Position numbers and translations under genes: made by a program
Source: Escherichia phage KIT01
Sequence record: AP019521.1
Direction: 5' to 3' (one strand)
DNA length: 64,000 nucleotides
In this document: piece after piece, positions 1 through 64,000 of the stretch
Position numbering within the stretch: position 1 is the first letter of the stretch
How the letters are laid out: the number at the start of each line of letters is the position of its first letter
Notes under the pieces: model-generated
What the model was told of the DNA's origin: nothing
Seen by the model: only the letters and a program-made list of their open reading frames with translations
The model's database searches: none

Positions 1-2211
1 TTAAGCCGCTTCCACGGCTTTCATGAATTTAACAATTTGAGCTACAGAAGCCTCGGTAATGGATGTTCCACGACGATACATGTAGTCCGAAACTAAATGG
101 TAATCAGATTCAAACTGTACAGTCATTTTATCATTGTTGCTTGAAGCATTATTGGTTAACGTATTAAACGTATTGTTACAAATTCTCTTGGTGATATTCA
201 ATTTATCATCAGTGATATAACCATGGAAATTCGTGTAACGGAATATATCATAGAAATTACTCAGACGAGTATATGCTTCAGTCACAGGCTTATCACTGAA
301 ATACTTAGTCATGAAATTAAGCTGAGGGAACTTGGCAATGATTTCAAGGTAATACCGAGCACGGGTATTACTACCAATGTATTCATCAACATCTACCGCG
401 TCTAGGGCTTCGGCATAGGCTTCTAATGTAGTTTCCATCAAGCATTCACACTGGCCTAACTTTTTAATCTTTTTGGCAATCTGAGGGCGAATGATATGGA
501 ATTCGGTGGCACCAATCAAATTAGCCATACGACACATGGTAGTGGTGTTGATGTCAAAGATACCATAAGCTTCATCCATTCCCATGATATCAGAACGGCT
601 GCCAAACAGAACATAACCTGTAATTTCTTCTGCTTCAGCTGCGGTCAAATACATGGTCTCAGTTTGCCAGCGCCCGTCTTTAATGAACCAACGATAAGCA
701 CTTGGTGTTTTAGGACGAGGTTCTGACGAACGAACCGTAACCGGAATCCATGGCTTAACAATTTTATTCAGTTCAGAGACTTTATAAAAATGAATTGTGT
801 CACCTTTAAAAAGTTCTTTAACATTTTCAAGCTGCTGCATTTGCAGCAAAGAATTAGGGTCGACAAAAATAAGGTCAGTTCCGTATTTAGGAATATTGTT
901 CTCTTTAACAATTTTCTTAGCCGAAGCACTGTTGTCCATTGCCAGGGCCCAAAGTCCTCGAACTAATGGCACACGACCTTTTTCATCATCATAAACAACA
1001 TGGATTTCTTTCTTATTAATGCCTAATAAATTACTAAGTCCTGCTACCGAAGAAGTATTACCACCTGACTTAATTCGTTTCAAACGTGGGTCTGAAACGA
1101 CTTCGTAAACCACACCTAAATTAATAAGGCCGTTTTGAAGTGTATAGCGCTGGTATAATTTCTCATATGTCAATTTTTCTGTAGTAAACAGGCTAGTTCC
1201 ACCTTTTTTGGTAAGATAGTCACGAGCACTGTAACCAAGGTTAGAAAGGTCACGATAAACATGGCGTGGATTATCAGATTCAACCCATTCCTGTGTATCG
1301 TTTTTAAAAACCACTGCATCCAGTGCTTCGATACGGGTTGCAATATTTTCCATCGTACGTTTATCAAGAGACAACACTTCACGAGAAGGAGCAATATCCA
1401 GTGAACCCATAGGGAACTTAATATAAACTACATCATGGCGAGTACGCATCCATGTGCCTTTATTATATGCAGAATCCAATGGATAAACAATACCACCGTA
1501 AACTGCATAAAGTCCTGAACGTTCGAAGTTGCCATAATTTGTAGTGGTTACAGGATAGTAATCGTCAAATTCAGGGAAATAATCAACTTCAACACCATCT
1601 ACATCACCAAGACCAATGAAAGGCCGCATGATATAACGAACTTCAGTTTCAAACTTACGGAAATCTTCTTCATCAACAGGAACTGTGATTTCGATACCTG
1701 TTTTATCACCTGGCTGCATAGGTTCTACGAAAGTAGGTTTAATCTGCGGGCCATCACCGTCCATATATGCTACATAACCGCGAACTTCGCCATTGTGCCA
1801 TGAGGTAATATTAAACGTTTCGGTATAACTGAATGGAGATTTTGAACCAAGGCCAAAGCCACCGATGAAATCGTTAGAAGCGGTTTTGGATGATGCGAAA
1901 TAAGAGTTATACAAACCTGTTTCGTTTTCATCACCACGAATTTGGAAATCACTCATACCCGGCCCGAAGTCACGGCATACGAAACGAGGGTCTAGTTTAC
2001 CAGGGACCTGTACTTTCCAACGTTCTTTATTACCATTCAGAATATGGGCATCAATCATGTTGGTAATTAGTTCACGTACTACAGCACGTACTTTATTACT
2101 ATAAAGGTCCGATGACAAAATTTTAAAGACCTTAGGCGATGCCTGGATAGTAAAGCCTGTGGACTTAGCACCATTACCAATGATTTGTTCTTTTTCGGTT
2201 TCGATAATCAT
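1..2211 (-). CDS. rIIA: rIIA protein (complete, stop at 1-3)
   Basis: 736-aa ORF; N-terminus MIIETEKEQIIGNGAKS...SPKVFKILSSDLY and C-terminal region near-collinear with T4 rIIA as recalled; first gene of the T4 map. Confidence 0.9.
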   Translation of the reverse strand: MIIETEKEQIIGNGAKSTGFTIQASPKVFKILSSDLYSNKVRAVVRELITNMIDAHILNGNKERWKVQVPGKLDPRFVCRDFGPGMSDFQIRGDENETGLYNSYFASSKTASNDFIGGFGLGSKSPFSYTETFNITSWHNGEVRGYVAYMDGDGPQIKPTFVEPMQPGDKTGIEITVPVDEEDFRKFETEVRYIMRPFIGLGDVDGVEVDYFPEFDDYYPVTTTNYGNFERSGLYAVYGGIVYPLDSAYNKGTWMRTRHDVVYIKFPMGSLDIAPSREVLSLDKRTMENIATRIEALDAVVFKNDTQEWVESDNPRHVYRDLSNLGYSARDYLTKKGGTSLFTTEKLTYEKLYQRYTLQNGLINLGVVYEVVSDPRLKRIKSGGNTSSVAGLSNLLGINKKEIHVVYDDEKGRVPLVRGLWALAMDNSASAKKIVKENNIPKYGTDLIFVDPNSLLQMQQLENVKELFKGDTIHFYKVSELNKIVKPWIPVTVRSSEPRPKTPSAYRWFIKDGRWQTETMYLTAAEAEEITGYVLFGSRSDIMGMDEAYGIFDINTTTMCRMANLIGATEFHIIRPQIAKKIKKLGQCECLMETTLEAYAEALDAVDVDEYIGSNTRARYYLEIIAKFPQLNFMTKYFSDKPVTEAYTRLSNFYDIFRYTNFHGYITDDKLNITKRICNNTFNTLTNNASSNNDKMTVQFESDYHLVSDYMYRRGTSITEASVAQIVKFMKAVEAA

Positions 2212-2218
2212 ATTTTTC

Positions 2219-2422
2219 TCAATTCAGGTTACGTTTAAAAAGGTCTGCCACTTCAAGGAGCTCGTCCTTAGTAGCGATGTCGTTAAGTATTTTATATCTG
2301 ATTTCTTTAAAGCGTTCTTTAAAATCCTCAGCCGCATTGATATCAAAAAATCGCTGGATTAACCGGAATTCTTTATGGACAGCTTTATCGAACAAATCAA
2401 TGTTGACTTTAAAGTTTGTCAT
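2219..2422 (-). CDS. hypothetical small protein (rIIA.1 position)
   Basis: 67-aa ORF directly upstream of rIIA on same strand. Confidence 0.45.
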   Translation of the reverse strand: MTNFKVNIDLFDKAVHKEFRLIQRFFDINAAEDFKERFKEIRYKILNDIATKDELLEVADLFKRNLN

Positions 2423-2732
2423 TTTTAACTACCTCATGTTGAACATATTCTCTGGTAGAACCTAGTTCAGCCAGAATTCTTCTCATAGAACCCATTGTAC
2501 TCTTGTGCTCCCGATGGCGATACATTATCTCTAAAACCTTTTCCTGGACAACAGGAGAGAGCGCCTGGTTATCTTTAATCTTTAAGGCAATAGATTTTAC
2601 AGCCTTAAGGTATTCAAGTCCCTTACCGCTTGTAGTCACTACTCCTTCGTCCTTACAGTTACGAATGGCCGTTTCCATAAAGGATAAAGCTAGGTTGCCA
2701 GTGTTCACTATACTGTTATCTTGCATAATCAT
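2409..2732 (-). CDS. hypothetical protein
   Basis: ORF track 2409..2765; start moved to ATG at 2732 preceded by GAGGTGA and lying downstream of the -10 of an early promoter. Confidence 0.45.
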   Translation of the reverse strand: MIMQDNSIVNTGNLALSFMETAIRNCKDEGVVTTSGKGLEYLKAVKSIALKIKDNQALSPVVQEKVLEIMYRHREHKSTMGSMRRILAELGSTREYVQHEVVKNDKL

Positions 2733-2751
2733 ATTCTCACCTCTAGATAAT

Positions 2752-2780
2752 CCTATCATAACCACAGGTCTTTGTAAACC
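2752..2780 (-). promoter_or_regulatory. early sigma70-type promoter (GTTTAC -35, TATGAT -10)
   Basis: plus-strand gtaaac at 2775-2780 = minus GTTTAC; drives 2409..2732. Confidence 0.45.
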
Positions 2781-2805
2781 CCGAAAAGGGCCCGAAGGCC
2801 CTTAA
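2780..2805 (-). terminator. intrinsic terminator, UUCG tetraloop hairpin
   Basis: minus strand GGGCC-UUCG-GGCCC followed by UUUU; directly after stop of 2806..3006. Confidence 0.5.
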
Positions 2806-3006
2806 TTAGTTGCTTGAATCGACCTTATAGACTTGTCCGCGGGTTTGGTAAACTTCGCCGTCCCATGTCTCGACTGTAATAGTCACGTATTCTGCAAACT
2901 GAGGTCTAGTATCAGTCCAGATATAACCGTATTCACCGGTGACGAGCGTAACCCAGTACTTTCTCATAAAGTCTCCTTTTGTATGGCACCAATTAGTACC
3001 ATACAT
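2806..3006 (-). CDS. hypothetical protein
   Basis: 66-aa ORF between gene 39 and terminator hairpin at 2786-2803. Confidence 0.4.
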   Translation of the reverse strand: MYGTNWCHTKGDFMRKYWVTLVTGEYGYIWTDTRPQFAEYVTITVETWDGEVYQTRGQVYKVDSSN

Positions 3007-3011
3007 ATTTA

Positions 3012-4829
3012 TTACGACATCCAGGCCTTACGGAGTTGTGGGTCATTACCAAGGAGCATTTCGAACTGTTCTTTCCAATCTTCAGGTAATTGAACCACAT
3101 CAAATTTAGGGTCTTGAATCATTCGGCGGTATTCAGCTTTCTCAAGAGAACCTAGTCCTTTGATGTATCGAATAGAATGTTTTGGTAGAGAGTCCTTAGC
3201 TTTGGTATAACTAGGCACATCATAAAACCATTCCTGTTCTTTACCAACCTGAGCAATAATTACCGGAGTTTTACAGAACCGTACTCGGCCTTGTTCGAAC
3301 AATTCAGGCCATTGACTAAAGAAGGCTAGCAATGACGGATAAATCGAACCAGTACCATCCACATCAGCATCAGTCATGATAGCTATATTACGATAGTTGG
3401 TTTTCTCTGCAGGTTCACCAATAACCAATCCAGTGATTGCACAGATATCAAATAGTTCCTTGTTCTTCATGATATCTGTTGCTGTCATTCCCCAGGTATT
3501 CATGACCTTACCACGTAATGGATAACCGCCTTGAAGGTCTTTATTACGGACTTCAATGAAAGGACCCATAGCGGAATCACCTTCGGTTAGGAACAGGGTT
3601 GTATCGGCATCTTTGCCGTATAAGTTAGCTTTAATATGCTTATGGACCTTGGCTTTAGAAGCTTTCTTAGCGGCTTTAGTTTCAGCTGCCTTTTCAGCTG
3701 CTAATTTACGTGCTAAAGCAGCTTCAACGATAGGCATAATCAACCCTTCGTCTTTAAGAATATACTGTGAGATTTTCTTTGCATCAATTTGAATATGGTT
3801 ACGAATTTCACCGAATGGTGACGTCAAACGTTCTTTAGTCTGGGAATCAAAACGCATATTACTCATATCGCGAATGAACATCAGCATAGTTAAGCATTCT
3901 TTAACTCGTGCCTTACTTACTTCAATGCCTTTATATTTCTTCTTGATGCCTGGCAAGAGATGTTCGCAGATATCATCAAACACACATTCAACATGATGAC
4001 CACCATTCTTAGTATGAATATTGTTCACATAAGTTAGGTGACGGAATCCATCTGGAGATGTAGTAAATGCCATTGAGACATTATCGGTTTCTTGGATTAC
4101 TACATCTTTACCAAATTGATTAGCATACTTTTTAAAGTTACCATCTACTTTTTTACCATTAAAAGTAAATTGAATATCAGGATAAATTACGGCTAGAGTT
4201 TTAAGACGATCTAGAGTAATATCCAGATAAATTTGCGACAGAGAGTTCTCTTCGAAATGGCTAAAGTCCGGAGTGAATATAACCGAAGTACCCTTACCTT
4301 TAGATTTCTTAGTAGACCAACCTTTGTTTTCCATTCCATTGGAACAGTTAACTGTAATTTCATTCTCGCCATCAGAGGTGATGCCTGTGAACAAAACAGA
4401 GAAGATATTAGTTAAACTACTACCGACACCATTCATGCCGCCTGTCTTACGCTCAGCGTCATCTCCAAAGTTACCACCAGCCTTTGGAATAGTCCATGCA
4501 GCTACAGGACCTGGAATCTGTTCACCATTTTGGTCGGTGACCATTGCTTGTGGAATACCACGACCATTATCAGAAACCGAAACCTGGTTATTCTTAATTT
4601 GAACATCAATTTTATTTGCGAATTTAAAATTGGTACGAATAGCTTCATCGACAGAGTTATCAATGATTTCGTCAATTAATTTAACCAGTCCAGGAACATA
4701 GTTCACCTGAGTAAAATTACCAAACAGGAATCGACCGTGAGCTTCATTAGCACTGGAGCCAATATACATCCCACTACGTTTTTTGATATGTTCAATGTCG
4801 GACAGTACTTTAATTTCATTCTTAATCAT
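3012..4829 (-). CDS. 39: DNA topoisomerase II large subunit (GyrB-like ATPase + Toprim), unsplit 39/60 form
   Basis: 605 aa; GHKL ATPase N-terminus (GMYIGS, IDNSVDE), Toprim LTEGDSA, PLRGK; length matches fused gp39 of T2-type phages rather than split T4 39+60. Confidence 0.9.
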   Translation of the reverse strand: MIKNEIKVLSDIEHIKKRSGMYIGSSANEAHGRFLFGNFTQVNYVPGLVKLIDEIIDNSVDEAIRTNFKFANKIDVQIKNNQVSVSDNGRGIPQAMVTDQNGEQIPGPVAAWTIPKAGGNFGDDAERKTGGMNGVGSSLTNIFSVLFTGITSDGENEITVNCSNGMENKGWSTKKSKGKGTSVIFTPDFSHFEENSLSQIYLDITLDRLKTLAVIYPDIQFTFNGKKVDGNFKKYANQFGKDVVIQETDNVSMAFTTSPDGFRHLTYVNNIHTKNGGHHVECVFDDICEHLLPGIKKKYKGIEVSKARVKECLTMLMFIRDMSNMRFDSQTKERLTSPFGEIRNHIQIDAKKISQYILKDEGLIMPIVEAALARKLAAEKAAETKAAKKASKAKVHKHIKANLYGKDADTTLFLTEGDSAMGPFIEVRNKDLQGGYPLRGKVMNTWGMTATDIMKNKELFDICAITGLVIGEPAEKTNYRNIAIMTDADVDGTGSIYPSLLAFFSQWPELFEQGRVRFCKTPVIIAQVGKEQEWFYDVPSYTKAKDSLPKHSIRYIKGLGSLEKAEYRRMIQDPKFDVVQLPEDWKEQFEMLLGNDPQLRKAWMS

Positions 4830-4847
4830 GTTATTTCCTCATGTAGT

Positions 4848-4880
4848 AGGAGAATATTATCCCATTTCACTTAAAGCATA
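4848..4880 (-). promoter_or_regulatory. candidate MotA-dependent middle promoter for gene 39
   Basis: minus strand reads tATGCTTTAAg (MotA box) - 12 nt - TAATAT, about 20 nt before the gene 39 SD. Confidence 0.45.
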
Positions 4881-4899
4881 AAAGGGCCGAAGCCCTTAA
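4876..4899 (-). terminator. terminator-like UUCG hairpin overlapping stop codon
   Basis: minus GGGC-UUCG-GCCC then UUUAUGCUUU. Confidence 0.4.
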
Positions 4900-5156
4900 T
4901 CAAATCGAATGGTCGACTTTTTAAAGAATAATCCAGAACAAACAGTTCCTTCAACCCTTTTACCTGTCGGACCCACCGCAATAAAGCCTGTACGTTGGAA
5001 ATCATCTTCAGAACAGCCAAATAGGTTGTATCCTGTAATTTGGATTTGTTCATAGCCATTTGCATCTAATACACGGGTAGCATTATCGGCATCAGTACAA
5101 CCTACCAACGAAACTGCTAGTACAAGAGCTGCAATAGAACGATTAACATATTTCAT
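4896..5156 (-). CDS. predicted lipoprotein
   Basis: N-terminal signal peptide with lipobox LVGC; 86 aa. Confidence 0.5.
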   Translation of the reverse strand: MKYVNRSIAALVLAVSLVGCTDADNATRVLDANGYEQIQITGYNLFGCSEDDFQRTGFIAVGPTGKRVEGTVCSGLFFKKSTIRFD

Positions 5157-5162
5157 AATTTC

Positions 5163-5339
5163 TCACTTAGTCAGTAGGTCGTAAAAACCGCCATTAACGT
5201 GTTTAGGAGCCGAGACTAACCGAACAGCCAGCCGTTGGCAATCAGGACAAACATCATTATCTCTTTCAGAGATTTTCTTGATTTTTTCGTATTCTTTTGC
5301 ACAGTCTTCAGATTGGCATTTGTAATCATAAAGTGGCAT
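5163..5339 (-). CDS. zinc-ribbon protein (FmdB-like)
   Basis: start set at MPLYDYKC after GGAG SD; CxxC...CPDC pattern. Confidence 0.5.
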   Translation of the reverse strand: MPLYDYKCQSEDCAKEYEKIKKISERDNDVCPDCQRLAVRLVSAPKHVNGGFYDLLTK

Positions 5340-5550
5340 TATAAGTCTCCTTCCAGAATTCAGTGCCTTCAGCAGTGATTTCACGGAACACTGCATAGAT
5401 AGGGTTTTTATCACCTTGATTTTCGTATACGTAAACCGACGATAAATGAGAAAACGTATCAGAATGTTCCTTTTGAACCACGATTAAATCAGGGTTGAAC
5501 AGGACATCTTCAAATTCTTCACGAGTCGAGTTCACAGTAACTTTAGCCAT
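5326..5550 (-). CDS. hypothetical protein
   Basis: 74-aa ORF, 14-nt overlap with downstream gene start. Confidence 0.4.
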   Translation of the reverse strand: MAKVTVNSTREEFEDVLFNPDLIVVQKEHSDTFSHLSSVYVYENQGDKNPIYAVFREITAEGTEFWKETYNATL

Positions 5551-5621
5551 TTTATTTTCCTCATTTGTTGATAGGGTAATAATATCACTACCCTACCATA
5601 TTGTATACTATTTTTTTAACT

Positions 5622-6191
5622 TTATGCACGATGAGCCGTAGCATATTCAACTATGAAGCTTTCAGGAACTACTTTAAAGCTACCAAGGAATACGATGTTA
5701 TACAGCTTAACACCTTCTTCAACCCATTGGTCTGTGATAAAACCACCCATGATAGTAGTTTTATTAGTTCCACCAAACGGCGGTTCATATTTAAATTCAA
5801 ATGGCTTAGGAGTAACAAAACGCACACCTTTACCTAATTTCCATTTGAAATCAACGCCAACATGAGATTGATCAATAGTTTCAACGTCTTGAGCTACTAC
5901 GCCACGGATATCATTGCTTTCACATACATACCCATCGTGGGATTCAACTTCTTCAACCACTGGGGTGTGAACCGGTTCAGGAACTACCGGACGCGCTTTA
6001 CCGACCTGAGGAATCAAAGTGACATAGCGTTCTTTAACGTATCCTACAAAAGAAGAAACGAAACCATTGGAACGAAATGCCTGGACTTTAACAAGACCAC
6101 GAGAGAAATTGAATCCAATAATAATACATTTTTTACCAGCAACTTTAGATTTAGAATCTTCGGAAACTGTTACGATATCACCGATTTTCAT
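5622..6191 (-). CDS. hypothetical protein, paralog A (shared C-terminal ITDQWVEEGV domain)
   Basis: 189 aa; C-terminal GGFITDQWVEEGVKLYNIVFLGSFKVVPESF resembles neighbour 6269..6823. Confidence 0.5.
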   Translation of the reverse strand: MKIGDIVTVSEDSKSKVAGKKCIIIGFNFSRGLVKVQAFRSNGFVSSFVGYVKERYVTLIPQVGKARPVVPEPVHTPVVEEVESHDGYVCESNDIRGVVAQDVETIDQSHVGVDFKWKLGKGVRFVTPKPFEFKYEPPFGGTNKTTIMGGFITDQWVEEGVKLYNIVFLGSFKVVPESFIVEYATAHRA

Positions 6192-6230
6192 AATATTACC
6201 TTTTGTTTAGGAATTAGGTTTATTCTCCAT

Positions 6231-6266
6231 GAGAGCCATTATAACATGGCTCTCGATAAAGTAAAC
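6231..6266 (-). promoter_or_regulatory. early promoter cassette with 9-bp inverted repeat flanking -10
   Basis: gtaaac 6261-6266, -10 TATAAT; gagagccat / atggctctc arms at 6231-6239 and 6246-6254. Confidence 0.5.
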
Positions 6267-6268
6267 TA

Positions 6269-6823
6269 TTAATTCAATACATTAACCACTGCACTACGAG
6301 GTACTACACTAAAATCACCTGCATGGACAACGTTCAGAAGCTCAACACCATCTTCAACCCACTGGTCTGTTACCCAACCACAGATAGGATTATCGAAAGG
6401 ACGACGGATAGACACAGCAGCACACAGAAGGTCGGTAGGGTCTTGTTCTTCAACTTCTTGGAACAGGATTAACTCTGCTTCATAAACCAGGTTTTTCTCT
6501 ATTTTGTTATTATCTAACCGGCGACCGTGGATGACGTAAGATTCGGCAAACCAGTCACTTTTGGCAAATTCTTCAACAATAAATTCGCCTTCGCCAAAAA
6601 CATCAGTCAGGGTTTTATGGCCGGAAATCAAGGCCTTAGTTTTAATTTCAGGTTCAACCAGTTTGTAGGTTTTGCCGATTTCGATAGTCTGAGTAGTCAT
6701 AGTAGGTTCCTTAATTTCCAGTGGTTTAACAGGGCATACATAAGTGCTTAAAACATCAAAATCAAAATCAATCAGCTTAGCTGCAGGATTTGGAGTGTAT
6801 TTAGGGTTGTAATTAAATTTCAT
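6269..6823 (-). CDS. hypothetical protein, paralog B
   Basis: 184 aa; C-terminal CGWVTDQWVEDGVELLNVVHAGDFSVVPRSA parallels 5622..6191. Confidence 0.5.
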   Translation of the reverse strand: MKFNYNPKYTPNPAAKLIDFDFDVLSTYVCPVKPLEIKEPTMTTQTIEIGKTYKLVEPEIKTKALISGHKTLTDVFGEGEFIVEEFAKSDWFAESYVIHGRRLDNNKIEKNLVYEAELILFQEVEEQDPTDLLCAAVSIRRPFDNPICGWVTDQWVEDGVELLNVVHAGDFSVVPRSAVVNVLN

Positions 6824-7329
6824 ATTGTTCTCAATTCAATAAAATCTACGAGTTCGGCATGGGATTTGCGGAACATTACTTGGCGGCCACCGATGACAAC
6901 CTCATCTTCCGGTATTTCGTAAACAGCAAGATAGAATCCTTTAGAAGATAATTCAGCACGCTCTTCACGAGTGAACCAACGCATCATATCATACTCGCTG
7001 GCAAAAGCAAAATGGTAGAGGTTAACAAACCAACCTGGAATATAATCATCACAGCCTTCATAATCAGGCTGGTCCCACTTAGTTCTAATGCTTTTATTAG
7101 AATTTTCCACCAACAACTTGTCTTGACCTGGTAGTGGAATATTTTTATTATTGGTATGATGGTGTCTAAAATTAGGTCTGTCGAAACCTACTTCCAATAA
7201 CCAACCTTCACTCCATTCGTCAAATGAGCCTCTATACGGGGTTAATTGGCGGCATTGATGACGAGTGATTGCGATAACATCGCTGTTGTCTAGGATACTG
7301 AACGATGACTCCACTCGATAAATTTTCAT
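6820..7329 (-). CDS. hypothetical protein
   Basis: 169-aa ORF, GAGGAG SD, ATGA overlap with downstream gene. Confidence 0.45.
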   Translation of the reverse strand: MKIYRVESSFSILDNSDVIAITRHQCRQLTPYRGSFDEWSEGWLLEVGFDRPNFRHHHTNNKNIPLPGQDKLLVENSNKSIRTKWDQPDYEGCDDYIPGWFVNLYHFAFASEYDMMRWFTREERAELSSKGFYLAVYEIPEDEVVIGGRQVMFRKSHAELVDFIELRTI

Positions 7330-7333
7330 TTTG

Positions 7334-7385
7334 TTCTCCTCATGTTGATAGGGTAGATAATATCATGTCATGAGGAGAAGTAAAC
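7334..7385 (-). promoter_or_regulatory. early promoter/stem-loop cassette (PeSL-like)
   Basis: gtaaac 7380-7385, 17-nt spacer, -10 at 7357-7362; 11-bp perfect inverted repeat 7334-7344 / 7369-7379 pairing the SD with the promoter spacer. Confidence 0.6.
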
Positions 7386-7389
7386 ACTT

Positions 7390-8064
7390 TTATCGATTTT
7401 TTACACTTAACGGGTCAGGATTCTCAGGGACATCTTCCAGACCTAAGGCATATCGTTGGGCATATTTAAGCATCAAGATATCCTTAGCACAGTCATGGAT
7501 GGAGTCATGGGCAACAAAGCCGTTCAATGTTCCATTAGGCAGAGGACACATGCTCAATCCGCGAGTCAATGAATAGGCTTCAATAGCCGTACGGATATCA
7601 CGTTGGTTCCAGAATTTAACCGGTTCTAATTTGCTGGTATCGATTTCATTCTCAGGAACACCTTCAGAACGATAAGCATCGCGAATAAGGTCGACTAAGA
7701 TAGGAAAGTCGAATGACATTCCACGACACCACATCTGTGATTTCCATTGGTCCACTTCGTTTTTACGGCAGTATTCCAGGAAATTACCGAGACCGATAGA
7801 AGTGCTCACATCCATTTCGGATGGAGCCAGGTTTTTACGTGCTTCAGGCCCTTGCTCTTTCCACCACTGCAATGTGCTTTTAGAAAACAGTCGTCTATCA
7901 CGTTGAGAAGCGAGGTCAAATTTAATACGAAGGCCTCGTTGAGTAAGCTCTTCAAACGATTCTACTACCTCTGGATTAGGGTCATAAGCAATTACTGCAA
8001 GGTCGATAACCGCCGCATTTTGGGTTGTGGCAAAGGTTTCGAAGTCAATAATTATATCTTTCAT
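7390..8064 (-). CDS. dexA: exonuclease A (DEDDh 3'-5' exonuclease)
   Basis: 224 aa; IIDFETF...AVIDLAVIA..DPNPEVVE...CRGMSFDFPILVDLIRD...FVAHDSIHDCAKDILM matches T4 DexA as recalled. Confidence 0.85.
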   Translation of the reverse strand: MKDIIIDFETFATTQNAAVIDLAVIAYDPNPEVVESFEELTQRGLRIKFDLASQRDRRLFSKSTLQWWKEQGPEARKNLAPSEMDVSTSIGLGNFLEYCRKNEVDQWKSQMWCRGMSFDFPILVDLIRDAYRSEGVPENEIDTSKLEPVKFWNQRDIRTAIEAYSLTRGLSMCPLPNGTLNGFVAHDSIHDCAKDILMLKYAQRYALGLEDVPENPDPLSVKNR

Positions 8065-8300
8065 TTAACATACCTCATAAGGTCTCGGATTTGGCCAACG
8101 GTGTAGTCTTCAATATAAACCGAAGAGATATTGTCGTCCATCAGTTTTTGTACTGCAATAAAATCGTATTCAATCTCTTTAAGTGAGTGCAAGACCTTAT
8201 GAGCCTTGCCACGAATATTTGTATCGTCTGGGTTGACCTTAATAATATATTCTGTTTCAAATTTCAGCTTATAAAATTGGTCTTTAGTTACTTTAATCAT
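8061..8300 (-). CDS. hypothetical protein
   Basis: start set at MIKVTK after GAGGAAAA SD, 8 nt past dda stop. Confidence 0.4.
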   Translation of the reverse strand: MIKVTKDQFYKLKFETEYIIKVNPDDTNIRGKAHKVLHSLKEIEYDFIAVQKLMDDNISSVYIEDYTVGQIRDLMRYVK

Positions 8301-8307
8301 ATTTTCC

Positions 8308-9639
8308 TCAAACGTAATAGGCATCATTACGAGCACGAGTAATACTAACATAAGCCAGCTGTGAAGCTAAATTCGCATCAGCCATGTGCATACATGGAGT
8401 ATAGATGAAACTGTTCTGGACTGTGAGGCCCTGCGATTTATGAACAGTGCTCACAGGAAGAGCTCGAACCTTAGTAAACATTCTCTTAGCTTTCCAGAAA
8501 TCAGCCCACTTAGGTTTCTTACCTGTTCCACGCATAGCTTTGTATTCAGTAGCAACCTTAGCCAAGAAATAATGGAACTTCTCTACTGAAGCCTCATCGA
8601 TGACCTTTAAATGCTCTACATAGTACTCGTCGTCTTCATCGACGGATTCTACTTGCAGGTCCCAGTAATTAATCATTTGTCGAGTGCCTACATCCTTGGC
8701 AGACAAGAACAATGAGGTGTGGTTCACATCCAGAATACGAACCATTTGGCCATTGTTAAAAATGGTTTCAGAGAATTTCTTACCGTCATATTCAAGCTCC
8801 TTAATAAAAGGCTCTTGCATCACTAGGATTTCGCCCTTGATATAAGGTGCATCGGTTTCATAAAGCTTTTTACGAATAATGCTATTCAGCTTTTCAACTG
8901 ATTTATTTGTATAAGCAAACATCCTATTCTCGAACAGGGCATCTGCGTCTTTTACAATGGAAAAATAATTCATCATAAAATCTTTTAAAGCCGTTTGAGA
9001 TTTAAAACCGTGGACACCATGGTCTTCGAATATACAATCTCTAAACCATCCACCATTACGGATTTCGGTGGCAACCTCAATGATAGGAGCATTACTACGC
9101 ATTACTTCAGTCAAATGCAATTGCTTAATTTTTGGGTGTGTAAAGAACGGAGACAACTGCGGACTACCATCACTTCCAGGTTCCACTGGCTGTAGCTGAG
9201 CTCTGTCGCCAATCCCTAATACAGTACACCATGGCGGCACGGAAGATTCAATAATCTTAAACAGCTTACCGTCAATCATCGAGCCTTCATCAACAACTAG
9301 CACATTACATTTACTCAAATCAGGAGCTTCGCGTTGTTCAAAGATGTCCTGGTCTTCGTATGTAGTAGGGTTAATCTTTAGAATTCTGTGGATTGTTGAT
9401 GCTTCTTGACCTGCGAGTTTCGACAACACCTTTTTGGCCGCATGAGTAGGTGCAGTCAAAATAACTCCGAGTTCACCATTCTTGACTAAATGGTCAAGGA
9501 TAAATTTGGTAAGGGTTGTTTTACCTGTACCAGCAGGACCGTTCAATGTAATCCATTCGCCCTTACGCCGTTTAATAGCTTCAATGATTTCTTTAAAGGC
9601 CGTCCTCTGGCCGATGTTCAAGTCTTCAAATGTAATCAT
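8308..9639 (-). CDS. dda: Dda DNA helicase (SF1)
   Basis: 443 aa; Walker A GPAGTGKTT, N-terminus MITFEDLNIGQ...close to T4 Dda. Confidence 0.9.
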   Translation of the reverse strand: MITFEDLNIGQRTAFKEIIEAIKRRKGEWITLNGPAGTGKTTLTKFILDHLVKNGELGVILTAPTHAAKKVLSKLAGQEASTIHRILKINPTTYEDQDIFEQREAPDLSKCNVLVVDEGSMIDGKLFKIIESSVPPWCTVLGIGDRAQLQPVEPGSDGSPQLSPFFTHPKIKQLHLTEVMRSNAPIIEVATEIRNGGWFRDCIFEDHGVHGFKSQTALKDFMMNYFSIVKDADALFENRMFAYTNKSVEKLNSIIRKKLYETDAPYIKGEILVMQEPFIKELEYDGKKFSETIFNNGQMVRILDVNHTSLFLSAKDVGTRQMINYWDLQVESVDEDDEYYVEHLKVIDEASVEKFHYFLAKVATEYKAMRGTGKKPKWADFWKAKRMFTKVRALPVSTVHKSQGLTVQNSFIYTPCMHMADANLASQLAYVSITRARNDAYYV

Positions 9640-9935
9640 GCCAATTTTACTCGCTTAACATATAAAGTGTCTAAAACTAATTTAAGTTCTCGGGCTCGTT
9701 CTTCGGTAGGATATACTGTTTTAGTTTCCCACTTATCAAACCACCATTTTCTAGGTGTGCACACTCTTTCAATGCGTCCCTTACTTAAATATCGTTTTGT
9801 AGTGTATGAATACCCTGCGCATTCGAAATCAGCAGCGGCTTTTGTGGAATATAAGGTCACCTTTCCGTCATATTCCAATGGAATTTCATACCCATCTTTG
9901 TCTTTGTGAACTAATACGTATGCATAATACATCAC
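9636..9935 (-). CDS. hypothetical protein
   Basis: 99-aa ORF immediately after upstream stop. Confidence 0.4.
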   Translation of the reverse strand: MMYYAYVLVHKDKDGYEIPLEYDGKVTLYSTKAAADFECAGYSYTTKRYLSKGRIERVCTPRKWWFDKWETKTVYPTEERARELKLVLDTLYVKRVKLA

Positions 9936-9936
9936 G

Positions 9937-10683
9937 TTAACCTCTAATCAATGAAAAAATTGAAGCATTCAGCGGAAGACCTTTTTTCAACTTCATTTTA
10001 TCAATAAAAGAAAGGTGTTCTAAACGCTCCAGACCTTGAATAATTTTATCATACATGTCGTAACGCGTTTCTGCTTCAGACAATTTAAACTTGACACGCC
10101 AATCAGGTCCACCAATTAAAGATTTAAGACCCTTTTCCATAGTACCGATTGAAGCATTAGAACCGTGGATACGGGCCTTAACCGCGATGACAGAAGGGGT
10201 CTTATCAGTAGCTCCTGATTTAATAAGGTCCTTAAGACGTTTTTCACGCTTTTTAAGACCTCTTTGGGTATCTTTAATATTTTTAACGATTTTACGAATT
10301 TTATAATAATTATCTGGGGTAACTTTAAAACTATTAGGCATTTTAGAACTACCTGAAATACGGACCGCTAAACGGGTCTGGGCTCGTTTCAATTCATCTA
10401 GAGACAAATCGGCCCGTAAGCTGTTATACTTGATTTTAACTGGGATTACATTACCCTCAATATAACCGATATCGTTGTTAAAACGTTCAAATGAAATCTT
10501 ATCACTAACTGAATTCTCATCAAAGCGCTCGCCTGAATAAGCACACACTTTTTGTTCGAGAAGTCTACGAACATACTTACTAGACAGATTGAAGTCCTTA
10601 CCGCGTTTATAAGCAGAAGCTTTGGTGTGTTTGCGGCGGTTGTAAACCTTTAACTCAAATTCAGTAGTCATGATATTTCTCAT
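9937..10683 (-). CDS. hypothetical protein in the srd position (Srd-like is position-based only)
   Basis: 248 aa basic protein between dda and modA-like genes; no motif recognised with confidence. Confidence 0.35.
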   Translation of the reverse strand: MRNIMTTEFELKVYNRRKHTKASAYKRGKDFNLSSKYVRRLLEQKVCAYSGERFDENSVSDKISFERFNNDIGYIEGNVIPVKIKYNSLRADLSLDELKRAQTRLAVRISGSSKMPNSFKVTPDNYYKIRKIVKNIKDTQRGLKKREKRLKDLIKSGATDKTPSVIAVKARIHGSNASIGTMEKGLKSLIGGPDWRVKFKLSEAETRYDMYDKIIQGLERLEHLSFIDKMKLKKGLPLNASIFSLIRG

Positions 10684-10697
10684 CTTACGGACGATTA

Positions 10698-10738
10698 GTT
10701 GATATGTCTATAGTATCAAGTTACTCGATAAAGTAAAC
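10698..10738 (-). promoter_or_regulatory. early promoter cassette
   Basis: gttgatatgtctatagtatca core; gtaaac 10733-10738; 17-nt spacer. Confidence 0.55.
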
Positions 10739-10807
10739 ACTTTTTTGCTTTAAATTTTCGACGGTATAATGAATCAAGGACTTTGCCTTTCAATTAAACT
10801 GGGTGGT

Positions 10808-11422
10808 TCAGTAAGAAAGAACGGAAAGATTCCAAATGGTGTAATTATTCCATTTAGGATTTCTCTCAATAGAGTCTACGCGCAGCGTAGTTCCCGCAGG
10901 GAACATCATCTCATCTTCATCATTGATTAATTGTAAGTTTGCTATACGGGTAGATTCAGGAAATGCGCCTGGGAACTCTTCAGGGGGCGCAGCACATAAC
11001 ATTTTAAAGATTTCTTCCTGATAATTGTACACAAATGGTGCATCATTAATACAAAAGATATTAAATGTTCCATAGAAGTTATAAGATGCAAAATTCCTTG
11101 CCACGTTGAAGTCTTTAGAGAAGCTCATCACGCGGTCGAATTCAATTACCGCACCTACACACATTGTGGATTCTAGATACTTCATAGTCTTTTTAGATAT
11201 GCCGCGATAGAGCTTATCAGGCACTACAGAAGTCAGGTTCTTACGGATGATTTTGTTCAGAGTTTCCTGGATACAATCTGGTTTATTTTCCATGCACTGC
11301 CAGAGGGTACTCTGTTCTAAATCAGAATACACCTCATCAATTTCTATCTGAGTATTCTCACGGAAATCATCGCATTTGACATTGTTGATAAATTCTGCTA
11401 ATTTATGGCTCGGATATAACAT
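10808..11422 (-). CDS. ADP-ribosyltransferase, ModA/ModB-like
   Basis: 204 aa; R-S-E triad candidates (LYRGI, SFSKDFNVARNFA, acidic QEEIF) and T4 mod locus position. Confidence 0.6.
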   Translation of the reverse strand: MLYPSHKLAEFINNVKCDDFRENTQIEIDEVYSDLEQSTLWQCMENKPDCIQETLNKIIRKNLTSVVPDKLYRGISKKTMKYLESTMCVGAVIEFDRVMSFSKDFNVARNFASYNFYGTFNIFCINDAPFVYNYQEEIFKMLCAAPPEEFPGAFPESTRIANLQLINDEDEMMFPAGTTLRVDSIERNPKWNNYTIWNLSVLSY

Positions 11423-11445
11423 ATTATTCTCCTCAGTTGATAGAA

Positions 11446-11477
11446 AGATAGTACCACAAGCTTCCTTGCCTGTAAAC
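11446..11477 (-). promoter_or_regulatory. early promoter cassette
   Basis: gtaaac 11472-11477 with gttgatag...atagta core upstream of modA-like gene. Confidence 0.5.
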
Positions 11478-12046
11478 TAAAAATTCAACATTTTTAAATG
11501 AATTGTTTTGTACTCGATGTCATACGGGTCTCTTTTGATGGTTTCGATTGCAACAATCTCAAATCGTGATAGGCTGGAGACCATGAACTCACATTCAGTT
11601 TCGACCATATCATAGAGGTCAATACGAGTTTCATCAATTTCAAGTTCATCTACATTCCCAGCAAGAACAAGGTCGATAGCATGATTGTAGTAGTCGAAAA
11701 TGAACGGTGCATTCCTGAGACTTAAAATGGTTTTGGTTCCGTATTCCCATGACCCTGCGAACTGACGAGCCTGAGAGTATTGTGTACTAAAAGAAGTAAC
11801 TCGACCAGGAGACCATTGACACCCTACTGAAAGGAGCTCTAATTGCTCAAGTTCTCTGGTGGTAATCCCACGATACAACTCTACCGGAACCGCTGAAGTA
11901 ACATGCTTACGAACCAGTTTGTCGAGGTCGTAATGGAAGTTAGGGTCCTTTTTAGCATCCAGACATTTTTCTAAAAGATTCTGTTCATGTTTTGAGAATT
12001 TGGAATTGATTCGGTCTTGGTAAAGACATTTTTGTTCGATGTTCAT
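11477..12046 (-). CDS. ADP-ribosyltransferase, ModA/ModB-like paralog
   Basis: 189 aa; LYRGIT, SFSTQYSQARQFA; tandem with 10808..11422. Confidence 0.6.
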   Translation of the reverse strand: MNIEQKCLYQDRINSKFSKHEQNLLEKCLDAKKDPNFHYDLDKLVRKHVTSAVPVELYRGITTRELEQLELLSVGCQWSPGRVTSFSTQYSQARQFAGSWEYGTKTILSLRNAPFIFDYYNHAIDLVLAGNVDELEIDETRIDLYDMVETECEFMVSSLSRFEIVAIETIKRDPYDIEYKTIHLKMLNF

Positions 12047-12061
12047 ATGACCTCCAGTGAT

Positions 12062-12099
12062 TTAGAGGTCATTATAACATGAAGGGAGGAGGTGTAAAC
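12062..12099 (-). promoter_or_regulatory. early promoter
   Basis: gtaaac 12094-12099, 17-nt spacer, TATAAT (plus attata 12071-12076) upstream of modB-like gene. Confidence 0.55.
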
Positions 12100-12353
12100 T
12101 ACTTAAACACACCAAGTGGGACGCCAAACACTGCAATGTCAGCAGCCATGCCTAATGAGGATTGGGTATATGAAGTATAAGAGCTTTTTGATTCATAAGA
12201 GCTTTTTATTTCCGGCTCTCTGGCCGTAATCTTAGGGGCTTTCGCCTGAATATTTTTTTGCTCGATTTCCTTACGAGCCTGTTTACGGTCGATATCCAAC
12301 GCCGATGTAGGTATATTAATCAGCCAATTCATTATTTTACCCAAGGAGCCCAA
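12099..12353 (-). CDS. hypothetical protein with Ser/Tyr-rich segment
   Basis: 84-aa ORF; SSYESKSSYTSYTQSS low-complexity. Confidence 0.4.
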   Translation of the reverse strand: MGSLGKIMNWLINIPTSALDIDRKQARKEIEQKNIQAKAPKITAREPEIKSSYESKSSYTSYTQSSLGMAADIAVFGVPLGVFK

Positions 12354-12520
12354 GGTGGAGGGTCTAAGTAATAAGAAGCAAGGTCACTAAGGACCTCTTT
12401 AGGCAACTTAAACCCATGCTTCTGTATAATCATATCAAGTTCGTTGACAAGGTCAACAGGCGGCTCCTGAGTTGTTTCAGGCTCAGGGTCCGGAATGACA
12501 AACATATCAAATAAGTCCAT
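12332..12520 (-). CDS. hypothetical protein
   Basis: 62-aa acidic ORF. Confidence 0.4.
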   Translation of the reverse strand: MDLFDMFVIPDPEPETTQEPPVDLVNELDMIIQKHGFKLPKEVLSDLASYYLDPPPWAPWVK

Positions 12521-13011
12521 TAGTAGCCACCGATAGGGCCGTAACCGTACATACGAGCTCGTAACTTAGCATCACGAATAGCTTCTTCGGTCGGGGTAAA
12601 ACGCAATCCAATATCAAAGTGTTTCCAAATCTGACATTCTATTTCTATCAGGTCTTCGACGGCAGAAATCAGATAAGTACGACCTTTAAGACGTTCGTTG
12701 GACATTCTATCGGTATCTTTATAGAAAATGTCCATTGTTCCTTCAGCATACGAGTCAGCCGGATAACGATAGCCTTTGATATGTAAGGCTTGAGCCACAC
12801 TAAAAGGACAACCCTCAGCAACATCAACGTTTTGATTATGGCGTACTTTCATCATAACATTTTCTGGAAGCTTAGTATCTTTTAAGCGCGTTTCTAACTG
12901 GGTGATAGAATTCATACCGTTGTCGACAAGGATAAGACTTACCGTAGCATCATAAGGACGCGTTTGACCGGCAGAATCCCGTACATGGAATTCGAGTTCA
13001 TAGACTTTCAT
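12520..13011 (-). CDS. hypothetical protein
   Basis: 163-aa ORF. Confidence 0.45.
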
Positions 13012-13165
13012 TATGTTTTCCTCTTCTTAGTTTACCTACTAAAGGACCATCCGGAATTTTATTTTCTTGGATGTATTTCTCGTTTTCTTCCATCATTTTA
13101 CTACCAATTTCAAGAAGCAAATCCAGTGCCTCTTTAGCATGTTTTTCAGCCTCTTCAGTAGTCAT
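12998..13165 (-). CDS. small hypothetical protein (55 aa, below ORF-track cutoff)
   Basis: ATGA start/stop overlap with upstream gene at 13162-13165 and stop overlapping next start; read manually. Confidence 0.3.
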
Positions 13166-13362
13166 GATTTATCCCCATAGATGTCACGCATAATTCTAAG
13201 AGCTTCGCGTTCTAATTTCTTTTCGCGTTCTTCACGGATACCTTTAAGAATCCATTCTTCGGACTCGCGTTTCATTTCTGCATTGGCTTGGTCTAACCAC
13301 CCATCGTCAAGATAATCGCCAGGACGGTCTAGCCAATCTTTAAGCCATGATAAAGGTTTCAT
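13162..13362 (-). CDS. hypothetical protein
   Basis: 66-aa ORF. Confidence 0.4.
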
Positions 13363-13685
13363 TAATCACACGAGCCGGACGATGAGTCACAGCTTCCCGA
13401 GTCATAAGATGAATAAGAAGAATCACCAGTCCATGAACTAACAGCAGCCGCAACCATAATAGGAGTGGTATCAATATGGCTTGTGCGACGAGCTTCTAGA
13501 TGTTCTTTAAACTTTTTAGAATTCAAAGGAAGGGTGCCCAGGCCTACATTATCTGCTTTTTCAGGTTGACGGATAACTTCTTCCATCATACCATCGCCTA
13601 CATAAACATATTCCTTCGGGCCTGAGATAGGAACCACCCCTTCGCCGGGTTTGGTCTTGAAAAAATTCTTAAGCCAACGAATCAT
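13362..13685 (-). CDS. hypothetical protein with Ser/Cys/Tyr-rich C-terminal tail
   Basis: 107 aa; tail SSYSSYDSGSCDSSSGSCD. Confidence 0.4.
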   Translation of the reverse strand: MIRWLKNFFKTKPGEGVVPISGPKEYVYVGDGMMEEVIRQPEKADNVGLGTLPLNSKKFKEHLEARRTSHIDTTPIMVAAAVSSWTGDSSYSSYDSGSCDSSSGSCD

Positions 13686-13891
13686 AGGAAACCTCGTTTA
13701 AATTCAACTTTATCGATATCATCAGTCTCGTGACGGATTTCGGCATTAAATTCGATAGAACCGTCTTCATGCATCATAAATGAATGGACGATAACTTCGG
13801 TATACCAAGGAGTATAAAAGTACTTTTTCAATACATGGTTAGCGATAATTTCATCCAAAGTTTTATTAGGTTTAATCCAACGATTTAACAT
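13682..13891 (-). CDS. hypothetical protein
   Basis: start set at MLNRWIK after GAGGAG SD. Confidence 0.4.
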   Translation of the reverse strand: MLNRWIKPNKTLDEIIANHVLKKYFYTPWYTEVIVHSFMMHEDGSIEFNAEIRHETDDIDKVEFKRGFL

Positions 13892-13954
13892 AGTGTTCTC
13901 CTCTATAAGGTAAGACCATCTTAACACAACCTTCCTAGAAAGTAAACCCTTAAA

Positions 13955-13982
13955 ACGAAAAAAGGAACCCGAAGGTTCCTTA
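13955..13982 (-). terminator. intrinsic terminator after soc
   Basis: minus GGAACC-UUCG-GGUUCC followed by UUUUUU. Confidence 0.6.
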
Positions 13983-13985
13983 TAA

Positions 13986-14219
13986 TTAAACTACTGGGGT
14001 CGGCGTGAACATTGCTGCGTTCTTAGTTCGCCAATCGGCTGCATCAGTTACTACAGTAGTGTAGGCTGCAACGGCCGAAGGAAAAGTCTGATAGTGTGCA
14101 TTTGCAATACGATGCTCGTTTGAATAGATTTCAAACGGGACTGACACTTCAACACCTTTAACTTCTTTACCTTCACCTGCTGGATGCGTAAAGGTTTTGA
14201 TATTAACGAAACCACCCAT
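13986..14219 (-). CDS. soc: small outer capsid protein Soc
   Basis: 77 aa; GFVNIKTF...AHYQTFPS...AAY matches T4 Soc; late promoter TATAAATA upstream and terminator hairpin downstream. Confidence 0.85.
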   Translation of the reverse strand: MGGFVNIKTFTHPAGEGKEVKGVEVSVPFEIYSNEHRIANAHYQTFPSAVAAYTTVVTDAADWRTKNAAMFTPTPVV

Positions 14220-14248
14220 AATTAACTCCTTTGTTGTTTAATTACAGG

Positions 14249-14260
14249 TGTATTTATAAC
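14249..14260 (-). promoter_or_regulatory. late promoter TATAAATA for soc
   Basis: plus tatttata at 14251-14258 = minus TATAAATA about 30 nt upstream of soc ATG and AAGGAG SD. Confidence 0.55.
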
Positions 14261-14782
14261 TTAATATCCTCGGTCTTGACGAGCAAAGTTCTCGGCATTT
14301 TTCAGATAATACAACTTAAAGATTTCTTCAGCAGTCAGACCAAGGCCTTGGAACATATTCAGAACAAAGTGCAGAATATCAATCATCTCGAATTTAATCT
14401 CGAGCTGGTCTTCAGGAGACAAATCGTTAATCAGGGTTTCACGACGTTCAGCATGTTGAGCTTTCCAAGGCTTCCATACTGCAGATGCATCTTTTTCACC
14501 ATTGCTCATACCGCCAAGAGAAGTCAGAAGTTCACGGAATTCGTCATCAATATAATCTTTCTGATTACGCAGCCAATCAACAACTTCACCTGCAGTGGCC
14601 AAATCATCAGGATGACGGTTATATTCAGGTTTATCTTTAGCCAAACGGACCTGTAATGATTTCTGCATATCAAGCATAACCTGCAGAGGGTCTTTATCTT
14701 CGTGAATCAGAGCATTAAAATAAGCTTCCTCAGCTTTATCAACACCTGCAATCAGTTGAGAACATTCATTAAAATGAGCCAT
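14261..14782 (-). CDS. 56: dCTP/dCDP pyrophosphatase (MazG-like)
   Basis: start at MAHFNEC as in T4 gp56; DPLQVMLDMQ, EIFKLYYLKN..ENFARQDRGY C-terminus matches T4. Confidence 0.85.
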   Translation of the reverse strand: MAHFNECSQLIAGVDKAEEAYFNALIHEDKDPLQVMLDMQKSLQVRLAKDKPEYNRHPDDLATAGEVVDWLRNQKDYIDDEFRELLTSLGGMSNGEKDASAVWKPWKAQHAERRETLINDLSPEDQLEIKFEMIDILHFVLNMFQGLGLTAEEIFKLYYLKNAENFARQDRGY

Positions 14783-14872
14783 TATATTTTTCCTTTTCAA
14801 TTCATTAGTAAGTTAGATAATTATAAACTGTCAGATTAAAGCGAATAAATAATAATTTAACAGGAGGATAAC

Positions 14873-15073
14873 ATGGGCAGTATTTTTTACCAAATCTGGA
14901 AATTGGCCGAAAAGAAAGACAAGAAAATGATGTTAGGTTTTCTTGCGCTAGACGTATTCCTTTGGAATCTTCTAGTAGTCCCTGTAGCCGCTAGCCAAGG
15001 GATAATTTTACCAGCGGTTACAATGGAACACGTGTTAAGCATAATTGGATTCTTTAGCGGAATTCCTGCCTAA
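14873..15073 (+). CDS. small hydrophobic protein (opposite strand)
   Basis: 66 aa; AGGAGG SD 5 nt before ATG; hydrophobic segments; convergent with gene 61. Confidence 0.4.
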   Translation: MGSIFYQIWKLAEKKDKKMMLGFLALDVFLWNLLVVPVAASQGIILPAVTMEHVLSIIGFFSGIPA

Positions 15074-16098
15074 ATTTTGGAATATTTCGAAAGTCTCATT
15101 TTAGCCATTAGACCTTGGGCTATATTAGCTTTCATATATGCCAGTACATCATTTATATCAGCTTTATCTTTCATAATCATATCATTTATATCTTTAGAAG
15201 GCCATGGAGCCTTGTCCCAGAATAGAACCCTTTCGCCGGCATCAACTAATCGTTGCATACGCTTAATTGTGTCAGGATGGCGGGGTTCATTGTCCATTAC
15301 CCAGGCGCGAGTTTCTTTACACGGAACCATAGCCAAGTCCAATGACCCACCGGTAATTGCTATTGCATTAGGTACGAATAATGAATCAATAGGACCCTCC
15401 ATTACCCATACCAACTGACGTTCGTCGACTGCATCCATTCCATATATTTTTGTAGCTTGGTCATGAGCTTTTATTGTAATATATTTTTGTGGAGCATCTT
15501 TACGTAAGGCTCGACCCTGGAAACTTTCTATTTGTTTATCCTTATTGAAAATAGGAATAACCAAACGTGGTTCAGGCATTTCTTTAGAATAGGTGCCCGG
15601 ATTCACAGAGTTAACTAATGCTGGCCATTCTTTAGTAAACCACAGCCGATTCCATTTATTTTCAGGAATGCAACGTAACGTCACATATTTGATAATAGGG
15701 TGGTCCTTTGGCATTCTATCTAATCGTTCACAGAAATTAAGCTTTTCGATGACGGGCATCTTAGCTTTAATTTTTTCAGATATCTCCACCTTAGGTGCAG
15801 CTTGTCTCCCGAACGATTGCTCTTTATGTTTCTCAAGAATATATTCGCGATATAAATCAGGCTCATATTCGTATAGATACTTCTTAATTCCTGCTGAATA
15901 ATCACAGTTAAAACAGTGCAGCATTACAGAGCCGTCATTAGCCGGATAGGCCCAAAAACGCGCTTTGTTCTCATCTTTTAGGGAGTCGCCACATACACGG
16001 CAACGACAGTTTAATTTAAAATCACTACCAGTTACTTGTCTGAATTTAGGTTGGTAATTCAAGGCACGTACAGCAAATTCTCTATCGACATATGACAT
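15070..16098 (-). CDS. 61: DNA primase
   Basis: 342 aa; zinc ribbon CRCRVCGD..HCFNCDY, Toprim region, C-terminus GLMAKMRLSKYSKI matches T4 gp61. Confidence 0.9.
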   Translation of the reverse strand: MSYVDREFAVRALNYQPKFRQVTGSDFKLNCRCRVCGDSLKDENKARFWAYPANDGSVMLHCFNCDYSAGIKKYLYEYEPDLYREYILEKHKEQSFGRQAAPKVEISEKIKAKMPVIEKLNFCERLDRMPKDHPIIKYVTLRCIPENKWNRLWFTKEWPALVNSVNPGTYSKEMPEPRLVIPIFNKDKQIESFQGRALRKDAPQKYITIKAHDQATKIYGMDAVDERQLVWVMEGPIDSLFVPNAIAITGGSLDLAMVPCKETRAWVMDNEPRHPDTIKRMQRLVDAGERVLFWDKAPWPSKDINDMIMKDKADINDVLAYMKANIAQGLMAKMRLSKYSKI

Positions 16099-16314
16099 TA
16101 TTTTTCCTTGGGCTCTAAATTAATAGAGCCATTATATCATTCGTTTTCGGATTTTTCTTTACGCTTTTTAGATGGGATTTGTTCAGGCCCTTTGTTGACG
16201 ACTGCGCCTGAGGTAGTTCCGGAGGCAATATCAGTAGGATTTCCACCTGCATCGCCTGCGACCATATCTTCGTTCATAACTTCTTTAAAAGATTTCATAG
16301 GCTCCTGGCCTTAT

Positions 16315-16506
16315 TTATATTACGAAAATAGCTTTATCACCATTTGCATCAGTGACTTCGTACGTATCTTCGTGATAAAGTGGAATAATCCAAGTCACAC
16401 CATCACTAGCAATAATATGGATAGCTTCTTGGTCTTTTGATACGATTTCATATTCTTCGAATAATTCGAATACAGAAATCTTAGAGCCCGTACACATTGC
16501 AGTCAT
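16315..16506 (-). CDS. hypothetical protein
   Basis: 63-aa ORF. Confidence 0.4.
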   Translation of the reverse strand: MTAMCTGSKISVFELFEEYEIVSKDQEAIHIIASDGVTWIIPLYHEDTYEVTDANGDKAIFVI

Positions 16507-16702
16507 ATTGTTCCCTTCTTTTAATCAGTTGGCGGTGAGCCTTTTTAAGTTTACGAATCTGACGTTTAGTCGGCCGTGCAACATAAGCTTGAGTAGTTAC
16601 TCGTCCAAAAACGCCGTACTTTGGTGAAGGAGAATCGATAAAGACTTCCCACTGACAAGAGTAACTATACACAGCTTTAGAGAATTGAGTTAAGACAAAC
16701 AT
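16481..16702 (-). CDS. hypothetical protein
   Basis: 73-aa basic ORF. Confidence 0.4.
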   Translation of the reverse strand: MFVLTQFSKAVYSYSCQWEVFIDSPSPKYGVFGRVTTQAYVARPTKRQIRKLKKAHRQLIKRREQYDCNVYGL

Positions 16703-16703
16703 A

Positions 16704-17147
16704 TTAACCTCGATTCATAAAGGCATTAAAAATCTGGTCGTCAATTGAATGAACCGGAGCTTCCAGAATTTTCAACAGACTGTTTTTGATATACTTGCTA
16801 GGGATATCCATATTAACGCGGTCGTTCAATTCGTTGTCCGGGTGGATATCTTTAAATTCGAATCCTTCAAATTCAACCTTGTCCGGAAACCCGTCAGCGA
16901 AAAAATAAACCAATTGGTGCATTGCATTGAGCGAAAATAATTTAGACTTAACAGCAATAAGTTCTTGCCAATGGTTTAATTCTCTGTTAAGAAGTTTATG
17001 AGCGAATACAATTCTATCGTCGCTATCAACAAGAAAATAACCTAGGTATTGGTGGTCGTCGCTCCAAAACATCCTGTAGGCTTGTGCGTTTGGATTTTTA
17101 CAACGAAGCTTTTTAATAACCAAAGTTCTGTTAATCATTTTACTCAC
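16704..17147 (-). CDS. hypothetical protein
   Basis: 147-aa ORF. Confidence 0.45.
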   Translation of the reverse strand: MSKMINRTLVIKKLRCKNPNAQAYRMFWSDDHQYLGYFLVDSDDRIVFAHKLLNRELNHWQELIAVKSKLFSLNAMHQLVYFFADGFPDKVEFEGFEFKDIHPDNELNDRVNMDIPSKYIKNSLLKILEAPVHSIDDQIFNAFMNRG

Positions 17148-17433
17148 CTGTCACCTCTTTAACGATATTTTTGTTATCGAAATTGGCATCACAATACAAA
17201 ACATAGTTATATTGCATAACACCACCTGAAGCTAATTGGTCTGACACTTCTTTAGCCATATCAGGGCGGTCACGTTTAGTGATGTTCATGATATCAGCAT
17301 AAATCTGATGTTCGACTGATTCTTGGTCTGCAGTCATAGACCATTCACAAAGGTCTTTATCCAATCCGGCAGTTACCGGAGCTGTGCCACATGATGCTAC
17401 TGTAAGGATTGCTGCGATTAATAACTTTTTCAT
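17140..17433 (-). CDS. secreted/periplasmic protein, spackle-like by size and position
   Basis: 97 aa; signal peptide MKKLLIAAILTVASC; T4 sp is also a 97-aa periplasmic protein near gene 61 (memory-based). Confidence 0.45.
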   Translation of the reverse strand: MKKLLIAAILTVASCGTAPVTAGLDKDLCEWSMTADQESVEHQIYADIMNITKRDRPDMAKEVSDQLASGGVMQYNYVLYCDANFDNKNIVKEVTGE

Positions 17434-17444
17434 AATGTTCTCCT

Positions 17445-17491
17445 CGGTAGTTGATAGGGGTAATATACTACATTACCCCTTTGATGTAAAC
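17445..17491 (-). promoter_or_regulatory. early promoter cassette
   Basis: gtaaac 17486-17491; gttgatagg core; ggggtaat / attacccc inverted repeat around -10. Confidence 0.5.
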
Positions 17492-17493
17492 TG

Positions 17494-17697
17494 TTATTTT
17501 TCGTTAGAACGATAATCACACTCAAAAACTTTATTGTCATCAACAAAGGCTTTCACCAGCGCATTATTCACTTCTGCATACTGCACTGTAACCCATTCAA
17601 TCATATTTTGGTCACTAACATCTAGAACGGTTTCTTTGGTAAACATATTACCATTTTCAAACCAACCAATAAACACTACTTTCTCTAATTTAGGCAT
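17494..17697 (-). CDS. hypothetical protein, tandem paralog 1
   Basis: 67 aa; KLEKVVFIGWF...VKAFVDDNKVFECD similar to neighbour. Confidence 0.45.
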   Translation of the reverse strand: MPKLEKVVFIGWFENGNMFTKETVLDVSDQNMIEWVTVQYAEVNNALVKAFVDDNKVFECDYRSNEK

Positions 17698-17892
17698 TTA
17701 GATTTCCTTAATACGTGCATCATGTTCATAAACTTCTACGTCATCAACATAGGCCTTGACTAGAATGCCATTGATTTCAGCGAATTGAGTGGCCACCCAC
17801 ACAATATCATTTTCAGGTACTGAAGCTTCTTTGGTAGTGGTATCATCATTATTAAAACAGCATACAAATTCTACCTTAACCAATTTGGACAT
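17698..17892 (-). CDS. hypothetical protein, tandem paralog 2
   Basis: 64 aa; KLVKVEFVCCF...VKAYVDDVEVYEHD. Confidence 0.45.
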   Translation of the reverse strand: MSKLVKVEFVCCFNNDDTTTKEASVPENDIVWVATQFAEINGILVKAYVDDVEVYEHDARIKEI

Positions 17893-18222
17893 TTAGATTT
17901 CCTCACAGAAGGCCCATTCAGCATGATAAACCGTAGCGCCTTTAGTATCATTTAAACAAACCACGTCTACCGGAGCAATTACACGATAAAGACGAGGTTC
18001 TCCTCCCACTGAACGGGCTGCACGTCCAGCATAAATCTTAGCCAAACCGATATCTTCAGTAAAGAACACACGATTCAGGTTTTTCTTACGACCAGTTTCA
18101 GACAGAACTCCTGTCTCCTCAGGAGGACAAAGCATATTACCGATATTAGCAACACTACAACTTCCGTGGTAATACACTTTATATTCTGCTTTACAATCGA
18201 TGGTTTTCATTTTGTTCTCCAA
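17893..18222 (-). CDS. hypothetical protein
   Basis: 109-aa ORF behind early promoter cassette. Confidence 0.45.
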   Translation of the reverse strand: MENKMKTIDCKAEYKVYYHGSCSVANIGNMLCPPEETGVLSETGRKKNLNRVFFTEDIGLAKIYAGRAARSVGGEPRLYRVIAPVDVVCLNDTKGATVYHAEWAFCEEI

Positions 18223-18263
18223 GTTGATAAGTCTATAGTATCATGCCTATAGGGGATGTAAAC
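18223..18263 (-). promoter_or_regulatory. early promoter cassette
   Basis: gttgataagtctatagtatca core; gtaaac 18258-18263; 17-nt spacer. Confidence 0.55.
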
Positions 18264-18271
18264 CCTTAAAA

Positions 18272-18297
18272 TCAAAAAAGGAGCCGAAGCTCCTTAA
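18272..18297 (-). terminator. intrinsic terminator after gene 41
   Basis: minus GGAGC-UUCG-GCUCC followed by UUUUUU; overlaps stop codon. Confidence 0.6.
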
Positions 18298-19733
18298 AAT
18301 TTGATAGATGCTGCTAAATCGTCCAAATCACTTCTATTAACACGCGTCTGTCGATTGACCTCGGCTTGGCGATTCATCTCACCTGTAGCCTCACGAACGG
18401 TGTTCACTGGGCCAGGGTTGGAATCGTCTTCAACTTCATACCAACGTTGATTTCCTTTCTTAACGCCAATCTTAAATTTGTTGTAGTAGCTCTTATCGCC
18501 ATAACGAGATTTAAGCTGCTTAACCATCTGCATACCCATCTGAGCAAACTCTTCTGTCTCGACCACACCTAACATGAAGTCTGCAGTATGCGCAATACCA
18601 AAGGATTCAGCAATATCAGCCATATCGATTTCTGCCGCAACGTTCGCGCCACGAGTAGTCTGGGCTGCCGTCCACAACAATAATTTCTTCTCTACTGCCA
18701 GTCCACGTAGTTCTTCGGCAACCATCTTAATCAATCCGTAACTGTTTTCAGAGAAAACTTTAGTACGAGACGATGCACAGATGGCCAAGTAGTCGACGAT
18801 AACAACCTGTGGGACAAAGTTTTGTTTGAGCTTGTATTCGTTTAATAATGCTCGAAACGTATCGGCATTAGCACCACCGGTAGGATACTGTTTAATCTTT
18901 AAACGACCTAAGGTAGCAGTTGAACGCCATTTATCCATCTTAGCTTTATATTCAGGCCACGAGACATGACCATCATCGATATCATCCAGTGACACGTCCA
19001 GAAGGTTGGCATCGATACGCTTAGCACATACTTCCTCTGCCATCTCCATGGAAATATAAAGAACATCGTATCCGGATTGAAGGTAATCAGCAGCCAATGA
19101 ACACAGTCCAAGAGACTTACCTACGTTTGTTCCTGCTAACAATACGTTTTCAGTACCAAACTCGGCACCGCCCTTGGTAATCTTATTCAGAATATTAAGA
19201 CGGAATGGAACCTTACGTGCTTTATCGGAATAACTTTTGAATCGTTCTTCATAGTCATCCATCCAGTCATGACCTAATTCAGAATCGAAACAAATCGATA
19301 ATGCATCACGCATGATATCTGGAATAGCACCAATACCTGGAAGTTTTCTATTTTGTTGCTCAACCGGAAGGTCGGCATTAGTTTGGATTTCAATGATTTT
19401 TGAAGTTGCATTATACATCGCTGCTTTCTGAACGTATTTCTCCGTCTCTTTAACCAACCATTCTTGGTCTTCAGGTCCGGCATTCAGTGAACTTAAAAGC
19501 TCTTTAGCGCCTTGGTGTTCAACTTCTGAAAGCGTACTGTTATCTAATGCAATGCTTAATGCGTTCTTAGAAGGCACTGCATTATATTCATTGACGTGTT
19601 TTTTAATTTCTTTGAAAAGGGTCTTTGCAGGACCCTGGTCAAAATATGAATCATTCATATAAGGCCAGACCTTAGTGAAATAATCACTATTGCCTAGCAG
19701 TTGAGCCAAAATAGTTTCTACCACTTCCACCAC
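18294..19733 (-). CDS. 41: replicative DNA helicase (DnaB-like)
   Basis: 479 aa; Walker A GTNVGKSLG, near-collinear with T4 gp41. Confidence 0.9.
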   Translation of the reverse strand: MVEVVETILAQLLGNSDYFTKVWPYMNDSYFDQGPAKTLFKEIKKHVNEYNAVPSKNALSIALDNSTLSEVEHQGAKELLSSLNAGPEDQEWLVKETEKYVQKAAMYNATSKIIEIQTNADLPVEQQNRKLPGIGAIPDIMRDALSICFDSELGHDWMDDYEERFKSYSDKARKVPFRLNILNKITKGGAEFGTENVLLAGTNVGKSLGLCSLAADYLQSGYDVLYISMEMAEEVCAKRIDANLLDVSLDDIDDGHVSWPEYKAKMDKWRSTATLGRLKIKQYPTGGANADTFRALLNEYKLKQNFVPQVVIVDYLAICASSRTKVFSENSYGLIKMVAEELRGLAVEKKLLLWTAAQTTRGANVAAEIDMADIAESFGIAHTADFMLGVVETEEFAQMGMQMVKQLKSRYGDKSYYNKFKIGVKKGNQRWYEVEDDSNPGPVNTVREATGEMNRQAEVNRQTRVNRSDLDDLAASIKF

Positions 19734-20047
19734 CTCTTAGATTTAATTTTATCCAGTTCTTCTTGTATTTGCATTGTAACACATTTTTCTACATGAAGCG
19801 CTAGCTCTTCTTTTCGGTCTTCGGAAGGTGTTCCGAAATCAACCGACACTTTTCCATCTTTCTCAATAACAATATTCATCACATAAACGATGTGAGCAGT
19901 GCCATCGGGTAAAGTAAGCATAATTTCCTGCTTAACAGAACCCATTGACTTACGGATTATATCTAATGATTTCTCATAATAACGAGGGTCACTAGGACCC
20001 TCTTCGGTATCTTTAACAAAATTATCTAAATCAGATAAATCAGTCAT
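19718..20047 (-). CDS. hypothetical protein at gene 40 position
   Basis: 109 aa between 41 and uvsX; assignment by synteny only. Confidence 0.4.
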   Translation of the reverse strand: MTDLSDLDNFVKDTEEGPSDPRYYEKSLDIIRKSMGSVKQEIMLTLPDGTAHIVYVMNIVIEKDGKVSVDFGTPSEDRKEELALHVEKCVTMQIQEELDKIKSKRWWKW

Positions 20048-21212
20048 CTAAATCCATCTCTTCTAAATCGTTTTCGATATCAGCGGCGCTTTGGGTATTT
20101 CCACCTAATTTAACAGCAACGTTCTTAGAGACACGAGAGTTAATAAGGTCGTTCACTGCATCGTCAACTTCTTTAATAGAATTAATTGCACCGAGCTTAT
20201 ACTTATTCTCGATTGCTTCACGGAACGGAGCATGTTTAAACAGCGGTCCCCAGAACTCAACACAATCGGTAGCTTTAGCACGCCATGCTTTTTCTTCTTG
20301 AACCATTTCACCTGTGGTTTCGTCAAGGAATGCACGATTATACCAGCCAGCTTTAGGTTTCACGACAAAGCCAATATCAGTAGCCATTTCAAGCAATCCG
20401 CTGAATGGGTCGATACCACCTTCGAAGTTAACAGTGATAGGGAACGTTGATTTCTCTTTAACCGTACGAGATTTCTCAGCCTTCAGTGTGAAGTCATAAC
20501 CAGTGAGCTCAGTACCATCTTTAACCTGACGTTTAGAGATAAAGAACACGGTAGAAGCAGAGTACAGAATACCAGTACCACCACCCATAATCTCTTTAGG
20601 ATACATTCCACCAATTTCCATAGCCGTGTGGTTAATTGCTACACAAGGGATATCTTTGATGGTCAGATAAGGTGTTACGATACGGAACAGAGATTTCAGT
20701 GACTTAGCACGAGTCATATCACCTACAACTTTCTCGTTCAAAGCATCTTCGGTTTCTTTCTTAGAAGCAGTGTTACCGATGGAGTCGATAAAGATAATAA
20801 CCTTTTCGCCACGAGTAATTTCTTCTAACTGGTTGGTCATATCAACTTTAAGCTGTTCGACTGACTGGATTGGGGTATGAACCACACGTTCCAAATCAAC
20901 ACCCATCGAACGGAAATAAGATTCTGAAGCACCAAACTCAGAGTCATAGAACAAACAAATTGCGTCTGGATATTTCTTCATATATGCCGCAACCATGGTA
21001 AGTCCAAACAACGTTTTAAAGTGTTTAGATGGAGCAGCAAAGATTGTCAAACCTGATTGTAAGCCTGCATTCAACGCACCACCTAATGCAATATTCAGCA
21101 TAGGGATACGAGTAGGAACTTCGTCACGACCATTAAACAATTTAGATTTGGTCAGGTCGGCAGTCATTTTAGAAGTAGAAGCTTTAATCAAACGGGATTT
21201 TAAATCAGACAT
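20040..21212 (-). CDS. uvsX: UvsX recombinase (RecA-like)
   Basis: 390 aa; MSDLKSRLIKASTSK...FYDSEFG... very close to T4 UvsX. Confidence 0.95.
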   Translation of the reverse strand: MSDLKSRLIKASTSKMTADLTKSKLFNGRDEVPTRIPMLNIALGGALNAGLQSGLTIFAAPSKHFKTLFGLTMVAAYMKKYPDAICLFYDSEFGASESYFRSMGVDLERVVHTPIQSVEQLKVDMTNQLEEITRGEKVIIFIDSIGNTASKKETEDALNEKVVGDMTRAKSLKSLFRIVTPYLTIKDIPCVAINHTAMEIGGMYPKEIMGGGTGILYSASTVFFISKRQVKDGTELTGYDFTLKAEKSRTVKEKSTFPITVNFEGGIDPFSGLLEMATDIGFVVKPKAGWYNRAFLDETTGEMVQEEKAWRAKATDCVEFWGPLFKHAPFREAIENKYKLGAINSIKEVDDAVNDLINSRVSKNVAVKLGGNTQSAADIENDLEEMDLDD

Positions 21213-21289
21213 TATATTTTTCCATAGGCATCATTATATTTTACTCACGTTTTAAGATAGGGTAATTATATCACTTCATATTTACAGCG

Positions 21290-22183
21290 TTAAAGGACCA
21301 CGTCCTCATAACTTGGCATTTCGTGCTCAGAATGGATATGGGCACCGAAATAAATGAATTCAGCTAGACCAGGATGGAATACTAAACCAGGATTCTCATG
21401 ATAAATGATATGAGGTCTTGATTTCAGAATCTGATAATATTCAACCTTACTCGGTTTGAATTTAATAATCTCTACATCAGGACGATAGTCTTCACGCTTA
21501 AATGAATCATTCGGATCGGTGATATAAAGGCGAGAACCTCCAGCCGCAGCTTGGTCTACAACTCTTTCGAATTGATAGCATTTATCAGAGATACGGAATG
21601 GATGGAAAATACCATCAATTTTAATAGGCGCTAGACCTTCAGAGTAACGCTCAATTACTGCCGGATTAATTACCTTTTGGTCTACAAAAATCTTATCAGA
21701 GGACGCACCTCGTGACACCAGGACGTCTTTCTGGCATTGATTCAAGACTGTAGTATAAATCGAACGTTCAACTGAAGACACGTCGATATCAATGAACTCA
21801 TCGATGTAATAACGAGGAACTTCAGGGTCCATTGTAATGTTAAAGTTGAATTGTACAGTATGAGCACCATCATAACCTGTGATATCGGTTACCAATCCTG
21901 AGCAGTCATAGTATTCGATTAACGAATCAACAACGAACTCATTTTCAGACCAAAAATGTTTACGAGTTTCATAAGCATTTTCTTTATACCAAAGCGGTAC
22001 AAAATTCAGTTCAGGAAACAATTCAATACATTCTTTGATATCGCTCGAATTTCTAGGATAAGCCAGATAATCACCTGGGCAAGCACGGTTTAAATGGAGT
22101 TGAAAATTACCGTCCTTAAGGACGGCATATTCACCTGTTTCGTAACTACGCATACTGAAAATAGGAACGATAAACAAACTCAT
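21290..22183 (-). CDS. unrecognised protein at the beta-glucosyltransferase locus (candidate hmC-modifying transferase)
   Basis: 297 aa; lies between uvsX and gene 42 where T4 has beta-gt; no similarity to T4 beta-gt detected by eye. Confidence 0.55.
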   Translation of the reverse strand: MSLFIVPIFSMRSYETGEYAVLKDGNFQLHLNRACPGDYLAYPRNSSDIKECIELFPELNFVPLWYKENAYETRKHFWSENEFVVDSLIEYYDCSGLVTDITGYDGAHTVQFNFNITMDPEVPRYYIDEFIDIDVSSVERSIYTTVLNQCQKDVLVSRGASSDKIFVDQKVINPAVIERYSEGLAPIKIDGIFHPFRISDKCYQFERVVDQAAAGGSRLYITDPNDSFKREDYRPDVEIIKFKPSKVEYYQILKSRPHIIYHENPGLVFHPGLAEFIYFGAHIHSEHEMPSYEDVVL

Positions 22184-22878
22184 TTCAGGAATCCTCGAAC
22201 GTAGTCAAAATCACGTTCAAATACATGTGCACTAACCATAGTATGGGAATACGTACCCAGACCAACACCACACTGTTCAGCAATAAAGGCCATCAGTTTA
22301 CCCTGCAGATAGAAATCCAGCTGCATAACGATAGCACAGTTCTGTGAACGCATATGGGTATGTGCATAAAGACGTCCATCACGAATATAATATGTTACCG
22401 AATCGGTGCACGGATATTCTAAGGATTCGTCAGAATCAAGGAGGGCTTGGTCTTGTTCTTGGAGAATTTGGAACACAACTCGTCTCGAGTTAGGCTTTTC
22501 TTTAAGCTCTTTAAGTAAGGCTGGGAGTTGGGCCACAATTCGAGGTCCATAGAAAGTGTTGAAGTTTGCAGGCAATACGTCACTTTTCGGCTTATCAATG
22601 AACTTAGCAACATTAGGGTATTCCTTAAATGCTTCGGCGGCATCAGTACCGCCGGAAATCATAAACTTCCAGAAAGATTCGGCATAATCATAGTTGATAC
22701 GATTAATACGAGGGTCGGTGAATTTATAGGTGCTTGCATCCAGTACTTCTACCGAAGCAGAACCAATTTCATAACAACGGCCGATACGAGAATCAACTGC
22801 AAACTGTGGAGCTTCCAGGATTTCTTCGTTCATTTGCTTAAACGCGTTTTCAAAACTAACAGCGGTAATGTGTTTCAT
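22180..22878 (-). CDS. 42: dCMP hydroxymethylase (thymidylate synthase fold)
   Basis: 232 aa; PCTDSVTYYIRDGRL...MRSQN...QLDFY aligns with T4 gp42 CTNTVQYLIRD...MRSND...RNDY; synteny. Confidence 0.8.
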   Translation of the reverse strand: MKHITAVSFENAFKQMNEEILEAPQFAVDSRIGRCYEIGSASVEVLDASTYKFTDPRINRINYDYAESFWKFMISGGTDAAEAFKEYPNVAKFIDKPKSDVLPANFNTFYGPRIVAQLPALLKELKEKPNSRRVVFQILQEQDQALLDSDESLEYPCTDSVTYYIRDGRLYAHTHMRSQNCAIVMQLDFYLQGKLMAFIAEQCGVGLGTYSHTMVSAHVFERDFDYVRGFLK

Positions 22879-23411
22879 TTATTCACCTTATTTTCAATAT
22901 ATTCATTCAGACGTTTTAATTCTACCATATCGACGTTAAGCAAGTTATTATGCCCGTCATGGTTTAAAACTTTAAAAACATTTTTAAAACAGTCTTCATA
23001 TTTTTGGATAGTTAAGTTGAATTCATCTTTAGTCAGTTTAATGAGGTCATCTTCAAAGTCTTTATCCAACGGATTACGGGTTAAAATAATCTCAATGATA
23101 TTGAATTCTTTTTTGAAATCAATCCAATCTGCTAGTTCTACATAAGGGTCCATTTCACCACGAAGGAATCCCGAGTAAACAATATTACTAGGATACCCAC
23201 GGTCTAAGATGTAGACAAAATTAGGGTCTAAAAACTTATACAACGTCTCGACTAAAGCCTTGTCATTATCAGTCCCTAATGAAATGCATTTGCCATTAAT
23301 CTTTTTAGGGAAATCAATAAGACGATATTTCTTATCAGATAAAAGTGATTCAATTAAAGTAGACTTCCCGGAATTATCCGGGCCGTCGATAACAATGATT
23401 TTTGGTTTCAC
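22875..23411 (-). CDS. P-loop nucleoside/nucleotide kinase-like protein
   Basis: 178 aa; Walker A IIVIDGPDNSGKSTL at N-terminus; small kinase fold typical of dNK/TMK-like enzymes. Confidence 0.6.
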   Translation of the reverse strand: MKPKIIVIDGPDNSGKSTLIESLLSDKKYRLIDFPKKINGKCISLGTDNDKALVETLYKFLDPNFVYILDRGYPSNIVYSGFLRGEMDPYVELADWIDFKKEFNIIEIILTRNPLDKDFEDDLIKLTKDEFNLTIQKYEDCFKNVFKVLNHDGHNNLLNVDMVELKRLNEYIENKVNK

Positions 23412-23782
23412 GGATGATATGCCTTATAGGTTTCAAGAGTTCCTTCACGAACCATTTCTTTAAAGTGGTCAGGACGGATTGCTCGGTCATCGATGATAAA
23501 AGTATAACTCGGCTTATGTGTAAGCAGATTATGATATTTCAATCCGATCTTTTCAAGGTTCTTAACCAATGCAGGAACTACTTCAACCAAGATTCGACCA
23601 GGGCCGCATGAAGTCATGCCACGGGCAGTGAACAAGGTAATCTCATGACCTTCGTCATAAAGCTTATTAATCATGGACACCATTTCGGTGTCCGGTTTAA
23701 AGTTTTCGTAATCACGGTCATCTTGCCAGTGAGTAATGGTATTATCGATATCAAAACACAGATGCATTAAATTTTCTTCCAT
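23408..23782 (-). CDS. HAD-superfamily phosphatase-like protein
   Basis: 124 aa; motif I FDIDNTI (DxDxT), later TAR and IIDD motifs; alternative start at 23767. Confidence 0.55.
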   Translation of the reverse strand: MEENLMHLCFDIDNTITHWQDDRDYENFKPDTEMVSMINKLYDEGHEITLFTARGMTSCGPGRILVEVVPALVKNLEKIGLKYHNLLTHKPSYTFIIDDRAIRPDHFKEMVREGTLETYKAYHP

Positions 23783-25440
23783 TGTTTGTGGAGTTCAGTA
23801 GAACCTGTAGGTTTATATTTTACACCAGTTTCCTGGTCAAGCAAAACCCACTTATCAGGGCAACGAGTGATAATTTGAGCCGTAATAGGGTCACGAACTT
23901 CATCGACAAATTCACCTGTAATAAGCTTACGCTTACGAGGATGCCGCTTCAGCAGCACACTCAGTTGGTATAGACCGTTGTAATAAGCACCCAGAGCTTT
24001 CAGAGGATTATTCTTAAAGTAACCTGCCAGTGCCATCCAAATAACGGCAATCCAGAGCTTGTGCTTAAATGTACACATCGGAATATCATCTAAAGGCATA
24101 ACCTTTTCAATATCAACGAATACACGAGTTCCGTTACGAGTTAATCCACCCCATAGAGGGTCAGAGTTAAATTTGTCATAGCCATCGATAGAATAAAGCA
24201 CCTTAGCTTCGTCATAAATCGCAGGGCCTTTAGAACTATTACCAAAATAACCACGTGGGTCGATGATTTTAATATCACCTTCGTCCGACAGCATAATATT
24301 ACTGTAGTGCGGGTCACCATGAATAAGTTGGTATGGTTCTTTATGTTCAGACAGAATTTCTAGTGCATGACGGAGAAGTTTTTCAGGGTCGCCTACCTTG
24401 AAGTCGTTAACATGGGTAATGCCCTGTGGAGCAAAGCCTTCAATCAATCCAGCAATAGAAGCATTACGAATAAGGACCTTGTCCAATACTTCTTTCTTAA
24501 CATCAGAATACCATTGCTCATCGGATGGGTTATCGATAGTTCCGCCGAATGAACGCAATGCACTAATGACCTTATAAACCATGAGGACTTTGGTTTCTTT
24601 AGACATAAACCGGTAGGCATCTGCCATGGTACGACCAAAGATACGTTCCATTTTAATGAATTCGCCTGGAGCAAAGTCTACAATGCTAGGAACGAATTCA
24701 GAATCAATAGAATTATACCAATTGATTTCTTTAGATTGGATTTCTTTACCTAATTCGTTGGTAGGTACTTTAATAGCCAGATTCTCAGTGAATTCTAATT
24801 TATTAAATTCACGGTTAATTTCAGAATCTTCATGGGCCTTAGCCAGTTTCAATTTGTCACCGACATCAACCACAAAGTCCAGCTTACGTTCAGTCAAATG
24901 GACCATCGAATCCAGGTTGTCTGCAAGGTCTTCGCCATAATTAGAACGGTCGAAACCTGTCCAATTAGCCACCTGATACAAACCAACCACACCACCGCCA
25001 GTACCAATTTCACGCAAGTACGGTTCTTCAAATGTAAAACGACAGTCGGTCCCATAGGTATAACAGTAGTCGTTATCCCACTCAACTTTATGACCTTCAG
25101 GAATAATATCACACCAGTTAAACAAGACATTATGCCCGATGATATCTTCGGCAATGCAATCGATAGCATGAGCTGAACCATTGGCCACATCTACGTTACG
25201 GATAGTGAATTTAGGCTTATCACTGGTAATCATGTTAATGGATTTAATATAGCCTTTAACGAGGTCGTTAAATTTGCTGTGAATAACCAGAATAATTTCA
25301 TCTGATTGGTTACTATACAAATCATACAAATGTTTTAATACGGTATGTTGTTTGTAGTTAACCAATACCTTCGGGATTTCGTTAGTAATTGGATACAACC
25401 GTGAGCCAAGACCCGCGCCTAAAATAACAACCTTTTTCAT
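23767..25440 (-). CDS. bifunctional sugar-1-phosphate nucleotidyltransferase / APH-choline-kinase-like sugar kinase
   Basis: start set at MKKVV after GAGGAA SD; N-terminus VVILGAGLGSRLYPIT..IPKVLV = RmlA/GlmU signature; C-terminal HGDPHYSNIML...IIDPRGYFG = Brenner kinase motif. Confidence 0.7.
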   Translation of the reverse strand: MKKVVILGAGLGSRLYPITNEIPKVLVNYKQHTVLKHLYDLYSNQSDEIILVIHSKFNDLVKGYIKSINMITSDKPKFTIRNVDVANGSAHAIDCIAEDIIGHNVLFNWCDIIPEGHKVEWDNDYCYTYGTDCRFTFEEPYLREIGTGGGVVGLYQVANWTGFDRSNYGEDLADNLDSMVHLTERKLDFVVDVGDKLKLAKAHEDSEINREFNKLEFTENLAIKVPTNELGKEIQSKEINWYNSIDSEFVPSIVDFAPGEFIKMERIFGRTMADAYRFMSKETKVLMVYKVISALRSFGGTIDNPSDEQWYSDVKKEVLDKVLIRNASIAGLIEGFAPQGITHVNDFKVGDPEKLLRHALEILSEHKEPYQLIHGDPHYSNIMLSDEGDIKIIDPRGYFGNSSKGPAIYDEAKVLYSIDGYDKFNSDPLWGGLTRNGTRVFVDIEKVMPLDDIPMCTFKHKLWIAVIWMALAGYFKNNPLKALGAYYNGLYQLSVLLKRHPRKRKLITGEFVDEVRDPITAQIITRCPDKWVLLDQETGVKYKPTGSTELHKQWKKI

Positions 25441-25500
25441 TATCTGTTCCTCAAGTGAATGTAGGTACATTATACACTATTTTTAATAAATTGGTATTGC

Positions 25501-26001
25501 TTAAATCTTATCTTTACCGATTTCAATACACTGTTCTATTGCCGCCGGTACTTTGGTCTTGAGCTTATCGATTTGTTTCTTATAATCACGAGCTTTACCG
25601 AAGCTCTCGGTTTCGAGCATTTCGTAATAACGAGCCTCATGGATAGAAATCTGTAGATTGATATGGTTTACACACATCGCATACAGTTTCTGCTTTTTGT
25701 ACAAATCATCTTGGCGCTTCATTTCTGCCTGGTGTTTGGCTAGTACCGCTTCACGCTTGGACTCTTGTTCACGTTGGAATTCGATTTCCCTTTGAGCATA
25801 TTTTGCACAGTTATTACCGCATTGATTATTAGCTCGGGTATACACAAGTCCAGAACCAGCACGGAATTTCATTTCGCCATCGAATTGTTTCTGTTCAGCT
25901 GCGATACGAGCTTTACCAACTTCATCGGTCGAAACTGCATCACCATATTGGACCGCGCAACCTGATAGGAGCATACTCATTGCGATAATTAACTTTTTCA
26001 T
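25501..26001 (-). CDS. predicted lipoprotein
   Basis: 166 aa; signal peptide with lipobox LSGC; charged coiled region. Confidence 0.5.
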   Translation of the reverse strand: MKKLIIAMSMLLSGCAVQYGDAVSTDEVGKARIAAEQKQFDGEMKFRAGSGLVYTRANNQCGNNCAKYAQREIEFQREQESKREAVLAKHQAEMKRQDDLYKKQKLYAMCVNHINLQISIHEARYYEMLETESFGKARDYKKQIDKLKTKVPAAIEQCIEIGKDKI

Positions 26002-26008
26002 AATATCC

Positions 26009-26146
26009 TCAATTAAAACAGTTATACTTAATTTGTGCTATAAGAATAATCCATCCAATGATGAGTGTCGGAATCATTGGCGGAATTGCCACTGCCCAAT
26101 AAATGGTAAAGGCAGTCATTATAAGAAATAAAATAATTATTTTCAT
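26009..26146 (-). CDS. small hydrophobic protein (45 aa)
   Basis: read manually: MKIIILFLIMTAFTIYWAV...; ATGA overlap with stop of upstream gene. Confidence 0.3.
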   Translation of the reverse strand: MKIIILFLIMTAFTIYWAVAIPPMIPTLIIGWIILIAQIKYNCFN

Positions 26147-26379
26147 TGTTTAACAATAATGATTTGTGCGTTTGATTTACGTTCAGCGACGATAGCCCAG
26201 ATTAAAGCCACTACCCAACCAATCATCGTCCAGCCTAACAGAAGATTAAGGAAGAAAATTCCGACATTACTACGAGTGCCTCGCAGAAGAGCCAGAATCC
26301 ATGGTAAAAAGTAACCGATGAACATAATAGCCAGAGAACCAAATCCTAAAACACCAGCACTAACGATTAAAGCTTCCAT
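26143..26379 (-). CDS. imm: superinfection immunity protein Imm-like membrane protein
   Basis: 78 aa, two hydrophobic helices, LLGWTMIGWVVALIWA motif; position between 42 and 43. Confidence 0.55.
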   Translation of the reverse strand: MEALIVSAGVLGFGSLAIMFIGYFLPWILALLRGTRSNVGIFFLNLLLGWTMIGWVVALIWAIVAERKSNAQIIIVKQ

Positions 26380-26394
26380 TGTAATTTCCTCATG

Positions 26395-26439
26395 TAGTTG
26401 ATAGGAAGGATACTACCACGTTCCATGTGGTATGTAAAC
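26395..26439 (-). promoter_or_regulatory. early promoter cassette upstream of imm
   Basis: gtaaac 26434-26439; gttgatagg core. Confidence 0.5.
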
Positions 26440-26441
26440 AC

Positions 26442-29153
26442 TTAAAAGTCGAACATATCAAATAATGTTGCTTTTTTCTCGTAGTCGATTTTAGCAGATT
26501 CAGTAAAACCAGTCAGAGGTTTGATAAAGGTCTTTTGGAACAGTACGTTGTAGTCCATCCAACGGAGGACCTGGTCACGAATCTGAACCGGAAGTTCAAT
26601 ACCCGACGGCCATGCCATACAAGCTTCACCAAACGGGTTGCCTTCTTTAAGCGGCAGCACATATACCTTTTCACCATCAACGATACGAGGCATAGTCAAA
26701 TCACCTGCAGAAGCACGCATGTAAGCTAAGCAACCTTTGATGTGGTATGGACATTTAGAGCCAGGGAATCCACCTTCATTATATTTCTCGATGTTGTTAG
26801 CACTGGATACTGCTGCAATGCTTACATAGTTGAGTTCGTTAAATTCCTTATTAAACTGTTTGAAATATTCTTGCAAAGATGCCTCGCCTTCCTGAAGCAT
26901 ACGACGGATACATTCCTTCAGAGCTTTCTGAACTGCTTTAGGTGTACTTGATTTCTGAGTTTCAAGACCCATGATTTTCAAGTGTGGTTCGGCATAACGA
27001 GTACCTTCCATGTCCCAAACGTTAAGTGCATAACGTTTCTTGCCTGTCCAGAATCCACCAAGACCTTTAGAACCAAGTGGAGGACCAGCGATAGCTTCTC
27101 GGTCCATGAACATCAAGTGCTGTTTGTTGTTCATATACTCGCACATCTCACGGAAGCCTGCATCAATAGCAGGTTCCATACGTTCACGTGCAAATTTATC
27201 TAAGAAGTCGACCCAGTGGTTAGTATCACGGAATTTATCTTCGCCTACTTTATTGATGATTGCATCCGCCTTAACATAAATGGAGTCAGTATCACCATAG
27301 AGCACGAACTTCTGATTTTCAGTCTTACACACGCTATTCAGATATTCGTTAACCTTACGTTCAATCCATTGGAGGGCCATTTGACCAAACAGTGTGATTG
27401 CAGTTGCGTTCCTGAGGTCATAGTAACGGAACCATACGTTACCAAGTGCACCATAAAGGGAGTTGATAAGCAACTTACGGTTAATCTGAGCAGTGTTACC
27501 TGCAACTTCAGTGAGCTCGGCTTTCTTCAACATTTCTCTTAAAGAAGGCGCTGACAGTGCTTTAATCTGGGCTTTGATTTCGTCAGAGAAGTCAAAACGA
27601 TAATCGATATCCAGTGGACTATCAACTGAGAGATTAGGATTTTCCAATGCTTCTTTAATTAACTCACCATTACGTTGAGCTGCAAGCATGTAACCTTTAT
27701 GTTCTTTACGCTGCAAGAATACCTTGGTGATTTCTGTCGGAATCACACCTTCACGGTCTTTATAATACATCATGCCGTTAGGAGAGCAACTGTAGACGTC
27801 GCTAGGACGCGGAGCTGTTCCGGCAATATATTCATGTATCGGTGCGTTAGCGAATGTCCCTGCGATGGTCTCTGGGCTTATATTCACTTGTCGAATGATA
27901 CTCGGGTACAGAGATGTAAGGTCGAAACTCATTACATATTTGTAAGCGTTAGGAATCGGTTCCTTAACGAAAGCACCAGGATAAGGTTGGACCACGTGTG
28001 AACGAGCTTGTGGAATTACCTTGCCTTGTTCTTTAAGACTATTAAAGATAATAGCGTCCCAAGTCTTAATTGGACTGAACACCGACTGAATCTGCATCTT
28101 GGCATAATAACCCATGTCCAAACTCAGAAGAATGAACTGGCGTTTCATATCAATCTGCACTACACGATATACGTCGATAATGTTATAGGAAATATATCGT
28201 TGGTGGTTCGTCTCACGTAACTTAGAGATCGGACCATCATATTTCAACTTACCTACTTTCAATTCATATTCAGAAACATAATCCAGAGAATAAGAAGGCT
28301 GGTTGGTGAAGCTGAATTTTTTATAAAGGTCGATATAATCTAGAACAGAGATACCGAACAAAGTAATGATTTCACGAGCACCGTACATGTTCTCGATAAC
28401 TTTAACACGAGTTTTACGATGCGGGCTTAATCGCTTAGCAGTGTTCTCACCGAACAGATTTTTCAGACGGTTATAAACGTACGGCACGTCAAACGACTCA
28501 ACGTTCCATCCAGTCAAAATCACAGGGGTTTTCTGTTGCCAGAAATTCAAGTACTCAAGCATCATTTCTTCTTCGGAATTAAACGGAAGATAAACGATTT
28601 TGTCAATGATTTCCTGTGGAACTTCGTCACCACCTTCTTCTTGGAGTTTCTCAGCGATTTTAATCGACCACTCTTCAACAGTACCATAAGGCGAAACTAA
28701 AAGGTCGAATACATAGAATTTATCGTCAATCGAGTCGTAGTGGGTAATGGCATCGATAGGATGTTTGGCCTGAGCTGGTTCAGGGAATCCATCAGGAGAT
28801 GTTACCTCGATGTCGAAGTTAGCAATACGAATCTTAGAAGAATCATATTTGATTTCTTTACGATAGGTATCAGACAAATAGGCTAATTTATAGTCGTCCA
28901 TACCCAGGGCTTCGAGACCCATATCGTCCATACGTTTCATCCATTGGGATGCATCACGCATAGAATCGAATTCTTTCTTAACACAACCCTTACCATAGAT
29001 ATCAATGTATTTTACGGCTTGCTCTGGATTAGCATGCATAAACATTGTAGGCTTGTATGGAACTTCACGACTACGTTCGTTACCATTTTTATCGATGTAA
29101 CGTTCGAGAATATTATCACCGATTTGTTCGACTGTCAAATAGAATTCTTGCAT
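26442..29153 (-). CDS. 43: DNA polymerase (family B)
   Basis: start set at MQEFYLTVEQIG matching T4 MKEFYISIETVG; exonuclease motifs, YGDTDS, C-terminal clamp-binding tail. Confidence 0.95.
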   Translation of the reverse strand: MQEFYLTVEQIGDNILERYIDKNGNERSREVPYKPTMFMHANPEQAVKYIDIYGKGCVKKEFDSMRDASQWMKRMDDMGLEALGMDDYKLAYLSDTYRKEIKYDSSKIRIANFDIEVTSPDGFPEPAQAKHPIDAITHYDSIDDKFYVFDLLVSPYGTVEEWSIKIAEKLQEEGGDEVPQEIIDKIVYLPFNSEEEMMLEYLNFWQQKTPVILTGWNVESFDVPYVYNRLKNLFGENTAKRLSPHRKTRVKVIENMYGAREIITLFGISVLDYIDLYKKFSFTNQPSYSLDYVSEYELKVGKLKYDGPISKLRETNHQRYISYNIIDVYRVVQIDMKRQFILLSLDMGYYAKMQIQSVFSPIKTWDAIIFNSLKEQGKVIPQARSHVVQPYPGAFVKEPIPNAYKYVMSFDLTSLYPSIIRQVNISPETIAGTFANAPIHEYIAGTAPRPSDVYSCSPNGMMYYKDREGVIPTEITKVFLQRKEHKGYMLAAQRNGELIKEALENPNLSVDSPLDIDYRFDFSDEIKAQIKALSAPSLREMLKKAELTEVAGNTAQINRKLLINSLYGALGNVWFRYYDLRNATAITLFGQMALQWIERKVNEYLNSVCKTENQKFVLYGDTDSIYVKADAIINKVGEDKFRDTNHWVDFLDKFARERMEPAIDAGFREMCEYMNNKQHLMFMDREAIAGPPLGSKGLGGFWTGKKRYALNVWDMEGTRYAEPHLKIMGLETQKSSTPKAVQKALKECIRRMLQEGEASLQEYFKQFNKEFNELNYVSIAAVSSANNIEKYNEGGFPGSKCPYHIKGCLAYMRASAGDLTMPRIVDGEKVYVLPLKEGNPFGEACMAWPSGIELPVQIRDQVLRWMDYNVLFQKTFIKPLTGFTESAKIDYEKKATLFDMFDF

Positions 29154-29208
29154 TTCATTTCCTTTATAGACGAGTGATTGTCTTTTGTTTGTTGATGAAT
29201 CATTATAC

Positions 29209-29233
29209 TCCAAAAGGGACCGAAGTCCCTTTG
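29209..29233 (-). terminator. UUCG hairpin between regA-downstream ORF and gene 43
   Basis: minus GGGAC-UUCG-GUCCC followed by UUUU; may also act as gene 43 leader structure. Confidence 0.45.
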
Positions 29234-29234
29234 C

Positions 29235-29450
29235 TTAAATTTCTATTGTAAAACGTTTAATGGATGGATTGCCATATTCGTCTTTAGTTCTAATCATAGC
29301 CTGGAAGACTTTCTGACCTGGATGTAGCAACTTATGGAGTTCCTTTTGAAATTCTATTTGGAGCTCTTCGGAAAGGTCAAAAACAGTTTGAGTTGGGGAA
29401 AGTCCGTATACCTCTTTAAGACGTTCACACGTTTCAATTTCAAGAATCAT
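29235..29450 (-). CDS. small hypothetical protein
   Basis: start MILEIE 1 nt after regA stop; terminator hairpin just downstream. Confidence 0.35.
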   Translation of the reverse strand: MILEIETCERLKEVYGLSPTQTVFDLSEELQIEFQKELHKLLHPGQKVFQAMIRTKDEYGNPSIKRFTIEI

Positions 29451-29451
29451 A

Positions 29452-29814
29452 TTAATTACCAATGGTGTACTTAGACAACAGTTCCCAGTCATTTTTCTGC
29501 TTAAAGGAAATGACACGGAAATTATTAGTGATTTCGAACAGGTCAGAGTCGTCTACGATATCAATCAGTCCCCACTCCTTAAGAAGCTGGGCAATTGAAT
29601 CACGACGTTGGTAGTCTTCACCATCGATATCAACTTGGCGGCCATCCATACGTAACATCTCTTTAAAGTGGACGATATAGTATAGTCCTTGCTTTTGCAG
29701 AATGTGGCAGGATTGATATAGTTTCTTTTCTTTATTATTAGCGATACCCATACGAGTTAGGGTCTCTTTCACTTTCAAGAAGTCTTCAGGTTGTTTCAGA
29801 GTAATTTCAATCAT
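29452..29814 (-). CDS. regA: translational repressor RegA
   Basis: 120 aa; MIEITLKQPEDFLKVKETLTRMGIANNKEK...FRVISFKQK matches T4 RegA. Confidence 0.85.
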   Translation of the reverse strand: MIEITLKQPEDFLKVKETLTRMGIANNKEKKLYQSCHILQKQGLYYIVHFKEMLRMDGRQVDIDGEDYQRRDSIAQLLKEWGLIDIVDDSDLFEITNNFRVISFKQKNDWELLSKYTIGN

Positions 29815-29820
29815 TTTAAT

Positions 29821-30393
29821 TTACCATTCCAATGCTTTCTTTTTCAAGTCTTTTTGTTCTTTAACATTTTTAGTTACAGATTTCAGGAATTCGTCCGTAA
29901 CCAACCCTTTCATCTTCTTAAGCACAGCCGGAAGATGGCCTTTAATTTTATAAGTCTCGAGATAACGATAAGCGTCATCATTATTAATTGAATGGTATTT
30001 CATCAATAAACGAGTAATAAAAACTACACTAACTTCATCATCATGGGCCTTAGCCCATTTACCAAATCTCTTACCCTTAGGAACCGCGTGTAAAAGATAG
30101 TTAAAATGACTTTGGTCATCAAGTTTCAAACAGTTAACCATTGCAGCTTGCATAATGCAATCCACATGTTGGCTCAAACTATTATCAAGCCAAAATTGAT
30201 TGTAGTTTTCCGATTGAGCCAAGTTACGTTGGTTCTTACCATATGTGATATCGTTCATAATGGCGAACAATTCGTTTTCAGCCTTTTCTTTAAATGAATC
30301 AGCCAAGGCTTGAATAGCTGCATCGTTACGTTGTTTCCATGCAACTTCATGTTCGTTCAGTTCAACGTCATCATCAAAAAGACTTATAGCCAT
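29821..30393 (-). CDS. 62: clamp loader small subunit
   Basis: 190 aa; SFKEKAENE...GLVTDEFLK.VTKNVKEQK.LKK.ALEW matches T4 gp62. Confidence 0.85.
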   Translation of the reverse strand: MAISLFDDDVELNEHEVAWKQRNDAAIQALADSFKEKAENELFAIMNDITYGKNQRNLAQSENYNQFWLDNSLSQHVDCIMQAAMVNCLKLDDQSHFNYLLHAVPKGKRFGKWAKAHDDEVSVVFITRLLMKYHSINNDDAYRYLETYKIKGHLPAVLKKMKGLVTDEFLKSVTKNVKEQKDLKKKALEW

Positions 30394-31343
30394 TGGAGCT
30401 CCAGAGCAAGTTGGATGAACAGATAAGTCATGTGAATTTCTGGGTTAGCCGCAATACCGTGGTATTGGTTATTTTCACCGACAATTTCGTACATTCTAAC
30501 AATGCTTGGCCCAGGCAATTTACCATAGAGTTCGTTAGCCAGCGACATAATAAAGTTGGAATAATCGTTGACATGACGTGGAGCTAATGCACGGAGTTCT
30601 TTAAAGTTTTTATCTTTAAGTGCAGCCACTACTTCATCGATAGGCGAATTGGTATTCATTACAATACTCAAAATGCCTGTATCGATTTTACCACTGGATG
30701 AGTAACGGTCCAGTTGGTTAACTGTTTTACGGAAGTCAGGAAAGTTTTGCTTAACTAAGGCAGCAATAACTTTAAGGTCTTCGACTTCGATATTTTCGTT
30801 TTTACAGATTGCTACAGCACGATGAATCATTTCTTTCATCATGGATGTTTGGTCGGCTGGAGTGGCTTCACCAAATTTAATAACACGACAACGGGATTGA
30901 AGTGGACCGATAATACCATCAATATTGTTTGCTGTAATAATTACAGAACAGTTTGAGGAATAGGCTTCTAAGAACGAACGAAGGTGACGTTGAGCTTCAG
31001 CAACACCAGCACGGTCGAATTCGTCGATAACAATTACCTTACGTTTACCTTCAATAGATTTGGAAGATGCAAAACGAGTAAGTTCATTACGAACGAAATC
31101 AATACGGCAGTCGGAACCGTTAACAAACAGCATGTCTGAATTTGTATCAGCACACAATGCTTTAGCGACGGTAGTTTTGCCTGTGCCTGGTGAAGAAGAG
31201 ACTAGGATAATGTTAGGGATTAGGCCCTTATTAACAATGGCTTGGAGGGTTTCTTTATCATGCGCAGGCAGAATACACTCAGATAAAGTACCCGGACGAT
31301 ATTTCTGCTCGAACATGAATTCATTATTGTTTACTGTAAGCAT
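30384..31343 (-). CDS. 44: clamp loader ATPase subunit
   Basis: 319 aa; SPGTGKTTVAKALC, VIDEFDR, near-collinear with T4 gp44. Confidence 0.9.
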   Translation of the reverse strand: MLTVNNNEFMFEQKYRPGTLSECILPAHDKETLQAIVNKGLIPNIILVSSSPGTGKTTVAKALCADTNSDMLFVNGSDCRIDFVRNELTRFASSKSIEGKRKVIVIDEFDRAGVAEAQRHLRSFLEAYSSNCSVIITANNIDGIIGPLQSRCRVIKFGEATPADQTSMMKEMIHRAVAICKNENIEVEDLKVIAALVKQNFPDFRKTVNQLDRYSSSGKIDTGILSIVMNTNSPIDEVVAALKDKNFKELRALAPRHVNDYSNFIMSLANELYGKLPGPSIVRMYEIVGENNQYHGIAANPEIHMTYLFIQLALELQWL

Positions 31344-31404
31344 ATTAATTTCCTCAGGTTTGTTTTTACATTATACTCCAAGGGAGGAATCTCCTCCCTA
31401 TGCT

Positions 31405-32103
31405 TTAGAACGAGTGGCTTGAGCCTGCTTCCATAGCCAATACATAAGAAGCTTGTGAACCTTCAAACTTGGCTGCGAAACGAGCGTCCTGACCTTCACC
31501 ACGAGCCCATAACAATACATGGTAATCGGCAGGCATCATTTTCATATTAGTTTTGTTGATAATGAATTTGAATTCAGGGCCATCATGGTCTGCAACCACT
31601 AAGGAATACAATGGACGTGCCAGGTCCTTATCATCAACTTGTTTGTAACCGTTGATTACAATTTTACCATTGTCTACAGTAATAGCAAATGTATCAATAC
31701 TCAGTCCAGAGGACACACGCATCAACTGTTGGTAATCTTCGGCTTTAAGGTCAAAAATAACTTCAGCCACTGGGAACGGAATAGCTTTGCTTGGGAATGC
31801 AATTGTGCTTGGGTCGGCAATAGGCCACTTAATAGTTGAACGTTGGTCTTTAATAATTAGAGTGGTTTGGTCTTCACTTACCGAAACTTCAGCACTTTCA
31901 GATACCAATGACAGAATACTTAAGAAGCCGTTCAGGTCGTAGATTGCGGCTTCGATATCAAAGGTGTCATTTACAGTAGCTTCACCATAACTTGCACCAG
32001 TTACTGAACGAGTTAGAATAGTGTTACCAGGTTTAAGCATGATACCTGGGTTAATACTGGAGAAGTTTTTCAGAATGTTCAGAGTTTCTTTAGAGAATTT
32101 CAT
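31405..32103 (-). CDS. 45: sliding clamp
   Basis: 232 aa; collinear with T4 gp45 (LKNF..IN.GIML..., KFEG..A.YV.A.EA.S.H.F). Confidence 0.9.
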   Translation of the reverse strand: MKFSKETLNILKNFSSINPGIMLKPGNTILTRSVTGASYGEATVNDTFDIEAAIYDLNGFLSILSLVSESAEVSVSEDQTTLIIKDQRSTIKWPIADPSTIAFPSKAIPFPVAEVIFDLKAEDYQQLMRVSSGLSIDTFAITVDNGKIVINGYKQVDDKDLARPLYSLVVADHDGPEFKFIINKTNMKMMPADYHVLLWARGEGQDARFAAKFEGSQASYVLAMEAGSSHSF

Positions 32104-32131
32104 AATGTTTCCTTATCAAGTCAAAAATTAA

Positions 32132-32545
32132 TTAAGCAATAACGATCATTTGTTTACGAATGGATTCAGGCAGAGATTCAATATACTCTGGAATCTGGGA
32201 AGCAACAATAGCACCAGCTTCAAGCAGTTGTTCGTCAAAATCTACGCAATAATCATCTTCGAGACGTTCAGAACCATCACGGTCGATAACCAGTTTAGCA
32301 CCTGCGGCCAGTGAATCATTATAGTGGCGACGCATAATTTCTACCCACTTATCGGATACGTCGTTATCAATGATACCGTAGAGCATGAACTTAGTTTCTT
32401 GTGGAAGAGACTGCAGACGACGTGCAGAGTTGGTATCAATATTCAGTACCCATGATTTACGGATACGGTTTTGATTATGTGGGTTGGAATCAGTACGAAT
32501 GGTTTTAACTTGGATATCTTTAACAGTAATAGCGTTAGCAAACAT
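32132..32545 (-). CDS. RNA polymerase-binding protein RpbA-like (by position)
   Basis: start set at MFANAITV; MotA-box middle promoter immediately upstream; position between 45 and 46. Confidence 0.45.
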   Translation of the reverse strand: MFANAITVKDIQVKTIRTDSNPHNQNRIRKSWVLNIDTNSARRLQSLPQETKFMLYGIIDNDVSDKWVEIMRRHYNDSLAAGAKLVIDRDGSERLEDDYCVDFDEQLLEAGAIVASQIPEYIESLPESIRKQMIVIA

Positions 32546-32572
32546 AATATTTTCTCTCATTTGGTTGGTAGA

Positions 32573-32601
32573 TGTATTATAAATCAATATTTTAAAGCAC
32601 T
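32573..32601 (-). promoter_or_regulatory. candidate MotA-dependent middle promoter for rpbA-like gene
   Basis: minus strand GTGCTTTAAA - 11 nt - TATAAT. Confidence 0.45.
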
Positions 32602-32607
32602 TAACGT

Positions 32608-32802
32608 TTAATCAAAGTATTCATAAACGAACCAGGCAGGGTTCCTGTTCGACATGATTCTATCATACTCTGACTTAAAAGCATTTCGGAGATAATCTTC
32701 AGTAACAAGATGTTCGTCTCCAGAGAAGTTATTAACTAAAACATACCGCTTTAGTTCAGGAACGGCCAACAAATGCTGGCCTGTTATAAAATTGGAAGCC
32801 AT
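32608..32802 (-). CDS. hypothetical protein
   Basis: 64-aa ORF. Confidence 0.4.
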   Translation of the reverse strand: MASNFITGQHLLAVPELKRYVLVNNFSGDEHLVTEDYLRNAFKSEYDRIMSNRNPAWFVYEYFD

Positions 32803-32845
32803 ATAAATATCTTTATCAGTCGCTGTATCAAATAAGGATTTGATA

Positions 32846-33562
32846 ATGAATTATAAATCAATATACGAAAAGCTTATTCAACGAGCAGTTAATAGAAATT
32901 TAACTACCTATAAAGAACGTCATCACATTATACCACAATGCATGGGTGGGACGGATGACGCTTTAAACTTGGTAGACTTAACACCTGAAGAACATTACTT
33001 GGCTCATCAGTTGTTAGTTAAAATCCATCCAGATAACGCATCGTTAGTCTACGCAGCAAGAATGATGACAGTTAGCTCACCAAAAGCTGATAGGTCTAAA
33101 AATAAATTATTTGGATGGCTTCGTCGTAAGAATTCAGAAGCCCAAAAGGATAAAGAATTCTCTGAAGAAACCAGAAAGAAAATGTCAATTTCTGCTTTAA
33201 AAAAGCCTAGAGTTACCTGTCCACACTGCGGCAAAACTGGATTGGTAGGCAATATGAACAGATGGCATTTCGATAACTGCCCTAAAGGCCCTAATAAAGT
33301 GGACCGCTCTATATCTGAAGAGCAAAAATTAAAAATAAAGAAAGGCCTAGAAAACATGGTCTATAAAATTGTGGAATGTGAATTCTGCGGCCTTTCAGGA
33401 AAATCCTGTGTTATTGCCTCTCATAAAGTTTTTTGTAAGAAAAATCCTAACGGGCGCAAAAAAACAGAAAAGAAGGTAGAATGCCCTCATTGTGGTAAAC
33501 AAGGGAATTCCGGTAATATGAATCGTTGGCATTTCGATAACTGTAAAATGAAGCCTCAATAA
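32846..33562 (+). CDS. free-standing HNH homing endonuclease with repeated zinc-finger modules
   Basis: ATG at 32846 after AAGGA; HNH core HHIIPQCMGGTDDALNLVDLTPEEHYLAHQ; three CxxC..C modules, two near-identical (CPHCGK.G..GNMNRWHFDNC). Confidence 0.8.
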   Translation: MNYKSIYEKLIQRAVNRNLTTYKERHHIIPQCMGGTDDALNLVDLTPEEHYLAHQLLVKIHPDNASLVYAARMMTVSSPKADRSKNKLFGWLRRKNSEAQKDKEFSEETRKKMSISALKKPRVTCPHCGKTGLVGNMNRWHFDNCPKGPNKVDRSISEEQKLKIKKGLENMVYKIVECEFCGLSGKSCVIASHKVFCKKNPNGRKKTEKKVECPHCGKQGNSGNMNRWHFDNCKMKPQ

Positions 33563-33567
33563 GAGGC

Positions 33568-35262
33568 TTATTCCATAATTGTAAATCGACCAACCTTTTT
33601 CATTTGTAAATGCTGACCGTACGCTTGAGGGTCATGGTCCCTGTGGCTGATTATAAAAACATTACTGTCTTCAAGACTATTAAGAATACTTGCAATCGCC
33701 TTAACAGCCTCAGCGTCAACTGCTCCGTCAAAAACTTCATCCAACACTAATGTACTGATGTGGACTCCACTGACTTTTTCAGCAATATCACGCCATGTAA
33801 AAAGTAGTGCGATATCAATACGTGCTTTCTCACCCTGTGAAAATGAAGCATAACTAAAGTCTTCACGTCCACGTGATTTAATCGTCTCATTGAATTCTTC
33901 GTCTAGGGTAAAGACGTAGTCGGCTTCCATAATCTTCAAATAAGAATTTATCTGCTTATTAAAGATAGGAATGTATTTCTTAATAATGGAACCTTTAATA
34001 CCGGTATCCTTCAACATTTCTGTTAGAATTCCACGATGATATTTTTCCATTACCAATGTGGATTTGGTAGAGACGATTTTATCAAGTTCTGCTTGAAGCG
34101 CTGCAATCTCTTCGGCGTTACTTACGAACTCAGCAGCGGCCTGGTCAATTAATACTTTAACCTTTTTAGCTTTCTCTACGGCAGTAATGGCTTGTTGCTT
34201 ATGAGTAGCTATCTGGGATTTAATAGCCAGAGCTTTATTACGTTGTTCGGTTACTTGGTCCTTAATGAGCTTGAGTTCTTGATACTGCTCATTAATCTTA
34301 TCCAAAGATTTTTGAAGCTCAAAGTTCTTATCCTTAATTTTAGTAAGGATATTTCCGTGCTCTTCCAATCCTTGCATACACGTAGGACAGCTGCCGCCAG
34401 TTTCGTATAATTTCACGACCTTAGTAAAGGTTGCCATATCATTCTTGATTGCAAACCCTTTATTGCTCAGGTCACTCATGGAGTTGCTAGGGTCATCATC
34501 GACGATAACATTGAGTAATTCATCAGTTAGTTTTTCTATATTGCCCTTCGCAGTCCTGGCTTCTTTAACGAGCTCGTCATACATTACTTGTAGACGTGCT
34601 GCGTTCTCGCCAGATAATTTACGTTGACGTTCTTCGTTGTCATTATAAATTTTAATCTGTTGGGTAATAGAATCCTGTTTAACGTCGATTACTTGGATTT
34701 GGCTATTAGTCTCACGAATCAAAGATTTGTTCAACTTATCCATATCCGCTAATACAGAAACCTCTAAGAGGTCTTCGACGAGTTTTCTTCTTGCAGGAGT
34801 GGATAGGCCCATAAAAGGGGTATATCCAGCTGTCCCGAGTACGACAATCTGTTTGAAGCTTGTGTAGGACATTCCGATAAGCTGTTCAAATTCTGCTTGG
34901 AAGTCCTTACTGCTGGCAGATTCATCAAGACGTTCACCGCCACAAGAGATTTCAAAAACGTTGGGTTTTTGCCCACGTTTGATGTAGTATTCTTTGCCAT
35001 CATATTCCATCCACAGTTCGACCAAAAGGTCTTTCTTATTACTTGAGTTAATCAACTGCCCTTTCTTAACATCACGAAAAGGCTTACCAAACAGAGCAAA
35101 TGTAACAGCTTCAAGGAACGTAGATTTCCCAGCGCCATTTTTACCGGTGACTAAGGTCTTTTGGACCTTATCAAGTTGGATTGTAATAGGTTGCTGGCCT
35201 ACCGACATAATATTTTTATACGTTACTTTCTTTAACTTAAAAGTCTTCATCGTTATAAGCAT
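33568..35262 (-). CDS. 46: recombination endonuclease subunit (Rad50/SbcC-like)
   Basis: 564 aa; Walker A GKNGAGKST, coiled-coil middle with CPTC zinc hook, Walker B/D-loop at C-terminus. Confidence 0.9.
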   Translation of the reverse strand: MLITMKTFKLKKVTYKNIMSVGQQPITIQLDKVQKTLVTGKNGAGKSTFLEAVTFALFGKPFRDVKKGQLINSSNKKDLLVELWMEYDGKEYYIKRGQKPNVFEISCGGERLDESASSKDFQAEFEQLIGMSYTSFKQIVVLGTAGYTPFMGLSTPARRKLVEDLLEVSVLADMDKLNKSLIRETNSQIQVIDVKQDSITQQIKIYNDNEERQRKLSGENAARLQVMYDELVKEARTAKGNIEKLTDELLNVIVDDDPSNSMSDLSNKGFAIKNDMATFTKVVKLYETGGSCPTCMQGLEEHGNILTKIKDKNFELQKSLDKINEQYQELKLIKDQVTEQRNKALAIKSQIATHKQQAITAVEKAKKVKVLIDQAAAEFVSNAEEIAALQAELDKIVSTKSTLVMEKYHRGILTEMLKDTGIKGSIIKKYIPIFNKQINSYLKIMEADYVFTLDEEFNETIKSRGREDFSYASFSQGEKARIDIALLFTWRDIAEKVSGVHISTLVLDEVFDGAVDAEAVKAIASILNSLEDSNVFIISHRDHDPQAYGQHLQMKKVGRFTIME

Positions 35263-35500
35263 CCTTGATGCATGATTCAGCCATATGAATTAATGTTTCT
35301 GGAGTATCATCTACCATTACATTAAAGCTAAATTCCACAGCCCAATCGGTAGCAACATAAACTTTAATAAGCTCGTTGGTATCGCGAGTGCTCACGGCTT
35401 CAAACCAGAACTTAATTGTATTAGGTTGTCCGTCGTCATCAATAACGATACAGTCGTGTTCTAGTTCAAGGCCTGATTTTTTGAATTCATCTAAAGTCAT
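35237..35500 (-). CDS. hypothetical protein
   Basis: 87-aa acidic ORF between 46 and 47. Confidence 0.4.
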   Translation of the reverse strand: MTLDEFKKSGLELEHDCIVIDDDGQPNTIKFWFEAVSTRDTNELIKVYVATDWAVEFSFNVMVDDTPETLIHMAESCIKDAYNDEDF

Positions 35501-36519
35501 CGTGTAACCTCATTATAAAGTTGCGCGGCCATAGTCTTAAGGGCTTTAACATCATCTTCAGTGTGGCCGTCAGGAAGGGCATCGATATAATCATACATCA
35601 TATCCAAGAGGGACTTAACTTCATCTTCCTCTTCAGAATCATCGATATCAACACTGTTATCTACCTTAGACACAATACGTAAAGAATGGACAACCTTTTC
35701 AAGCTCTGATTCGAACTTAGTAAGTCCATCATCGATTTTATCGACTATAACACGAACTGCGATATTTGTAAAATCTTTGTAATCGATAGTCGCATTTGGA
35801 TAATGAATCTTACGGTGCCAACAGGTTTCATTGATGATGAAATCCATCTTATGAGTTTCTGTATCGAAAATCCAGAAGCCGCGAGGGTCATTCTCATCAC
35901 CTGCAGTTAGGGTCCAGGGCGTACCAATATACTTAACGTTTGCTGCATCAGAAATAGTGTGGAAGTGGCCTGACCAAACCTGCTTATATCTCTTAAGGAA
36001 ATCAGGTTCTAAACCATGGGATTTCATTCCTTTATAGAAATAGAAACCATTTAATTCCCAGTGACCTATACAGAAATCTGCCGTGGTATTTTTGATATGG
36101 TCCATGATATCAGTCGTGTTTTCTTCACACATCCATGGAATCAAATCAATTTCGGTGCCATCAAAATTAACAGTAGTAGGTTTCTCGTAAACAGTAAAAT
36201 TTTCATACTGAGTAAGAAGTTCAGAAACTGCATTAGGAGTTATGCTATTTTTAAACGTTGCATCATGGTTACCAATTATAACATGGACTTTAATACCTGC
36301 ATCGCTGATAATTTCCACCAGACCACGATTAAATTCCATACATTTATGGGTGATAGCCTTGCGTACATCGAACCAATCACCATATTGAATCCATGTATCA
36401 ATATTGTTTGCTTTAGAATATTCTACAGCCTGTTTAATACCGTTAAGCTGGATTTTCTGAATCCAAGGGTCATCGGCTTTTACTCCGATATGCAAATCAC
36501 CTATATTCAAAATTTTCAT
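35497..36519 (-). CDS. 47: recombination endonuclease subunit (Mre11/SbcD-like)
   Basis: 340 aa; phosphoesterase motifs GDLHIG, GNHD, GHWE matching T4 gp47. Confidence 0.9.
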   Translation of the reverse strand: MKILNIGDLHIGVKADDPWIQKIQLNGIKQAVEYSKANNIDTWIQYGDWFDVRKAITHKCMEFNRGLVEIISDAGIKVHVIIGNHDATFKNSITPNAVSELLTQYENFTVYEKPTTVNFDGTEIDLIPWMCEENTTDIMDHIKNTTADFCIGHWELNGFYFYKGMKSHGLEPDFLKRYKQVWSGHFHTISDAANVKYIGTPWTLTAGDENDPRGFWIFDTETHKMDFIINETCWHRKIHYPNATIDYKDFTNIAVRVIVDKIDDGLTKFESELEKVVHSLRIVSKVDNSVDIDDSEEEDEVKSLLDMMYDYIDALPDGHTEDDVKALKTMAAQLYNEVTR

Positions 36520-37370
36520 AATCTACCTTTATAATGTATTTCACTATTAAATTCTATCTCAGAAATCATAAAGCTTTTTATGCCGTCATTAGCCCAGATT
36601 TTCTTAGGTCTAGTAATTGTAACTGTAGGCTTAAAAATTTTATAAACCAAATTGTGATAATTACCATCCATAAAACCTTTAGCTAAAGCTATTTCTCTAA
36701 ATTTATACGGTGGCAAAAATCCAGTAGAAATCCAAAGCTCTTTTAATTCTTTTTGAATATCAGGGTCATATATCCCATCGGTCTTTTTCAAGTTTTTCTT
36801 ATGTTCATCGGTTAGAAAACTGCCAAGGACCCAAGATTCAGGTTGTTTTCCTTCTACAAATAATCCTTTATCAACGCCATTGTTATACCACTTCTTACCC
36901 TTATTATGACTAGATGCTTTATAATTAGGAGAACGACCTTCTACGTATCCTTCGGGGACTGTAGGTGCAAAGGTTTGTTCTAATGTAACAGGATTATAGG
37001 AATGAATATATCCTTTGGCATTATGAGAGCCATAAAGAGGGTGTTGCTCTTTAGGTAGCGAAAGCCCAAAGAATCCTTTAGGAGCGGCGACAGCCCTATT
37101 AAAGAATAGAGGATTTTGGGCTGCGTCAGTTCTTAACTGGTACATTCTTTCAGCTTCTAAAGCCTCTTCTCTTGTAGGGTGTTCGCTTACAATACACGAG
37201 TCGAATAATTCAGGATGCTCTAAAAGCTCATTTTTATATATTTCTTTATATGCTTTAGAAAGGACACTCCCGTGATACCCTTTCAAATGCTTCTCCAAAG
37301 TGGTAGACCCTATATAAAACGGTGGAAGCTTAGTCCCGGAATATATTGTCAGGTATGTGATGTATTTCAT
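36516..37370 (-). CDS. GIY-YIG homing endonuclease (Seg-like)
   Basis: 284 aa; N-terminal YITYLTIYSG...FYIGST, conserved R and E (EALEAER); sits where T4 has 47.1/alpha-gt. Confidence 0.7.
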   Translation of the reverse strand: MKYITYLTIYSGTKLPPFYIGSTTLEKHLKGYHGSVLSKAYKEIYKNELLEHPELFDSCIVSEHPTREEALEAERMYQLRTDAAQNPLFFNRAVAAPKGFFGLSLPKEQHPLYGSHNAKGYIHSYNPVTLEQTFAPTVPEGYVEGRSPNYKASSHNKGKKWYNNGVDKGLFVEGKQPESWVLGSFLTDEHKKNLKKTDGIYDPDIQKELKELWISTGFLPPYKFREIALAKGFMDGNYHNLVYKIFKPTVTITRPKKIWANDGIKSFMISEIEFNSEIHYKGRL

Positions 37371-37396
37371 AGATTTATTTTATCATCCATTCAGAA

Positions 37397-37422
37397 AGCA
37401 AAAAAGGAGCCTAAGCTCCTTT
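37397..37422 (-). terminator. intrinsic terminator
   Basis: minus GGAGC-UUAG-GCUCC followed by UUUUUU. Confidence 0.5.
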
Positions 37423-37642
37423 ACCAACTAATACACCATACAGAGGTTCATGAGAAGACCTGAACTTGATTTTCTTATAGGTAATAGTACCTTCGTTTTC
37501 TGCTTTAATACGAGCGGCTTCAAATTGAAGAATCATCTCGTTTTTGTCAGATTTAATCTTATCAAAATCCATCGAATTCGTCATTCATACGACCTCTTAA
37601 ACTTTTTCGTATTCGTCTTTCATTAGCCACCTGTCCACGTTA

Positions 37643-37843
37643 TCATCGTTGCCACCATTTCTTAAGTTGATGAGAATCTACCCAAACCTTGGCTACGGGC
37701 TCAATCTTAAAAATACCATCAGAATATTGGCCCATCATTTTGTATTCGGTTTCGGACTGCTTAATACAGATATTACCGTATGAGCGAAGTCTAAAGGCGG
37801 CTCCAATAAGAAGCCGTTTAAAGGGTTTATTTACTAGAGCCAT
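37643..37843 (-). CDS. hypothetical protein
   Basis: 66-aa ORF. Confidence 0.4.
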   Translation of the reverse strand: MALVNKPFKRLLIGAAFRLRSYGNICIKQSETEYKMMGQYSDGIFKIEPVAKVWVDSHQLKKWWQR

Positions 37844-38138
37844 TGACGATTTCCCAAATTTGTTTGCGGGTAGATTCCCACATCAATTGAACAAGTTCAT
37901 CAGTAACAGGTTGACGGTAAATACCACGTAATTTAATTAAAGCGTACTTATATGCTTCAAAGTTGTTTTCAAGTACAGCGCCTTGGGCATGGAGATTTAA
38001 ACGACGGATTTCACGAGCGTTCTTCTTAAGAATCTTAGCCGCTTGCGAATTAGCTTCTTTAATATTGTGCTCTTCTAAACGTTGCTGGGCTTCTTCAATT
38101 TGCTCATCAGTCAATTGAGAAATGACATGGCTTTGCAT
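37827..38138 (-). CDS. hypothetical protein
   Basis: 103-aa ORF. Confidence 0.4.
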   Translation of the reverse strand: MQSHVISQLTDEQIEEAQQRLEEHNIKEANSQAAKILKKNAREIRRLNLHAQGAVLENNFEAYKYALIKLRGIYRQPVTDELVQLMWESTRKQIWEIVNGSSK

Positions 38139-38139
38139 A

Positions 38140-38370
38140 TTAATCCTTTGGAGTCAATTCAATAGTGAAGTAGAAATTAGCGTTCTCAACATGATAACGA
38201 TAATCTACGTTATTGTCAGGAGAAGTGAATTCAATATTCCTGACGTTAAGTGGGTCAATATCAATAGGAAGGCCTTTAACATCCCGTAATATCAATTTAA
38301 TAAAATAAGGGAGTGCTTCGAAGTCTTCCATTCCATCTAAAAGTGGAGTGATATTAATCTGATGTTCCAT
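38140..38370 (-). CDS. hypothetical protein
   Basis: ORF overlapping 3' end of gene 55; start uncertain (ATG 38370 or GTG 38406). Confidence 0.35.
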
Positions 38371-38911
38371 ATAAAAAATCCAGTTCACCAACTTTAGGTT
38401 CGGCACTCTTATCAGACCCTGGTGCTTTAGTTAAAGAGGTTTCATACTGAGTCATTTTGTCGTAGATATCTTGGATAAAGGTTTCATCTGCAATACCTAC
38501 CATGTCGTCATCATTACTGTCATAGACATTATGGACGAAGTAGCTATATTTCTTTGCCATTTCTTTACGTTCTTTTTTGATACGCTGAACGAAGGCATTA
38601 AAACAAGCCATAGTGATATATGCATGTGGGTTGTCGTATTTTGTTTCGTCGAAGTTGTGAAGACCTTTAATCGAAGCTTCGATTCCATCAGCAATCATTT
38701 CTTGCTTCCAAGATTGGGTATATCCTGAGAAGTTGAAACGTTTACTTAGTCCTTCAGCAATGAGCATAATAGCCAAGCCAATAACGTCGTTCTGGCGAAC
38801 TATTTTATTAGGATCGGTATTTTCTCTGAGCTCTGTTTTCCATTGGGTGATAGCTTTCAGAAGCTCCTTATTATTTACATAGTTATTTTTAGTCAGTTTA
38901 ATTTCGGTCAT
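38354..38911 (-). CDS. 55: late transcription sigma factor
   Basis: 185 aa; [16 protein letters not shown]...[58 protein letters not shown] essentially identical to T4 gp55. Confidence 0.92.
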
Positions 38912-38977
38912 TGTTACCTCGGATAACTCAAATCATAGGTCTATTATATCATGGTATTTGAAGACCCTTTTAAAGCA

Positions 38978-39241
38978 TCAACGGAGTAAGCAATAAGCCT
39001 GAAATACTGTTTCAAGGATTTGTGTGAACTCGGAATAAGAAATTGTATCAGTACATCCATGTTCAGACATATATCCACAAAATTCTTTAAAAAGACCTGG
39101 ATATTCACGATGGTTGTATTTGGAAATATGAGACTTCCATACTAAAGAAGTCTCACCACAAACAAACTCAACATCCATACGGTTATCTATTAAGAAAAAT
39201 CCGAGACCTTCGTAGGCGAGGGTGGTGGATATGGGTTTCAT
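38978..39241 (-). CDS. hypothetical protein
   Basis: 87-aa ORF. Confidence 0.4.
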   Translation of the reverse strand: MKPISTTLAYEGLGFFLIDNRMDVEFVCGETSLVWKSHISKYNHREYPGLFKEFCGYMSEHGCTDTISYSEFTQILETVFQAYCLLR

Positions 39242-39504
39242 TGTAGGAATCGGGCTCCTTCCAAGGCATCATCTAGGTTATCGAACTCGTCGACATAATC
39301 AACACCGCCAACTTCGTCCTTCGCATAAAGCCAATACTGTTTAAATTCATATTCAATAATAAAGTGGTCGCCTTCAATTTGAAGAGCCCCATCACCATTA
39401 AATTGAACTGCATAACCTGTAAAGCGGACATCATTCAAGAGTTCTTCTTTCATAGCAATCATTTCCAAGTTTTTATCGTAATTAGAGAGTTTTATTTTAA
39501 TCAT
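39238..39504 (-). CDS. hypothetical protein
   Basis: 88-aa acidic ORF. Confidence 0.4.
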   Translation of the reverse strand: MIKIKLSNYDKNLEMIAMKEELLNDVRFTGYAVQFNGDGALQIEGDHFIIEYEFKQYWLYAKDEVGGVDYVDEFDNLDDALEGARFLQ

Positions 39505-39830
39505 TTCGCTGCCTTAACAATTTTCAGGTCAACGAATTTTTTCTTACGTTGGTTTTTCATACGACGGATAGTTTTATCCGTGATTTCACCAGGGGCCCAA
39601 GCTTTAGATTCAACACCAAATGCAGCGACATCGAATTCATCAAGGATATATTGAACCAGGATTTCACGAATACCGTTCTTACCAATTTTCTGGTCTTTAG
39701 AGTGCATGATTGGTAATAGTTCAGCAACCCATTGGTCAAGAACCTGAGGAGTTACAAAACCGGTTTTCATCAGTTCGTTTACTTTATCGAAAGCGAAAGA
39801 GTTCAGTACGTTTTTAATAGCTTGTGACAT
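39501..39830 (-). CDS. hypothetical protein
   Basis: start set at MSQAIKNV after GAGGAAA SD, downstream of early promoter cassette. Confidence 0.4.
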   Translation of the reverse strand: MSQAIKNVLNSFAFDKVNELMKTGFVTPQVLDQWVAELLPIMHSKDQKIGKNGIREILVQYILDEFDVAAFGVESKAWAPGEITDKTIRRMKNQRKKKFVDLKIVKAAK

Positions 39831-39864
39831 AATAATTTCCTCAGTTTTAAAGTTATAATCCGTA

Positions 39865-39899
39865 GGACCATTATACTCTGGTCCCAAGAGTTTGTAAAC
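39865..39899 (-). promoter_or_regulatory. early promoter cassette
   Basis: gtaaac 39894-39899; -10 TATAAT flanked by ggacca/tggtcc inverted repeat. Confidence 0.5.
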
Positions 39900-40099
39900 T
39901 ATTTTTGTGCTTTGGCGCCTTTCCAACCTTCATACATCATTCCGGCGGAAATTAACAAAGCACCCGAGCAACTTGAATACTTGTGATTCCAAAACCAGTT
40001 TAGAAAAACTTCGTCATCAATACCTTGAGCTATCATATTTTCAAAGAACTGACGACGAGCTTCAGCAATTCGCTGTGATAATTTAGATTCAGGATTCAT
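39899..40099 (-). CDS. hypothetical protein
   Basis: 66-aa ORF. Confidence 0.4.
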   Translation of the reverse strand: MNPESKLSQRIAEARRQFFENMIAQGIDDEVFLNWFWNHKYSSCSGALLISAGMMYEGWKGAKAQK

Positions 40100-40231
40100 T
40101 TAAATTTTCCAATTGCCATTTTCATCAATGAATTTAACCCAGTCATTTACTGACCACTTGGTTGTATCGCCTTTTGGACTAACATTTAAAGTGTATAGTC
40201 CTTGCTTAAAAAGCATTCGTTTGATATTCAT
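40100..40231 (-). CDS. small hypothetical protein (43 aa)
   Basis: start MNIKRML after GAGGAAAAT SD. Confidence 0.3.
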   Translation of the reverse strand: MNIKRMLFKQGLYTLNVSPKGDTTKWSVNDWVKFIDENGNWKI

Positions 40232-40238
40232 ATTTTCC

Positions 40239-40532
40239 TCAGCTGTAACGATAACACTCGTTTGATTTACGTTTTGCAACTTGATGAGAAGTATTGTAAT
40301 CAGGTTCATCGTCGTTGTAAACATCTTTTTTCAGCTTTCTCACTTCTTTACGAAGTTGGCGATTCATTTCATTCTTAACTTCAGAGTCAACGCCTCTCAT
40401 ACGTTTCCACTTGTCGGAACGGAAGATATTTTCTTCAACCAAATCCTGACTTACGCCGACCGGTGCTTTACGACGTCCGGAATAATAAAAATCTTTTACA
40501 GACAATTCTTTACGACGAATAGTTTTACCCAT
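40239..40532 (-). CDS. hypothetical basic protein
   Basis: 97 aa, Lys/Arg-rich. Confidence 0.4.
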   Translation of the reverse strand: MGKTIRRKELSVKDFYYSGRRKAPVGVSQDLVEENIFRSDKWKRMRGVDSEVKNEMNRQLRKEVRKLKKDVYNDDEPDYNTSHQVAKRKSNECYRYS

Positions 40533-40534
40533 AG

Positions 40535-40789
40535 TTACCTCAGCAGTTTGTATCCAATAAGATTTTTAATGTATTGGACATCTTTGACATCCAAATCTAA
40601 CTTAATATCTTTCAGGCGTTCAGCCAGAGTAAGAAATGTTACACGTTTCCAATTCTTAACAGGGCAGCAATAAGTTTTCGGGCCGTTAGCGATTTCAATA
40701 TTTTTATCAGTGATGGTGAGAAAAATCAGGCGCTCATCATCCAGATTAAGTGTGACGATATTTTTCATTGAATGTAATTTCAGGCTCAT
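40535..40789 (-). CDS. hypothetical protein
   Basis: 84-aa ORF. Confidence 0.4.
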   Translation of the reverse strand: MSLKLHSMKNIVTLNLDDERLIFLTITDKNIEIANGPKTYCCPVKNWKRVTFLTLAERLKDIKLDLDVKDVQYIKNLIGYKLLR

Positions 40790-40968
40790 AATTTGATTTC
40801 CTTAGCTATTGAACAAAACACGCTACGGTCACATACCATCATTGGAATATTTCTATGGTCTAGTACACGATACCATACGTCTGAATCGCTAGCAGCAATT
40901 ACACGAACCGCACGCCCATTTACCAAATAATACTGGTCGGCTTTAATTTCTTTATCTTGGATAGTCAT
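40786..40968 (-). CDS. hypothetical protein
   Basis: 60-aa ORF behind early promoter cassette. Confidence 0.4.
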   Translation of the reverse strand: MTIQDKEIKADQYYLVNGRAVRVIAASDSDVWYRVLDHRNIPMMVCDRSVFCSIAKEIKL

Positions 40969-40971
40969 AAT

Positions 40972-41026
40972 GTTCTCCTCATGTGTTGGTAGGATAGACT
41001 ATAACACGTGAGGAGAGGAAGTAAAC
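40972..41026 (-). promoter_or_regulatory. early promoter/stem-loop cassette
   Basis: gtaaac 41021-41026; arms cctcatgtgtt / aacacgtgagg (1 mismatch) pair SD with spacer. Confidence 0.55.
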
Positions 41027-41027
41027 A

Positions 41028-41345
41028 CTAATCTTCAATTAAATCTCGGTCATAACCAAGTTCAATCAAAAGTGATTTGAAGGTAGGAATATTTTCTATT
41101 TTCTTATTATCGACAAATATGACAGGATAGCGTATCGCTAAGCTCTTGAAGCCGGCACGTTTGGCCAATGATACTATAAGAGGCTTGTCATATACTGCGC
41201 CTGACGGCGTCTGGTTAATCACGGGATAGAAAGTATGTGGGATAGAAAGGGAATTTAGGAGCGATAGAACTGCAATGCACCCTGGACAGCGCATGACTGT
41301 CTCAGGGATGCCGTAGATTTCGATTTTAGTTAACTTTTGGTCCAC
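41028..41345 (-). CDS. glutaredoxin/thioredoxin-like protein (NrdH-like)
   Basis: 105 aa; CPGC active-site-like motif near N-terminus. Confidence 0.5.
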   Translation of the reverse strand: MDQKLTKIEIYGIPETVMRCPGCIAVLSLLNSLSIPHTFYPVINQTPSGAVYDKPLIVSLAKRAGFKSLAIRYPVIFVDNKKIENIPTFKSLLIELGYDRDLIED

Positions 41346-41622
41346 AGGAAATAACTCCTTGGTAGTCCCATGTTTTTAGAACTTCGTCTTCATTAGTTCC
41401 GTATGGGACGTAAACCTGTACAAGAAAACCTGTGTCATCGAAAGAGAAATAAACTGTCGGTTTGATTCCGTGAATCTCTGATAGAGCATAGATGTCTTTA
41501 AGGTCTTCTTCCTTACCGACAAAGAATTCCGGGTTCAGGTCACAGTCATGGAAGTACCAATCATCACCGAACTTGTCCCATGCGGTCCAATTCAAAGCTA
41601 CATATTCTTCAAAACGTTTCAT
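41326..41622 (-). CDS. hypothetical protein
   Basis: 98-aa ORF. Confidence 0.4.
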   Translation of the reverse strand: MKRFEEYVALNWTAWDKFGDDWYFHDCDLNPEFFVGKEEDLKDIYALSEIHGIKPTVYFSFDDTGFLVQVYVPYGTNEDEVLKTWDYQGVISCGPKVN

Positions 41623-41846
41623 TCTTTCACCTTCATCATTTTAGAAATAACACTATGAACAGACTGGATTCGTTTTTCGAACTCAGACGCTTCAAGACCT
41701 TTTTCAGTACTCAGGGCGCCAATAATCACAAACAGCAATCCAAATGGGATGACCAGGATTAAAAGGCACACGATAAACAGGACAAATGTAATATTGGCCA
41801 GGATATCAGAAACAGCATTACGAAATTTGTTCATTAAAGAACCCAC
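41619..41846 (-). CDS. small membrane protein
   Basis: 75 aa with central hydrophobic helix pair. Confidence 0.4.
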   Translation of the reverse strand: MGSLMNKFRNAVSDILANITFVLFIVCLLILVIPFGLLFVIIGALSTEKGLEASEFEKRIQSVHSVISKMMKVKE

Positions 41847-41955
41847 ATGTTAGTTACAACAAATAACCATTGAGCAGGATACTCAACACCCATAATACGT
41901 ACCACATCGTTCAGAGATTCGGCTAAAGCATAAAATGTGTAGCCATAAAAATTAA

Positions 41956-42429
41956 TCATTTAAGCGATTTCCTCAGTTGTTTTTTGAATGAATCCACCAT
42001 TTGTTTCTTAGTGGCAGATTCATTATAAGTCATTCCATGTGAAAGCATTTCAGCAATCATTTCTTCCTTACCCAACCTGCTGAACTCTTTGGTTTTATCA
42101 GGAACGAAATTAGGATGAATATTGTTTTCAGTATAATCAGCTTTCAGATAGACCAGCAAATTCTCTAACCATTCGAGGTAGTCAACGTTTTGACCTTTAA
42201 GACCAGAACGGTTGAACTTATGCTTCATTTGTCCTTCTGCAGCATTGCACAGGTTACATAGTAAACCACGAACCTTACCGGCTTTTGGCCCGTTCAATTC
42301 ATGGTCGTGGTCAAGGTGGTTACTTTGAACATCAGGGTTTAATTCACGTTTACAAATCAAACACTTACCACATTGTACATCATAAAGTTTTTGTTTTTCT
42401 TCTTTGTATAATTTGCCGGTCAACAACAT
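41956..42429 (-). CDS. 49: endonuclease VII (Holliday junction resolvase)
   Basis: 157 aa; MLLTGKLYKEEKQK.YD.Q.GKCLIC.RELNPDVQ.NHLDHDHELNGPKAGKVRGLLCNLCNAAEGQMKHKFNRSGLKGQ nearly identical to T4 gp49. Confidence 0.92.
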   Translation of the reverse strand: MLLTGKLYKEEKQKLYDVQCGKCLICKRELNPDVQSNHLDHDHELNGPKAGKVRGLLCNLCNAAEGQMKHKFNRSGLKGQNVDYLEWLENLLVYLKADYTENNIHPNFVPDKTKEFSRLGKEEMIAEMLSHGMTYNESATKKQMVDSFKKQLRKSLK

Positions 42430-42464
42430 AATAAACCCTTACCATTATTAGATAAGGGTATTTA

Positions 42465-42650
42465 TTATTTTTCAAATGTACTATAAAACGAGCGATGCAA
42501 CCGTTTAAATTGACGAATCATCTTTTTAGTAGGACGGGTGTATAATCCTACACAAGTGGCCATAAACTGGTCAGTTGGACTTCCTTTGATAAGAAGTTTC
42601 CAGACCTTGTCACCGTTTAACTTTTCGGTATAGACTAATACAGTTTTCAT
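42465..42650 (-). CDS. hypothetical protein
   Basis: 61-aa ORF. Confidence 0.4.
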   Translation of the reverse strand: MKTVLVYTEKLNGDKVWKLLIKGSPTDQFMATCVGLYTRPTKKMIRQFKRLHRSFYSTFEK

Positions 42651-42949
42651 GCGACCTCAAATTCATTATCATCGTTAGTCCAAAAACACCAGAATGCAGA
42701 TTTGGTGCCTTCATACATTTCTTTGGTGTATTCATATACCTTACCATTGAACTCAATAGCAGTCACACCAATGATTTCAGGATTACCCCAGGGAGAAATC
42801 TCCACCTTCAAGATTTTAACTTCAGCACCTTCACAGAGCTTACCGGATTCAAAGCCGCGATTGCCGTTTAATTCAGGCCAGTCAACATAATGGTCAACGG
42901 TTTCTTCAGTAATACGAACAGTTTTACCTTCAAATTCAAATAAATTCAT
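42647..42949 (-). CDS. hypothetical protein
   Basis: 100-aa ORF. Confidence 0.4.
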   Translation of the reverse strand: MNLFEFEGKTVRITEETVDHYVDWPELNGNRGFESGKLCEGAEVKILKVEISPWGNPEIIGVTAIEFNGKVYEYTKEMYEGTKSAFWCFWTNDDNEFEVA

Positions 42950-43238
42950 CAGAATACCTCATCAGAAAAGCGAAGTTGAGCTTCAAGCCAATGGATATAG
43001 TCAGCGGCAGCTTTAATCAAATCGGATTCTAGGTCAGGTAAAGAACCTGAATCCGACAACTCGTAAAGCGAATGTTCAATCAGACGGCCCTTATGACGGC
43101 CAACTTCAATTTTGGTACTCATATCCAAACTCCATATCGATTAAATCATTGTTTGAAGGTTCATTATACTCTATTTCGGAATCATTGTAAACCGGTTCCT
43201 CTGGCTCGGTAGTTTCCCACCGAGCGACATACCATGGC

Positions 43239-43547
43239 TTAACGGTCACACCACCAACTCGATACTTCAAAATCGGGTTCGCCGTGTTCCCAGTACCAAG
43301 GGCCGACTGGGTGCCAATCACCGTGTTCATCTTCTTCAAATTCTTCGGATTCAAGCCCAACGTATTGCCATTGAACTTCATAAGCGGTGCCACCTATTAC
43401 AACGGTGTTCTCGCCATATGGGTGAGCTACAGCAAAGTCTATACCTTCTGCTTTAGCCAGCCAAACCATATATTCATATAGTTTATATTCCAGGTCATCT
43501 TCGGTACCATCACCTAGAAAAATGGTTTGTTCGTTTAATTCAATCAT
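43239..43547 (-). CDS. hypothetical acidic protein
   Basis: 102-aa ORF; preferred over overlapping 43106..43393. Confidence 0.4.
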   Translation of the reverse strand: MIELNEQTIFLGDGTEDDLEYKLYEYMVWLAKAEGIDFAVAHPYGENTVVIGGTAYEVQWQYVGLESEEFEEDEHGDWHPVGPWYWEHGEPDFEVSSWWCDR

Positions 43548-43732
43548 AACTCCACCATAAATTCAAATAGCTGGTCACGTACACAGGTATCAGTCCAACC
43601 CCATTCGTTGGCTTCTTCTTTTAACCAATCAGGGAGACTTGCCAATACGGTTTCTTTACTAGGGGCAGGAGTATAAAACTCACTTGCAAAATCTCTTGCG
43701 CAGGTTTCATAAGCCGTATCAAATTCAGTCAT
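43544..43732 (-). CDS. hypothetical protein
   Basis: 62-aa ORF. Confidence 0.4.
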   Translation of the reverse strand: MTEFDTAYETCARDFASEFYTPAPSKETVLASLPDWLKEEANEWGWTDTCVRDQLFEFMVEL

Positions 43733-43892
43733 TTAAAGTTCCAGAATGAAGCACCAACCAGAAATAAAGGCCAACAAATCATAGACGTCAGCCACCAACA
43801 AAAGTCACCTATACCAGAATCATCTAATTTAGCTAGGGTCTTAGCATAACCAATACCGATGATAAGATACAAAATACCCAACAATAATTCAA

Positions 43893-44156
43893 TCATTTGA
43901 AGTATGCTCGCAGTTGGTCAAAGCCGCCAATATGACTTCCATCCGGAGCAAATACTTGAGGCATAGTCAAACCCACCTGAGATTCACGTCCAAGGGCAGC
44001 CAGGAGTTCGGCAATCTTCTCATCATCAAATACACCTTTTTCCGGCATCACGTTAATGAATTCGTAAGGTTGTTTCTTAACATCAAGCAGACGTTTGGCA
44101 TTATCACAGAAAACACAACGGTGAATATTTGAATCATAACCATAAACTTTAAACAT
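43893..44156 (-). CDS. nrdC: thioredoxin/glutaredoxin NrdC
   Basis: 87 aa; MFKVYGYDSNIH.CV.CDNAKRLL.VKKQP.EFIN.MPEKGVFDDEKIAELL nearly identical to T4 NrdC. Confidence 0.92.
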   Translation of the reverse strand: MFKVYGYDSNIHRCVFCDNAKRLLDVKKQPYEFINVMPEKGVFDDEKIAELLAALGRESQVGLTMPQVFAPDGSHIGGFDQLRAYFK

Positions 44157-44157
44157 T

Positions 44158-44394
44158 TTAAATTCCTAATATTTGTTTGAATGCTTCAGAACGGTCGAGT
44201 TCTGTTCCATATTTTTCCATGTGCTCATATTTTAAATTATACACATCAGATAGTATATTATTATACGAACGAGTTAAAGCAGATTTTAAAACTGAATAAC
44301 TGTCTGGGAATTTACCATGCTCTTTATAATAAGCTAGGGTAAGTTCGCGGACTGCCTTATCGGCAGCCTCTACATATTCTTTACGCTTTGCCAT
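44158..44394 (-). CDS. hypothetical protein
   Basis: start MAKRK overlapping upstream stop by 14 nt. Confidence 0.4.
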
Positions 44395-44689
44395 TTTCGT
44401 CTCGCTCAAATCGGTGTTTGCAATGGCGGCATTTGTAACGAAGATTACTAGTCTGCCAATGGACCAATTGGACCTGTTCTGTACCGCACTCAGGACAGTT
44501 AGGAACATTCTTAGAAGATTGTTCTCGTCGTGCGACCATAGCCATTACGGCATCCCAATTAACAGGGCTATAATCATCACAGCCATGAATCTTACCAACC
44601 AATTCAGCTTCAACATCCTCGGCTTTAATAAATTTCAATAAACCGGTATTAGATGCCGAAGCAATATCTTCAGCTAAACGTTGTTTCAT
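44381..44689 (-). CDS. zinc-ribbon protein
   Basis: 102 aa; CPECG...CRHCKH. Confidence 0.4.
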
Positions 44690-45696
44690 TTCAGCAGCTC
44701 CAGAGCCTGTTCAAGACGGTCTAAACGATTGGTAGACTCTTCCCAAAGTTTCTTGGCAGCAGTATATTGCCCGGTCAGTTTTTTGTTGATAGCAAGGGCA
44801 TCTTTATACGCTTTTTCTAAGGCAACGACTTCTGGTAACTTGGATTTAGTAATTGGTGTAGGGGCCATGATAGGGCTGTTCAAGTCGTTAATCAAGTCTT
44901 CTAATGTAGCAGGCTCTTTATCAGTGTTCACAATTTCCTCACATTTTTCTTGGTAAATTTCAGCATCAGTTTTTGGAACGGTATATTTGATTTCACGGAC
45001 TGTTACTAAAACTTCATATCCTTTCCAGCCTAAGTGGTGTTTAACTTCTTGGGTCTCATATTTCTCTACGGTATCCATCAGAGCTAAAGCTTGTTCGATA
45101 GTATTCAAGGTATCGTAAGCAATATCTTGATACTTTACAACTTCCGCATCATCTTTAGGTTTCCTATTAGGTGACCAAATAACAGAAATAATAGCTTTTC
45201 CTTTATAACTATTTGTTTTAATCATGCAATTAGCCAGCGGGTGAATAGTACGACAATCACCGGAAACTATAGTTTTAGAGGCCGCTTTGAGAATTAATGC
45301 AGAGTTAGCCTTGAATTCGCTAACCCAACGTTGCGGAAATAAACTACTAGGGTCCATACCTTTAATTTTGACATAATCTTTTATGGTATCACCAAACCAT
45401 TTGTAGCTAACAACATGGCTAGAACCCGGATATTTCTCTTTACCGAACTCAGAAAGGATGTCCTTATTGACCAGACGCGAAAGAAGTCGAGAACCTTTAA
45501 ATGTATCTACGATATCAGAAATAAACAAACGGCCTGCGATCTTTTCGATTTCAGCTTTGAAACAGCGCGATAATGCATCATCAATTTGGTCGACCCATTT
45601 ATTGATATTAGAAACTATTACCACATATGGGGTTAATGGAGGGGTGTTGGCAGTGATATACGTAGTAAAGGCATTGATGTATTCAGTACGAGTCAT
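44686..45696 (-). CDS. hypothetical protein with C-terminal coiled coil
   Basis: 336 aa; tail ...[14 protein letters not shown]. Confidence 0.45.
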   Translation of the reverse strand: MTRTEYINAFTTYITANTPPLTPYVVIVSNINKWVDQIDDALSRCFKAEIEKIAGRLFISDIVDTFKGSRLLSRLVNKDILSEFGKEKYPGSSHVVSYKWFGDTIKDYVKIKGMDPSSLFPQRWVSEFKANSALILKAASKTIVSGDCRTIHPLANCMIKTNSYKGKAIISVIWSPNRKPKDDAEVVKYQDIAYDTLNTIEQALALMDTVEKYETQEVKHHLGWKGYEVLVTVREIKYTVPKTDAEIYQEKCEEIVNTDKEPATLEDLINDLNSPIMAPTPITKSKLPEVVALEKAYKDALAINKKLTGQYTAAKKLWEESTNRLDRLEQALELLK

Positions 45697-45704
45697 GATA
45701 TTCT

Positions 45705-45752
45705 CCTCAAGTTGATAGAAAGATTATACTCCATCCATCCTTGGATGTAAAC
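45705..45752 (-). promoter_or_regulatory. early promoter cassette
   Basis: gtaaac 45747-45752; TATAAT; gttgataga core. Confidence 0.5.
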
Positions 45753-45753
45753 A

Positions 45754-46659
45754 TTATTTTAGAGCTAATACTGCCGCGCGGAGCTTGTCACGCTGGAGTT
45801 CCATGTTCTTGATGCGAATCAATACGTCTTGGATACTCTTTTTCTCATCTTCGATTTGACCGTTTAAACGGTGGATTGATTCCTGGAGGTGGTCCTCATG
45901 ATACTTCTCGATAGGTTTCATCGTAGGGTTAGTAACAACCAAAGAATTATCAGGTTTAATTTTCCAATGATACGGTTCGGAATTGAATGGGCTTGGTACA
46001 GCCGTGGTTTTGAATTTGTCATAGGCTGCATACTGGCCTACGCTATCACATGATACGGCAGAGGTAGAGATAGATATACGACGTTCCATTTGTGCGTCCT
46101 TTTGTTGGGATTGATAAGGGGCATAAGACAAAAGATATTCACTAGTTAGTTTAACGTTGATATACACTGCATCAGCCCGTCCAGAACAATCAGCGTATTC
46201 ATCGGTTGTAACTTTATATGATTCTACAGCCTTAATACGGGTCATTGCTTCCCTGAATAAGGTTTCAAATGCTTCACGAAGAGCCTTATTACCTTTTGAG
46301 GTAGGACGGAAACGAACTTGAATGCCGTCATTCAGAATATTAATGACTAGGTTACGAGCCGTAAAATTAATATTTTTGATATTGACAGGAACCGTAGAAA
46401 TACGTCCTGCGGTAGCCAAGAGGTCTTTGATATTAGCTCGCAATGTTGCACCGAACAGGTGGGCCGGGCAACGGCAATAATCGTTCAAAGAACCAATATA
46501 AGTTCCTTTACGGCCTACACCATAAGTATAATTACCATTACAAATATGGCCAAAGTCTGCCAGCCGATCGATAGCGATACGACGAGTCGTGTCATGGTCA
46601 TAGATGGAATATTCTTTACGTGTTTTAATGTTCATATCAGAGTCCAAATAATTTTTCAT
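45754..46659 (-). CDS. hypothetical protein with C-terminal coiled coil
   Basis: 301 aa; tail ...MELQRDKLRAAVLALK. Confidence 0.45.
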   Translation of the reverse strand: MKNYLDSDMNIKTRKEYSIYDHDTTRRIAIDRLADFGHICNGNYTYGVGRKGTYIGSLNDYCRCPAHLFGATLRANIKDLLATAGRISTVPVNIKNINFTARNLVINILNDGIQVRFRPTSKGNKALREAFETLFREAMTRIKAVESYKVTTDEYADCSGRADAVYINVKLTSEYLLSYAPYQSQQKDAQMERRISISTSAVSCDSVGQYAAYDKFKTTAVPSPFNSEPYHWKIKPDNSLVVTNPTMKPIEKYHEDHLQESIHRLNGQIEDEKKSIQDVLIRIKNMELQRDKLRAAVLALK

Positions 46660-46852
46660 AGAATTTAGCGATAGGCCACAGAATTAGCATACATAACCAA
46701 GCAAAGCAAAATACTGGCCATACAAATGTAATGAATACTGCATCATAGCTTGATTCAATTTTAACCGGGTTCCATGCGCCTGTTTTATGCGCAATCAAAG
46801 CAGTAATAAATCCTATCACAAGATATCCAAGAATAAAACTAATAATTTCCAT
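46637..46852 (-). CDS. small membrane protein
   Basis: 71 aa, two hydrophobic helices. Confidence 0.4.
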   Translation of the reverse strand: MEIISFILGYLVIGFITALIAHKTGAWNPVKIESSYDAVFITFVWPVFCFAWLCMLILWPIAKFYEKLFGL

Positions 46853-46854
46853 GA

Positions 46855-47697
46855 TTAATCCTTAAGAAGATTTAGGATATCGATATATTTTTGTCGTTCA
46901 GCCTTAGCTTTAGCGTTCAGACTAGAGAGTCGGAAAATCTCATCATCTTGTTGCTGAATTGTAACATTCAAGCAAGTAAGCAAATTGCTAAAATACTCGA
47001 TTTGAGATTGATGCTTCTCATTGCTGCGCACTGGTACAGGTTCCGGTTTAGGAGCTTCTGGGTGCTCTTCAGCCAGGTCTTTAATTTTATAAAGTTTAAT
47101 ACGCTGACCCGCGCCAGTTTCGGCATCACCAAAACTAAGAACACCGTGCTGTTCTAATTCAGACAAGGCCAGTCGGAGATGGAACTTCCAGTTGTCGTAT
47201 TGACAACCACTGTAATGGGAAATGGTATACTCATTTTCATTTCTGGGGTGGTTAACAATACTAAAGATAATCCAATCACCTGAACCATTGGTCTTAAAGG
47301 TCATTTGTTTATCAAGACCTTTTGCAAGGCGAGCGCCAAGAGCCAGTAGACGTCGTTGGTTGGCATGAAGGTCTTGAACAACTTCGTCAAATGACATCGC
47401 CGGGATTAAACGACCATAAAGGTCGTAGCCTTTGTTATAATTTTTAAGAATAATTTTGGCATTAGCACGAGACAACATACCTGTTTTACGAAGAGTTTTC
47501 ATGACCCGGTCTTCTAAGGTAAAAGACCCTTTGGTCTTGTCAAAGATTTTAGTGAAGTCATCTTTAACAGTACAAACATTGAACTTGTCCCACATCATAT
47601 ATAGAACCTTTTCAACCACTTCTTTAGTACTCGGAATACGACCAAATTTAATAACTTTTTTAACTTCAGAACGAATTTGATTAATTGCCTGTGACAT
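46855..47697 (-). CDS. hypothetical protein with C-terminal coiled coil
   Basis: 280 aa; tail ...AKAKAERQKYIDILNLLKD. Confidence 0.45.
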   Translation of the reverse strand: MSQAINQIRSEVKKVIKFGRIPSTKEVVEKVLYMMWDKFNVCTVKDDFTKIFDKTKGSFTLEDRVMKTLRKTGMLSRANAKIILKNYNKGYDLYGRLIPAMSFDEVVQDLHANQRRLLALGARLAKGLDKQMTFKTNGSGDWIIFSIVNHPRNENEYTISHYSGCQYDNWKFHLRLALSELEQHGVLSFGDAETGAGQRIKLYKIKDLAEEHPEAPKPEPVPVRSNEKHQSQIEYFSNLLTCLNVTIQQQDDEIFRLSSLNAKAKAERQKYIDILNLLKD

Positions 47698-47763
47698 AAT
47701 AATAATTTCCTCAGTAAGTAATTAAGAACCTAGAACCATTATACCATCCTTGGTATAAAGCGT

Positions 47764-48288
47764 TTATGCGAGAACCGTCTTTAAACGCTCTTCAAATTTC
47801 TGAAGCAGAGCTTGGCGTTCAGCTCGTTGTGATTTGTACTGCTCGATACGACCTGAAGTGAGGGCGTACTGTTCGTTTACTGATTCCCGCATGAATTCAG
47901 GAATCTCTTTACAAGCTTTGATTTCGTCAAACTTATCAATAACAGCTTGTTGTTCAGCAATCAGATTATCGAAATAAGCGATATCAGATTTAACGTTTGC
48001 CAGGTCGGATTCGGTAGGCATTAAACGTTTGTTACGTTCAGCTTGATAAGCCTGATTGGTTTCACGACTCCAGTGAAGAGTACGTTTTTTGTTAGTGTTT
48101 TTATAGAGCTCTACAATACCAACTGAATCGATGACTGCAATCCAGTTCCAACGGCTTTTGTAAATCTCTCCTCCGGATACGGTAATCTCATTACCACAAG
48201 CAACATCGTTAAAGAACTTGCTTTGTTTTTCAGATTTGAAATTACCGTTGTTGAAATTAATCAGTGAAAAAATATCTTTAGCGTTCAT
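47764..48288 (-). CDS. hypothetical protein with C-terminal coiled coil
   Basis: 174 aa; tail ...RAERQALLQKFEERLKTVLA. Confidence 0.45.
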   Translation of the reverse strand: MNAKDIFSLINFNNGNFKSEKQSKFFNDVACGNEITVSGGEIYKSRWNWIAVIDSVGIVELYKNTNKKRTLHWSRETNQAYQAERNKRLMPTESDLANVKSDIAYFDNLIAEQQAVIDKFDEIKACKEIPEFMRESVNEQYALTSGRIEQYKSQRAERQALLQKFEERLKTVLA

Positions 48289-48294
48289 GATAAC

Positions 48295-48343
48295 CTCCAG
48301 TAGTTGATAGGTCTATAGTATCATTTCTACTGGAGATGTAAAC
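48295..48343 (-). promoter_or_regulatory. early promoter/stem-loop cassette
   Basis: gttgataggtctatagtatca core; gtaaac 48338-48343; 9-bp arms ctccagtag 48295-48303 / ctactggag 48327-48335. Confidence 0.6.
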
Positions 48344-48345
48344 AA

Positions 48346-48687
48346 CTAATAGAAACTTTTTTCACCTGATTGTCCACTAAACCATGCGGATTGGGTATTC
48401 TCTTTCCGTTGGTGTTCGATACGAATGCGATATTCATTCCTGATGGCGCAGAGTTCACCTCGGAAGTCGCCTACCAACTTTACCTGCTTATGGTCTAGAT
48501 TTATTAAGGCTTGGGTCTTCGCTGCCAAGAGCAGTCTCCTGTAGTCTCCTTCTTCACAATCAGTTTTATAAACTCTATTAGTATATCCGTCGACAACTTC
48601 TTTATCATAGTCCTCGACAGACTGTTTCATGGCTTTAGAAAAAGTCTGACCTGCGTTAAAAAGATTGTAAATAAATTGTTCAAACAT
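48346..48687 (-). CDS. hypothetical protein
   Basis: 113-aa ORF. Confidence 0.4.
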   Translation of the reverse strand: MFEQFIYNLFNAGQTFSKAMKQSVEDYDKEVVDGYTNRVYKTDCEEGDYRRLLLAAKTQALINLDHKQVKLVGDFRGELCAIRNEYRIRIEHQRKENTQSAWFSGQSGEKSFY

Positions 48688-48696
48688 AATTCACCT

Positions 48697-49678
48697 TTAT
48701 TTCAGAAGGGTAACTTCAGCGATTTCGCTCCAGTCATTTTTATCGGTGGCAATGAAGTCCGCCAGATAAAGAGCTGTACGTAATGATACGTTACGAAGAC
48801 GAGATACATTAGCCTTCATCCATGCTAAAGCTTGATAAGTCTCAGCATCAGTCAGACCTCGATTTTGCATCATATCAGTGGACAGGATAACGTCTTCAAC
48901 ACGAACCATAATCTCTTCGTTAGAGTGAACTCCGAGGTCTAAGTAAACTGAACGAGATACTAAAGCCTGGAGGTGTGGAGCAAGTTTAGTTCCACGCTCT
49001 AATTCACGGTCGATATCAACGTTGGTGATGAACACGATGGTGCCTTCGTATTCAAATTCTTTATCGATATTTTTATCATCGAGGTAAGAACTTGAAGTGC
49101 TCCAGCACACCTTACGTTTTTCACCTGTATCCAATGCCGCTTTTAACAGGTTCAGGATATCCATATCAGAGAATACATCAACATCATCAATAAGAAGAAC
49201 ACTATTAGGGCCGCGGTTATTCCAAAGCTGCTCGTAAAGACCGATTCCACTAATCTTTCCGTTGATTGATTTATATTCGATAGTTTCATTTTCGTGGGCA
49301 TTTTGTAATGCTTTATCCAAAGAATACGTTTTACCAATACCTGCGGCACCAGAGATGATAAGGGAACGAATTTTACCATCGATGATTCCGTTGGTCATCA
49401 TGTTCATTACTTTAAAACGTTTGTTAATGCGATGTTTCATTTCTTCAGCGGATTCAGTAACCATTGCAGGAGCTTCAGCACCTTCCATTTCAACGTCACA
49501 TTTGAACACCCATACACCACGTTCAACACCATCAATCTGTACGAATACCTTGCCATCACCGAGGTGAGCTTCGGATTCATGAATTTTGTTAGGGAACCAG
49601 GTTTTACCTGAACTCATGAACGTACCAGAGATTTCATTACCGCGATAGATGCCTTTGTTGATTTTGATAGTTAACATT
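48697..49678 (-). CDS. AAA+/P-loop ATPase
   Basis: start set at MLTIKINKG after GGAG SD and downstream of promoter -10; Walker A GAAGIGKTY, Walker B VLLIDDVD. Confidence 0.6.
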
Positions 49679-49699
49679 ATATTCTCCATTTCACTCAGT

Positions 49700-49743
49700 A
49701 GATTTGATAGGTCCATAATAACATGCTCTACGAGAGTGTAAAC
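49700..49743 (-). promoter_or_regulatory. early promoter cassette upstream of AAA+ ATPase gene
   Basis: gtaaac 49738-49743, 17-nt spacer, TATTAT. Confidence 0.5.
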
Positions 49744-49760
49744 TCTTTTTTGCACTAAAC

Positions 49761-49784
49761 CCAAAAAGGCCCGAAGGCCTTTTA
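49761..49784 (-). terminator. intrinsic terminator after nucleotidyltransferase-fold gene
   Basis: minus GGCC-UUCG-GGCC followed by UUUUU. Confidence 0.5.
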
Positions 49785-50825
49785 TCATTTATAATACGAG
49801 TTGTGGTTGTCGAGGTATACCTCTTCAACGAACTTGTCCCAGAACTTCATGTCTACCTTCTCAGGCATACCGTTCTTAGCGGCCCAGATAGCATTAGTTT
49901 CGACTTCATCAACGATGGCTTCAAGTTCGGCCTGCACATCTTTAAAAGCATGAAGCCCTTGTTTGATTTCAAGGATAAACGGTGCCGTACGTAAAGGATA
50001 TTGGAGGTCACCTGTTTGATAGATTTCCTTCAACTGATAACCAGCACGATAAGCATGGCTCAGAGCTTTCCAGTCAATACCTTCGTTAGCTTCAGCCTTA
50101 CGAGCACGTTCACCATATTCCGCATCGAGCTTATTCAGAGATTGCTTGAGCTCGATTAATGACAGGGTGGTTTGGTATTTACGCCCGAGAACAGTATAGA
50201 ACGTTTGAGGGCCTGTTTTCTCATGGTTATGGAATACCCATTCACAGAATTCGTTTTCAGGGAGTCGATGTTTGATATCTTCTACCTTAGTACGACGTTG
50301 CTTAGTCGAACCATCTTCTTGATAATCGACCCACTGTTCAGGAATCTGGTTAACAATAGCCAGTACACCACGCAGAGCAGCCAGTCGAGAACCCTTAACA
50401 CCATATTTAGAAGCTTGCTTACGGACATACCCTAAATAGGCTTTCATGTTAGTTGTATAGAACCGAGAACGGTTATCTTGGATAAATTTCCATACATCAG
50501 GTAAATCAGATTTAACCACCAGTTCAGGTGGGGTGTGGAGCATATCCAGAGCAACGGTTTCGCCTTCAGCCGCTAGTTTAAAGAAATATTTCAGGCTGTA
50601 AAGCTCATGGTCAACATCATCTTTAGTGTTTTTGGAAGCAGTGTTATTCGTATTCAGGTTGGTATGGTTCATAGCCGTACCTAACAGAATATCACGCGGA
50701 TGTGGAACAAAGATTTCTTTAAAATCGACATCAGATTCCGGAGTACTTGTTCCATAAAGGTGGCTACCGAAGTAGCCTTTCATAACTGTTCTCATTCTTT
50801 GTTCTCGAAGTGGATTACAGGACAC
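49785..50825 (-). CDS. Pol-beta-superfamily nucleotidyltransferase-fold protein
   Basis: 346 aa; N-terminal YFGSHLYGTSTPESDVDF = G[SG]x9-13 D-x-D NTase signature. Confidence 0.5.
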   Translation of the reverse strand: MSCNPLREQRMRTVMKGYFGSHLYGTSTPESDVDFKEIFVPHPRDILLGTAMNHTNLNTNNTASKNTKDDVDHELYSLKYFFKLAAEGETVALDMLHTPPELVVKSDLPDVWKFIQDNRSRFYTTNMKAYLGYVRKQASKYGVKGSRLAALRGVLAIVNQIPEQWVDYQEDGSTKQRRTKVEDIKHRLPENEFCEWVFHNHEKTGPQTFYTVLGRKYQTTLSLIELKQSLNKLDAEYGERARKAEANEGIDWKALSHAYRAGYQLKEIYQTGDLQYPLRTAPFILEIKQGLHAFKDVQAELEAIVDEVETNAIWAAKNGMPEKVDMKFWDKFVEEVYLDNHNSYYK

Positions 50826-51244
50826 ATCTTAGATTTACGAGCTTTAATGTATTGAATAACGATATTTTCTTTAGTTTCTCGGCCTTCACGCTCAGCTTGA
50901 ATACGTTGCCATTCCTTTTCTTCTCTACGGGCATCATACCATGCGTGTAAATTCATCGCACCGAATGCCAAACCAATGGATAGCGCAATAATAAGAGCTA
51001 TTGCAACCAACCCTAAAACAAACCCAAGGCTCAACAGAACAGGAGTACTTAATACAAAGAAATGCTCTAATACGCCAGCGCCCGCGACAGTTAATCCAAA
51101 AAGCGTACTACCTGCAACAACAGCACAAGCAAAACAAGCCCAAATCATTTTCCAGAAATAAGCGCACAGAGAGTGTGGTCGAGAATGACGGTCGTAAAAA
51201 CGGTCATGTAGTTTAACGTGCCAAGAGTTCGCATTGATAATCAT
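50792..51244 (-). CDS. membrane protein
   Basis: 150 aa; three or more hydrophobic helices. Confidence 0.45.
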   Translation of the reverse strand: MIINANSWHVKLHDRFYDRHSRPHSLCAYFWKMIWACFACAVVAGSTLFGLTVAGAGVLEHFFVLSTPVLLSLGFVLGLVAIALIIALSIGLAFGAMNLHAWYDARREEKEWQRIQAEREGRETKENIVIQYIKARKSKMCPVIHFENKE

Positions 51245-51254
51245 AATATTTTCC

Positions 51255-51815
51255 TTAAGAGTTCATAGTTGGGATAACAGAGTTCAGATAAGAGACTAAA
51301 ACTTTTAGCTCGTCTTTAGTAAATACCACTTCATTTTCACCGTCGTGTCTTTGGGTCAAGGATAGTAAATCACGGCCCTGATATTGATACACGGTTAATT
51401 CGGTATCATAATCCAGTTCTTCTTCATCACCTTCAAATGTTTCACTAGAACGAATCACCGCATCTTGACCTGGGACTTTCCATTCAACTTCCGGATGGCA
51501 TTCTTCCTGGAACAGTTTAAAAATACATTTAAAGAAATTAGCAGAATCACTAATGCTTAGGCATTCTTTGTCAGTTTCGATATTAAACCCAACTTCATGT
51601 TTATAAATTTTGGCCCATACATCGCTGTTAATATCAATCGAGGCACTATGGCGTCCATCAAGATAATCCTGTTTGTCCAAAACCTTTAAATCGTAAAGTG
51701 GTTTGATATCTTGGATAGTCAGTACGATTTTATCGTCTTCTTGTGAAAGCACAATTGCATTATCAACTACTTCAGCGGTCAGTTCGCCAAACAATTCAGT
51801 TGTTTCAATAATCAT
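51255..51815 (-). CDS. hypothetical acidic protein
   Basis: 186-aa ORF. Confidence 0.45.
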   Translation of the reverse strand: MIIETTELFGELTAEVVDNAIVLSQEDDKIVLTIQDIKPLYDLKVLDKQDYLDGRHSASIDINSDVWAKIYKHEVGFNIETDKECLSISDSANFFKCIFKLFQEECHPEVEWKVPGQDAVIRSSETFEGDEEELDYDTELTVYQYQGRDLLSLTQRHDGENEVVFTKDELKVLVSYLNSVIPTMNS

Positions 51816-51825
51816 TTTCTGTTCC

Positions 51826-52098
51826 TCAACGGTTATGTTTTAAAATACTATAAAGCTCTTCAACTTGGCTTGCGTTCAGACAAATCATATCATTTTCTTG
51901 TTGGAGCGTAATTCCACCTTTTTCTTCCCAATCTTTAACAAAGACATCATCGTCAGATTCTTCAACATCTGCCAAAAGGACAATAATACCATCTTCAGAA
52001 TTACCACTCGGATCATATAACATTACAGTTTCCTCGCTAACCGTGAAAAGAATAAACCAATTAAAACAGGCCCTACAACCATTGTTAACCAAGCCCAA
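51826..52098 (-). CDS. hypothetical protein
   Basis: 90-aa ORF. Confidence 0.4.
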   Translation of the reverse strand: MGLVNNGCRACFNWFILFTVSEETVMLYDPSGNSEDGIIVLLADVEESDDDVFVKDWEEKGGITLQQENDMICLNASQVEELYSILKHNR

Positions 52099-52143
52099 GG
52101 TTCAAGATAGTAAATCATCTTCAGGCTCCTGTGCCATCAGCCA

Positions 52144-52326
52144 TTATGCTTTCAACTCATTAAGATACTCAACCAAGGCCGCTTTAGAGTTAGCCAAATC
52201 TCGTTTACACTGCTCTATTCCGGAATATGAATAACCTTCGCAATATTCAACAGCCAGGTCATTGGATGCGTTTTCAATGTGCCGGGCGAGTTTGATAATT
52301 TTCTCAATCTGTTCAGTAGTTAACAT
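52144..52326 (-). CDS. hypothetical protein
   Basis: 60-aa ORF. Confidence 0.4.
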   Translation of the reverse strand: MLTTEQIEKIIKLARHIENASNDLAVEYCEGYSYSGIEQCKRDLANSKAALVEYLNELKA

Positions 52327-52330
52327 AATA

Positions 52331-52567
52331 TCACCAGTATTTGTTGATAGTAGAAATTAATTCTTGGGCTTGGGTAGTCTTCAGTTTACATCCACAACCC
52401 TTTAATGTGTCTTTAAGGAGCCACGGTTCCTTGAGCTCGTCCTTTTCTAGACGAATTCTGTATCCTCGATAATCGGCGAAGATACTTCGGTCGTCGAATA
52501 TCTTAATCTCAAGGATACGGCCATTGATTTCGTATTCTAATGAAACCGTAGTACTCGTAAGTTTCAT
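52331..52567 (-). CDS. hypothetical protein
   Basis: 78-aa ORF behind early promoter cassette. Confidence 0.4.
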   Translation of the reverse strand: MKLTSTTVSLEYEINGRILEIKIFDDRSIFADYRGYRIRLEKDELKEPWLLKDTLKGCGCKLKTTQAQELISTINKYW

Positions 52568-52576
52568 ATTGTTCTC

Positions 52577-52624
52577 CTCATTAGTTGATAGGTCTATAGT
52601 ATCATGTTCCTAGAGGATGTAAAC
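52577..52624 (-). promoter_or_regulatory. early promoter cassette
   Basis: gttgataggtctatagtatca core identical to 48303-48323; gtaaac 52619-52624. Confidence 0.6.
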
Positions 52625-52631
52625 ACCTAAA

Positions 52632-52662
52632 CGAAAAAAGGTCCCACCGAAGTGAGACCTTT
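52632..52662 (-). terminator. intrinsic terminator
   Basis: minus GGUCUCAC-UUCG-GUGGGACC followed by UUUUUU. Confidence 0.55.
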
Positions 52663-52664
52663 GA

Positions 52665-53048
52665 TTATTCTAACGTTAGCAAATACTTAGTCTGGTAAAA
52701 GACACCAGTGATATCGTCCAAAGTCGACTGGATGGCCTTAGGAAGGGTATCATAGATTTTATCAGATGCTTTAAGAAGCTCGTCAAGAAAATCTACCGGG
52801 TCCTTAGGCAAGTCTGAAGCAGACGGTAATGATGCTTTATATTCTTTGCCACTGAATCCAAGATATTGCTCACTAAATTGGTCCAGAGGTCCTTGAACTT
52901 CTACATAATAGAAGTCATACGCTTTGTGTCTTGCATAGCTTTTGGTTTCTAAATGGGCTGACTTAAAATAGGCTAAAGAAACCAGTAGCCAACCAATATA
53001 AGAATCCACTTCAGACCCTCGACCGGGTACGAAATCATTGAACTTCAT
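52665..53048 (-). CDS. hypothetical protein
   Basis: 127-aa ORF followed by terminator hairpin. Confidence 0.45.
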   Translation of the reverse strand: MKFNDFVPGRGSEVDSYIGWLLVSLAYFKSAHLETKSYARHKAYDFYYVEVQGPLDQFSEQYLGFSGKEYKASLPSASDLPKDPVDFLDELLKASDKIYDTLPKAIQSTLDDITGVFYQTKYLLTLE

Positions 53049-53328
53049 CTTCCACCTTCATTAGTTTTACATAACGCTCTCCGATGGCACGACCTTCAAT
53101 TGAGCATGTTTCTACAGTCTGACAACTTGAAATCTTCCAGGAAGCCGTAACATAAGCCCAATAGTCTTCGGAGGCCTTTACGCTAGGTCTACTCATTTGC
53201 GCATAAACAGGCATCGCACTACTAGCAAATGCATCCATCAATTTACCATTGGTATCATTTGCTAGTGAAACTGTAGGGCTTAAACATCCCGCCATAAGGA
53301 TACAAGCCGCTGTACGGAAAATATCCAT
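53035..53328 (-). CDS. rI: lysis inhibition regulator RI-like
   Basis: 97 aa, N-terminal signal-anchor, C-terminal SC..ETCSIEGRAIGERYVKLMKVEDE pattern resembles T4 RI; adjacent to tk as in T4. Confidence 0.55.
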   Translation of the reverse strand: MDIFRTAACILMAGCLSPTVSLANDTNGKLMDAFASSAMPVYAQMSRPSVKASEDYWAYVTASWKISSCQTVETCSIEGRAIGERYVKLMKVEDEVQ

Positions 53329-53352
53329 ACAAAAGTCCTTTGTTGTTTTATA

Positions 53353-53700
53353 CTATTTGCCTTTCGGCCTTAACCGATAGCGATTACCAAAAGCTAAAGC
53401 TCTACGGTTAGTATTATTATTTATAGCTTTTTTAAGCTTACGACAATAAGAATAGAACACGTCGTTAAAATTATGCTCAACCCAATTCCTCTGTATAGGC
53501 GAGGTAATGGAAAGCATATAATGCGCTTTAATTAAATCCATCCCATTTTTATTAGGACATTCTTTATTATTAGCATTATATGTCGCTGCTACAACCTCTA
53601 TCTCTCTTTTGTAAGCCACATCATCCATGATAGGCGAAAGAACAATATAAGAAATGGCCACAGCGAACGCTAGAATTAAAATCTTTGAATTTAGGTCCAT
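53353..53700 (-). CDS. hypothetical membrane-anchored protein
   Basis: 115 aa with N-terminal hydrophobic segment. Confidence 0.4.
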   Translation of the reverse strand: MDLNSKILILAFAVAISYIVLSPIMDDVAYKREIEVVAATYNANNKECPNKNGMDLIKAHYMLSITSPIQRNWVEHNFNDVFYSYCRKLKKAINNNTNRRALAFGNRYRLRPKGK

Positions 53701-53707
53701 AGTACCC

Positions 53708-54280
53708 TCAACTCGTTATTTCTATCCAGTGCTTCCTGCACAATGACACGTAAGAATCGTTGCCACCTATAGAAACTTGGGCGCCGTCCTTAATTGCGAT
53801 ACCATCCTGGACCCTAGCAGTCATAGTAGCTTTACGGCCACAATGGCACACACCTTTGTACTCAACGAGTTTATCTGCTGTAGCGAGTAATTCAGCAGAG
53901 CCAGGAAACAGTTTACCCTGAAAATCAGTTCTTAGCCCGTAGCACATAACCGGGACATTATAATTGTCTACTATCTTTGCCAGTTGTTTTATCTGTGCAG
54001 GTTCTAAGAACTGTGCTTCATCCACAAATACACAGTGGATATCTTTTTGAGATTCAGCCCAACGATAGAACTCGTATAGGTCCATATCCGGAGTCACGGC
54101 ATTAGCCTCTTGACTAATCCCTATACGAGACGAAATGGTATGGCTTGATTCTCTATTGTCTATCGCAGGCTTTAAAAGGAGTACGCCCATACCGCGTTCT
54201 TTGTAGTTATGAGCGGCCGTTAGCAATGAAGCAGTTTTCCCGGAATTCATTGCCGCATAGTGAAAATAAAGTTGAGCCAT
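53708..54280 (-). CDS. tk: thymidine kinase
   Basis: 190 aa; YAAMNSGKTASLL, CHCGRKA zinc motif, collinear with T4 Tk. Confidence 0.9.
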   Translation of the reverse strand: MAQLYFHYAAMNSGKTASLLTAAHNYKERGMGVLLLKPAIDNRESSHTISSRIGISQEANAVTPDMDLYEFYRWAESQKDIHCVFVDEAQFLEPAQIKQLAKIVDNYNVPVMCYGLRTDFQGKLFPGSAELLATADKLVEYKGVCHCGRKATMTARVQDGIAIKDGAQVSIGGNDSYVSLCRKHWIEITS

Positions 54281-54289
54281 ATTACCTTC

Positions 54290-54496
54290 TTAAAGACTAT
54301 TTACATAAGCAATTAATTCGTTTTCTTTCTCATCAAATCGATTAGCAAATTCTTCCAAATGGTCGGCATCTATCGGGCCATATTCATCATAAAAGGCATT
54401 TGCTTCCGTATGCTCATCCAAAAGCTCATGGATAAGCTCAAACAATTTATCTTTCTGTTCTTTACTCAGACTCATAACCATTGTACCTTTAAGCAA
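54290..54496 (-). CDS. hypothetical protein
   Basis: 68-aa acidic ORF. Confidence 0.4.
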   Translation of the reverse strand: MLKGTMVMSLSKEQKDKLFELIHELLDEHTEANAFYDEYGPIDADHLEEFANRFDEKENELIAYVNSL

Positions 54497-54684
54497 TATT
54501 CTTCTACGTGCTGTTTACGTTTATTTTTATCTATAAAAGTATATTCAACATATTCGCCAATATACCATTTATCGGTGTTGTGTTGACTTTTTATAGGACA
54601 TTTAGTTACTCGAGTTTCGGTCCAGCGTCGAATAATTTCCGCTTTGTTTTTAGGGTCAAACGGATGTGGGTAATGGGCTTTCAT
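54472..54684 (-). CDS. hypothetical protein
   Basis: 70-aa ORF. Confidence 0.4.
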   Translation of the reverse strand: MKAHYPHPFDPKNKAEIIRRWTETRVTKCPIKSQHNTDKWYIGEYVEYTFIDKNKRKQHVEEYCLKVQWL

Positions 54685-55123
54685 AATCTACCACCACTAA
54701 ATTAATATCAGGAGTAAACAAATTAATCAATTGGTAAACCTTGTCCCAATCACCACCAGCAATACCACAACCAATGCGAGGGATATAAATTCTTGGTTTA
54801 AACAAAAGACCTTTTGCTTGTTGATTTAATTCTATCATACAGTTTACTAAAGCGCCGTAATCAAGATTAGGGCCTGGTTCGTATTGGGTATATAAATTAT
54901 AGCAAATTTGGCCATTATTACCTGTAGCTTGAGTAAACGTGCCAAGTTTTGCCAAATTACCTAAATAAGTAGTTTTATCGATAGCGAGAATAGGCGGATA
55001 AGCCTTAGCCAATTGCCCAGCTACACCTGAACCCATCGTGTGGAAACAGTTACACCCGTGTGCAACATTATTACCTTGAAGAAACAGGGCGACGATATCG
55101 CCCTTAATATAATCAATAATCAT
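54656..55123 (-). CDS. macrodomain (ADP-ribose binding/processing) protein
   Basis: 155 aa; N-terminal GDIVALFL..NNVAHGCNCFHTMGSGVAGQLA resembles macro domain GDIT..DAIVNAAN...GGGV signature. Confidence 0.5.
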   Translation of the reverse strand: MIIDYIKGDIVALFLQGNNVAHGCNCFHTMGSGVAGQLAKAYPPILAIDKTTYLGNLAKLGTFTQATGNNGQICYNLYTQYEPGPNLDYGALVNCMIELNQQAKGLLFKPRIYIPRIGCGIAGGDWDKVYQLINLFTPDINLVVVDYESPLPTSV

Positions 55124-55476
55124 TTAGAGTTTAATCCTCGATTGTATGAGTCAACGAGTCTGTCTACCATAGACGCGCACATTTCTTTGTACTTTTTATC
55201 AGATGGAATACATTCAGTAACGTTTAGACGTTGCTCGTATCTTTTAGAAAGGGTTTTCTCTTTCATTCGGCGATGCTCTACGTCGTTCTGGCCATCTTTA
55301 AAAGCAGCTGTGATTTTTGAACTGAATTCGATAATGCATTCAGTATTACTCGGATGACAATAATCTTTTGCTGTACGGGTAGCATACTCGACAATTGAAT
55401 TATTACTATCATCAACTTGTGACGCTAATACTCCCGGAGCAATCAACATAAGCGCTATAGTCATCTGCTTAATCAT
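55120..55476 (-). CDS. secreted protein
   Basis: 118 aa with signal peptide. Confidence 0.4.
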   Translation of the reverse strand: MIKQMTIALMLIAPGVLASQVDDSNNSIVEYATRTAKDYCHPSNTECIIEFSSKITAAFKDGQNDVEHRRMKEKTLSKRYEQRLNVTECIPSDKKYKEMCASMVDRLVDSYNRGLNSK

Positions 55477-56016
55477 TTAATACACCGCCTCAAACATCTT
55501 TTTAGATTTTAGGTAATTGGCCTTTTCTAGAACTTCAGAAGCATATTTACTGCCTGCTTTGACGTTCCAGCCTGCATTATAAGAAGCAATCGCTTTTCTC
55601 AGGTCACCTTTGTGAACATCAATCCAATAAGACAGTTCAATGTAGGCCCAAGAGGCACTGTTCTGTCGTTTTTGGACCATACGAATTATTTCTTTGTCTG
55701 ACATCTTCCAACCTACCTGTTGAACACGACTTCTTAACGTAGGCAAGTAATTTTGGAACATGCCATAAGCATGGTGCTTATCTTTATTTAAACCCTGATT
55801 AATTCCGGCGGATGATTCCTGCCATAGTAATCCGGCCATAATATATCCTAATCCTTTTTGATTAGGGTTTTCTTTGAACTTTCCCGACTTTTGGTATTGT
55901 TCACCGAAAGCATACGCATAATGTAAATTATCGAGTTGTTCATTACTGAAAGTAGGCTCTACGCTATAGGCAGACATACTAACTGTCAATAGTAAAGTGG
56001 CTAATACTTTTTTCAT
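55477..56016 (-). CDS. secreted lytic transglycosylase-like protein
   Basis: 179 aa; signal peptide; E-S (WQESS), GMFQ and SYNAG motifs typical of SLT domain. Confidence 0.5.
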   Translation of the reverse strand: MKKVLATLLLTVSMSAYSVEPTFSNEQLDNLHYAYAFGEQYQKSGKFKENPNQKGLGYIMAGLLWQESSAGINQGLNKDKHHAYGMFQNYLPTLRSRVQQVGWKMSDKEIIRMVQKRQNSASWAYIELSYWIDVHKGDLRKAIASYNAGWNVKAGSKYASEVLEKANYLKSKKMFEAVY

Positions 56017-56028
56017 GAGACCTCATTA

Positions 56029-56487
56029 TTAAAGATAGATTACTTTCGTGCTGGTTTTACCTTCTAAACGTTTAGAGTTAACAAATGCCATACGACATTT
56101 AAGGGAATATCCTTTATCAGGATGTTTACGGTCTACGGTCATACCCAACCATAAGGTTTTATCGGTAATTTCGAGACGCAACGGGCGATACACTTTACCA
56201 GGGACAATTTCGGATTCAACATCAGGCAGAGGTTCCTGGATTAAGAATTCATGAATTTCTTTAACATGGATATGGAGTTGCTTGAATAAAGCAAAAACGT
56301 ATTTTTCGTCGATTTCACGTTGGATAGCACGGTCCAACAAGTGATTAGAGTACTTAATAAAGAAGGCTGGGACTCCGCTCTTAATGGCGGCTTTTTTGAT
56401 GGACGCATTCAGTTCACGGAATTCGGTTTCGAACTGACGACGTAATTTGTTGCGGCGGATGAATACTTCTGAATTAATTTCTGACAT
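56029..56487 (-). CDS. regB: endoribonuclease RegB
   Basis: 152 aa; EVFIRRNKLRR.FE.EFR..N, HLLDRAIQREIDE.YVF, RLEITD..LWLG matches T4 RegB. Confidence 0.9.
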   Translation of the reverse strand: MSEINSEVFIRRNKLRRQFETEFRELNASIKKAAIKSGVPAFFIKYSNHLLDRAIQREIDEKYVFALFKQLHIHVKEIHEFLIQEPLPDVESEIVPGKVYRPLRLEITDKTLWLGMTVDRKHPDKGYSLKCRMAFVNSKRLEGKTSTKVIYL

Positions 56488-56493
56488 TTTGTA

Positions 56494-56544
56494 ATCTCCT
56501 GTAGATGATAGGTCTATAGTACCACGTCTACAGGAGATGTAAAC
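56494..56544 (-). promoter_or_regulatory. early promoter/stem-loop cassette upstream of regB
   Basis: gtaaac 56539-56544; 12-bp perfect inverted repeat 56494-56505 / 56527-56538 containing the regB SD. Confidence 0.6.
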
Positions 56545-56550
56545 TGCTTT

Positions 56551-56832
56551 TTAGTATTTCTCTTCAGGTCGGAAAACACCGCGACAAGCCCACATAGAAG
56601 CTTCTTTCAAACGGTCTTTGGCCTTAGACAGACAATCAGATGCAAAGAGTACCGGGTCCAACTCTTCTTCTGGGGTGGAAGAGCTGTTGGCTAGTCGATT
56701 ATATTCTTCGATAATCTCGTCTTCAAGCGCTTTAAAGATTAAACCCAATCGAACTTCAGCGTCTTTGATAGCATTCACTTTACTGATTTTATCGTCGGTA
56801 TGTGGTTTATAACCCTTGATATCTTCAATCAT
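56551..56832 (-). CDS. hypothetical protein
   Basis: 93-aa ORF. Confidence 0.4.
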   Translation of the reverse strand: MIEDIKGYKPHTDDKISKVNAIKDAEVRLGLIFKALEDEIIEEYNRLANSSSTPEEELDPVLFASDCLSKAKDRLKEASMWACRGVFRPEEKY

Positions 56833-57047
56833 TTCACTTCCTCATCAGATGCAATATCATATTCAACTAAATGAAGCCCATCATATCCACCACGAACAGA
56901 GATATATGTGTTTGGATAAACGGTTTCTTTACCATTCCATTGACCACTGTCCCAGCATTCCAGAAAGTCTTGTTCACCTTGGCCATGGAACCAATCAACA
57001 AACACCTTCAAAGCCTCATCAGAACCTTCAATAGTCAATTTAGACAT
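56829..57047 (-). CDS. hypothetical protein
   Basis: 72-aa ORF. Confidence 0.4.
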   Translation of the reverse strand: MSKLTIEGSDEALKVFVDWFHGQGEQDFLECWDSGQWNGKETVYPNTYISVRGGYDGLHLVEYDIASDEEVK

Positions 57048-57384
57048 ATTTTTTCCAGTCAGAAATCATATGAATCTCTTGGTCATAAGTCAAGAGACTG
57101 CGAGTAATAATACCCTTACAAGGCCCTGAGATGAACTCGAGGGTGAAGTAAGGAACCTGTTTCATTAATCGGATGCTTGGGGCATGGCATCTAAAACGAG
57201 AGCCCTTAAAGGGTCCTGTCATGAACACGTATTCTAGTGGATAGAAATAAGCATATTCGAAATTTTTAGTAAGGTCCTCTCTTCGAACCTTACGTGAGAA
57301 ATAACAGAACTCAAAAAGTTCTTCATCAGTCATCATTGCATTCCTATCACAAAGAACAGAGGCAAAGGCTTGTCGCCTTGGCAC
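57040..57384 (-). CDS. hypothetical protein
   Basis: 114-aa ORF. Confidence 0.4.
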   Translation of the reverse strand: MPRRQAFASVLCDRNAMMTDEELFEFCYFSRKVRREDLTKNFEYAYFYPLEYVFMTGPFKGSRFRCHAPSIRLMKQVPYFTLEFISGPCKGIITRSLLTYDQEIHMISDWKKYV

Positions 57385-57860
57385 ATAAATTTATTAATCA
57401 TTATCTGGTAAGCTTCGTAGAACTTATCCATCGCTGGAAGGCGCATCGGCTCTTCGATAATAATCAATAATCTAGTAACAGATAGTCCACGATACTTATG
57501 GAAATTGTCTTCATCAAGGAAACTGCGCACAGTATCATAGACAACAAAACCGGGACCTTCGACTTGGAGATGTGGGTGTGCCTTAGAAACCTGTTTTATT
57601 ATATTACAAATTTCTCGCGAGCGATGCGAACTACTTGACATAACAATCACATCATTACCTTTGGAAACCCAATCGGCTGCGAACTGAGCAAGGGCACTTG
57701 TTTTACCTGTTTGTCGACCACCATCAAGACGAAGAGTACCAAACTCTTGCATTCTTGAAGCAGGTTCATACCAGGTATATTGGTCTGAGTCTAAACGTTC
57801 AATGGCGCGTTCAGCGAAGGCGTGCATTAAGGTTAGATAAATAGGGGTTAAAAATTTCAT
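57333..57860 (-). CDS. P-loop NTPase-like protein
   Basis: 175 aa; GGRQTGKTSA Walker A-like, IIIEEP Walker B-like. Confidence 0.45.
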   Translation of the reverse strand: MKFLTPIYLTLMHAFAERAIERLDSDQYTWYEPASRMQEFGTLRLDGGRQTGKTSALAQFAADWVSKGNDVIVMSSSSHRSREICNIIKQVSKAHPHLQVEGPGFVVYDTVRSFLDEDNFHKYRGLSVTRLLIIIEEPMRLPAMDKFYEAYQIMINKFMCQGDKPLPLFFVIGMQ

Positions 57861-58021
57861 AGGTGTCTCTTAGTTGGTGGGGCCGTTCCTTGGCACATAA
57901 TTCATCCATGTATCCGTATGTAAACCCTTTACCGCACTTGGGCTCGACCTTATTACAGGTAGGGAAAGGTCCATCACTCAGAGGACGCGACGTTCATGAG
58001 GAGAGGGCCGGCTTGCCTTTA

Positions 58022-58321
58022 TTAGAAAGAACCAGAACCTTTAATTGTGTTCTGACGACCTTTATTTTCCAATTCGGAGTGGTCGATTTCATATGCTTGT
58101 GCTACGCCAAAGGCCTTTTTAACTTTAGCTAAAGAACCTTTAGATGTAACAATATTAAAAGTATTACCTTTGGTAAAATCAACCAAATCCACTTGTACAC
58201 CCTGCTTGCCGAGGCTTGCTACAATAGCATCAACATATTGTTGGTCTAAAGTACCTTGGACGCCAATTTGAAATGCTTTAGGAGCTTTGGCTTCTGTAAT
58301 AAATTCTTGATAAGTTTTCAT
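58022..58321 (-). CDS. internal protein (IP-like) with capsid targeting sequence
   Basis: N-terminus MKTYQEFITEA = T4 IP capsid-targeting leader MKTYQEFIAE. Confidence 0.7.
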   Translation of the reverse strand: MKTYQEFITEAKAPKAFQIGVQGTLDQQYVDAIVASLGKQGVQVDLVDFTKGNTFNIVTSKGSLAKVKKAFGVAQAYEIDHSELENKGRQNTIKGSGSF

Positions 58322-58329
58322 ATTAAGCC

Positions 58330-58689
58330 TTAAAGATGGTCTAGTGCTGGGTTATGAGGTTTTTCTGCTTTAGTAGTGTTTTTATGCCAATCTGATTTAG
58401 AAACACGGATGGCATCAGCGCCATAAGAACTCTTAAGGAGACCTTTTTTATTGTACACGCTTATTGAAGTAAGAGAATCACCATTCCATGTAGCATGAAT
58501 GAAGTTAGATTTAGATTTAAGTTCTTTAGCCAAGCTCTGGTTAGTGGCCATGGAAGCAAAGTCTTTACCTGTAACTTTAAAAACTTCAGATGGGTTCAGC
58601 CCTTCTTTAGCCTTAGCCAATTGTTCAGGAGACATAGCTTCGTTAATGCGCTGAGTAGATTCAGTAATAAATTGTTGGTAAGTTTTCAT
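58330..58689 (-). CDS. internal protein (IP-like) with capsid targeting sequence
   Basis: N-terminus MKTYQQFITES. Confidence 0.7.
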   Translation of the reverse strand: MKTYQQFITESTQRINEAMSPEQLAKAKEGLNPSEVFKVTGKDFASMATNQSLAKELKSKSNFIHATWNGDSLTSISVYNKKGLLKSSYGADAIRVSKSDWHKNTTKAEKPHNPALDHL

Positions 58690-58731
58690 ATTATTCCTTA
58701 AGTTGATAGAAGTATTCTATCACGGATTTAA

Positions 58732-59148
58732 TTAAGCGTAAATAGCCTTGCCGTAATGTTTGTACCAGGTAGGACGCTGTGCAATTTTTTCGTCCAAACG
58801 GGCTTGTGAAATGGCGATAGAAGCTTCGTGTGGAGTATAATCACCACGGAATTCCTGAGGAATATCACTAATGTCCTGGACCGTAGTATCCTTGATATTA
58901 AAACCACGTTTTAAACATTCCGCTATAAGCTCGATTTGACGTTTACGTAAAAACTCAAGCTTATCATAAAAGAAAGTAACATGGCCTGTACCAAGGATAA
59001 AAGTAGAGCTAATTTTAAAATCACGAACACGTTTACCATTAGCAACATGCTTACGAACTGCACCGAAAACACGTGGCAATTCACGATATTCAGCCATTAA
59101 GTGTTGGTCAGCCAATTCAGATACTAAGGTAAGGTTGATACGAGTCAT
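58732..59148 (-). CDS. denV: endonuclease V (pyrimidine dimer DNA glycosylase)
   Basis: start set at [34 protein letters not shown], essentially identical to T4 endo V; 138 aa. Confidence 0.92.
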
Positions 59149-59208
59149 TTTAGTGTTCTCCATGTTTGTATGAGAACACTATATCACAGCTATTGTAAAA
59201 GTAAACTG

Positions 59209-59511
59209 TTATTTAGCTTTAATTGCTTTAGCTGCTTCGGTAGCCGCTTGCTGAAGGTCATCCATAGACATACCGAACTTAGAAGCAAAGTTATCAATTT
59301 TCTTTTCGACAGAATTCAAAGGCTTGGCCTGTTTACCTTCATTAGCGCCCGGGAGAGCGAGAATACGCTCTTTGTCAATATAAAGGCTTACAAGTTTCTT
59401 ACGGTCTTTATCCGACAAATCATGAAATGAATGGGCCTTTTTATTTACAGCGGCTTCTAATTTACCTGCGGTTACGCGGGCTTCAGTGATAAATTCTTGA
59501 TAGGTTTTCAT
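59209..59511 (-). CDS. internal protein (IP-like) with capsid targeting sequence
   Basis: N-terminus MKTYQEFITEA. Confidence 0.7.
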   Translation of the reverse strand: MKTYQEFITEARVTAGKLEAAVNKKAHSFHDLSDKDRKKLVSLYIDKERILALPGANEGKQAKPLNSVEKKIDNFASKFGMSMDDLQQAATEAAKAIKAK

Positions 59512-59559
59512 ATGTTTCCTTAAAGGTAAATATTTTAATTGGTATGTTCAAGTAACTGT

Positions 59560-59592
59560 AGATATACTATCACAATTCTAGGAGATGTAAAC
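59560..59592 (-). promoter_or_regulatory. early promoter upstream of IP-like gene
   Basis: gtaaac 59587-59592, 17-nt spacer, TAGTAT. Confidence 0.5.
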
Positions 59593-59991
59593 TTATTTGT
59601 AGGTTTTCATCCAATTCTTGAACAAAGCCGCGACGTCTTTCTCTTTAACGTTCAGTTTAACGTCCAACATTTTACCACCCGCTGCTCTCGTTTGGCGAAT
59701 CTTAGCAGTACCGGTTTCACCATTCCACTCAACATAATACTGTCCAGTGTTCATTGCAATACCATCACCATAGTCTTCATTTTTAGAAGTGGTGAATGCC
59801 AGCTTCATAGTCTTAGATACACGAGCCTGCATGCCTGTCTGAAGGGCATTACGAACTCGAATAACCTGAGGAGTGGCCTGGGTCAGGTTCTCATTCAGTT
59901 CTTCAGTGAACTCTTCGGATTCGAACATCGCCAAAAGTTCTTTAGATGCAGGAATTACATTCTCTGCGATAAATTCATTATAAGTTTTCAT
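59593..59991 (-). CDS. internal protein (IP-like) with capsid targeting sequence
   Basis: N-terminus [11 protein letters not shown]. Confidence 0.7.
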
Positions 59992-60472
59992 ATGCTTTCC
60001 AAGTACCTGTTTTAAATGTAGAAATCACGCGCTTAGCACGATTAGGAGTTTGTTTATACCAACGGGATTGAGCCAGGTTAACTGCCGCATCGTTCCAACG
60101 TTTCTGTCGGAGCATACGTAAAGAGTTAGTGAACCCTGCTACACCTGCTTCACCCATTTGGAAGACCATGTTAATTAAAGCACAACGACGAACTTCGTCC
60201 AATACATCGTAAACAGGTTTCAATTTAGGATTACGCAGAATAGCTCTACGAGCATTTTCAACCGATCGGTTAAAGAGTTGTTCAGCTTCAGCCATAGTAA
60301 TACGTCCATTGCAAACTCGACCCATAAGCTTATCAAGTTCAGCCCGAGCAACATCTTTAGAAGGATTCTTAGTAATCAATTGGCCAATACCAATAGTCCA
60401 ATAACCTTCGGTGTCTTTATAAAGATTTAAATCAAGACCTTCGTCTTGACGTAACATATCAAAAATATCCAT
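59978..60472 (-). CDS. e: lysozyme (endolysin)
   Basis: 164 aa; collinear with T4 lysozyme ([23 protein letters not shown], catalytic E11/D20/T26 context, [25 protein letters not shown]). Confidence 0.95.
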
Positions 60473-60505
60473 AATACCTCCTGAGTATAGGAGGTATTTA
60501 TATCA
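60470..60505 (-). promoter_or_regulatory. late promoter TATAAATA plus SD-sequestering hairpin for lysozyme gene e
   Basis: minus strand reads TATAAATACCTCCTATACTCAGGAGGTATTATG: arms ACCTCC / GGAGGT pair across the SD. Confidence 0.6.
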
Positions 60506-60952
60506 AAAGAGCGAATCTAAAACCTTAAACATCGACGGGCCCATGACATATTCCCATTGCGGACGTTTAATCAAAGCAAAAGCATCGAATTCAGGAATCG
60601 TGCGACCATCAGGGAACGTATGGTAAGCTGTACATTTGCAATCCTTGAACTGCTCGTGTTCCACAGGCACCGTATATAAGAACAGGTGTAGATTCTTATT
60701 GCTTGAATATTTGAACTCACCTAGGTCTTTCAGGAACGCAGGATCGTATGCTGTGAATCCAATCTCTTCTTCGGTTTCACGCATTGCCGCTTGAATAGGC
60801 TCTTCGCCTGGTTCGACATGACCTTTAGGAATGTCCCATTTATGACGCATATTCTCTGGATTACGAGAGCCTGTTACACGACCCATAACTAGTTCTTTAT
60901 CAACGGTCATGAACAAAATACCTGCCGATAATTCCTTAGCTTTCTTACTCAT
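60503..60952 (-). CDS. nudE: Nudix hydrolase
   Basis: 149 aa; Nudix box GHVEPGEEPIQAAMRETEEEIG. Confidence 0.8.
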   Translation of the reverse strand: MSKKAKELSAGILFMTVDKELVMGRVTGSRNPENMRHKWDIPKGHVEPGEEPIQAAMRETEEEIGFTAYDPAFLKDLGEFKYSSNKNLHLFLYTVPVEHEQFKDCKCTAYHTFPDGRTIPEFDAFALIKRPQWEYVMGPSMFKVLDSLF

Positions 60953-60972
60953 CGTCTCGTTCCCATGATTGT

Positions 60973-61182
60973 TTAAAAAATATCTCGTATAATAATTTCA
61001 ACACATGTTTCTGTTGACGGACTTTCACTATCAGATATTTGGACCATATAATCAGAAATAGGTCGGAACATATCCAAGTCGCTTTCTAAATCTTCTTTGA
61101 TTTTCTCTTCTGATGTTCCGGTATCATAGGAATACAGGTAAGAATCACATGACTCAGATTTAATATAAATTGCAATACTCAT
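60973..61182 (-). CDS. hypothetical protein
   Basis: 69-aa acidic ORF. Confidence 0.4.
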   Translation of the reverse strand: MSIAIYIKSESCDSYLYSYDTGTSEEKIKEDLESDLDMFRPISDYMVQISDSESPSTETCVEIIIRDIF

Positions 61183-61766
61183 TTACGGCATTCCTTAATA
61201 AAAGAGTTTAATGTATTTTTCTTGGTGATATCATCATATACCTTTTTAACTTTAGAAATACGAAAAGGTACTTCAATAACGGAGGTCCATAAAAATGATG
61301 CGATAAGACCTAAGATAGCAGCAGACATCGCTGAAGCGAATACACAAATAGGCAGGTCATTATCTGTTGTCAGGAAAAACCCTAGGAGTAGGAAAAATAA
61401 TATACCCATCCAAACATAGAATCTAGAACTCACCAATTTGTCGTATTCATCACTCCAGGCACGGAAGCCGTATTTTTTGCTATAACAAATCAATGGGTCT
61501 GGAGTCTGTTCTTTATGTGGTTCTGGTTGCCAGCCGTTTACGATATAGCCCATTTTATATTCCTCAATTAAAAGCCGTTTCATTTCGGCAGTACAACCTG
61601 ACCAATCTATTGTACTGGCTGAAATTCCTTCATCACCGTCATCGATATTTCGCCAGGACTTTTTAATAATCATAGTCTCACCACTTGGGATAATAATTCC
61701 GGCATTTTCCGACCGACGGATGAAGTTTGCATCAATACCCATACACCCAGGTTCATAAAGGGCCAT
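61179..61766 (-). CDS. membrane protein
   Basis: 195 aa; two C-terminal hydrophobic helices. Confidence 0.45.
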   Translation of the reverse strand: MALYEPGCMGIDANFIRRSENAGIIIPSGETMIIKKSWRNIDDGDEGISASTIDWSGCTAEMKRLLIEEYKMGYIVNGWQPEPHKEQTPDPLICYSKKYGFRAWSDEYDKLVSSRFYVWMGILFFLLLGFFLTTDNDLPICVFASAMSAAILGLIASFLWTSVIEVPFRISKVKKVYDDITKKNTLNSFIKECRK

Positions 61767-62455
61767 TACCAGCCCTCCATAGGGAATTCCAGATATACTT
61801 GAGCATTAACACGGATTTCATTAGTAATCTTTTTAACACGGTCTGTATTACGAGACACACGACCAAACCAGCGCCAACCGTTACTTACTGCACGAGAACC
61901 TGTATGCCATGTCTGCCAATCAAACTGGAGCAACGTGCGGTCAGGAGCATCCCACTTGGTTAATTCATTGGACTCAATTTTTTCCAGAACTTCTTTATGC
62001 CACTGGCGATAGATAAGTTCGCCTTCAGGAATCTGACTGAACTGTGCAGTTCCGGTTGCAAAATGAGTAGGACACACATCAGCGTTAACAAGACCAAGAA
62101 TATGTTCAGAATGGTATCGAGGATTATCATAATCAGGTTGCCCTGCGGTAATAAAGTGTTGACCAACCGGAATATCCGGACGTGGTACATCATCATGGTG
62201 GAAGCCTGGAATTGCAGGGTACCAGCCAGGCATTAACATGTGTACACGGGAATCAAATACAATATCAGGGCCACATTGCCAATCTTCAGGCAGGTTTTCA
62301 ATAAAGCTACGAGTAATAGGACCACCGTGTTTATGAGCAAAATAAGCATCGCAATTAAAGAACATAGGCTCATTTTTAATCATACCATTACTGATATCTT
62401 GAGCAAAATTACCTACTATAGAAGCTTTAGAATTAAAAGTTTTCGGACCGTTCAT
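61766..62455 (-). CDS. hypothetical protein (possible metal-dependent enzyme; His-rich motifs)
   Basis: 229 aa; GFHHDDVP ... YHSEH ... FGRVSR could be an HxD..H..RxS 2OG-Fe(II) oxygenase-like arrangement but this is speculative. Confidence 0.4.
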   Translation of the reverse strand: MNGPKTFNSKASIVGNFAQDISNGMIKNEPMFFNCDAYFAHKHGGPITRSFIENLPEDWQCGPDIVFDSRVHMLMPGWYPAIPGFHHDDVPRPDIPVGQHFITAGQPDYDNPRYHSEHILGLVNADVCPTHFATGTAQFSQIPEGELIYRQWHKEVLEKIESNELTKWDAPDRTLLQFDWQTWHTGSRAVSNGWRWFGRVSRNTDRVKKITNEIRVNAQVYLEFPMEGW

Positions 62456-62469
62456 AATATTTTCCTCAC

Positions 62470-62682
62470 TTACTTTTTGTTGAAAAAGTACATTTTACCT
62501 TTAGGAGATAAGGATACACGAAGTGCGTTACCAATACCAACTGAACATTTAACCAGGTCAGCAGATTTCAATTCACCAAATGCTTGACGAAGGTCACCAT
62601 CACGAGTGTTAACCATCAGGCATTTAGCACCAGCTGCACGAACTTCGTTTAACATGTTGATTGCTTGGTTAGAAAGTTTCAT
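62470..62682 (-). CDS. hypothetical protein
   Basis: start set at MKLSNQ after GGAGAA, downstream of promoter cassette. Confidence 0.4.
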   Translation of the reverse strand: MKLSNQAINMLNEVRAAGAKCLMVNTRDGDLRQAFGELKSADLVKCSVGIGNALRVSLSPKGKMYFFNKK

Positions 62683-62704
62683 TTTATTCTCCATTTCACT
62701 CTGT

Positions 62705-62750
62705 TGTTTTGATAGGTCTATAGTATCACACCTATAGACCTTGTACACTG
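62705..62750 (-). promoter_or_regulatory. early promoter cassette, variant -35
   Basis: ttgataggtctatagtatca core; -35 reads GTGTAC rather than GTTTAC. Confidence 0.4.
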
Positions 62751-62760
62751 TTTTGTGCAA

Positions 62761-63720
62761 TTATTTTTCGAAAGGACGAATTAAATGATGGTTATCTTGG
62801 AAACGCTTGATGTAGTCGTTTTCACCTAAAGTCTTGTACATATTAACCACAGCTTGGTAGTTTTCCCAGGCGTACTCACGGAACCAACCTGAAGTGATTG
62901 AGGTACACACTTTCTCAAGGGCCATATAGAAACTTAATGATGGTGAAATATTGAAGTCATTAGGAACCTGTGAACGTTCTAGGGCAAGGACACAAGTTTC
63001 TTCATACACGCCAGCCAATTTAATAGCTTCAGGCAAAGCCTCGAACTTCTCACGAGAGGTCATGACTTCAGAACCTTCCTTCATATAAAAGGTATATGCA
63101 GGGCGCCCTGCCAATGCTACTGCTTCATGAATAGAGTCATGGTCCAGCGTATAAATGGTATCATTAAAGAATGATGATTTGTTTACGTCCAATTTAGGGT
63201 GGGAATAGCTCAACGTTTCTTTTTGACGCTGCAGCATAATTTCCTGGAGTTCTTCGTTCAGGGTGATACCTTTATTACGAAGGTATTTGATGTGGGACAT
63301 AGTTTTCAGGAAGAACGGAGTATTCTTCAGGAAACGATGAGAGGTTTTGATAGCCAGACAGATATCAGGCGTAGCCCAATAGAAACCTGTAAGACGGTCC
63401 TTTTTAATATGATTTTCGGCATATTTCAAAAGACGATAACTTGAGGTGAAATCTTCGTCTTGAAGCTCACCGGTGATTTCGCGTACATTAGTCAGAGCAC
63501 GAACGATATAAGCTTCAAAATAGGTTTCTTTACCATTATGCATACATTTGAAAGCCTGGACATCAGGATTGTCAACGTGTACATGGGCACCGAACATCCG
63601 AGCTTTAAAGTGATTCCATGAGCCTTGGTCGGCAATGAAATCCCAATCAGAATTTTCGATTTGCTTACTTTCAATCAGGCCAGCGTGGTGCAGTGCACGA
63701 GAACCAATAACTAACATCAT
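62761..63720 (-). CDS. hypothetical protein
   Basis: start MMLVIGSR after GAGGAAAA SD; 320 aa. Confidence 0.45.
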   Translation of the reverse strand: MMLVIGSRALHHAGLIESKQIENSDWDFIADQGSWNHFKARMFGAHVHVDNPDVQAFKCMHNGKETYFEAYIVRALTNVREITGELQDEDFTSSYRLLKYAENHIKKDRLTGFYWATPDICLAIKTSHRFLKNTPFFLKTMSHIKYLRNKGITLNEELQEIMLQRQKETLSYSHPKLDVNKSSFFNDTIYTLDHDSIHEAVALAGRPAYTFYMKEGSEVMTSREKFEALPEAIKLAGVYEETCVLALERSQVPNDFNISPSLSFYMALEKVCTSITSGWFREYAWENYQAVVNMYKTLGENDYIKRFQDNHHLIRPFEK

Positions 63721-63739
63721 AATATTTTCCTCATTAAAC

Positions 63740-63979
63740 TTAAATTTCAGCAACGTAATCGTTATGCAATTCCCACATATCATCAGAATTATTCTTAATG
63801 ATAGGAATTATCTCATTAGAGATTTCTTCTGCATAAGGGTCATTGATACAGTGAGCATCTTCAAAACGAACACCGTAATCAGACTTCTTATAGGCAAAGC
63901 CATAAATCTTTTTAAACTTGGCACGGGTAATGCGTACCGGTTCATTAGACTTATCAGACAACGGAGAGTAATACCACAT
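63740..63979 (-). CDS. hypothetical protein
   Basis: 79-aa ORF with GAGGAG SD. Confidence 0.4.
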   Translation of the reverse strand: MWYYSPLSDKSNEPVRITRAKFKKIYGFAYKKSDYGVRFEDAHCINDPYAEEISNEIIPIIKNNSDDMWELHNDYVAEI

Positions 63980-64000
63980 ATGTTCTCCTCATGTTTGTGT

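Follow-up and report, generated by a model that had tools for sequence, protein, structure and literature searches.

RESULTS

Four homologs of T4 nrdC-linked genes

The window analyzed here is a stretch of 64,000 nucleotides of Escherichia phage KIT01 (AP019521.1), which is a T4-like coliphage of the Dhakavirus type. Four of its open reading frames (ORFs), here called P1 to P4, all lie on the minus strand, and their coordinates are exactly those given in the original prediction (Table 1). They had been described there as unknown proteins. Profile and BLASTP comparisons identified them instead as homologs of T4 NrdC.4, NrdC.5, NrdC.6, and NrdC.8, respectively, in agreement with PHROG and Pfam profiles and with synteny. 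The annotation of the window is mostly ordinary, these being T-even accessory genes that were already known. Unlike T4, KIT01 has no NrdC.3, as judged from the ORFs of the window and by comparison with phage IME08.

Table 1 Features of the P1 to P4 region of KIT01. Scores are heptad scores for 28-residue windows; ranks are among the 120 genes of the window.
Feature	Position	Strand	Description	Support
P1 tail	44689..44835	-	49-residue heptad-like segment	Score 1.57, rank 2/120
P1	44686..45696	-	NrdC.4 homolog, 336 aa; head ~aa 1-255, Pro-rich linker ~aa 256-287, C-terminal helix ~aa 288-336	phrog_1435, E=4.9e-144 over 1-336
Putative sigma-70-like promoter	45723..45751	-	TTTACA-17-TATAAT, 11/12 matches	Consensus scan, pattern match only
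P2 tail	45757..45912	-	51-residue predicted single helix ending QRDKLRAAVLALK	Score 1.65, rank 1/120
P2	45754..46659	-	Diverged NrdC.5 ortholog, Pfam DUF7235, 301 aa; head ~aa 20-180, disordered linker 181-249, helix 250-300	PF23882, E=4.5e-122
Predicted membrane protein	46637..46852	-	71 aa, hydrophobic, between P3 and P2	phrog_7899, E=1.3e-32
P3 tail	46858..47019	-	53-residue predicted single helix ending ERQKYIDILNLLKD	Score 1.27, rank 6/120
P3	46855..47697	-	NrdC.6 homolog, 280 aa; head aa 1-205, disordered Pro-rich linker 206-226, helix 227-279	phrog_2257, E=6e-124
P4 terminal helix	47767..47904	-	~aa 129-174, ending LLQKFEERLKTVLA	Score 1.45, rank 3/120
P4	47764..48288	-	NrdC.8 homolog, 174 aa; small N-terminal domain ~aa 1-91, then helical region 92-174, broken by Pro128	phrog_2274, E=1.4e-101
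Promoter-like site upstream of P4	48315..48342	-	TTTACA-16-TACTAT with TG	Consensus scan, pattern match only

P1 is 44% identical to T4 NrdC.4 and matches the profile of its family (phrog_1435/PF26897) over its full length. Its position beside nrdC.2 is kept, in synteny with T4 and with IME08, where the counterpart is annotated nrdC.4. P2 has the same genomic position as nrdC.5 and matches PF23882 with 407.7 bits, for a gathering cutoff of 30, but its identity to T4 NrdC.5 (E=5e-17) and to Bas37_0200 (E=8e-18) is 21 to 23%. P3, 49% identical to T4 NrdC.6, contains the core 'NQRRLLALGARLA-G-x-DKQM-FKT' of the NrdC.6 family (phrog_2257/PF26899), whose residues are invariant in the family alignment; precomputed PF26899 matches are found on P3 homologs. 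P4 is 68% identical both to T4 NrdC.8 and, over its full length, to Bas37_0203 (E=3e-92).

Proteins of this kind are labeled thioredoxin in many GenBank records. No thioredoxin or glutaredoxin Pfam match was found in any of the four, and the label appears to have been taken over from the gene names nrdC.N. A sequence search against solved structures gave no E value below 0.3 for any of P1 to P4.

The 71-aa predicted membrane protein encoded between P3 and P2 does not belong to the tailed proteins described below, and a homolog occupies the equivalent slot of L023. One of the two putative promoters sits in the 57-nucleotide gap upstream of P1.

Heptad-like C-terminal tails

Each of the four proteins had been predicted to end in a heptad-like tail. 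We scored 28-residue windows with a COILS-type matrix, for relative comparison only. The best window of each protein lay in its C-terminal tail (Table 1). Among the 49 proteins with 150 residues or more, only P1 to P4 had a C-terminal score above 1.27, and the occurrence of four high scorers inside five consecutive genes had a permutation p of 0.00086. The predicted tails are thus present on all four proteins, but as helices of approximately 43 to 53 residues rather than segments of 25 to 35.

As Leu/Ala/Lys/Glu-rich ends are common in AT-rich phage genomes, such tails might reflect chance or composition. Shuffled tails still scored approximately 1.15 to 1.25 from composition alone, and the matrix score of the P3 tail did not differ significantly from that of its shuffles (p=0.14). 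Against this, residue order added to the score of P1 (p=0.017), P2 (p=0.005), and P4 (p=0.03), and hydrophobic residues recur with a 3.5-residue periodicity in the tails of P3 (p=0.01) and P1 (p<0.001). Together with the clustering of the high scorers, the long single helices in the structural models, and the gap-free conservation of the tails across T-even genera, these results already disfavor compositional noise, which we regard as scarcely credible.

AlphaFold2 models of P2 and P3, both as monomers, are alike in layout, with a globular head, a disordered linker, and one terminal helix of 51 to 53 residues. This helix is predicted to be uninterrupted in P2 (residues 250 to 300, pLDDT of 72 to 83) and in P3 (residues 227 to 279, pLDDT of 80 to 93; overall pLDDT of 81.5). 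The tails of P1 and P4 have no internal proline and one glycine each, the sole proline of P1 being the first residue of the scored segment. In P4, the tail is preceded not by a disordered linker but by another helix, with a proline break at residue 128. A lone predicted helix is not proof of a coiled coil. The tails of P1 to P4 are candidate coiled coils, given a heptad pattern beyond composition, weakest for P3, and the long helix in the models of P2 and P3.

Remote paralogy of P1, P2, and P3

The bodies of the four proteins had been thought unrelated, which holds for P4 but not for P1, P2, and P3. In BLASTP, NrdC.3 matches NrdC.4 (E ~1e-7), making P1 a paralog of NrdC.3. Profile-profile comparisons extended this relationship. 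With bodies only, the NrdC.3/.4 and NrdC.5 profiles matched with an hhalign probability of 89% (E=2.5e-6). A family from Karamvirus-type phages matched both NrdC.3/.4, within the body core (94%, E=1.4e-7), and NrdC.6, over body and tail (95%, E=4.5e-8). The direct match between NrdC.3/.4 and NrdC.6 is weak (18%, E=1.3e-3), and direct profile comparison of NrdC.5 with NrdC.6 gave no relationship; NrdC.6 is thus joined to NrdC.3/.4 only transitively, via the Karamvirus family and in shallow alignments (Neff ~2). These alignments suggest that NrdC.3, NrdC.4, NrdC.5, and NrdC.6 form one very diverged superfamily of tandem paralogs, with P1, P2, and P3 as members. NrdC.8 falls outside it, with hhalign probabilities below 2% for the full length of P4 and for its body.

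The heads appear to evolve fast, since NrdC.5 is 23% identical between KIT01 and T4 whereas the neighboring NrdC.10, NrdC.11, and NrdC are 77 to 87% identical. The DUF7235 subgroup of P2 is confined to Dhaka- and Gapriver-type phages. When 1.84 billion representatives were searched exhaustively with the profile of the P2 family, only six clusters were returned, leaving no distant relatives on which to test the tail.

A conserved tail with a common end motif

In every family the tail is better conserved than the body and is never gapped between orthologs; the P1 tail, for instance, is 66% identical to that of T4 NrdC.4, without gaps, versus 41% for the body. The NrdC.3, NrdC.4, NrdC.5, and NrdC.6 proteins, and with them P1, P2, and P3, end in a common motif, L-x-x-A-[ILVM]-x-x-L-K. 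With a profile of this motif built from NrdC.5 only, the C termini of NrdC.3, NrdC.6, the Karamvirus homolog, and most NrdC.4 proteins outranked all 820 background C termini, the T4-type NrdC.4 ranking 9th of 820, in a register that was picked after all sequences had been seen. P3 beat 820 of 820 background C termini with this profile and all but one of them with a profile trained on NrdC.3/.4/.5, and only 0.1 to 0.5% of 12-mers reach such scores. We considered whether the top background matches were hidden relatives; they are NrdC.1 and unrelated small proteins. P4 has no end motif (rank 129 to 398 of 820), and its tail gave no cross-matches with the tail HMMs of the other families.

Single-family tail HMMs searched against 884 proteins gave cross-family E values of 0.06 to 1, which are not significant alone, and tail-only hhalign probabilities were weak (12 to 49%). 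Tails of different families score 7 to 10 bits against each other, too little to reach significance in the large databases. Between NrdC.5 and the NrdC.6-type families, 64 columns align in register (E=8.7e-5), covering the entire tail as well as a helix-start motif, 'KP-x-E-x-[HY]'. At the DNA level, the tails of different genes share random matches of 8 to 13 nucleotides only, and given this lack of similarity, gene conversion was rejected as the cause of their resemblance.

These observations bear on the idea of a family of modular proteins docking to a common partner. A variable head, a conserved tail, and an end motif are indeed common to P1, P2, and P3; P4 lacks the motif, and there is thus no module common to all four. 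For P1 to P3, the tail might be a shared docking module that brings different heads to one host or phage hub. This would fit the specific pattern of the last 12 residues across families whose bodies barely align, the tail being the most conserved segment, and the in-register match of the tails and their 'KP-x-E-x-[HY]' motif. In the viable phage Manna, an NrdC.6 head is fused to an NrdC.4 tail, and in one environmental contig the NrdC.5 slot holds only an 83-aa linker-plus-tail ORF. The Manna chimera, however, occurs once in 553 records and may be a mere tolerated deletion, and the short ORF is a single case on a 1.7-kb contig. Common descent by tandem duplication is sufficient to explain the resemblance among the P1, P2, and P3 tails, and we consider a shared docking module unlikely.

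Two other candidates were discarded. The 378-aa protein of Shigella phage Sf25 is not a second chimera but an NrdC.6 with an internal duplication. In-frame tail deletions in phage vB_EcoM_005 were set aside, as five adjoining genes are each short by exactly 33 aa, a probable assembly artifact.

Alternatively, the tails could bind each other, so that the paralogs would form a mixed helix bundle, a multiheaded complex directed against several defenses. The genes are adjacent, on one strand and in one early-gene region, their helices are very similar in length (49 to 53 residues), and the hydrophobic register relative to the C terminus is shared. However, related phages encode from one to five tailed proteins, and Karamvirus-type genomes have a single member. 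The tails are therefore not an obligate set, and a mixed assembly cannot be obligatory. Furthermore, T4 nrdC.5 alone, supplied in trans, restores plating on Dsr1 hosts of a T4 mutant with a deletion covering nrdC.5 (Srikant, Guegler & Laub, eLife 2022, PMC9391042). A mixed bundle is in our opinion decidedly improbable. It is likewise improbable, in more general terms, that the conserved helix of 50 residues, closing with L-x-x-A-[ILVM]-x-x-L-K, is a dedicated assembly or docking module and not a generic zipper, serving to bundle different anti-defense heads into mixed complexes or as a hub tether. If it were, T-even phages could fit new inhibitor heads to one shared scaffold, a possibility at which the Manna chimera hints.

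DISCUSSION

Published work places these genes in a nonessential anti-defense island: nrdC.3 to nrdC.11 are dispensable on K-12, and the neighbors NrdC.1 (anti-Septu) and gp49.2 (anti-OLD) are likewise anti-defense genes. Anti-defense activity has been reported for orthologs of two of the four proteins. T4 NrdC.5 overcomes the sirtuin defense system Dsr1 (PMC9391042), and Bas37_0203 of phage KarlGJung has been termed a bona fide Druantia III inhibitor (HIDEN-SEQ preprint, 10.1101/2025.11.20.689424). Literature searches returned nothing on the function of NrdC.3, NrdC.4, or NrdC.6, or on coiled coils in these proteins.

P2 shares with T4 NrdC.5 the head-linker-helix plan, and body, helix-start motif, and tail align. 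Unlike T4 NrdC.5, for which alone anti-Dsr1 activity was seen, it belongs to the diverged DUF7235 subgroup. We infer that P2 could have kept this activity at 21 to 23% identity, but given the divergence its target may not be that of the T4 protein. P4 also shares its neighbors with Bas37_0203, but 32% of its sequence differs from that protein, the one for which Druantia III inhibition was shown, in a preprint. P1 and P3 have tails like those of T4 NrdC.3, NrdC.4, and NrdC.6, conserved hypothetical proteins of PHROGs 1435 and 2257.

We favor, with a probability of roughly 0.6, the interpretation that these are early, nonessential T-even accessory genes coding for immune-system inhibitors with diversifying heads and oligomerizing tails, P1, P2, and P3 being paralogs. 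The nrdC.4, nrdC.5, nrdC.6, and nrdC.8 genes lie within a variable stretch, nrdC to nrdC.10, that functions as an anti-defense island. P1 to P3 follow a common plan: the globular head evolves fast, a disordered linker comes next, and the C terminus is a conserved amphipathic helix of approximately 50 residues. P4 is an unrelated small protein likewise ending in a helical region. Each head might have a different bacterial immune system as its target, either binding it or serving as its decoy. We infer that the tail could form a coiled coil, and the resulting oligomerization of the inhibitor would permit multivalent binding to oligomeric defense complexes. The tails of P1 to P3 would have been inherited from a single ancestor and then kept under constraint. 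In this light, the anti-defense phenotype of NrdC.5 and the paralogy mark NrdC.3, NrdC.4, and NrdC.6 as direct candidates for the inhibition of further immune systems, a function that P1 and P3 may share.

A model with a pLDDT of only 64.5 resembles in fold, with modest scores, tail-terminator and tail-completion proteins (lambda gpU, T5 p142, DUF3168). A Foldseek search of viral structures with this model found tail proteins at E values of 0.1 or worse only, Pfam gave no match to these families, and the gene is an early accessory rather than a tail gene. The likeness is probably no more than a resemblance.

A possible analogy is DSAD1, a phage protein reported by Garb et al. (2022) to inhibit DSR2 in competition with the tail-tube trigger. 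In that case a phage product shuts off a sirtuin sensor that detects a structural protein of the phage. We mention it as a lead only and claim no homology.

Phage anti-defense proteins have mostly been found singly and look mutually unrelated. Here, genes long annotated as conserved hypothetical and often mislabeled as thioredoxin fall into a single, expanding family of paralogs built on one plan. Beside them, the unrelated NrdC.8 also has an anti-defense phenotype, through its ortholog Bas37_0203.

Tailed genes in the T-even accessory region

The window comes from a T4-like, Dhakavirus-group coliphage; phages E33, WG01, QL01 and IME08 share 92-96% DNA identity with its 5-kb tailed-gene region. 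The four ORFs of the original prediction, here P1 to P4, are present as described, all on the minus strand, and are known T-even accessory genes, whose T4 names we assigned from the IME08 annotation and from PHROG and Pfam profiles (see table). Downstream of them lie nrdC.2, nrdC.1, nrdC, pin and gene 49, and upstream the genes for a DUF7203 protein at the NrdC.9 position, for an AAA ATPase (NrdC.10) and for a nucleotidyltransferase (NrdC.11).

Positions of features in the window, with KIT01 versus T4 amino acid identity
Feature	Position (strand)	Assignment	Profile match	Whole protein	Tail	Body
P1	44686-45696 (-)	nrdC.4	phrog_1435, E=4.9e-144	44%	66%	41%
Promoter match	45723-45751 (-)	sigma-70, TTTACA-17-TATAAT				
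P2	45754-46659 (-)	nrdC.5 slot	Pfam DUF7235, E=4.5e-122	23%	29%	25%
Small membrane-protein gene	46637-46852 (-)	NrdC.6/NrdC.5 interval				
P3	46855-47697 (-)	nrdC.6	phrog_2257, E=6e-124	49%	59%	44%
P4	47764-48288 (-)	nrdC.8	phrog_2274, E=1.4e-101	68%	74%	67%
NrdC.10 and NrdC.11 genes	48697-50825 (-)	AAA/STAND-like ATPase; RlaP-like nucleotidyltransferase		77-84%		

The tailed-protein pattern is a general feature of T-even phages. T4 has five tailed proteins of the NrdC type, and the C-terminus of its NrdC.3, which is missing from the window, likewise ends "...LKDLTAKANGLRNAIEVLK". Among 17 IMG/VR loci anchored on NrdC.10, together with T4, Manna, Bas41 and Bas37, the nrdC.10-nrdC.2 interval encodes 1 to 5 tailed proteins, with a single one in the Karamvirus-type phages of Enterobacter and Edwardsiella. 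The P2 family was found only in T-even phages (6 clusters among 1.84 billion representatives).

Many GenBank phage records label homologs of NrdC.4, NrdC.5, NrdC.6 and NrdC.8 as 'thioredoxin', and one record each has 'spanin' for NrdC.8 and 'coil protein' for NrdC.4. Pfam detected a thioredoxin domain in none of the four proteins; the annotation apparently goes back to the naming of these genes as nrdC.N. The NrdC.10 gene, whose product has a possible C-terminal HTH, and the NrdC.11 gene overlap by 4 nt, and both proteins are far better conserved than the adjoining tailed genes. A small membrane-protein gene is found between NrdC.8 and NrdC.6 in T4 (NrdC.7, positions 3613-4014 of the T4 locus) and after nrdC.2 in loci L010 and L011; the 71-aa protein of KIT01 and the 133-aa T4 NrdC.7 apparently belong to different families.

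The tails are long amphipathic helices

We scored heptads with a COILS-type matrix, the scores of which are valid for relative comparison only. In all four proteins the best 28-residue window was the C-terminal tail (P1, 1.57; P2, 1.65; P3, 1.27; P4, 1.45), ranking 2nd, 1st, 6th and 3rd, respectively, among the C-termini of the 120 genes called in the window, and among the 49 proteins of at least 150 aa no others scored above 1.27. Four high scorers fell within five consecutive genes in 172 of 200,000 permutations (p=0.00086). Composition alone accounts for a score of about 1.2, as found with shuffled tails; residue order added to it in P1 (p=0.017), P2 (p=0.005) and P4 (p=0.03), and the P3 tail stood out from compositional noise solely by its hydrophobic 3.5-residue periodicity (p=0.01).

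AlphaFold2 models of P2 and P3, built with family alignments, comprise a head (residues about 20-180 in P2 and 1-203 in P3), a disordered linker (181-248 and 208-226) and a terminal helix (250-300 and 227-279), with mean pLDDT values of 64.5 and 81.5. Together with the heptad and periodicity signals, these models indicate that the tails are real amphipathic helices, of about 50 residues rather than the 25-35 first proposed. P4 differs in build, its helical region (92-174, broken at Pro128) directly following a small head. Sequence searches found no solved-structure relatives of P1 to P4, and the significant matches in BFVD were uncharacterised 310-375-aa proteins from other T4-like phages. The resemblance of the head fold to tail terminators is a lead, not a classification. 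A protein of the Yersinia jumbo phage fHe-Yen9-04 (H125; 354-kb genome, positions 12648-12989) is a 31%-identical match to P4 residues 6-118 only, covering the head and first helix without the terminal helix.

Proposed common ancestry of P1, P2 and P3

The bodies of the four proteins had been described as unrelated. This holds for P4: profile comparisons and tail HMMs revealed no relationship of NrdC.8 to NrdC.3, NrdC.4, NrdC.5 or NrdC.6. It does not hold for P1, P2 and P3. NrdC.3 and NrdC.4 are paralogs (BLASTP E about 1e-7), and their profile matched that of NrdC.5 after removal of the tail (89%, E=2.5e-6). Direct profile comparison of NrdC.5 with NrdC.6 gave no match, and that of NrdC.3/.4 with NrdC.6 a weak one (E=1.3e-3) that brought the same motifs together. 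The single-copy Karamvirus family (alignment A3) matched NrdC.6 across body and tail (95%, E=4.5e-8), and its match to NrdC.3/.4 lay in the same core motif of the body (94%, E=1.4e-7). From these profile matches we conclude that NrdC.3 to NrdC.6, and hence P1 to P3, form one very diverged paralog superfamily, to which NrdC.6 is joined by a transitive link through shallow alignments. We found no description of this relationship or of the conserved tail in the literature searched.

Between KIT01 and T4 the tail is the best-conserved segment in every family and is free of gaps. The Karamvirus and NrdC.5 profiles aligned over 64 columns that begin where the helix starts, at 'KP-x-E-x-[HY]', and run through to the C-terminal residue (E=8.7e-5), and cross-family matches of single-family tail HMMs were weak (E=0.06-1) yet in register with the C-terminus. 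A 12-residue profile anchored on the C-terminus and trained on NrdC.5 alone, its register fixed after the sequences had been inspected, ranked the ends of NrdC.3, NrdC.4, NrdC.6 and both Karamvirus-type proteins ahead of all 820 background C-termini, with the sole exception of the T4-type NrdC.4 end (rank 9 of 820); NrdC.8 ends ranked 184-398. Its threshold was reached by 0.1% of all 12-mers and by 0.5% of those in heptad-rich segments. No DNA similarity was found between the tails of different genes, which rules out gene conversion between them.

The original prediction had the tails of different heads dock to one common partner. The unusually well-kept end motif does argue for some specific constraint, but common descent already accounts for the shared tail, making such a partner superfluous, and the proposal does not cover P4; we regard it as unlikely. 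The prediction was confirmed in part as an observation and supported in part as an interpretation.

A candidate anti-defence island

In a K-12 host, nrdC.3 to nrdC.11 are non-essential. In hosts carrying the sirtuin defence system Dsr1, nrdC.5 supplied in trans restored plating of a T4 deletion mutant (PMC9391042), and gp49.2, encoded a few genes from the tailed genes, inhibits OLD (PMC13096335). Bas37_0203, a reported inhibitor of Druantia III, is encoded by a 175-aa gene at the NrdC.8 position (Bas37 record MZ501089) and is 68% identical to P4 over the full length (E=3e-92). The heads evolve fast, NrdC.5 retaining 23% identity between KIT01 and T4 versus 77-87% for NrdC.10, NrdC.11 and NrdC. 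The near-consensus promoter match in the 57-nt P2-P1 gap suggests that P1 may have its own early promoter, and together with a weaker sigma-70 match upstream of P4 it fits early expression.

The region is best read as a putative anti-defence island that would combine P1 to P3, tandem paralogs of head-linker-helix type, with P4, an unrelated helical inhibitor. The heads would diversify against different immune systems, and the tail would most plausibly oligomerise the protein. Our analysis itself demonstrates homology, architecture and conservation. Anti-defence activity is reported in the literature for orthologs of P2 and P4, and P1 and P3 are candidates for such a function.

Natural rearrangements and sequence anomalies

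Salmonella phage Manna (PP987310, positions 5194-6252 of the locus) encodes a 352-aa in-frame chimera, found in 1 of 553 records, in which an NrdC.6 head running to '...QQYDDEI' is followed by the NrdC.4 linker and tail 'VNTPKEETTLEEL...'. Manna lacks NrdC.5 and the NrdC.4 head, and the junction apparently lies at a short 'EEI/DEI' microhomology. In an environmental contig of 1.7 kb (Logan, SRR23924977), the NrdC.5 slot, flanked by the small membrane ORF on one side and a complete NrdC.4 gene on the other, is occupied by an intact ORF (positions 188-439, 83 aa) that encodes no more than an NrdC.5-type linker end and tail, ending ...QKAKLIAAIESLK. Both, each a single observation, fit a tail able to function alone or on another head.

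Other irregularities concern individual records. In Escherichia phage vB_EcoM_005 (155 kb), NrdC.8, NrdC.5, NrdC.4, NrdC and NrdC.11 are each exactly 33 aa shorter than their relatives, a uniform loss that suggests a systematic artefact of assembly and not a biological difference. In the NrdC.6 homolog of Shigella phage Sf25 (P0135, 378 aa), some 84 aa spanning the head end, linker and tail start are duplicated internally in tandem, either as a genuine feature or through misassembly. In a T4-type genome (L017, 14379-15432), NrdC.4 is split into ORFs of 200 and 158 aa by a frameshift or a sequencing error.

Follow-up and report, generated by a model that had tools for sequence, protein, structure and literature searches.

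A family of early-promoter cassettes in the early region of Escherichia phage KIT01 and a possible translational role for a subset of their stem-loops

The stretch of DNA analysed here (referred to as the window; 64,000 nucleotides of Escherichia phage KIT01, AP019521.1) harbours at positions 48295–48343 a short sequence which recurs many times. The original prediction took it for a copy of the promoter-early stem-loop (PeSL) cassettes known from T4-type phages. This raises the questions of what these repeats are, why they resemble each other, and whether they shape the expression or the exchange of the genes between which they lie. Over 8 kb, the window is 92–95% identical to Dhakavirus genomes (WG01, QL01, IME08, JS10, Bp7, MX01 and others), with WG01 as the top match over these 8 kb (94.7%). 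JS98 displays only 96.6% identity to the window over the flagged cassette, so that the window belongs to a genus member other than JS98. The window covers the early genes of a T4-type coliphage resembling JS98 and WG01, and almost all of them lie on the minus strand. The order annotated in relatives is rIIA-39-motB-dexA-dda-srd-modA/B-...-43-...-55-nrdC-...-tk-vs-regB-denV-ip-e, and gene names (motB, srd, modA/B, imm, regB, denV etc.) were assigned by synteny with these relatives. BLAST analysis of the flagged cassette returned 388 T-even-type phage records, with 10–14 places per Dhakavirus genome and 1–3 per Tequatrovirus genome.

The recurrence of the core is beyond what base composition would yield. 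The plus-strand 20-mer TTGATAGGTCTATAGTATCA has 7 matches in the window at up to 3 mismatches, versus 0.00 expected from 100 dinucleotide-preserving shuffles; three copies are exact (48304, 52585 and 62709), and four carry 1–3 mismatches (10699, 18224, 56505 and 49704). The 21-mer repeat announced by the original prediction is thus real, and all twelve positions listed there (12/12) fall on a minus-strand promoter-like cassette, albeit with coordinates off by 1–4 nt. Read on the minus strand, the 20-mer consists of TGnTACTAT, i.e. an extended −10, and a conserved start region AGACCTATCAAC. The looser pattern TANNNT-N3-CCTATCAA, with at most 1 mismatch, is found 13 times in the window, 12 times on the minus strand, versus 1.9 expected in total. 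A scan for GTTTAC-N16–18-TANNNT, in which up to 1 mismatch was allowed in GTTTAC, displays 27 sites with a perfect GTTTAC on the minus strand and 0 on the plus strand. A Shine-Dalgarno sequence (SD) and an ORF start within 80 nt downstream are found at 24 sites, all on the coding strand; this set of 24 cassettes includes two added by hand (10738 and 6266). Cassettes are also named here by the coordinate of their −35-side end, so that 48343 denotes the flagged cassette at 48286–48343. A generic sigma-70 scan was discarded as sole detector, being too noisy (71 sites versus 56 expected in shuffles). That the repeats are chance or low-complexity matches has a negligible probability, given the 7 matches against 0 expected, the complete strand bias, the fixed position upstream of ORF starts, and the retention of the elements in nine genomes and in T4.

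Each cassette is a unit of ~58 nt on the minus strand, made of an A-tract, GTTTAC (−35), 17 nt, the −10, SD and ATG. Along the coding strand the consensus order is an A-rich tract, GTTTAC, 17–18 nt, TGn plus TAnnnT, (a)gaCCTATCAAC, SD GAGGAG, and ATG, which in sigma-70 register reads TTTACA-N16-TGnTACTAT. Alignment of the 24 cassettes on the −10 displays information peaks at the upstream A-tract (consensus aaaaA at −8 to −4 relative to the −35), GTTTAC, TG, TAnnnT and the CCTATCAA region; the last of these, cCTATCAAC at 4–11 nt after the −10, was unexpected. Three components of a PeSL are present: an A/T-rich tract upstream of the −35, sigma-70-type −35/−10 elements at ~17 nt spacing (in 24 cassettes), and, as the 3′ end of the cassette, the SD and ATG of the gene that follows. 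The sequence features of T4-type early promoters are likewise found, namely GTTTAC, a TGn extended −10, a UP-like tract and a location upstream of prereplicative genes. T4 early promoters have been described as 'UP/-35/TGn/-10' promoters with additional consensus regions (Hinton, 2010; PMC2988021); the UP-like A-tract, GTTTAC, TGn, the −10 and further consensus positions are common to both, and the window promoters fit this description, with extra consensus positions.

On this sequence evidence, the repeats are very probably immediate-early promoters of a T4-type phage (genus Dhakavirus), set in compact intergenic cassettes, and the flagged 20-mer is the extended −10 and start region of the copies nearest to the consensus. 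Host sigma-70 RNA polymerase would start at the A of CCTATCAAC, ~7 nt past the −10, during the first minutes of infection; all transcription starts given here are predicted from the position of the −10. The start region CCTATCAAC is present in about 12 of the 24 promoters of the window. We know of no sigma-70 contact that explains its conservation downstream of the −10, and this counts against the immediate-early promoter explanation. One might suppose instead that CCTATCAAC, together with a CTATAG palindrome, is bound by some factor of phage or host origin, e.g. a putative early-promoter shut-off factor, and does not form part of what the polymerase recognises. The information at +4 to +11 after the −10 is indeed as high as in the −35, no known sigma-70 contact accounts for it, and the shut-off of T4 early promoters is 'not completely understood' (PMC3014915). 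However, only about half of the cassettes carry CCTATCAAC, and the same scan applied to the first 50 kb of T4 found 13 minus-strand promoters, only 1 of them with CTATCAAC. Hence, CCTATCAAC, present in that 1 of 13 T4 promoters, is not required for early-promoter behaviour in general, and we judge a factor-binding site to be quite improbable. The start-region variant has spread in Dhakavirus (about 12/24 versus 1/13 in T4). In terms of annotation, the immediate-early promoter explanation yields a map of 24 early transcription units in the Dhakavirus early region, and it accounts for a conspicuous repeat without invoking a mobile element.

The flagged cassette (48286–48343, minus strand; GTTTACATCTCCAGTAGAAATGATACTATAGACCTATCAACTACTGGAGGTTATCATG) extends from the −35 to the ATG of an nrdC.8-like gene (47764–48288), with the minus-strand layout GTTTAC-ATCTCCAGTAGAAATGA-TACTAT-AGACCTATCAACTACTGGAGGTTATC-ATG. 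The −35 GTTTAC (sigma-70 register TTTACA) was located by promoter scan at 48338–48343; this is the plus-strand GTAAAC that the original prediction had placed ~17 nt from the core, and it lies 17 nt from the −10 hexamer at 48315–48320. The extended −10, TGA-TACTAT, occupies 48315–48323, where the sigma-70 scan flags the TG before the second hexamer. Motif counts and consensus delimit the 20-mer core, extended −10 plus start region AGACCTATCAA, to 48304–48323; from the position of the −10, transcription is predicted to begin at the A at ~48308. RNA folding (−18.3 kcal/mol, z = −3.6) displays a hairpin whose 5′ arm ATCTCCAGTAG (48327–48337), an anti-SD sequence, lies in the promoter spacer upstream of the predicted start, and whose 3′ arm CTACTGGAGGT (48293–48303) holds the SD GGAGG. 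The gene just upstream of the cassette (48346–48687, minus strand) matches DUF7203 (Pfam, E = 4.7e-30). This is the only Pfam hit among the flanking ORFs; the nrdC.8-like downstream gene has no Pfam match.

The claim of near-identity holds for a core of 20–23 nt, but over 50 nt paralogous cassettes are only 50–86% identical and share consensus elements alone. Orthologous cassettes in relatives, in contrast, are mostly 90–100% identical over 50 nt, apart from the swapped loci described below. These values argue against pervasive concerted evolution, and they suggest that the similarity is mainly that of a vertically inherited promoter consensus: the likeness among copies would be caused mainly by shared functional constraint on very strong promoters, each inherited vertically at its locus. 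Occasional recombination within short shared tracts would in addition swap cassette halves together with the ORFs attached to them.

The cassettes differ considerably in their secondary structure. When they were folded from −35 to ATG, 12 of 24 displayed a hairpin spanning or abutting the promoter, and fold z-scores for eight cassettes identified significantly stable hairpins in five (48343, 56544, 7385, 41026 and 62748; z = −2.8 to −5.4) and none in 52624, 18263 and 10738, so that three of the six near-identical copies are without a significant hairpin. The arms vary between cassettes yet match within each. As SD-closing stems are not in register across cassettes, cognate and non-cognate arms were compared by permutation: the duplex energy of spacer and post-−10 sequence is −10.5 kcal/mol for cognate versus −7.3 kcal/mol for non-cognate pairs (p=5e-5). 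Such an excess of cognate-arm pairing is also found in ten T4 promoters (p=0.016).

Three layouts can be distinguished, all on the minus strand. The first has the 5′ arm right after the −35 and the 3′ arm with the SD. It comprises the flagged cassette, the motB.2 cassette (7327–7385; 11-bp SD-closing hairpin TTCTCCTCATG/CATGAGGAGAA, z = −5.4), the cassette of a 55.6-like gene (40966–41026; SD-closing, z = −4.7) and the regB promoter cassette (56485–56544; 12-bp SD-closing hairpin ATCTCCTGTAGA/TCTACAGGAGAT, z = −4.6), and in weaker form the nrdC.10 promoter cassette (49743) and the exact-core cassette 52624. The second layout is a tight stem around the −10 in which the SD is not involved. This was seen by scan and folding for cef (5548–5608) and motB (6189–6266; GAGAGCCAT/ATGGCTCTC), by folding and alignment for sp (spackle; 17431–17491; GGGGTAAT/ATTACCCC), and further for the 55.2 cassette (39828–39899) and for an exact-core cassette with the −35 GTGTAC (62680–62748; AGGTCTATAG/CTATAGACCT, z = −2.8). 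The third has the 5′ arm in the −10/discriminator, from where it pairs with the SD: in the modB cassette (12044–12099) the arm GACCTC follows the −10, ahead of the predicted start, and has the SD GGAGGTC as its pairing partner, and the denV cassette, termed 'type X' from comparison with relatives and T4 (59146–59206), follows the same plan. The SD is part of the 3′ arm, and the predicted start lies inside the loop, in six cassettes, or in seven on a looser count.

Terminators upstream of the promoter are found at five cassettes. Four have a UUCG loop: mrh.2 (13889–13947), a cassette with 1 core mismatch (18208–18263), nrdC.10, where the terminator is bidirectional (49764–49783, within the unit 49675–49783), and 52624, where an intrinsic terminator at 52637–52662 precedes the cassette (unit 52565–52662; exact core 52585–52604; gene 52331–52567). 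A similar one, the terminator-like GGGCCTTCGGGCCC hairpin, precedes the cassette at 2730–2779. The UUCG-loop terminators sit 12–21 nt upstream of the −35, and 49743 has both a hairpin and an upstream terminator, while 8 of the 24 cassettes have neither. The terminators form a second repeated module, in which a UUCG-tetraloop terminator is followed by TTTTTTCGTTTTAAGG and then by the −35 (13947–13990, 18263–18305, 49743–49783, 52624–52662 and 2779–2805); this corresponds to the layout with a terminator just upstream of the promoter in PST/T4 PeSLs. Rfam at gathering thresholds gave no match anywhere in the window. A separate observation concerns the spacer of the 2779 cassette (window 2745–2765), which is wholly different in IME08 and JS10 although the −35, the −10 and the flanks are unchanged, the replacement being confined to 13 nt.

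The catalogue of cassettes further comprises, again on the minus strand, the srd promoter (10669–10738; 1 core mismatch, hairpin not significant), two internal-protein gene cassettes found with the help of alignment (59509–59592, and 58687–58743 with the −35 ATTTAC), and three looser copies found by promoter scan at modA (11420–11477), imm (26377–26439) and nrdC.4 (45694–45752). The scan also found a promoter-like site of 55.4 within upstream coding sequence (40229–40322), conserved in T4 (41261), and a promoter-like site at 43120–43192, likewise conserved in T4 (47452); for both promoters, at 40322 and 43192, T4 orthologs exist.

Regarding the function of the promoter-spanning hairpins, one possibility is that they act as terminators or attenuators of transcripts arriving from upstream, as proposed for the PeSLs of RB49/phi1, in which the stem-loop cut lacZ read-through to the level of a strong terminator (PMC2839356). 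The hairpins of the window are intergenic, as such a role would suggest. However, their 3′ arms are without a U-run and were not called by the terminator scan, canonical UUCG-loop terminators exist separately upstream of five other cassettes, and in six cassettes (seven on the looser count) the 3′ arm is the SD itself. The missing U-runs and the separate canonical terminators weaken the idea, and a terminator role for these hairpins seems unlikely to us.

We tentatively put forward, as a possibility that we hold at somewhat less than even confidence, that in a subset of these PeSL-type cassettes the stem-loops may be translational gates and not terminators. The anti-SD 5′ arm is situated ahead of the predicted start, in the spacer or discriminator of the promoter, so that RNA reading through from upstream would carry both arms; the cassette's own transcript would be without the 5′ arm, since the predicted start lies inside the hairpin loop. 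Read-through transcripts would then fold and hide the ribosome-binding site, and transcripts from the cassette's own promoter would be translated. Read-through from upstream early, middle or late promoters would remain silent for the gene in question, which would be expressed only as long as its own early promoter fires.

Computed opening energies agree with this proposal for a set of six cassettes. Opening of the SD..AUG region in 7385, 12099, 41026, 48343, 56544 and 59206 costs 11–20 kcal/mol in read-through RNA versus 2–5 kcal/mol in the own transcript, and 4–7 kcal/mol in shuffled-upstream controls. In the flagged cassette the values are 18.8 versus 4.0 kcal/mol, conserved in orthologs, and the difference between read-through and own transcript is kept in every ortholog that could be scored. 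The SD-closing set includes the flagged cassette, regB, modB, denV and motB.2. At denV, T4 and four Dhakavirus genomes, among them WG01, use a 5′ arm located in the spacer, TCTCCTGTAG. In the window and in three others, the arm lies in the −10/discriminator and is unrelated in sequence, TAGTGTTCTC; the two kinds of arm nevertheless pair with the same SD region.

A related geometry is known from the T4 genes e, soc, 49 and I-TevI, in which a late promoter lies inside a hairpin and SD and AUG are sequestered on long transcripts initiated upstream (Uzan and Miller, 2010; PMC3014915). The computed geometry of the window cassettes is the same, with SD/AUG paired in upstream-initiated RNA and free in RNA from the internal promoter. 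However, the internal promoter of the T4 genes is late (gp55, TATAAATA) and delays expression, whereas the promoter here is of the sigma-70 early type; the predicted effect is therefore confinement of translation to the immediate-early pulse. The window cassettes may thus work like this T4 family without being members of it. Immediate-early confinement fits the tight control that regB is said to need (PMC3014915).

Nevertheless, the evidence against a gating role is substantial. Among close orthologs, substitutions are as frequent in stems as in unpaired positions, with 9 pairs kept and 30 broken. A single compensatory change was seen (G-C to A-T in 17491 of MX01), and as most stem changes break pairs, the pair-by-pair test gives no support for selection on individual pairs. 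A preference for stem changes that form G-U pairs was considered and rejected (8 G-U-forming versus 15 A-C-forming changes). Averaged over all 24 cassettes, SD occlusion in read-through RNA is not above that in shuffled-upstream controls (Wilcoxon p=0.25). Gating of the SD is not the general role of these cassettes, since 8 of 24 have neither hairpin nor terminator and five hairpins are off the SD. If translational gating is nevertheless true for the SD-closing subset, the potentially harmful RegB nuclease, the ModB ADP-ribosyltransferase and DenV would be confined to the immediate-early pulse, and the rule of the late-promoter hairpin would apply, throughout the T-even phages, to early genes as well, T4 denV and dexA among them. 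The hairpin geometry suggests a simple rule by which translation is restricted to promoter-proximal transcripts. For the engineering of therapeutic T4-like phages, this would mean that read-through transcription leaves a gene placed behind such a cassette unexpressed.

PeSL cassettes have been described for RB49/phi1 (Arbiol et al., 2010; PMC2839356) and for PST/T4 and nt-1/KVP40 (Comeau et al., 2014; PMC4122927); phages of the JS98 type are mentioned in 2010 only in passing, for the g43 locus (PMC2839356). The window cassettes share with them the compact intergenic unit of A/T-rich tract, sigma-70-type −35/−10, SD and ATG, and many of them have stem-loops, whose position is either over or between the promoter boxes, like those of RB49/phi1, or directly upstream of the promoter, like those of PST/T4; the PST/T4 consensus TTTACW-N17-TAYWAT (PMC4122927) fits them. 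Also as in PeSLs, some ORF insertions, deletions and replacements have their junctions inside cassettes. On the other hand, the stems of RB49/phi1 are of the GGGG...CCCC type and those of the window are not, a third of the window cassettes is without a stem-loop, the association with indels is modest and not significant, and a subset of hairpins closes on the SD, a geometry that the PeSL papers do not discuss. The window elements belong to the known concept of PeSLs and T4 early promoters, and the SD-closing geometry is the sole aspect beyond the PeSL papers. The PeSL identity given by the original prediction is hence borne out as regards promoter, A-tract, SD and ATG, coding strand, and position directly upstream of ORFs. 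The promoter cassette stands; the repeated 21-mer is the −10/start region and not a stem-loop, and the hairpin is significant in only about half of the cassettes. A more distant likeness exists to lambdoid morons, single accessory ORFs with their own promoter and sometimes their own terminator, as here; morons are not bounded by conserved repeats, while the boundaries in the window have the promoter consensus in common (PMC2839356).

The T4 denV promoter GTTTACATCTCCTGTAGGTATGATACTATAGACCTATCAACTACAGGAG has the same core and the same hairpin as the flagged cassette. The T4 motB promoter (7181–7215 of the compared T4 sequence) and the Dhakavirus 55.2 promoter (window 39865–39899, minus strand), which are not at orthologous loci, have a 35-mer, GTTTACAAACTCTTGGGACCAGAGTATAATGGTCC, exactly in common. 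The motB gene of the window itself has a promoter (6266) with another core, one that forms a hairpin.

In order to follow exchange at the cassettes, the window was aligned (MAFFT) with WG01, IME08, JS10 and MX01 over 64 kb, with Bp7, C6, E33 and MN04 added over 32–64 kb. Junction repeats were sought by local alignment of the two junctions; the self-overlap artefacts which this gives at indels below 220 bp were ignored. The clearest case is the insertion hotspot at 49.7 kb, where the window, IME08, MX01 and Bp7 have a single cassette. In WG01 and JS10 an extra ORF (313 bp; 76 aa) is found there, with the cassette on either side of it as a direct repeat of 55 nt; in WG01 the ORF lies between two cassettes at 48.4–48.8 kb. 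E33 instead has a different ORF of 84 aa between two chimeric cassettes, the one with the resident 5′ half and a foreign 3′ half, the other with the foreign 5′ half and the resident 3′ half. Exactly this arrangement is expected from one crossover within the −10/core region. At the same hotspot (~49.75 kb), C6 (~17802–18557 of the compared sequence) and MN04 (~17779–18534) were found to have an antisense ORF of 251 aa with collagen-like Gly-X-Y repeats GPPGQKGDKGDPGNP, which adjoins the nrdC.10 cassette.

Further loci display exchange within or at the edge of a cassette. The 5′ half of the sp promoter exists in two alternative versions, preceded by different genes, and is swapped in WG01, IME08 and JS10 with the junction at CCTATCAAC. 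The denV gene is served by two alternative cassettes among the genomes, four relatives and T4 having 'type Y' with the flagged core. Bp7 and E33 have lost the internal-protein genes between two cassettes, and the junction of this deletion falls in a shared GTTTACATCTCCT in the spacer of the 59509–59592 cassette. Other indels lie at the −35 edge (12099, where a 230-bp gene upstream of the modB cassette is missing in JS10 and MX01, and 56548, at the 5′ edge of the regB cassette, where IME08, C6 and E33 have a 207-bp ORF) or between SD and ATG (52568, where IME08 has a 244-bp ORF inserted in the 52565–52662 cassette). Breakpoints at cassettes thus do exist in related genomes, the absence of which would have spoken against the shuffling proposed by the original prediction.

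Many indels, however, have no cassette at either end. Among 75 gene boundaries in 32–64 kb of the nine genomes (a count corrected for one spurious ORF), an indel junction is found at 8 of 13 with a cassette versus 22 of 62 without; this enrichment, for boundaries in 32–64 kb of nine genomes, is not significant (odds ratio 2.9, Fisher p=0.077). Indel breakpoints do occur at cassettes, but 22 of the 30 indel-bearing boundaries are without one. Counted as unique events of at least 60 bp, indels amount to ~0.4/kb at 0–20 kb (0.5 cassettes/kb), ~0.37/kb at 20–39 kb (0.05 cassettes/kb) and ~0.76/kb at 39–64 kb (0.5 cassettes/kb). Indel density is not tracked by cassette density, and cassettes alone do not mark a plastic region. 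The density around 44–63 kb, from which such a region had been deduced, is no higher than elsewhere, as cassettes occur at ~0.5/kb in both 0–20 and 39–64 kb.

These data also bear on the idea that the cassettes are primarily recombination modules, i.e. PeSLs in the strong sense of Arbiol et al. (2010), kept similar by frequent exchange and mini-circles and acting as the main driver of regional gene gain and loss. Mini-circles have been shown experimentally in RB49/phi1 (PMC2839356). In the present dataset the 313-bp ORF segment flanked by the repeated 55-nt cassette, the chimeric cassettes of E33, which have the form expected from a single crossover with an ORF-bearing circle, the alternative cassettes of denV and sp in different genomes, and the common 35-mer at non-orthologous loci of T4 and Dhakavirus all point in this direction. 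However, paralogs share only consensus elements at the identities given above, well below those of orthologs, repeated cassettes flank only 1 of the ~35 indels that reach 60 bp or more in the alignment of five genomes, most indel-bearing boundaries of the nine-genome comparison are cassette-free, and the regions 0–20 and 20–39 kb both have ~0.4 indels/kb despite a ten-fold difference in cassette density. Hence, we consider a primary role in recombination somewhat unlikely. The cassettes, as far as sequence alignment can tell, seem to be one class of module boundary and not the dominant one. In the context of phage evolution, T4-type lineages with promoter cassettes that sometimes delimit exchanged ORFs now number four, and the counts given above indicate that genes in this region are mostly gained and lost at ordinary gene junctions.

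Several variable loci were noted apart from the cassettes. The internal-protein genes (window 58307–59984) all begin with MKTYQ(E/Q)FI..., and their number and kind vary from one genome to the next in nearly all those compared; several junctions of indels fall in the repeat ATGAAAACTTATCAAGAATTTAT that codes for this N-terminus, and not in a promoter. An opposite-strand ORF of 238 aa (window 32846–33562, plus strand) is shared by the window with MX01 and Bp7, where it is annotated as a homing endonuclease. Six other relatives lack it, the difference being a clean indel of 772 bp; Pfam zinc-ribbon hits of this ORF are sub-threshold only. A segment of ~850 bp (window 36522–37373) with an ORF of 256 aa (36516–37286), which has no Pfam match, is absent or replaced in all relatives compared. 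In JS10 (14150–14694 of the compared sequence; window ~14258) soc is duplicated in tandem, and the junction repeat spans a late-promoter-like ATAAATA, the SD and the first soc codons.

Follow-up and report, generated by a model that had tools for sequence, protein, structure and literature searches.

Which ADP-ribose modification does a small, stand-alone macrodomain protein of a T-even phage act on? In the window, i.e. the 64,000-nucleotide stretch of the Escherichia phage KIT01 sequence (AP019521.1) that was analyzed, the ORF listing shows a single minus-strand reading frame at 54656..55123, which translates into a protein of 155 aa with the N-terminus MIIDYIKGDIVALFLQGNNVAHGCNCFHTMGSGVAGQ. 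The original prediction, made from the sequence alone, read this protein as a macrodomain and proposed that it could reverse or regulate ADP-ribosylation by ModA/ModB-like enzymes of the same phage, detoxify ADP-ribose-based host defence signals or act on DNA ADP-ribosylation.

Identity and neighbourhood of the gene

The 2.4-kb region around the ORF shares 96-98% DNA identity with the Escherichia phages WG01, Bp7, IME08, JS10 and QL01, and IME08 is classified as Dhakavirus, Tevenvirinae; by DNA identity, the window is that of a Dhakavirus-type T-even phage. Related records label the ORF tk.4, with the product given as 'hypothetical protein' or 'phosphatase', and a tblastn comparison gives 99% identity to Bp7 tk.4. 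T4 Tk.4, listed as ORF 60.5 in the T4 sequence from 1986 (X04567.1) and also known as AdfM (anti-DarT factor Macrodomain), is 52.9% identical to the window protein over residues 1-151 (97% of the length, E 2e-50). Both proteins consist of 155 aa, are encoded between the same neighbours and share the same His, Asn, Gln and Gly active-site residues. Judged by homology and synteny, T4 tk.4 (adfM) has its Dhakavirus orthologue in this ORF. The gene family and its counter-defence role in T4 are already described, and near-identical proteins are present in GenBank as tk.4; the note in the tk.4 record of Aeromonas phage 25 recognized an A1pp/macro protein two decades ago. The window protein also matches PHROG 335 (E 4.8e-67), and homologues are found in 2,733 phage records covering more than 50 host genera, including phages of Pseudomonas, Vibrio and Acinetobacter.

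Compared with T4 Tk.4, the window allele is divergent: the second Gly-rich loop reads PRIGCGIAGGDW in the window protein and PRIGAGIGKGNW in T4, and the loop at residues 62-75 differs. The tk.4 alleles of the Tequatrovirus phages teqsoen, RB3 and Aplg8 encode proteins that are 76-77% identical to the Dhakavirus protein of the window, and those of T4 and RB32 are 53% identical to it; these distinct identity bands suggest that alleles have been exchanged among the T-even phages or have diverged rapidly there. For Shigella phage SHFML-26, Citrobacter phage CkP1, Klebsiella phage vB_Kpn_AM_K2 and Citrobacter phage CF1, the deposited genomes list Tk.4 proteins shortened to 92-130 aa, which could reflect truncated genes or mis-called starts.

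The gene order in the window, regB, vs.1, vs, tk.4, tk.3, tk.x, tk, is that of T4, in which vs likewise directly precedes tk.4. RegB was identified by Pfam REGB_T4 (E 3e-68), vs.1 by PHROG 600, the valyl-tRNA synthetase modifier vs (55120..55476, minus strand) by PHROG 1256 (E 3e-34) and tk.3 (54472..54684, minus strand) by Pfam DUF7202 (positions 1-70 of 70, E 2.5e-37); tk.x is a tk.1/tk.2-like ORF with DUF7438 and is followed by the thymidine kinase gene tk. The vs stop codon overlaps the tk.4 start in an ATGA at 55120-55123, and tk.3 starts 29 nt within the 3' end of tk.4 (54656-54684). The tk.3 profile match is full-length from residue 1, and a 29-nt tk.4/tk.3 overlap is also annotated in phage teqsoen; in T4 the overlap is 4 nt. 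Over this 3' end the window protein has the C-terminus ...ESPLPTSV, of which residues 153-155 have a pLDDT below 50 in the AlphaFold2 model. Because its start overlaps the vs stop and tk.3 starts 29 nt inside it, tk.4 is part of a tightly packed same-strand block in the early region. A consensus scan of 53500-58500 gave 13 promoter-like sites compared to 14.3 expected from shuffled sequence and is uninformative with respect to tk.4 transcription. At this locus, the family assignments cover tk.4 and the named neighbours; the mechanical ORF list also includes overlapping and antisense ORFs, e.g. 55040..55357 on the plus strand.

Macrodomain fold and class

The protein matches Pfam Macro (PF01661) with 33.4 bits (gathering cut-off 22; E 4.9e-8) over profile positions 2-117 of 118. 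An AlphaFold2 model built from an alignment of 59 phage homologues, which are 35-97% identical to the query, has a mean pLDDT of 95 and a pTM of 0.89, and the predicted fold is a three-layer alpha/beta/alpha arrangement with a mixed central sheet. In total, Pfam, PHROG 335 and the predicted fold bear out the macrodomain call of the original prediction, and the motifs that it quoted are present as GDIV at residues 8-11, NNVAHGCN at residues 18-25 and MGSGVAGQ at residues 30-37. Of the checks that it had proposed, structure prediction gave a positive outcome: both AlphaFold2 and Foldseek return a macrodomain fold, and the Gly-rich loops are intact on alignment.

The first of these loops, MGSGVAG (codons 30-36; 55016..55036, minus strand), is by its conservation a putative binding site for ADP-ribose and its phosphates: G31 and G33 do not vary among Tk.4, BT1257, SCO6735, TARG1, DarG and PhiKZ gp104 in a MAFFT alignment of eight proteins, and G33 and A35 are invariant among the 59 phage homologues. 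The second loop, IGCGIAGG (codons 117-124; 54752..54775, minus strand), is a putative phosphate-binding loop on the same grounds, with G118 and G120 invariant in the phage alignment; it reads PRIGCGIAGGDW in the window protein, a nearly identical PRIGCGLAGGTW in SCO6735 and PRIGCGLDRLQW in TARG1.

In a Foldseek comparison with the PDB, the macrodomains of TARG1, Poa1p, BT1257 and DarG lead with E 6e-10 to 2e-7, and TARG1 (4J5S) is the top match (E 6e-10, TM 0.76-0.83). Similarly, a profile search of PDB sequences returned BT1257 (6.5e-21), TARG1 (5e-18), SCO6735 (1e-17), Poa1p (3e-14) and DarG (2.5e-11 and 9e-10). From these two rankings, in which the nearest neighbours are members of the class that comprises TARG1, DarG, SCO6735/BT1257, Poa1p and ALC1, we assign the protein at the level of sequence and predicted structure to the ALC1/TARG1-like class. 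The MacroD/YmdB class, which is implied by database labels of the type 'O-acetyl-ADP-ribose deacetylase (regulator of RNase III)', was rejected given that the nearest relatives are ALC1/TARG1-like.

A glutamine at the position of the catalytic lysine

His22 and Asn25 lie in the HGCN motif (codons 22-25; 55049..55060, minus strand) and correspond to His24 and Asn27 of SCO6735; Asn25 is also the equivalent of Asn23 in PhiKZ AdfM. Codon 80 (CAA; 54884..54886, minus strand) encodes Gln80, which aligns with the catalytic lysine, i.e. K84 of TARG1, K80 of DarG and the Lys of the FPTK motif in PhiKZ gp104, and with Gln85 of SCO6735. Three alignments agree on this placement: the HMMER profile alignment to TARG1, the MAFFT alignment of the eight proteins and an hhalign comparison of the 59 phage homologues with a DarG-type alignment. 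T4 Tk.4 also carries Gln at this position (LYTQ), as do BT1257 and SCO6735 (MIGQ). The Lys84/Asp125 dyad of human TARG1 (OARD1) is absent from the window protein, in which the profile and MAFFT alignments place Gln80 and Ala122 at these positions.

His22, Asn25, Gln80 and Gly120 are invariant in the 59 phage homologues and align with H24, N27, Q85 and G128 of SCO6735, which together make up a Gln-type constellation. Gln80 is moreover conserved in each of 80 bacterial homologues. The search patterns by which the bacterial loci were retrieved included H22, N25, G118 and G120 but not Gln80, and the conservation of these four residues is therefore taken from the phage alignment. The exchange of Gln for Lys in this active site, as read from the alignments, is, together with an ancestry distinct from that of PhiKZ AdfM and DarG, the one point that is not obviously in the literature.

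The SCO6735 protein provides a precedent for activity with this constellation. Both in vitro and in cells, SCO6735 cleaves the thymidine-ADP-ribose made by DarT, the Q85A and Q85E substitutions abolish cleavage of dT-ADPr, the N27S and G128E substitutions lower activity, and a water-initiated mechanism that proceeds without a catalytic lysine was proposed (PMC9411070). In the same study, TARG1 was also found to reverse DNA ADP-ribosylation by DarT, and reversal of dT-ADPr was argued to be a unifying activity of the ALC1-like class (PMC9411070).

SCO6735 (Streptomyces coelicolor, PDB 5E3B) and BT1257 (Bacteroides, 2FG1/2AFC) are Gln-type ALC1-like proteins with approximately 27% identity to the window protein, and they differ from it in that they have Lys89 and Lys93 in a longer mobile loop, the mark of the bacterial subclass. 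In the MAFFT alignment, the loop after Gln80 is approximately 6 residues shorter in the window protein than in SCO6735 and BT1257, and Ser32 occupies the position of Lys34, so that the extended loop and Lys34, which are defined as DNA contacts of SCO6735 (PMC9411070), are both missing. The window protein is also mildly acidic (pI 5.5) in comparison with the basic SCO6735 (pI 9.5). Net charge was considered as an argument against activity on DNA and rejected because an active enzyme, PhiKZ gp104, is more acidic still (pI 5.05).

Two lineages under the name AdfM

The DarG2 macrodomains (Thermus aquaticus 5M31/5M3E, Mycobacterium tuberculosis 5M3I) have Lys80 where the window protein has Gln80 and Asn where it has His22. 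Moreover, DarG2 has a domain for DarT binding at its C-terminus and its gene lies beside darT, whereas the window protein is a single domain of 155 aa encoded between vs and tk.3, and both the MAFFT and the hhalign alignments show that the position of Lys80 is not occupied by Lys. Because it departs from DarG2 in these three respects (Lys80, the DarT-binding domain and the linkage to darT), T-even Tk.4, which probably acts like DarG2, looks by sequence as if it was recruited from a different branch.

PhiKZ gp104 is also a stand-alone phage macrodomain that counters DarTG2, and it shares the conserved Asn (N23 in gp104, N25 in the window protein). It was independently named AdfM and was shown to strip a TNTC oligonucleotide of the ADP-ribose placed on it by DarT2 in vitro, and the N23A substitution lowers this activity (PMC13309987, Cell Rep 2026); it is the only phage AdfM with dT-ADPr hydrolase biochemistry. 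However, gp104 belongs to a DarG-type lineage: it keeps the FPTK Lys, and its match to the DarG of M. tuberculosis has E 9e-25, with none to BT1257, SCO6735 or TARG1 at E<=1. The window protein, in contrast, best matches BT1257 and SCO6735, is without the FPTK Lys and is 20% identical to gp104 (pairwise E 1e-3). We therefore rejected the idea that it is a PhiKZ-type, biochemically characterized AdfM. As judged by these alignments, the name AdfM covers two unrelated lineages that were apparently recruited independently, i.e. the Gln-type, BT1257/SCO6735-like T4 Tk.4 and the Lys-type, DarG-like PhiKZ gp104.

Probable counter-defence against DarTG2

The functional evidence comes from T4. In a transposon library of T4 challenged on E. 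coli with DarTG2 (HIDEN-SEQ), tk.4 was the single significant, conditionally essential gene, and a clean tk.4 knockout was sensitized to DarTG2; the gene was renamed adfM, and removal of ADP-ribose from DNA was proposed by the authors from the genetics (bioRxiv 10.1101/2025.11.20.689424). In earlier work, T2 and T4 that lack the NADAR enzyme AdfN stayed resistant to DarTG2, implying a second factor (PMC11825919), and the Tk.4 protein was detected in the proteome of T2-infected cells (bioRxiv 10.64898/2026.06.19.733364). Among the roles listed by the original prediction, the one on DNA ADP-ribosylation and DarTG thus has the support of published genetics, and T4 Tk.4 most likely protects the phage by removing ADP-ribose from phage DNA.

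Combining these data with the macrodomain identity and fold, the class, the orthology and synteny and the Gln-type constellation observed here, we infer both a protective effect of the window allele against DarTG2 and a hydrolytic basis for this effect. Specifically, we consider it likely that tk.4 encodes an early-region, stand-alone ADP-ribosylglycohydrolase that removes the ADP-ribose added by DarT2 to thymidines in single-stranded DNA, and that it does so by SCO6735-like, Gln-dependent chemistry. In this model, (i) on a host with DarTG2, DarT2 would ADP-ribosylate thymidines in single-stranded phage DNA and block replication, (ii) the macrodomain would bind the ADP-ribose moiety by means of its two Gly-rich loops, (iii) it would hydrolyse the bond between thymine and ribose and restore the DNA, and (iv) catalysis would probably proceed as suggested for SCO6735, with a water positioned by Gln80 and with His22, Asn25 and Gly120, and probably not by the Lys-dependent chemistry of DarG and TARG1. 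Several points count against this model: the window and T4 alleles share only 53% identity, the DNA contacts of SCO6735 are not kept, the evidence from T4 consists of the phenotype of a knockout, described in a preprint, and phage enzyme data come only from the DarG-type PhiKZ gp104.

Alternatively, the main effect of Tk.4 on DarTG2 could be non-catalytic, with DarT2 bound and inhibited or the ADP-ribosylated DNA shielded. Such an effect has a precedent in the catalytically dead SCO6735 Q85A, which still inhibited DarT in vitro and did so more strongly than DarG K80A and TARG1 K84A (PMC9411070); it is also compatible with the use of a deletion rather than a catalytic mutant in the T4 genetics and with the loss of the DNA-contact lysines of SCO6735 from the window protein. 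However, the protein is a bare macrodomain of 155 aa without the C-terminal DarT-binding domain of DarG2, and all catalytic residues of SCO6735 are invariant among phage homologues whose identity to the query is no more than 35-97%; because these residues are invariant across such divergent homologues, selection appears to act on catalysis. We regard a mainly non-catalytic role as unlikely.

A role in processing a small ADP-ribose derivative, i.e. ADP-ribose-1''-phosphate, O-acetyl-ADP-ribose or a Thoeris-type cyclic ADPR signal, appears similarly improbable. It would draw on the general similarity of the fold and on a partial match to the Poa1p residues probed by deposited mutants (His23, Ser30 and Phe152) and on nothing else. 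Phe152 of Poa1p corresponds to Ala122 in the window protein, the 'phosphatase' labels in the databases, which go back to the ADP-ribose-1''-phosphate reading, are transferred by homology, and sensitivity to DarTG2 is the only known phenotype of the T4 orthologue. Weak Appr-1''-p phosphatase activity is a generic in vitro property of many macrodomains.

Finally, Tk.4 could erase or tune the marks made by the phage's own Alt, ModA and ModB, either ADP-ribosylated arginine in proteins or the RNAylation by ModB. The two ModA/ModB-like genes on which this part of the original prediction drew do exist in the window as tandem ORFs at 10808..11422 and 11477..12046 on the minus strand (PHROG 832, 'RNA polymerase ADP-ribosylase', E 2e-44 and 4e-37; no Pfam match at E<=0.01). 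Although the Glu/Asp esters of ADP-ribosylated proteins are further substrates of SCO6735 and TARG1 (PMC9411070), this is the least likely of the roles listed and we deem it highly improbable, because ModA targets Arg265 of the RNA polymerase alpha subunit and Arg-ADPr is a substrate of DraG/ARH-type hydrolases, MacroD/TARG1-like macrodomains cleaving ester-linked Asp/Glu modifications and OAADPr but not Arg-ADPr (PMC8120803), and because insertions in T4 tk.4 were depleted only under DarTG2 challenge (bioRxiv 10.1101/2025.11.20.689424); in addition, tk.4 lies approximately 43 kb from modA/modB rather than being co-located with them, and its homologues are spread over many phage groups (the 2,733 records above).

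If Tk.4 acts as a DarT2-directed hydrolase, it illustrates a principle of counter-defence in which phages carry erasers of DNA ADP-ribosylation: in T4, AdfN deals with the guanosine marks of DarT1, and Tk.4/AdfM would deal with the thymidine marks of DarT2. The labels 'phosphatase' or 'hypothetical protein' in thousands of phage records could then be replaced by 'anti-DarTG2 macrodomain (AdfM, Tk.4-type)'. Given that the family is already described, the residual interest of the locus is in the Gln-type chemistry and in an ancestry separate from those of PhiKZ AdfM and DarG. With a Gln-type site, T-even phages are predicted to lie outside the reach of inhibitors or escape routes that target the lysine chemistry of DarG.

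Bacterial relatives and ancestry

Relatives with approximately 32-43% identity are encoded in at least 543 bacterial species genomes (one genome per species was scanned). The 80 bacterial loci that were fetched encode the relatives as stand-alone ORFs (median 155 aa), and every one has the Gln. A DarT2 homologue was found within approximately 4 kb in 0 of these 80 loci (tblastn, best E 2.2) with a single query, P. aeruginosa DarT2, by which very divergent DarT proteins could be missed. The sampled neighbours are housekeeping genes, namely ileS, rpoC (Ruegeria), rpoD (once) and the nicotinate phosphoribosyltransferase gene pncB (twice).

The recurrent upstream genes are ileS, in Hyphomicrobiaceae and Jannaschia, and rpoC. 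A functional link between vs, the modifier of valyl-tRNA synthetase, and the gene for a class-I tRNA synthetase that precedes many of the bacterial homologues was considered and rejected as coincidence: by NCBIfam the bacterial gene is ileS and not valS, and the ileS block represents one conserved synteny within Hyphomicrobiaceae and Rhodobacteraceae, which counts against the link.

A broader scenario is offered tentatively and falls somewhat short of being probable. According to this scenario, the AdfM of T-even phages would not be a captured DarG2 antitoxin but a member of a Lys-less, Gln-type branch of ALC1-like proteins whose bacterial relatives are stand-alone chromosomal genes rather than partners in toxin-antitoxin pairs, T-even and PhiKZ-like phages would have recruited two lineages with different chemistries to counter a single defence, the T-even protein may be a general eraser of ADP-ribose on nucleic acids and proteins with a range of substrates wider than the products of DarTG2, and its expression may be tuned by a hairpin at codons 7-13.

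A hairpin within tk.4

This hairpin is GC-rich, lies at 55086..55104 on the minus strand, has the sequence AGGGCGAU-AUC-GUCGCCCU followed by a U-rich stretch, and was scored as terminator-like in the scan; its stem comprises 8 bp in both the MFE and the centroid structures. It may serve as an attenuator or terminator for the vs transcript from upstream, as an element of mRNA stability or as a brake on translation. No stem-loop is annotated in ORF 60.5 in the 1986 T4 record (X04567.1), and the hairpin is absent from the homologues of Aeromonas, Klebsiella and Acinetobacter phages that were examined. T4, teqsoen, Krischvirus GEC-3S and a Vequintavirus carry it at the equivalent codons, with 7-9 bp. 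When synonymous codons were resampled with the window's own codon usage, 5000 recodings each yielded 4 structures as stable for the window, 2 for T4 and 1 for the Vequintavirus, and the count over the phages ranged from 1 to 13 in 5000. In the Vequintavirus, one C:G pair of the stem is replaced by A:U in a compensatory manner by means of a synonymous change in a Gly codon together with an Ala-to-Ser substitution.
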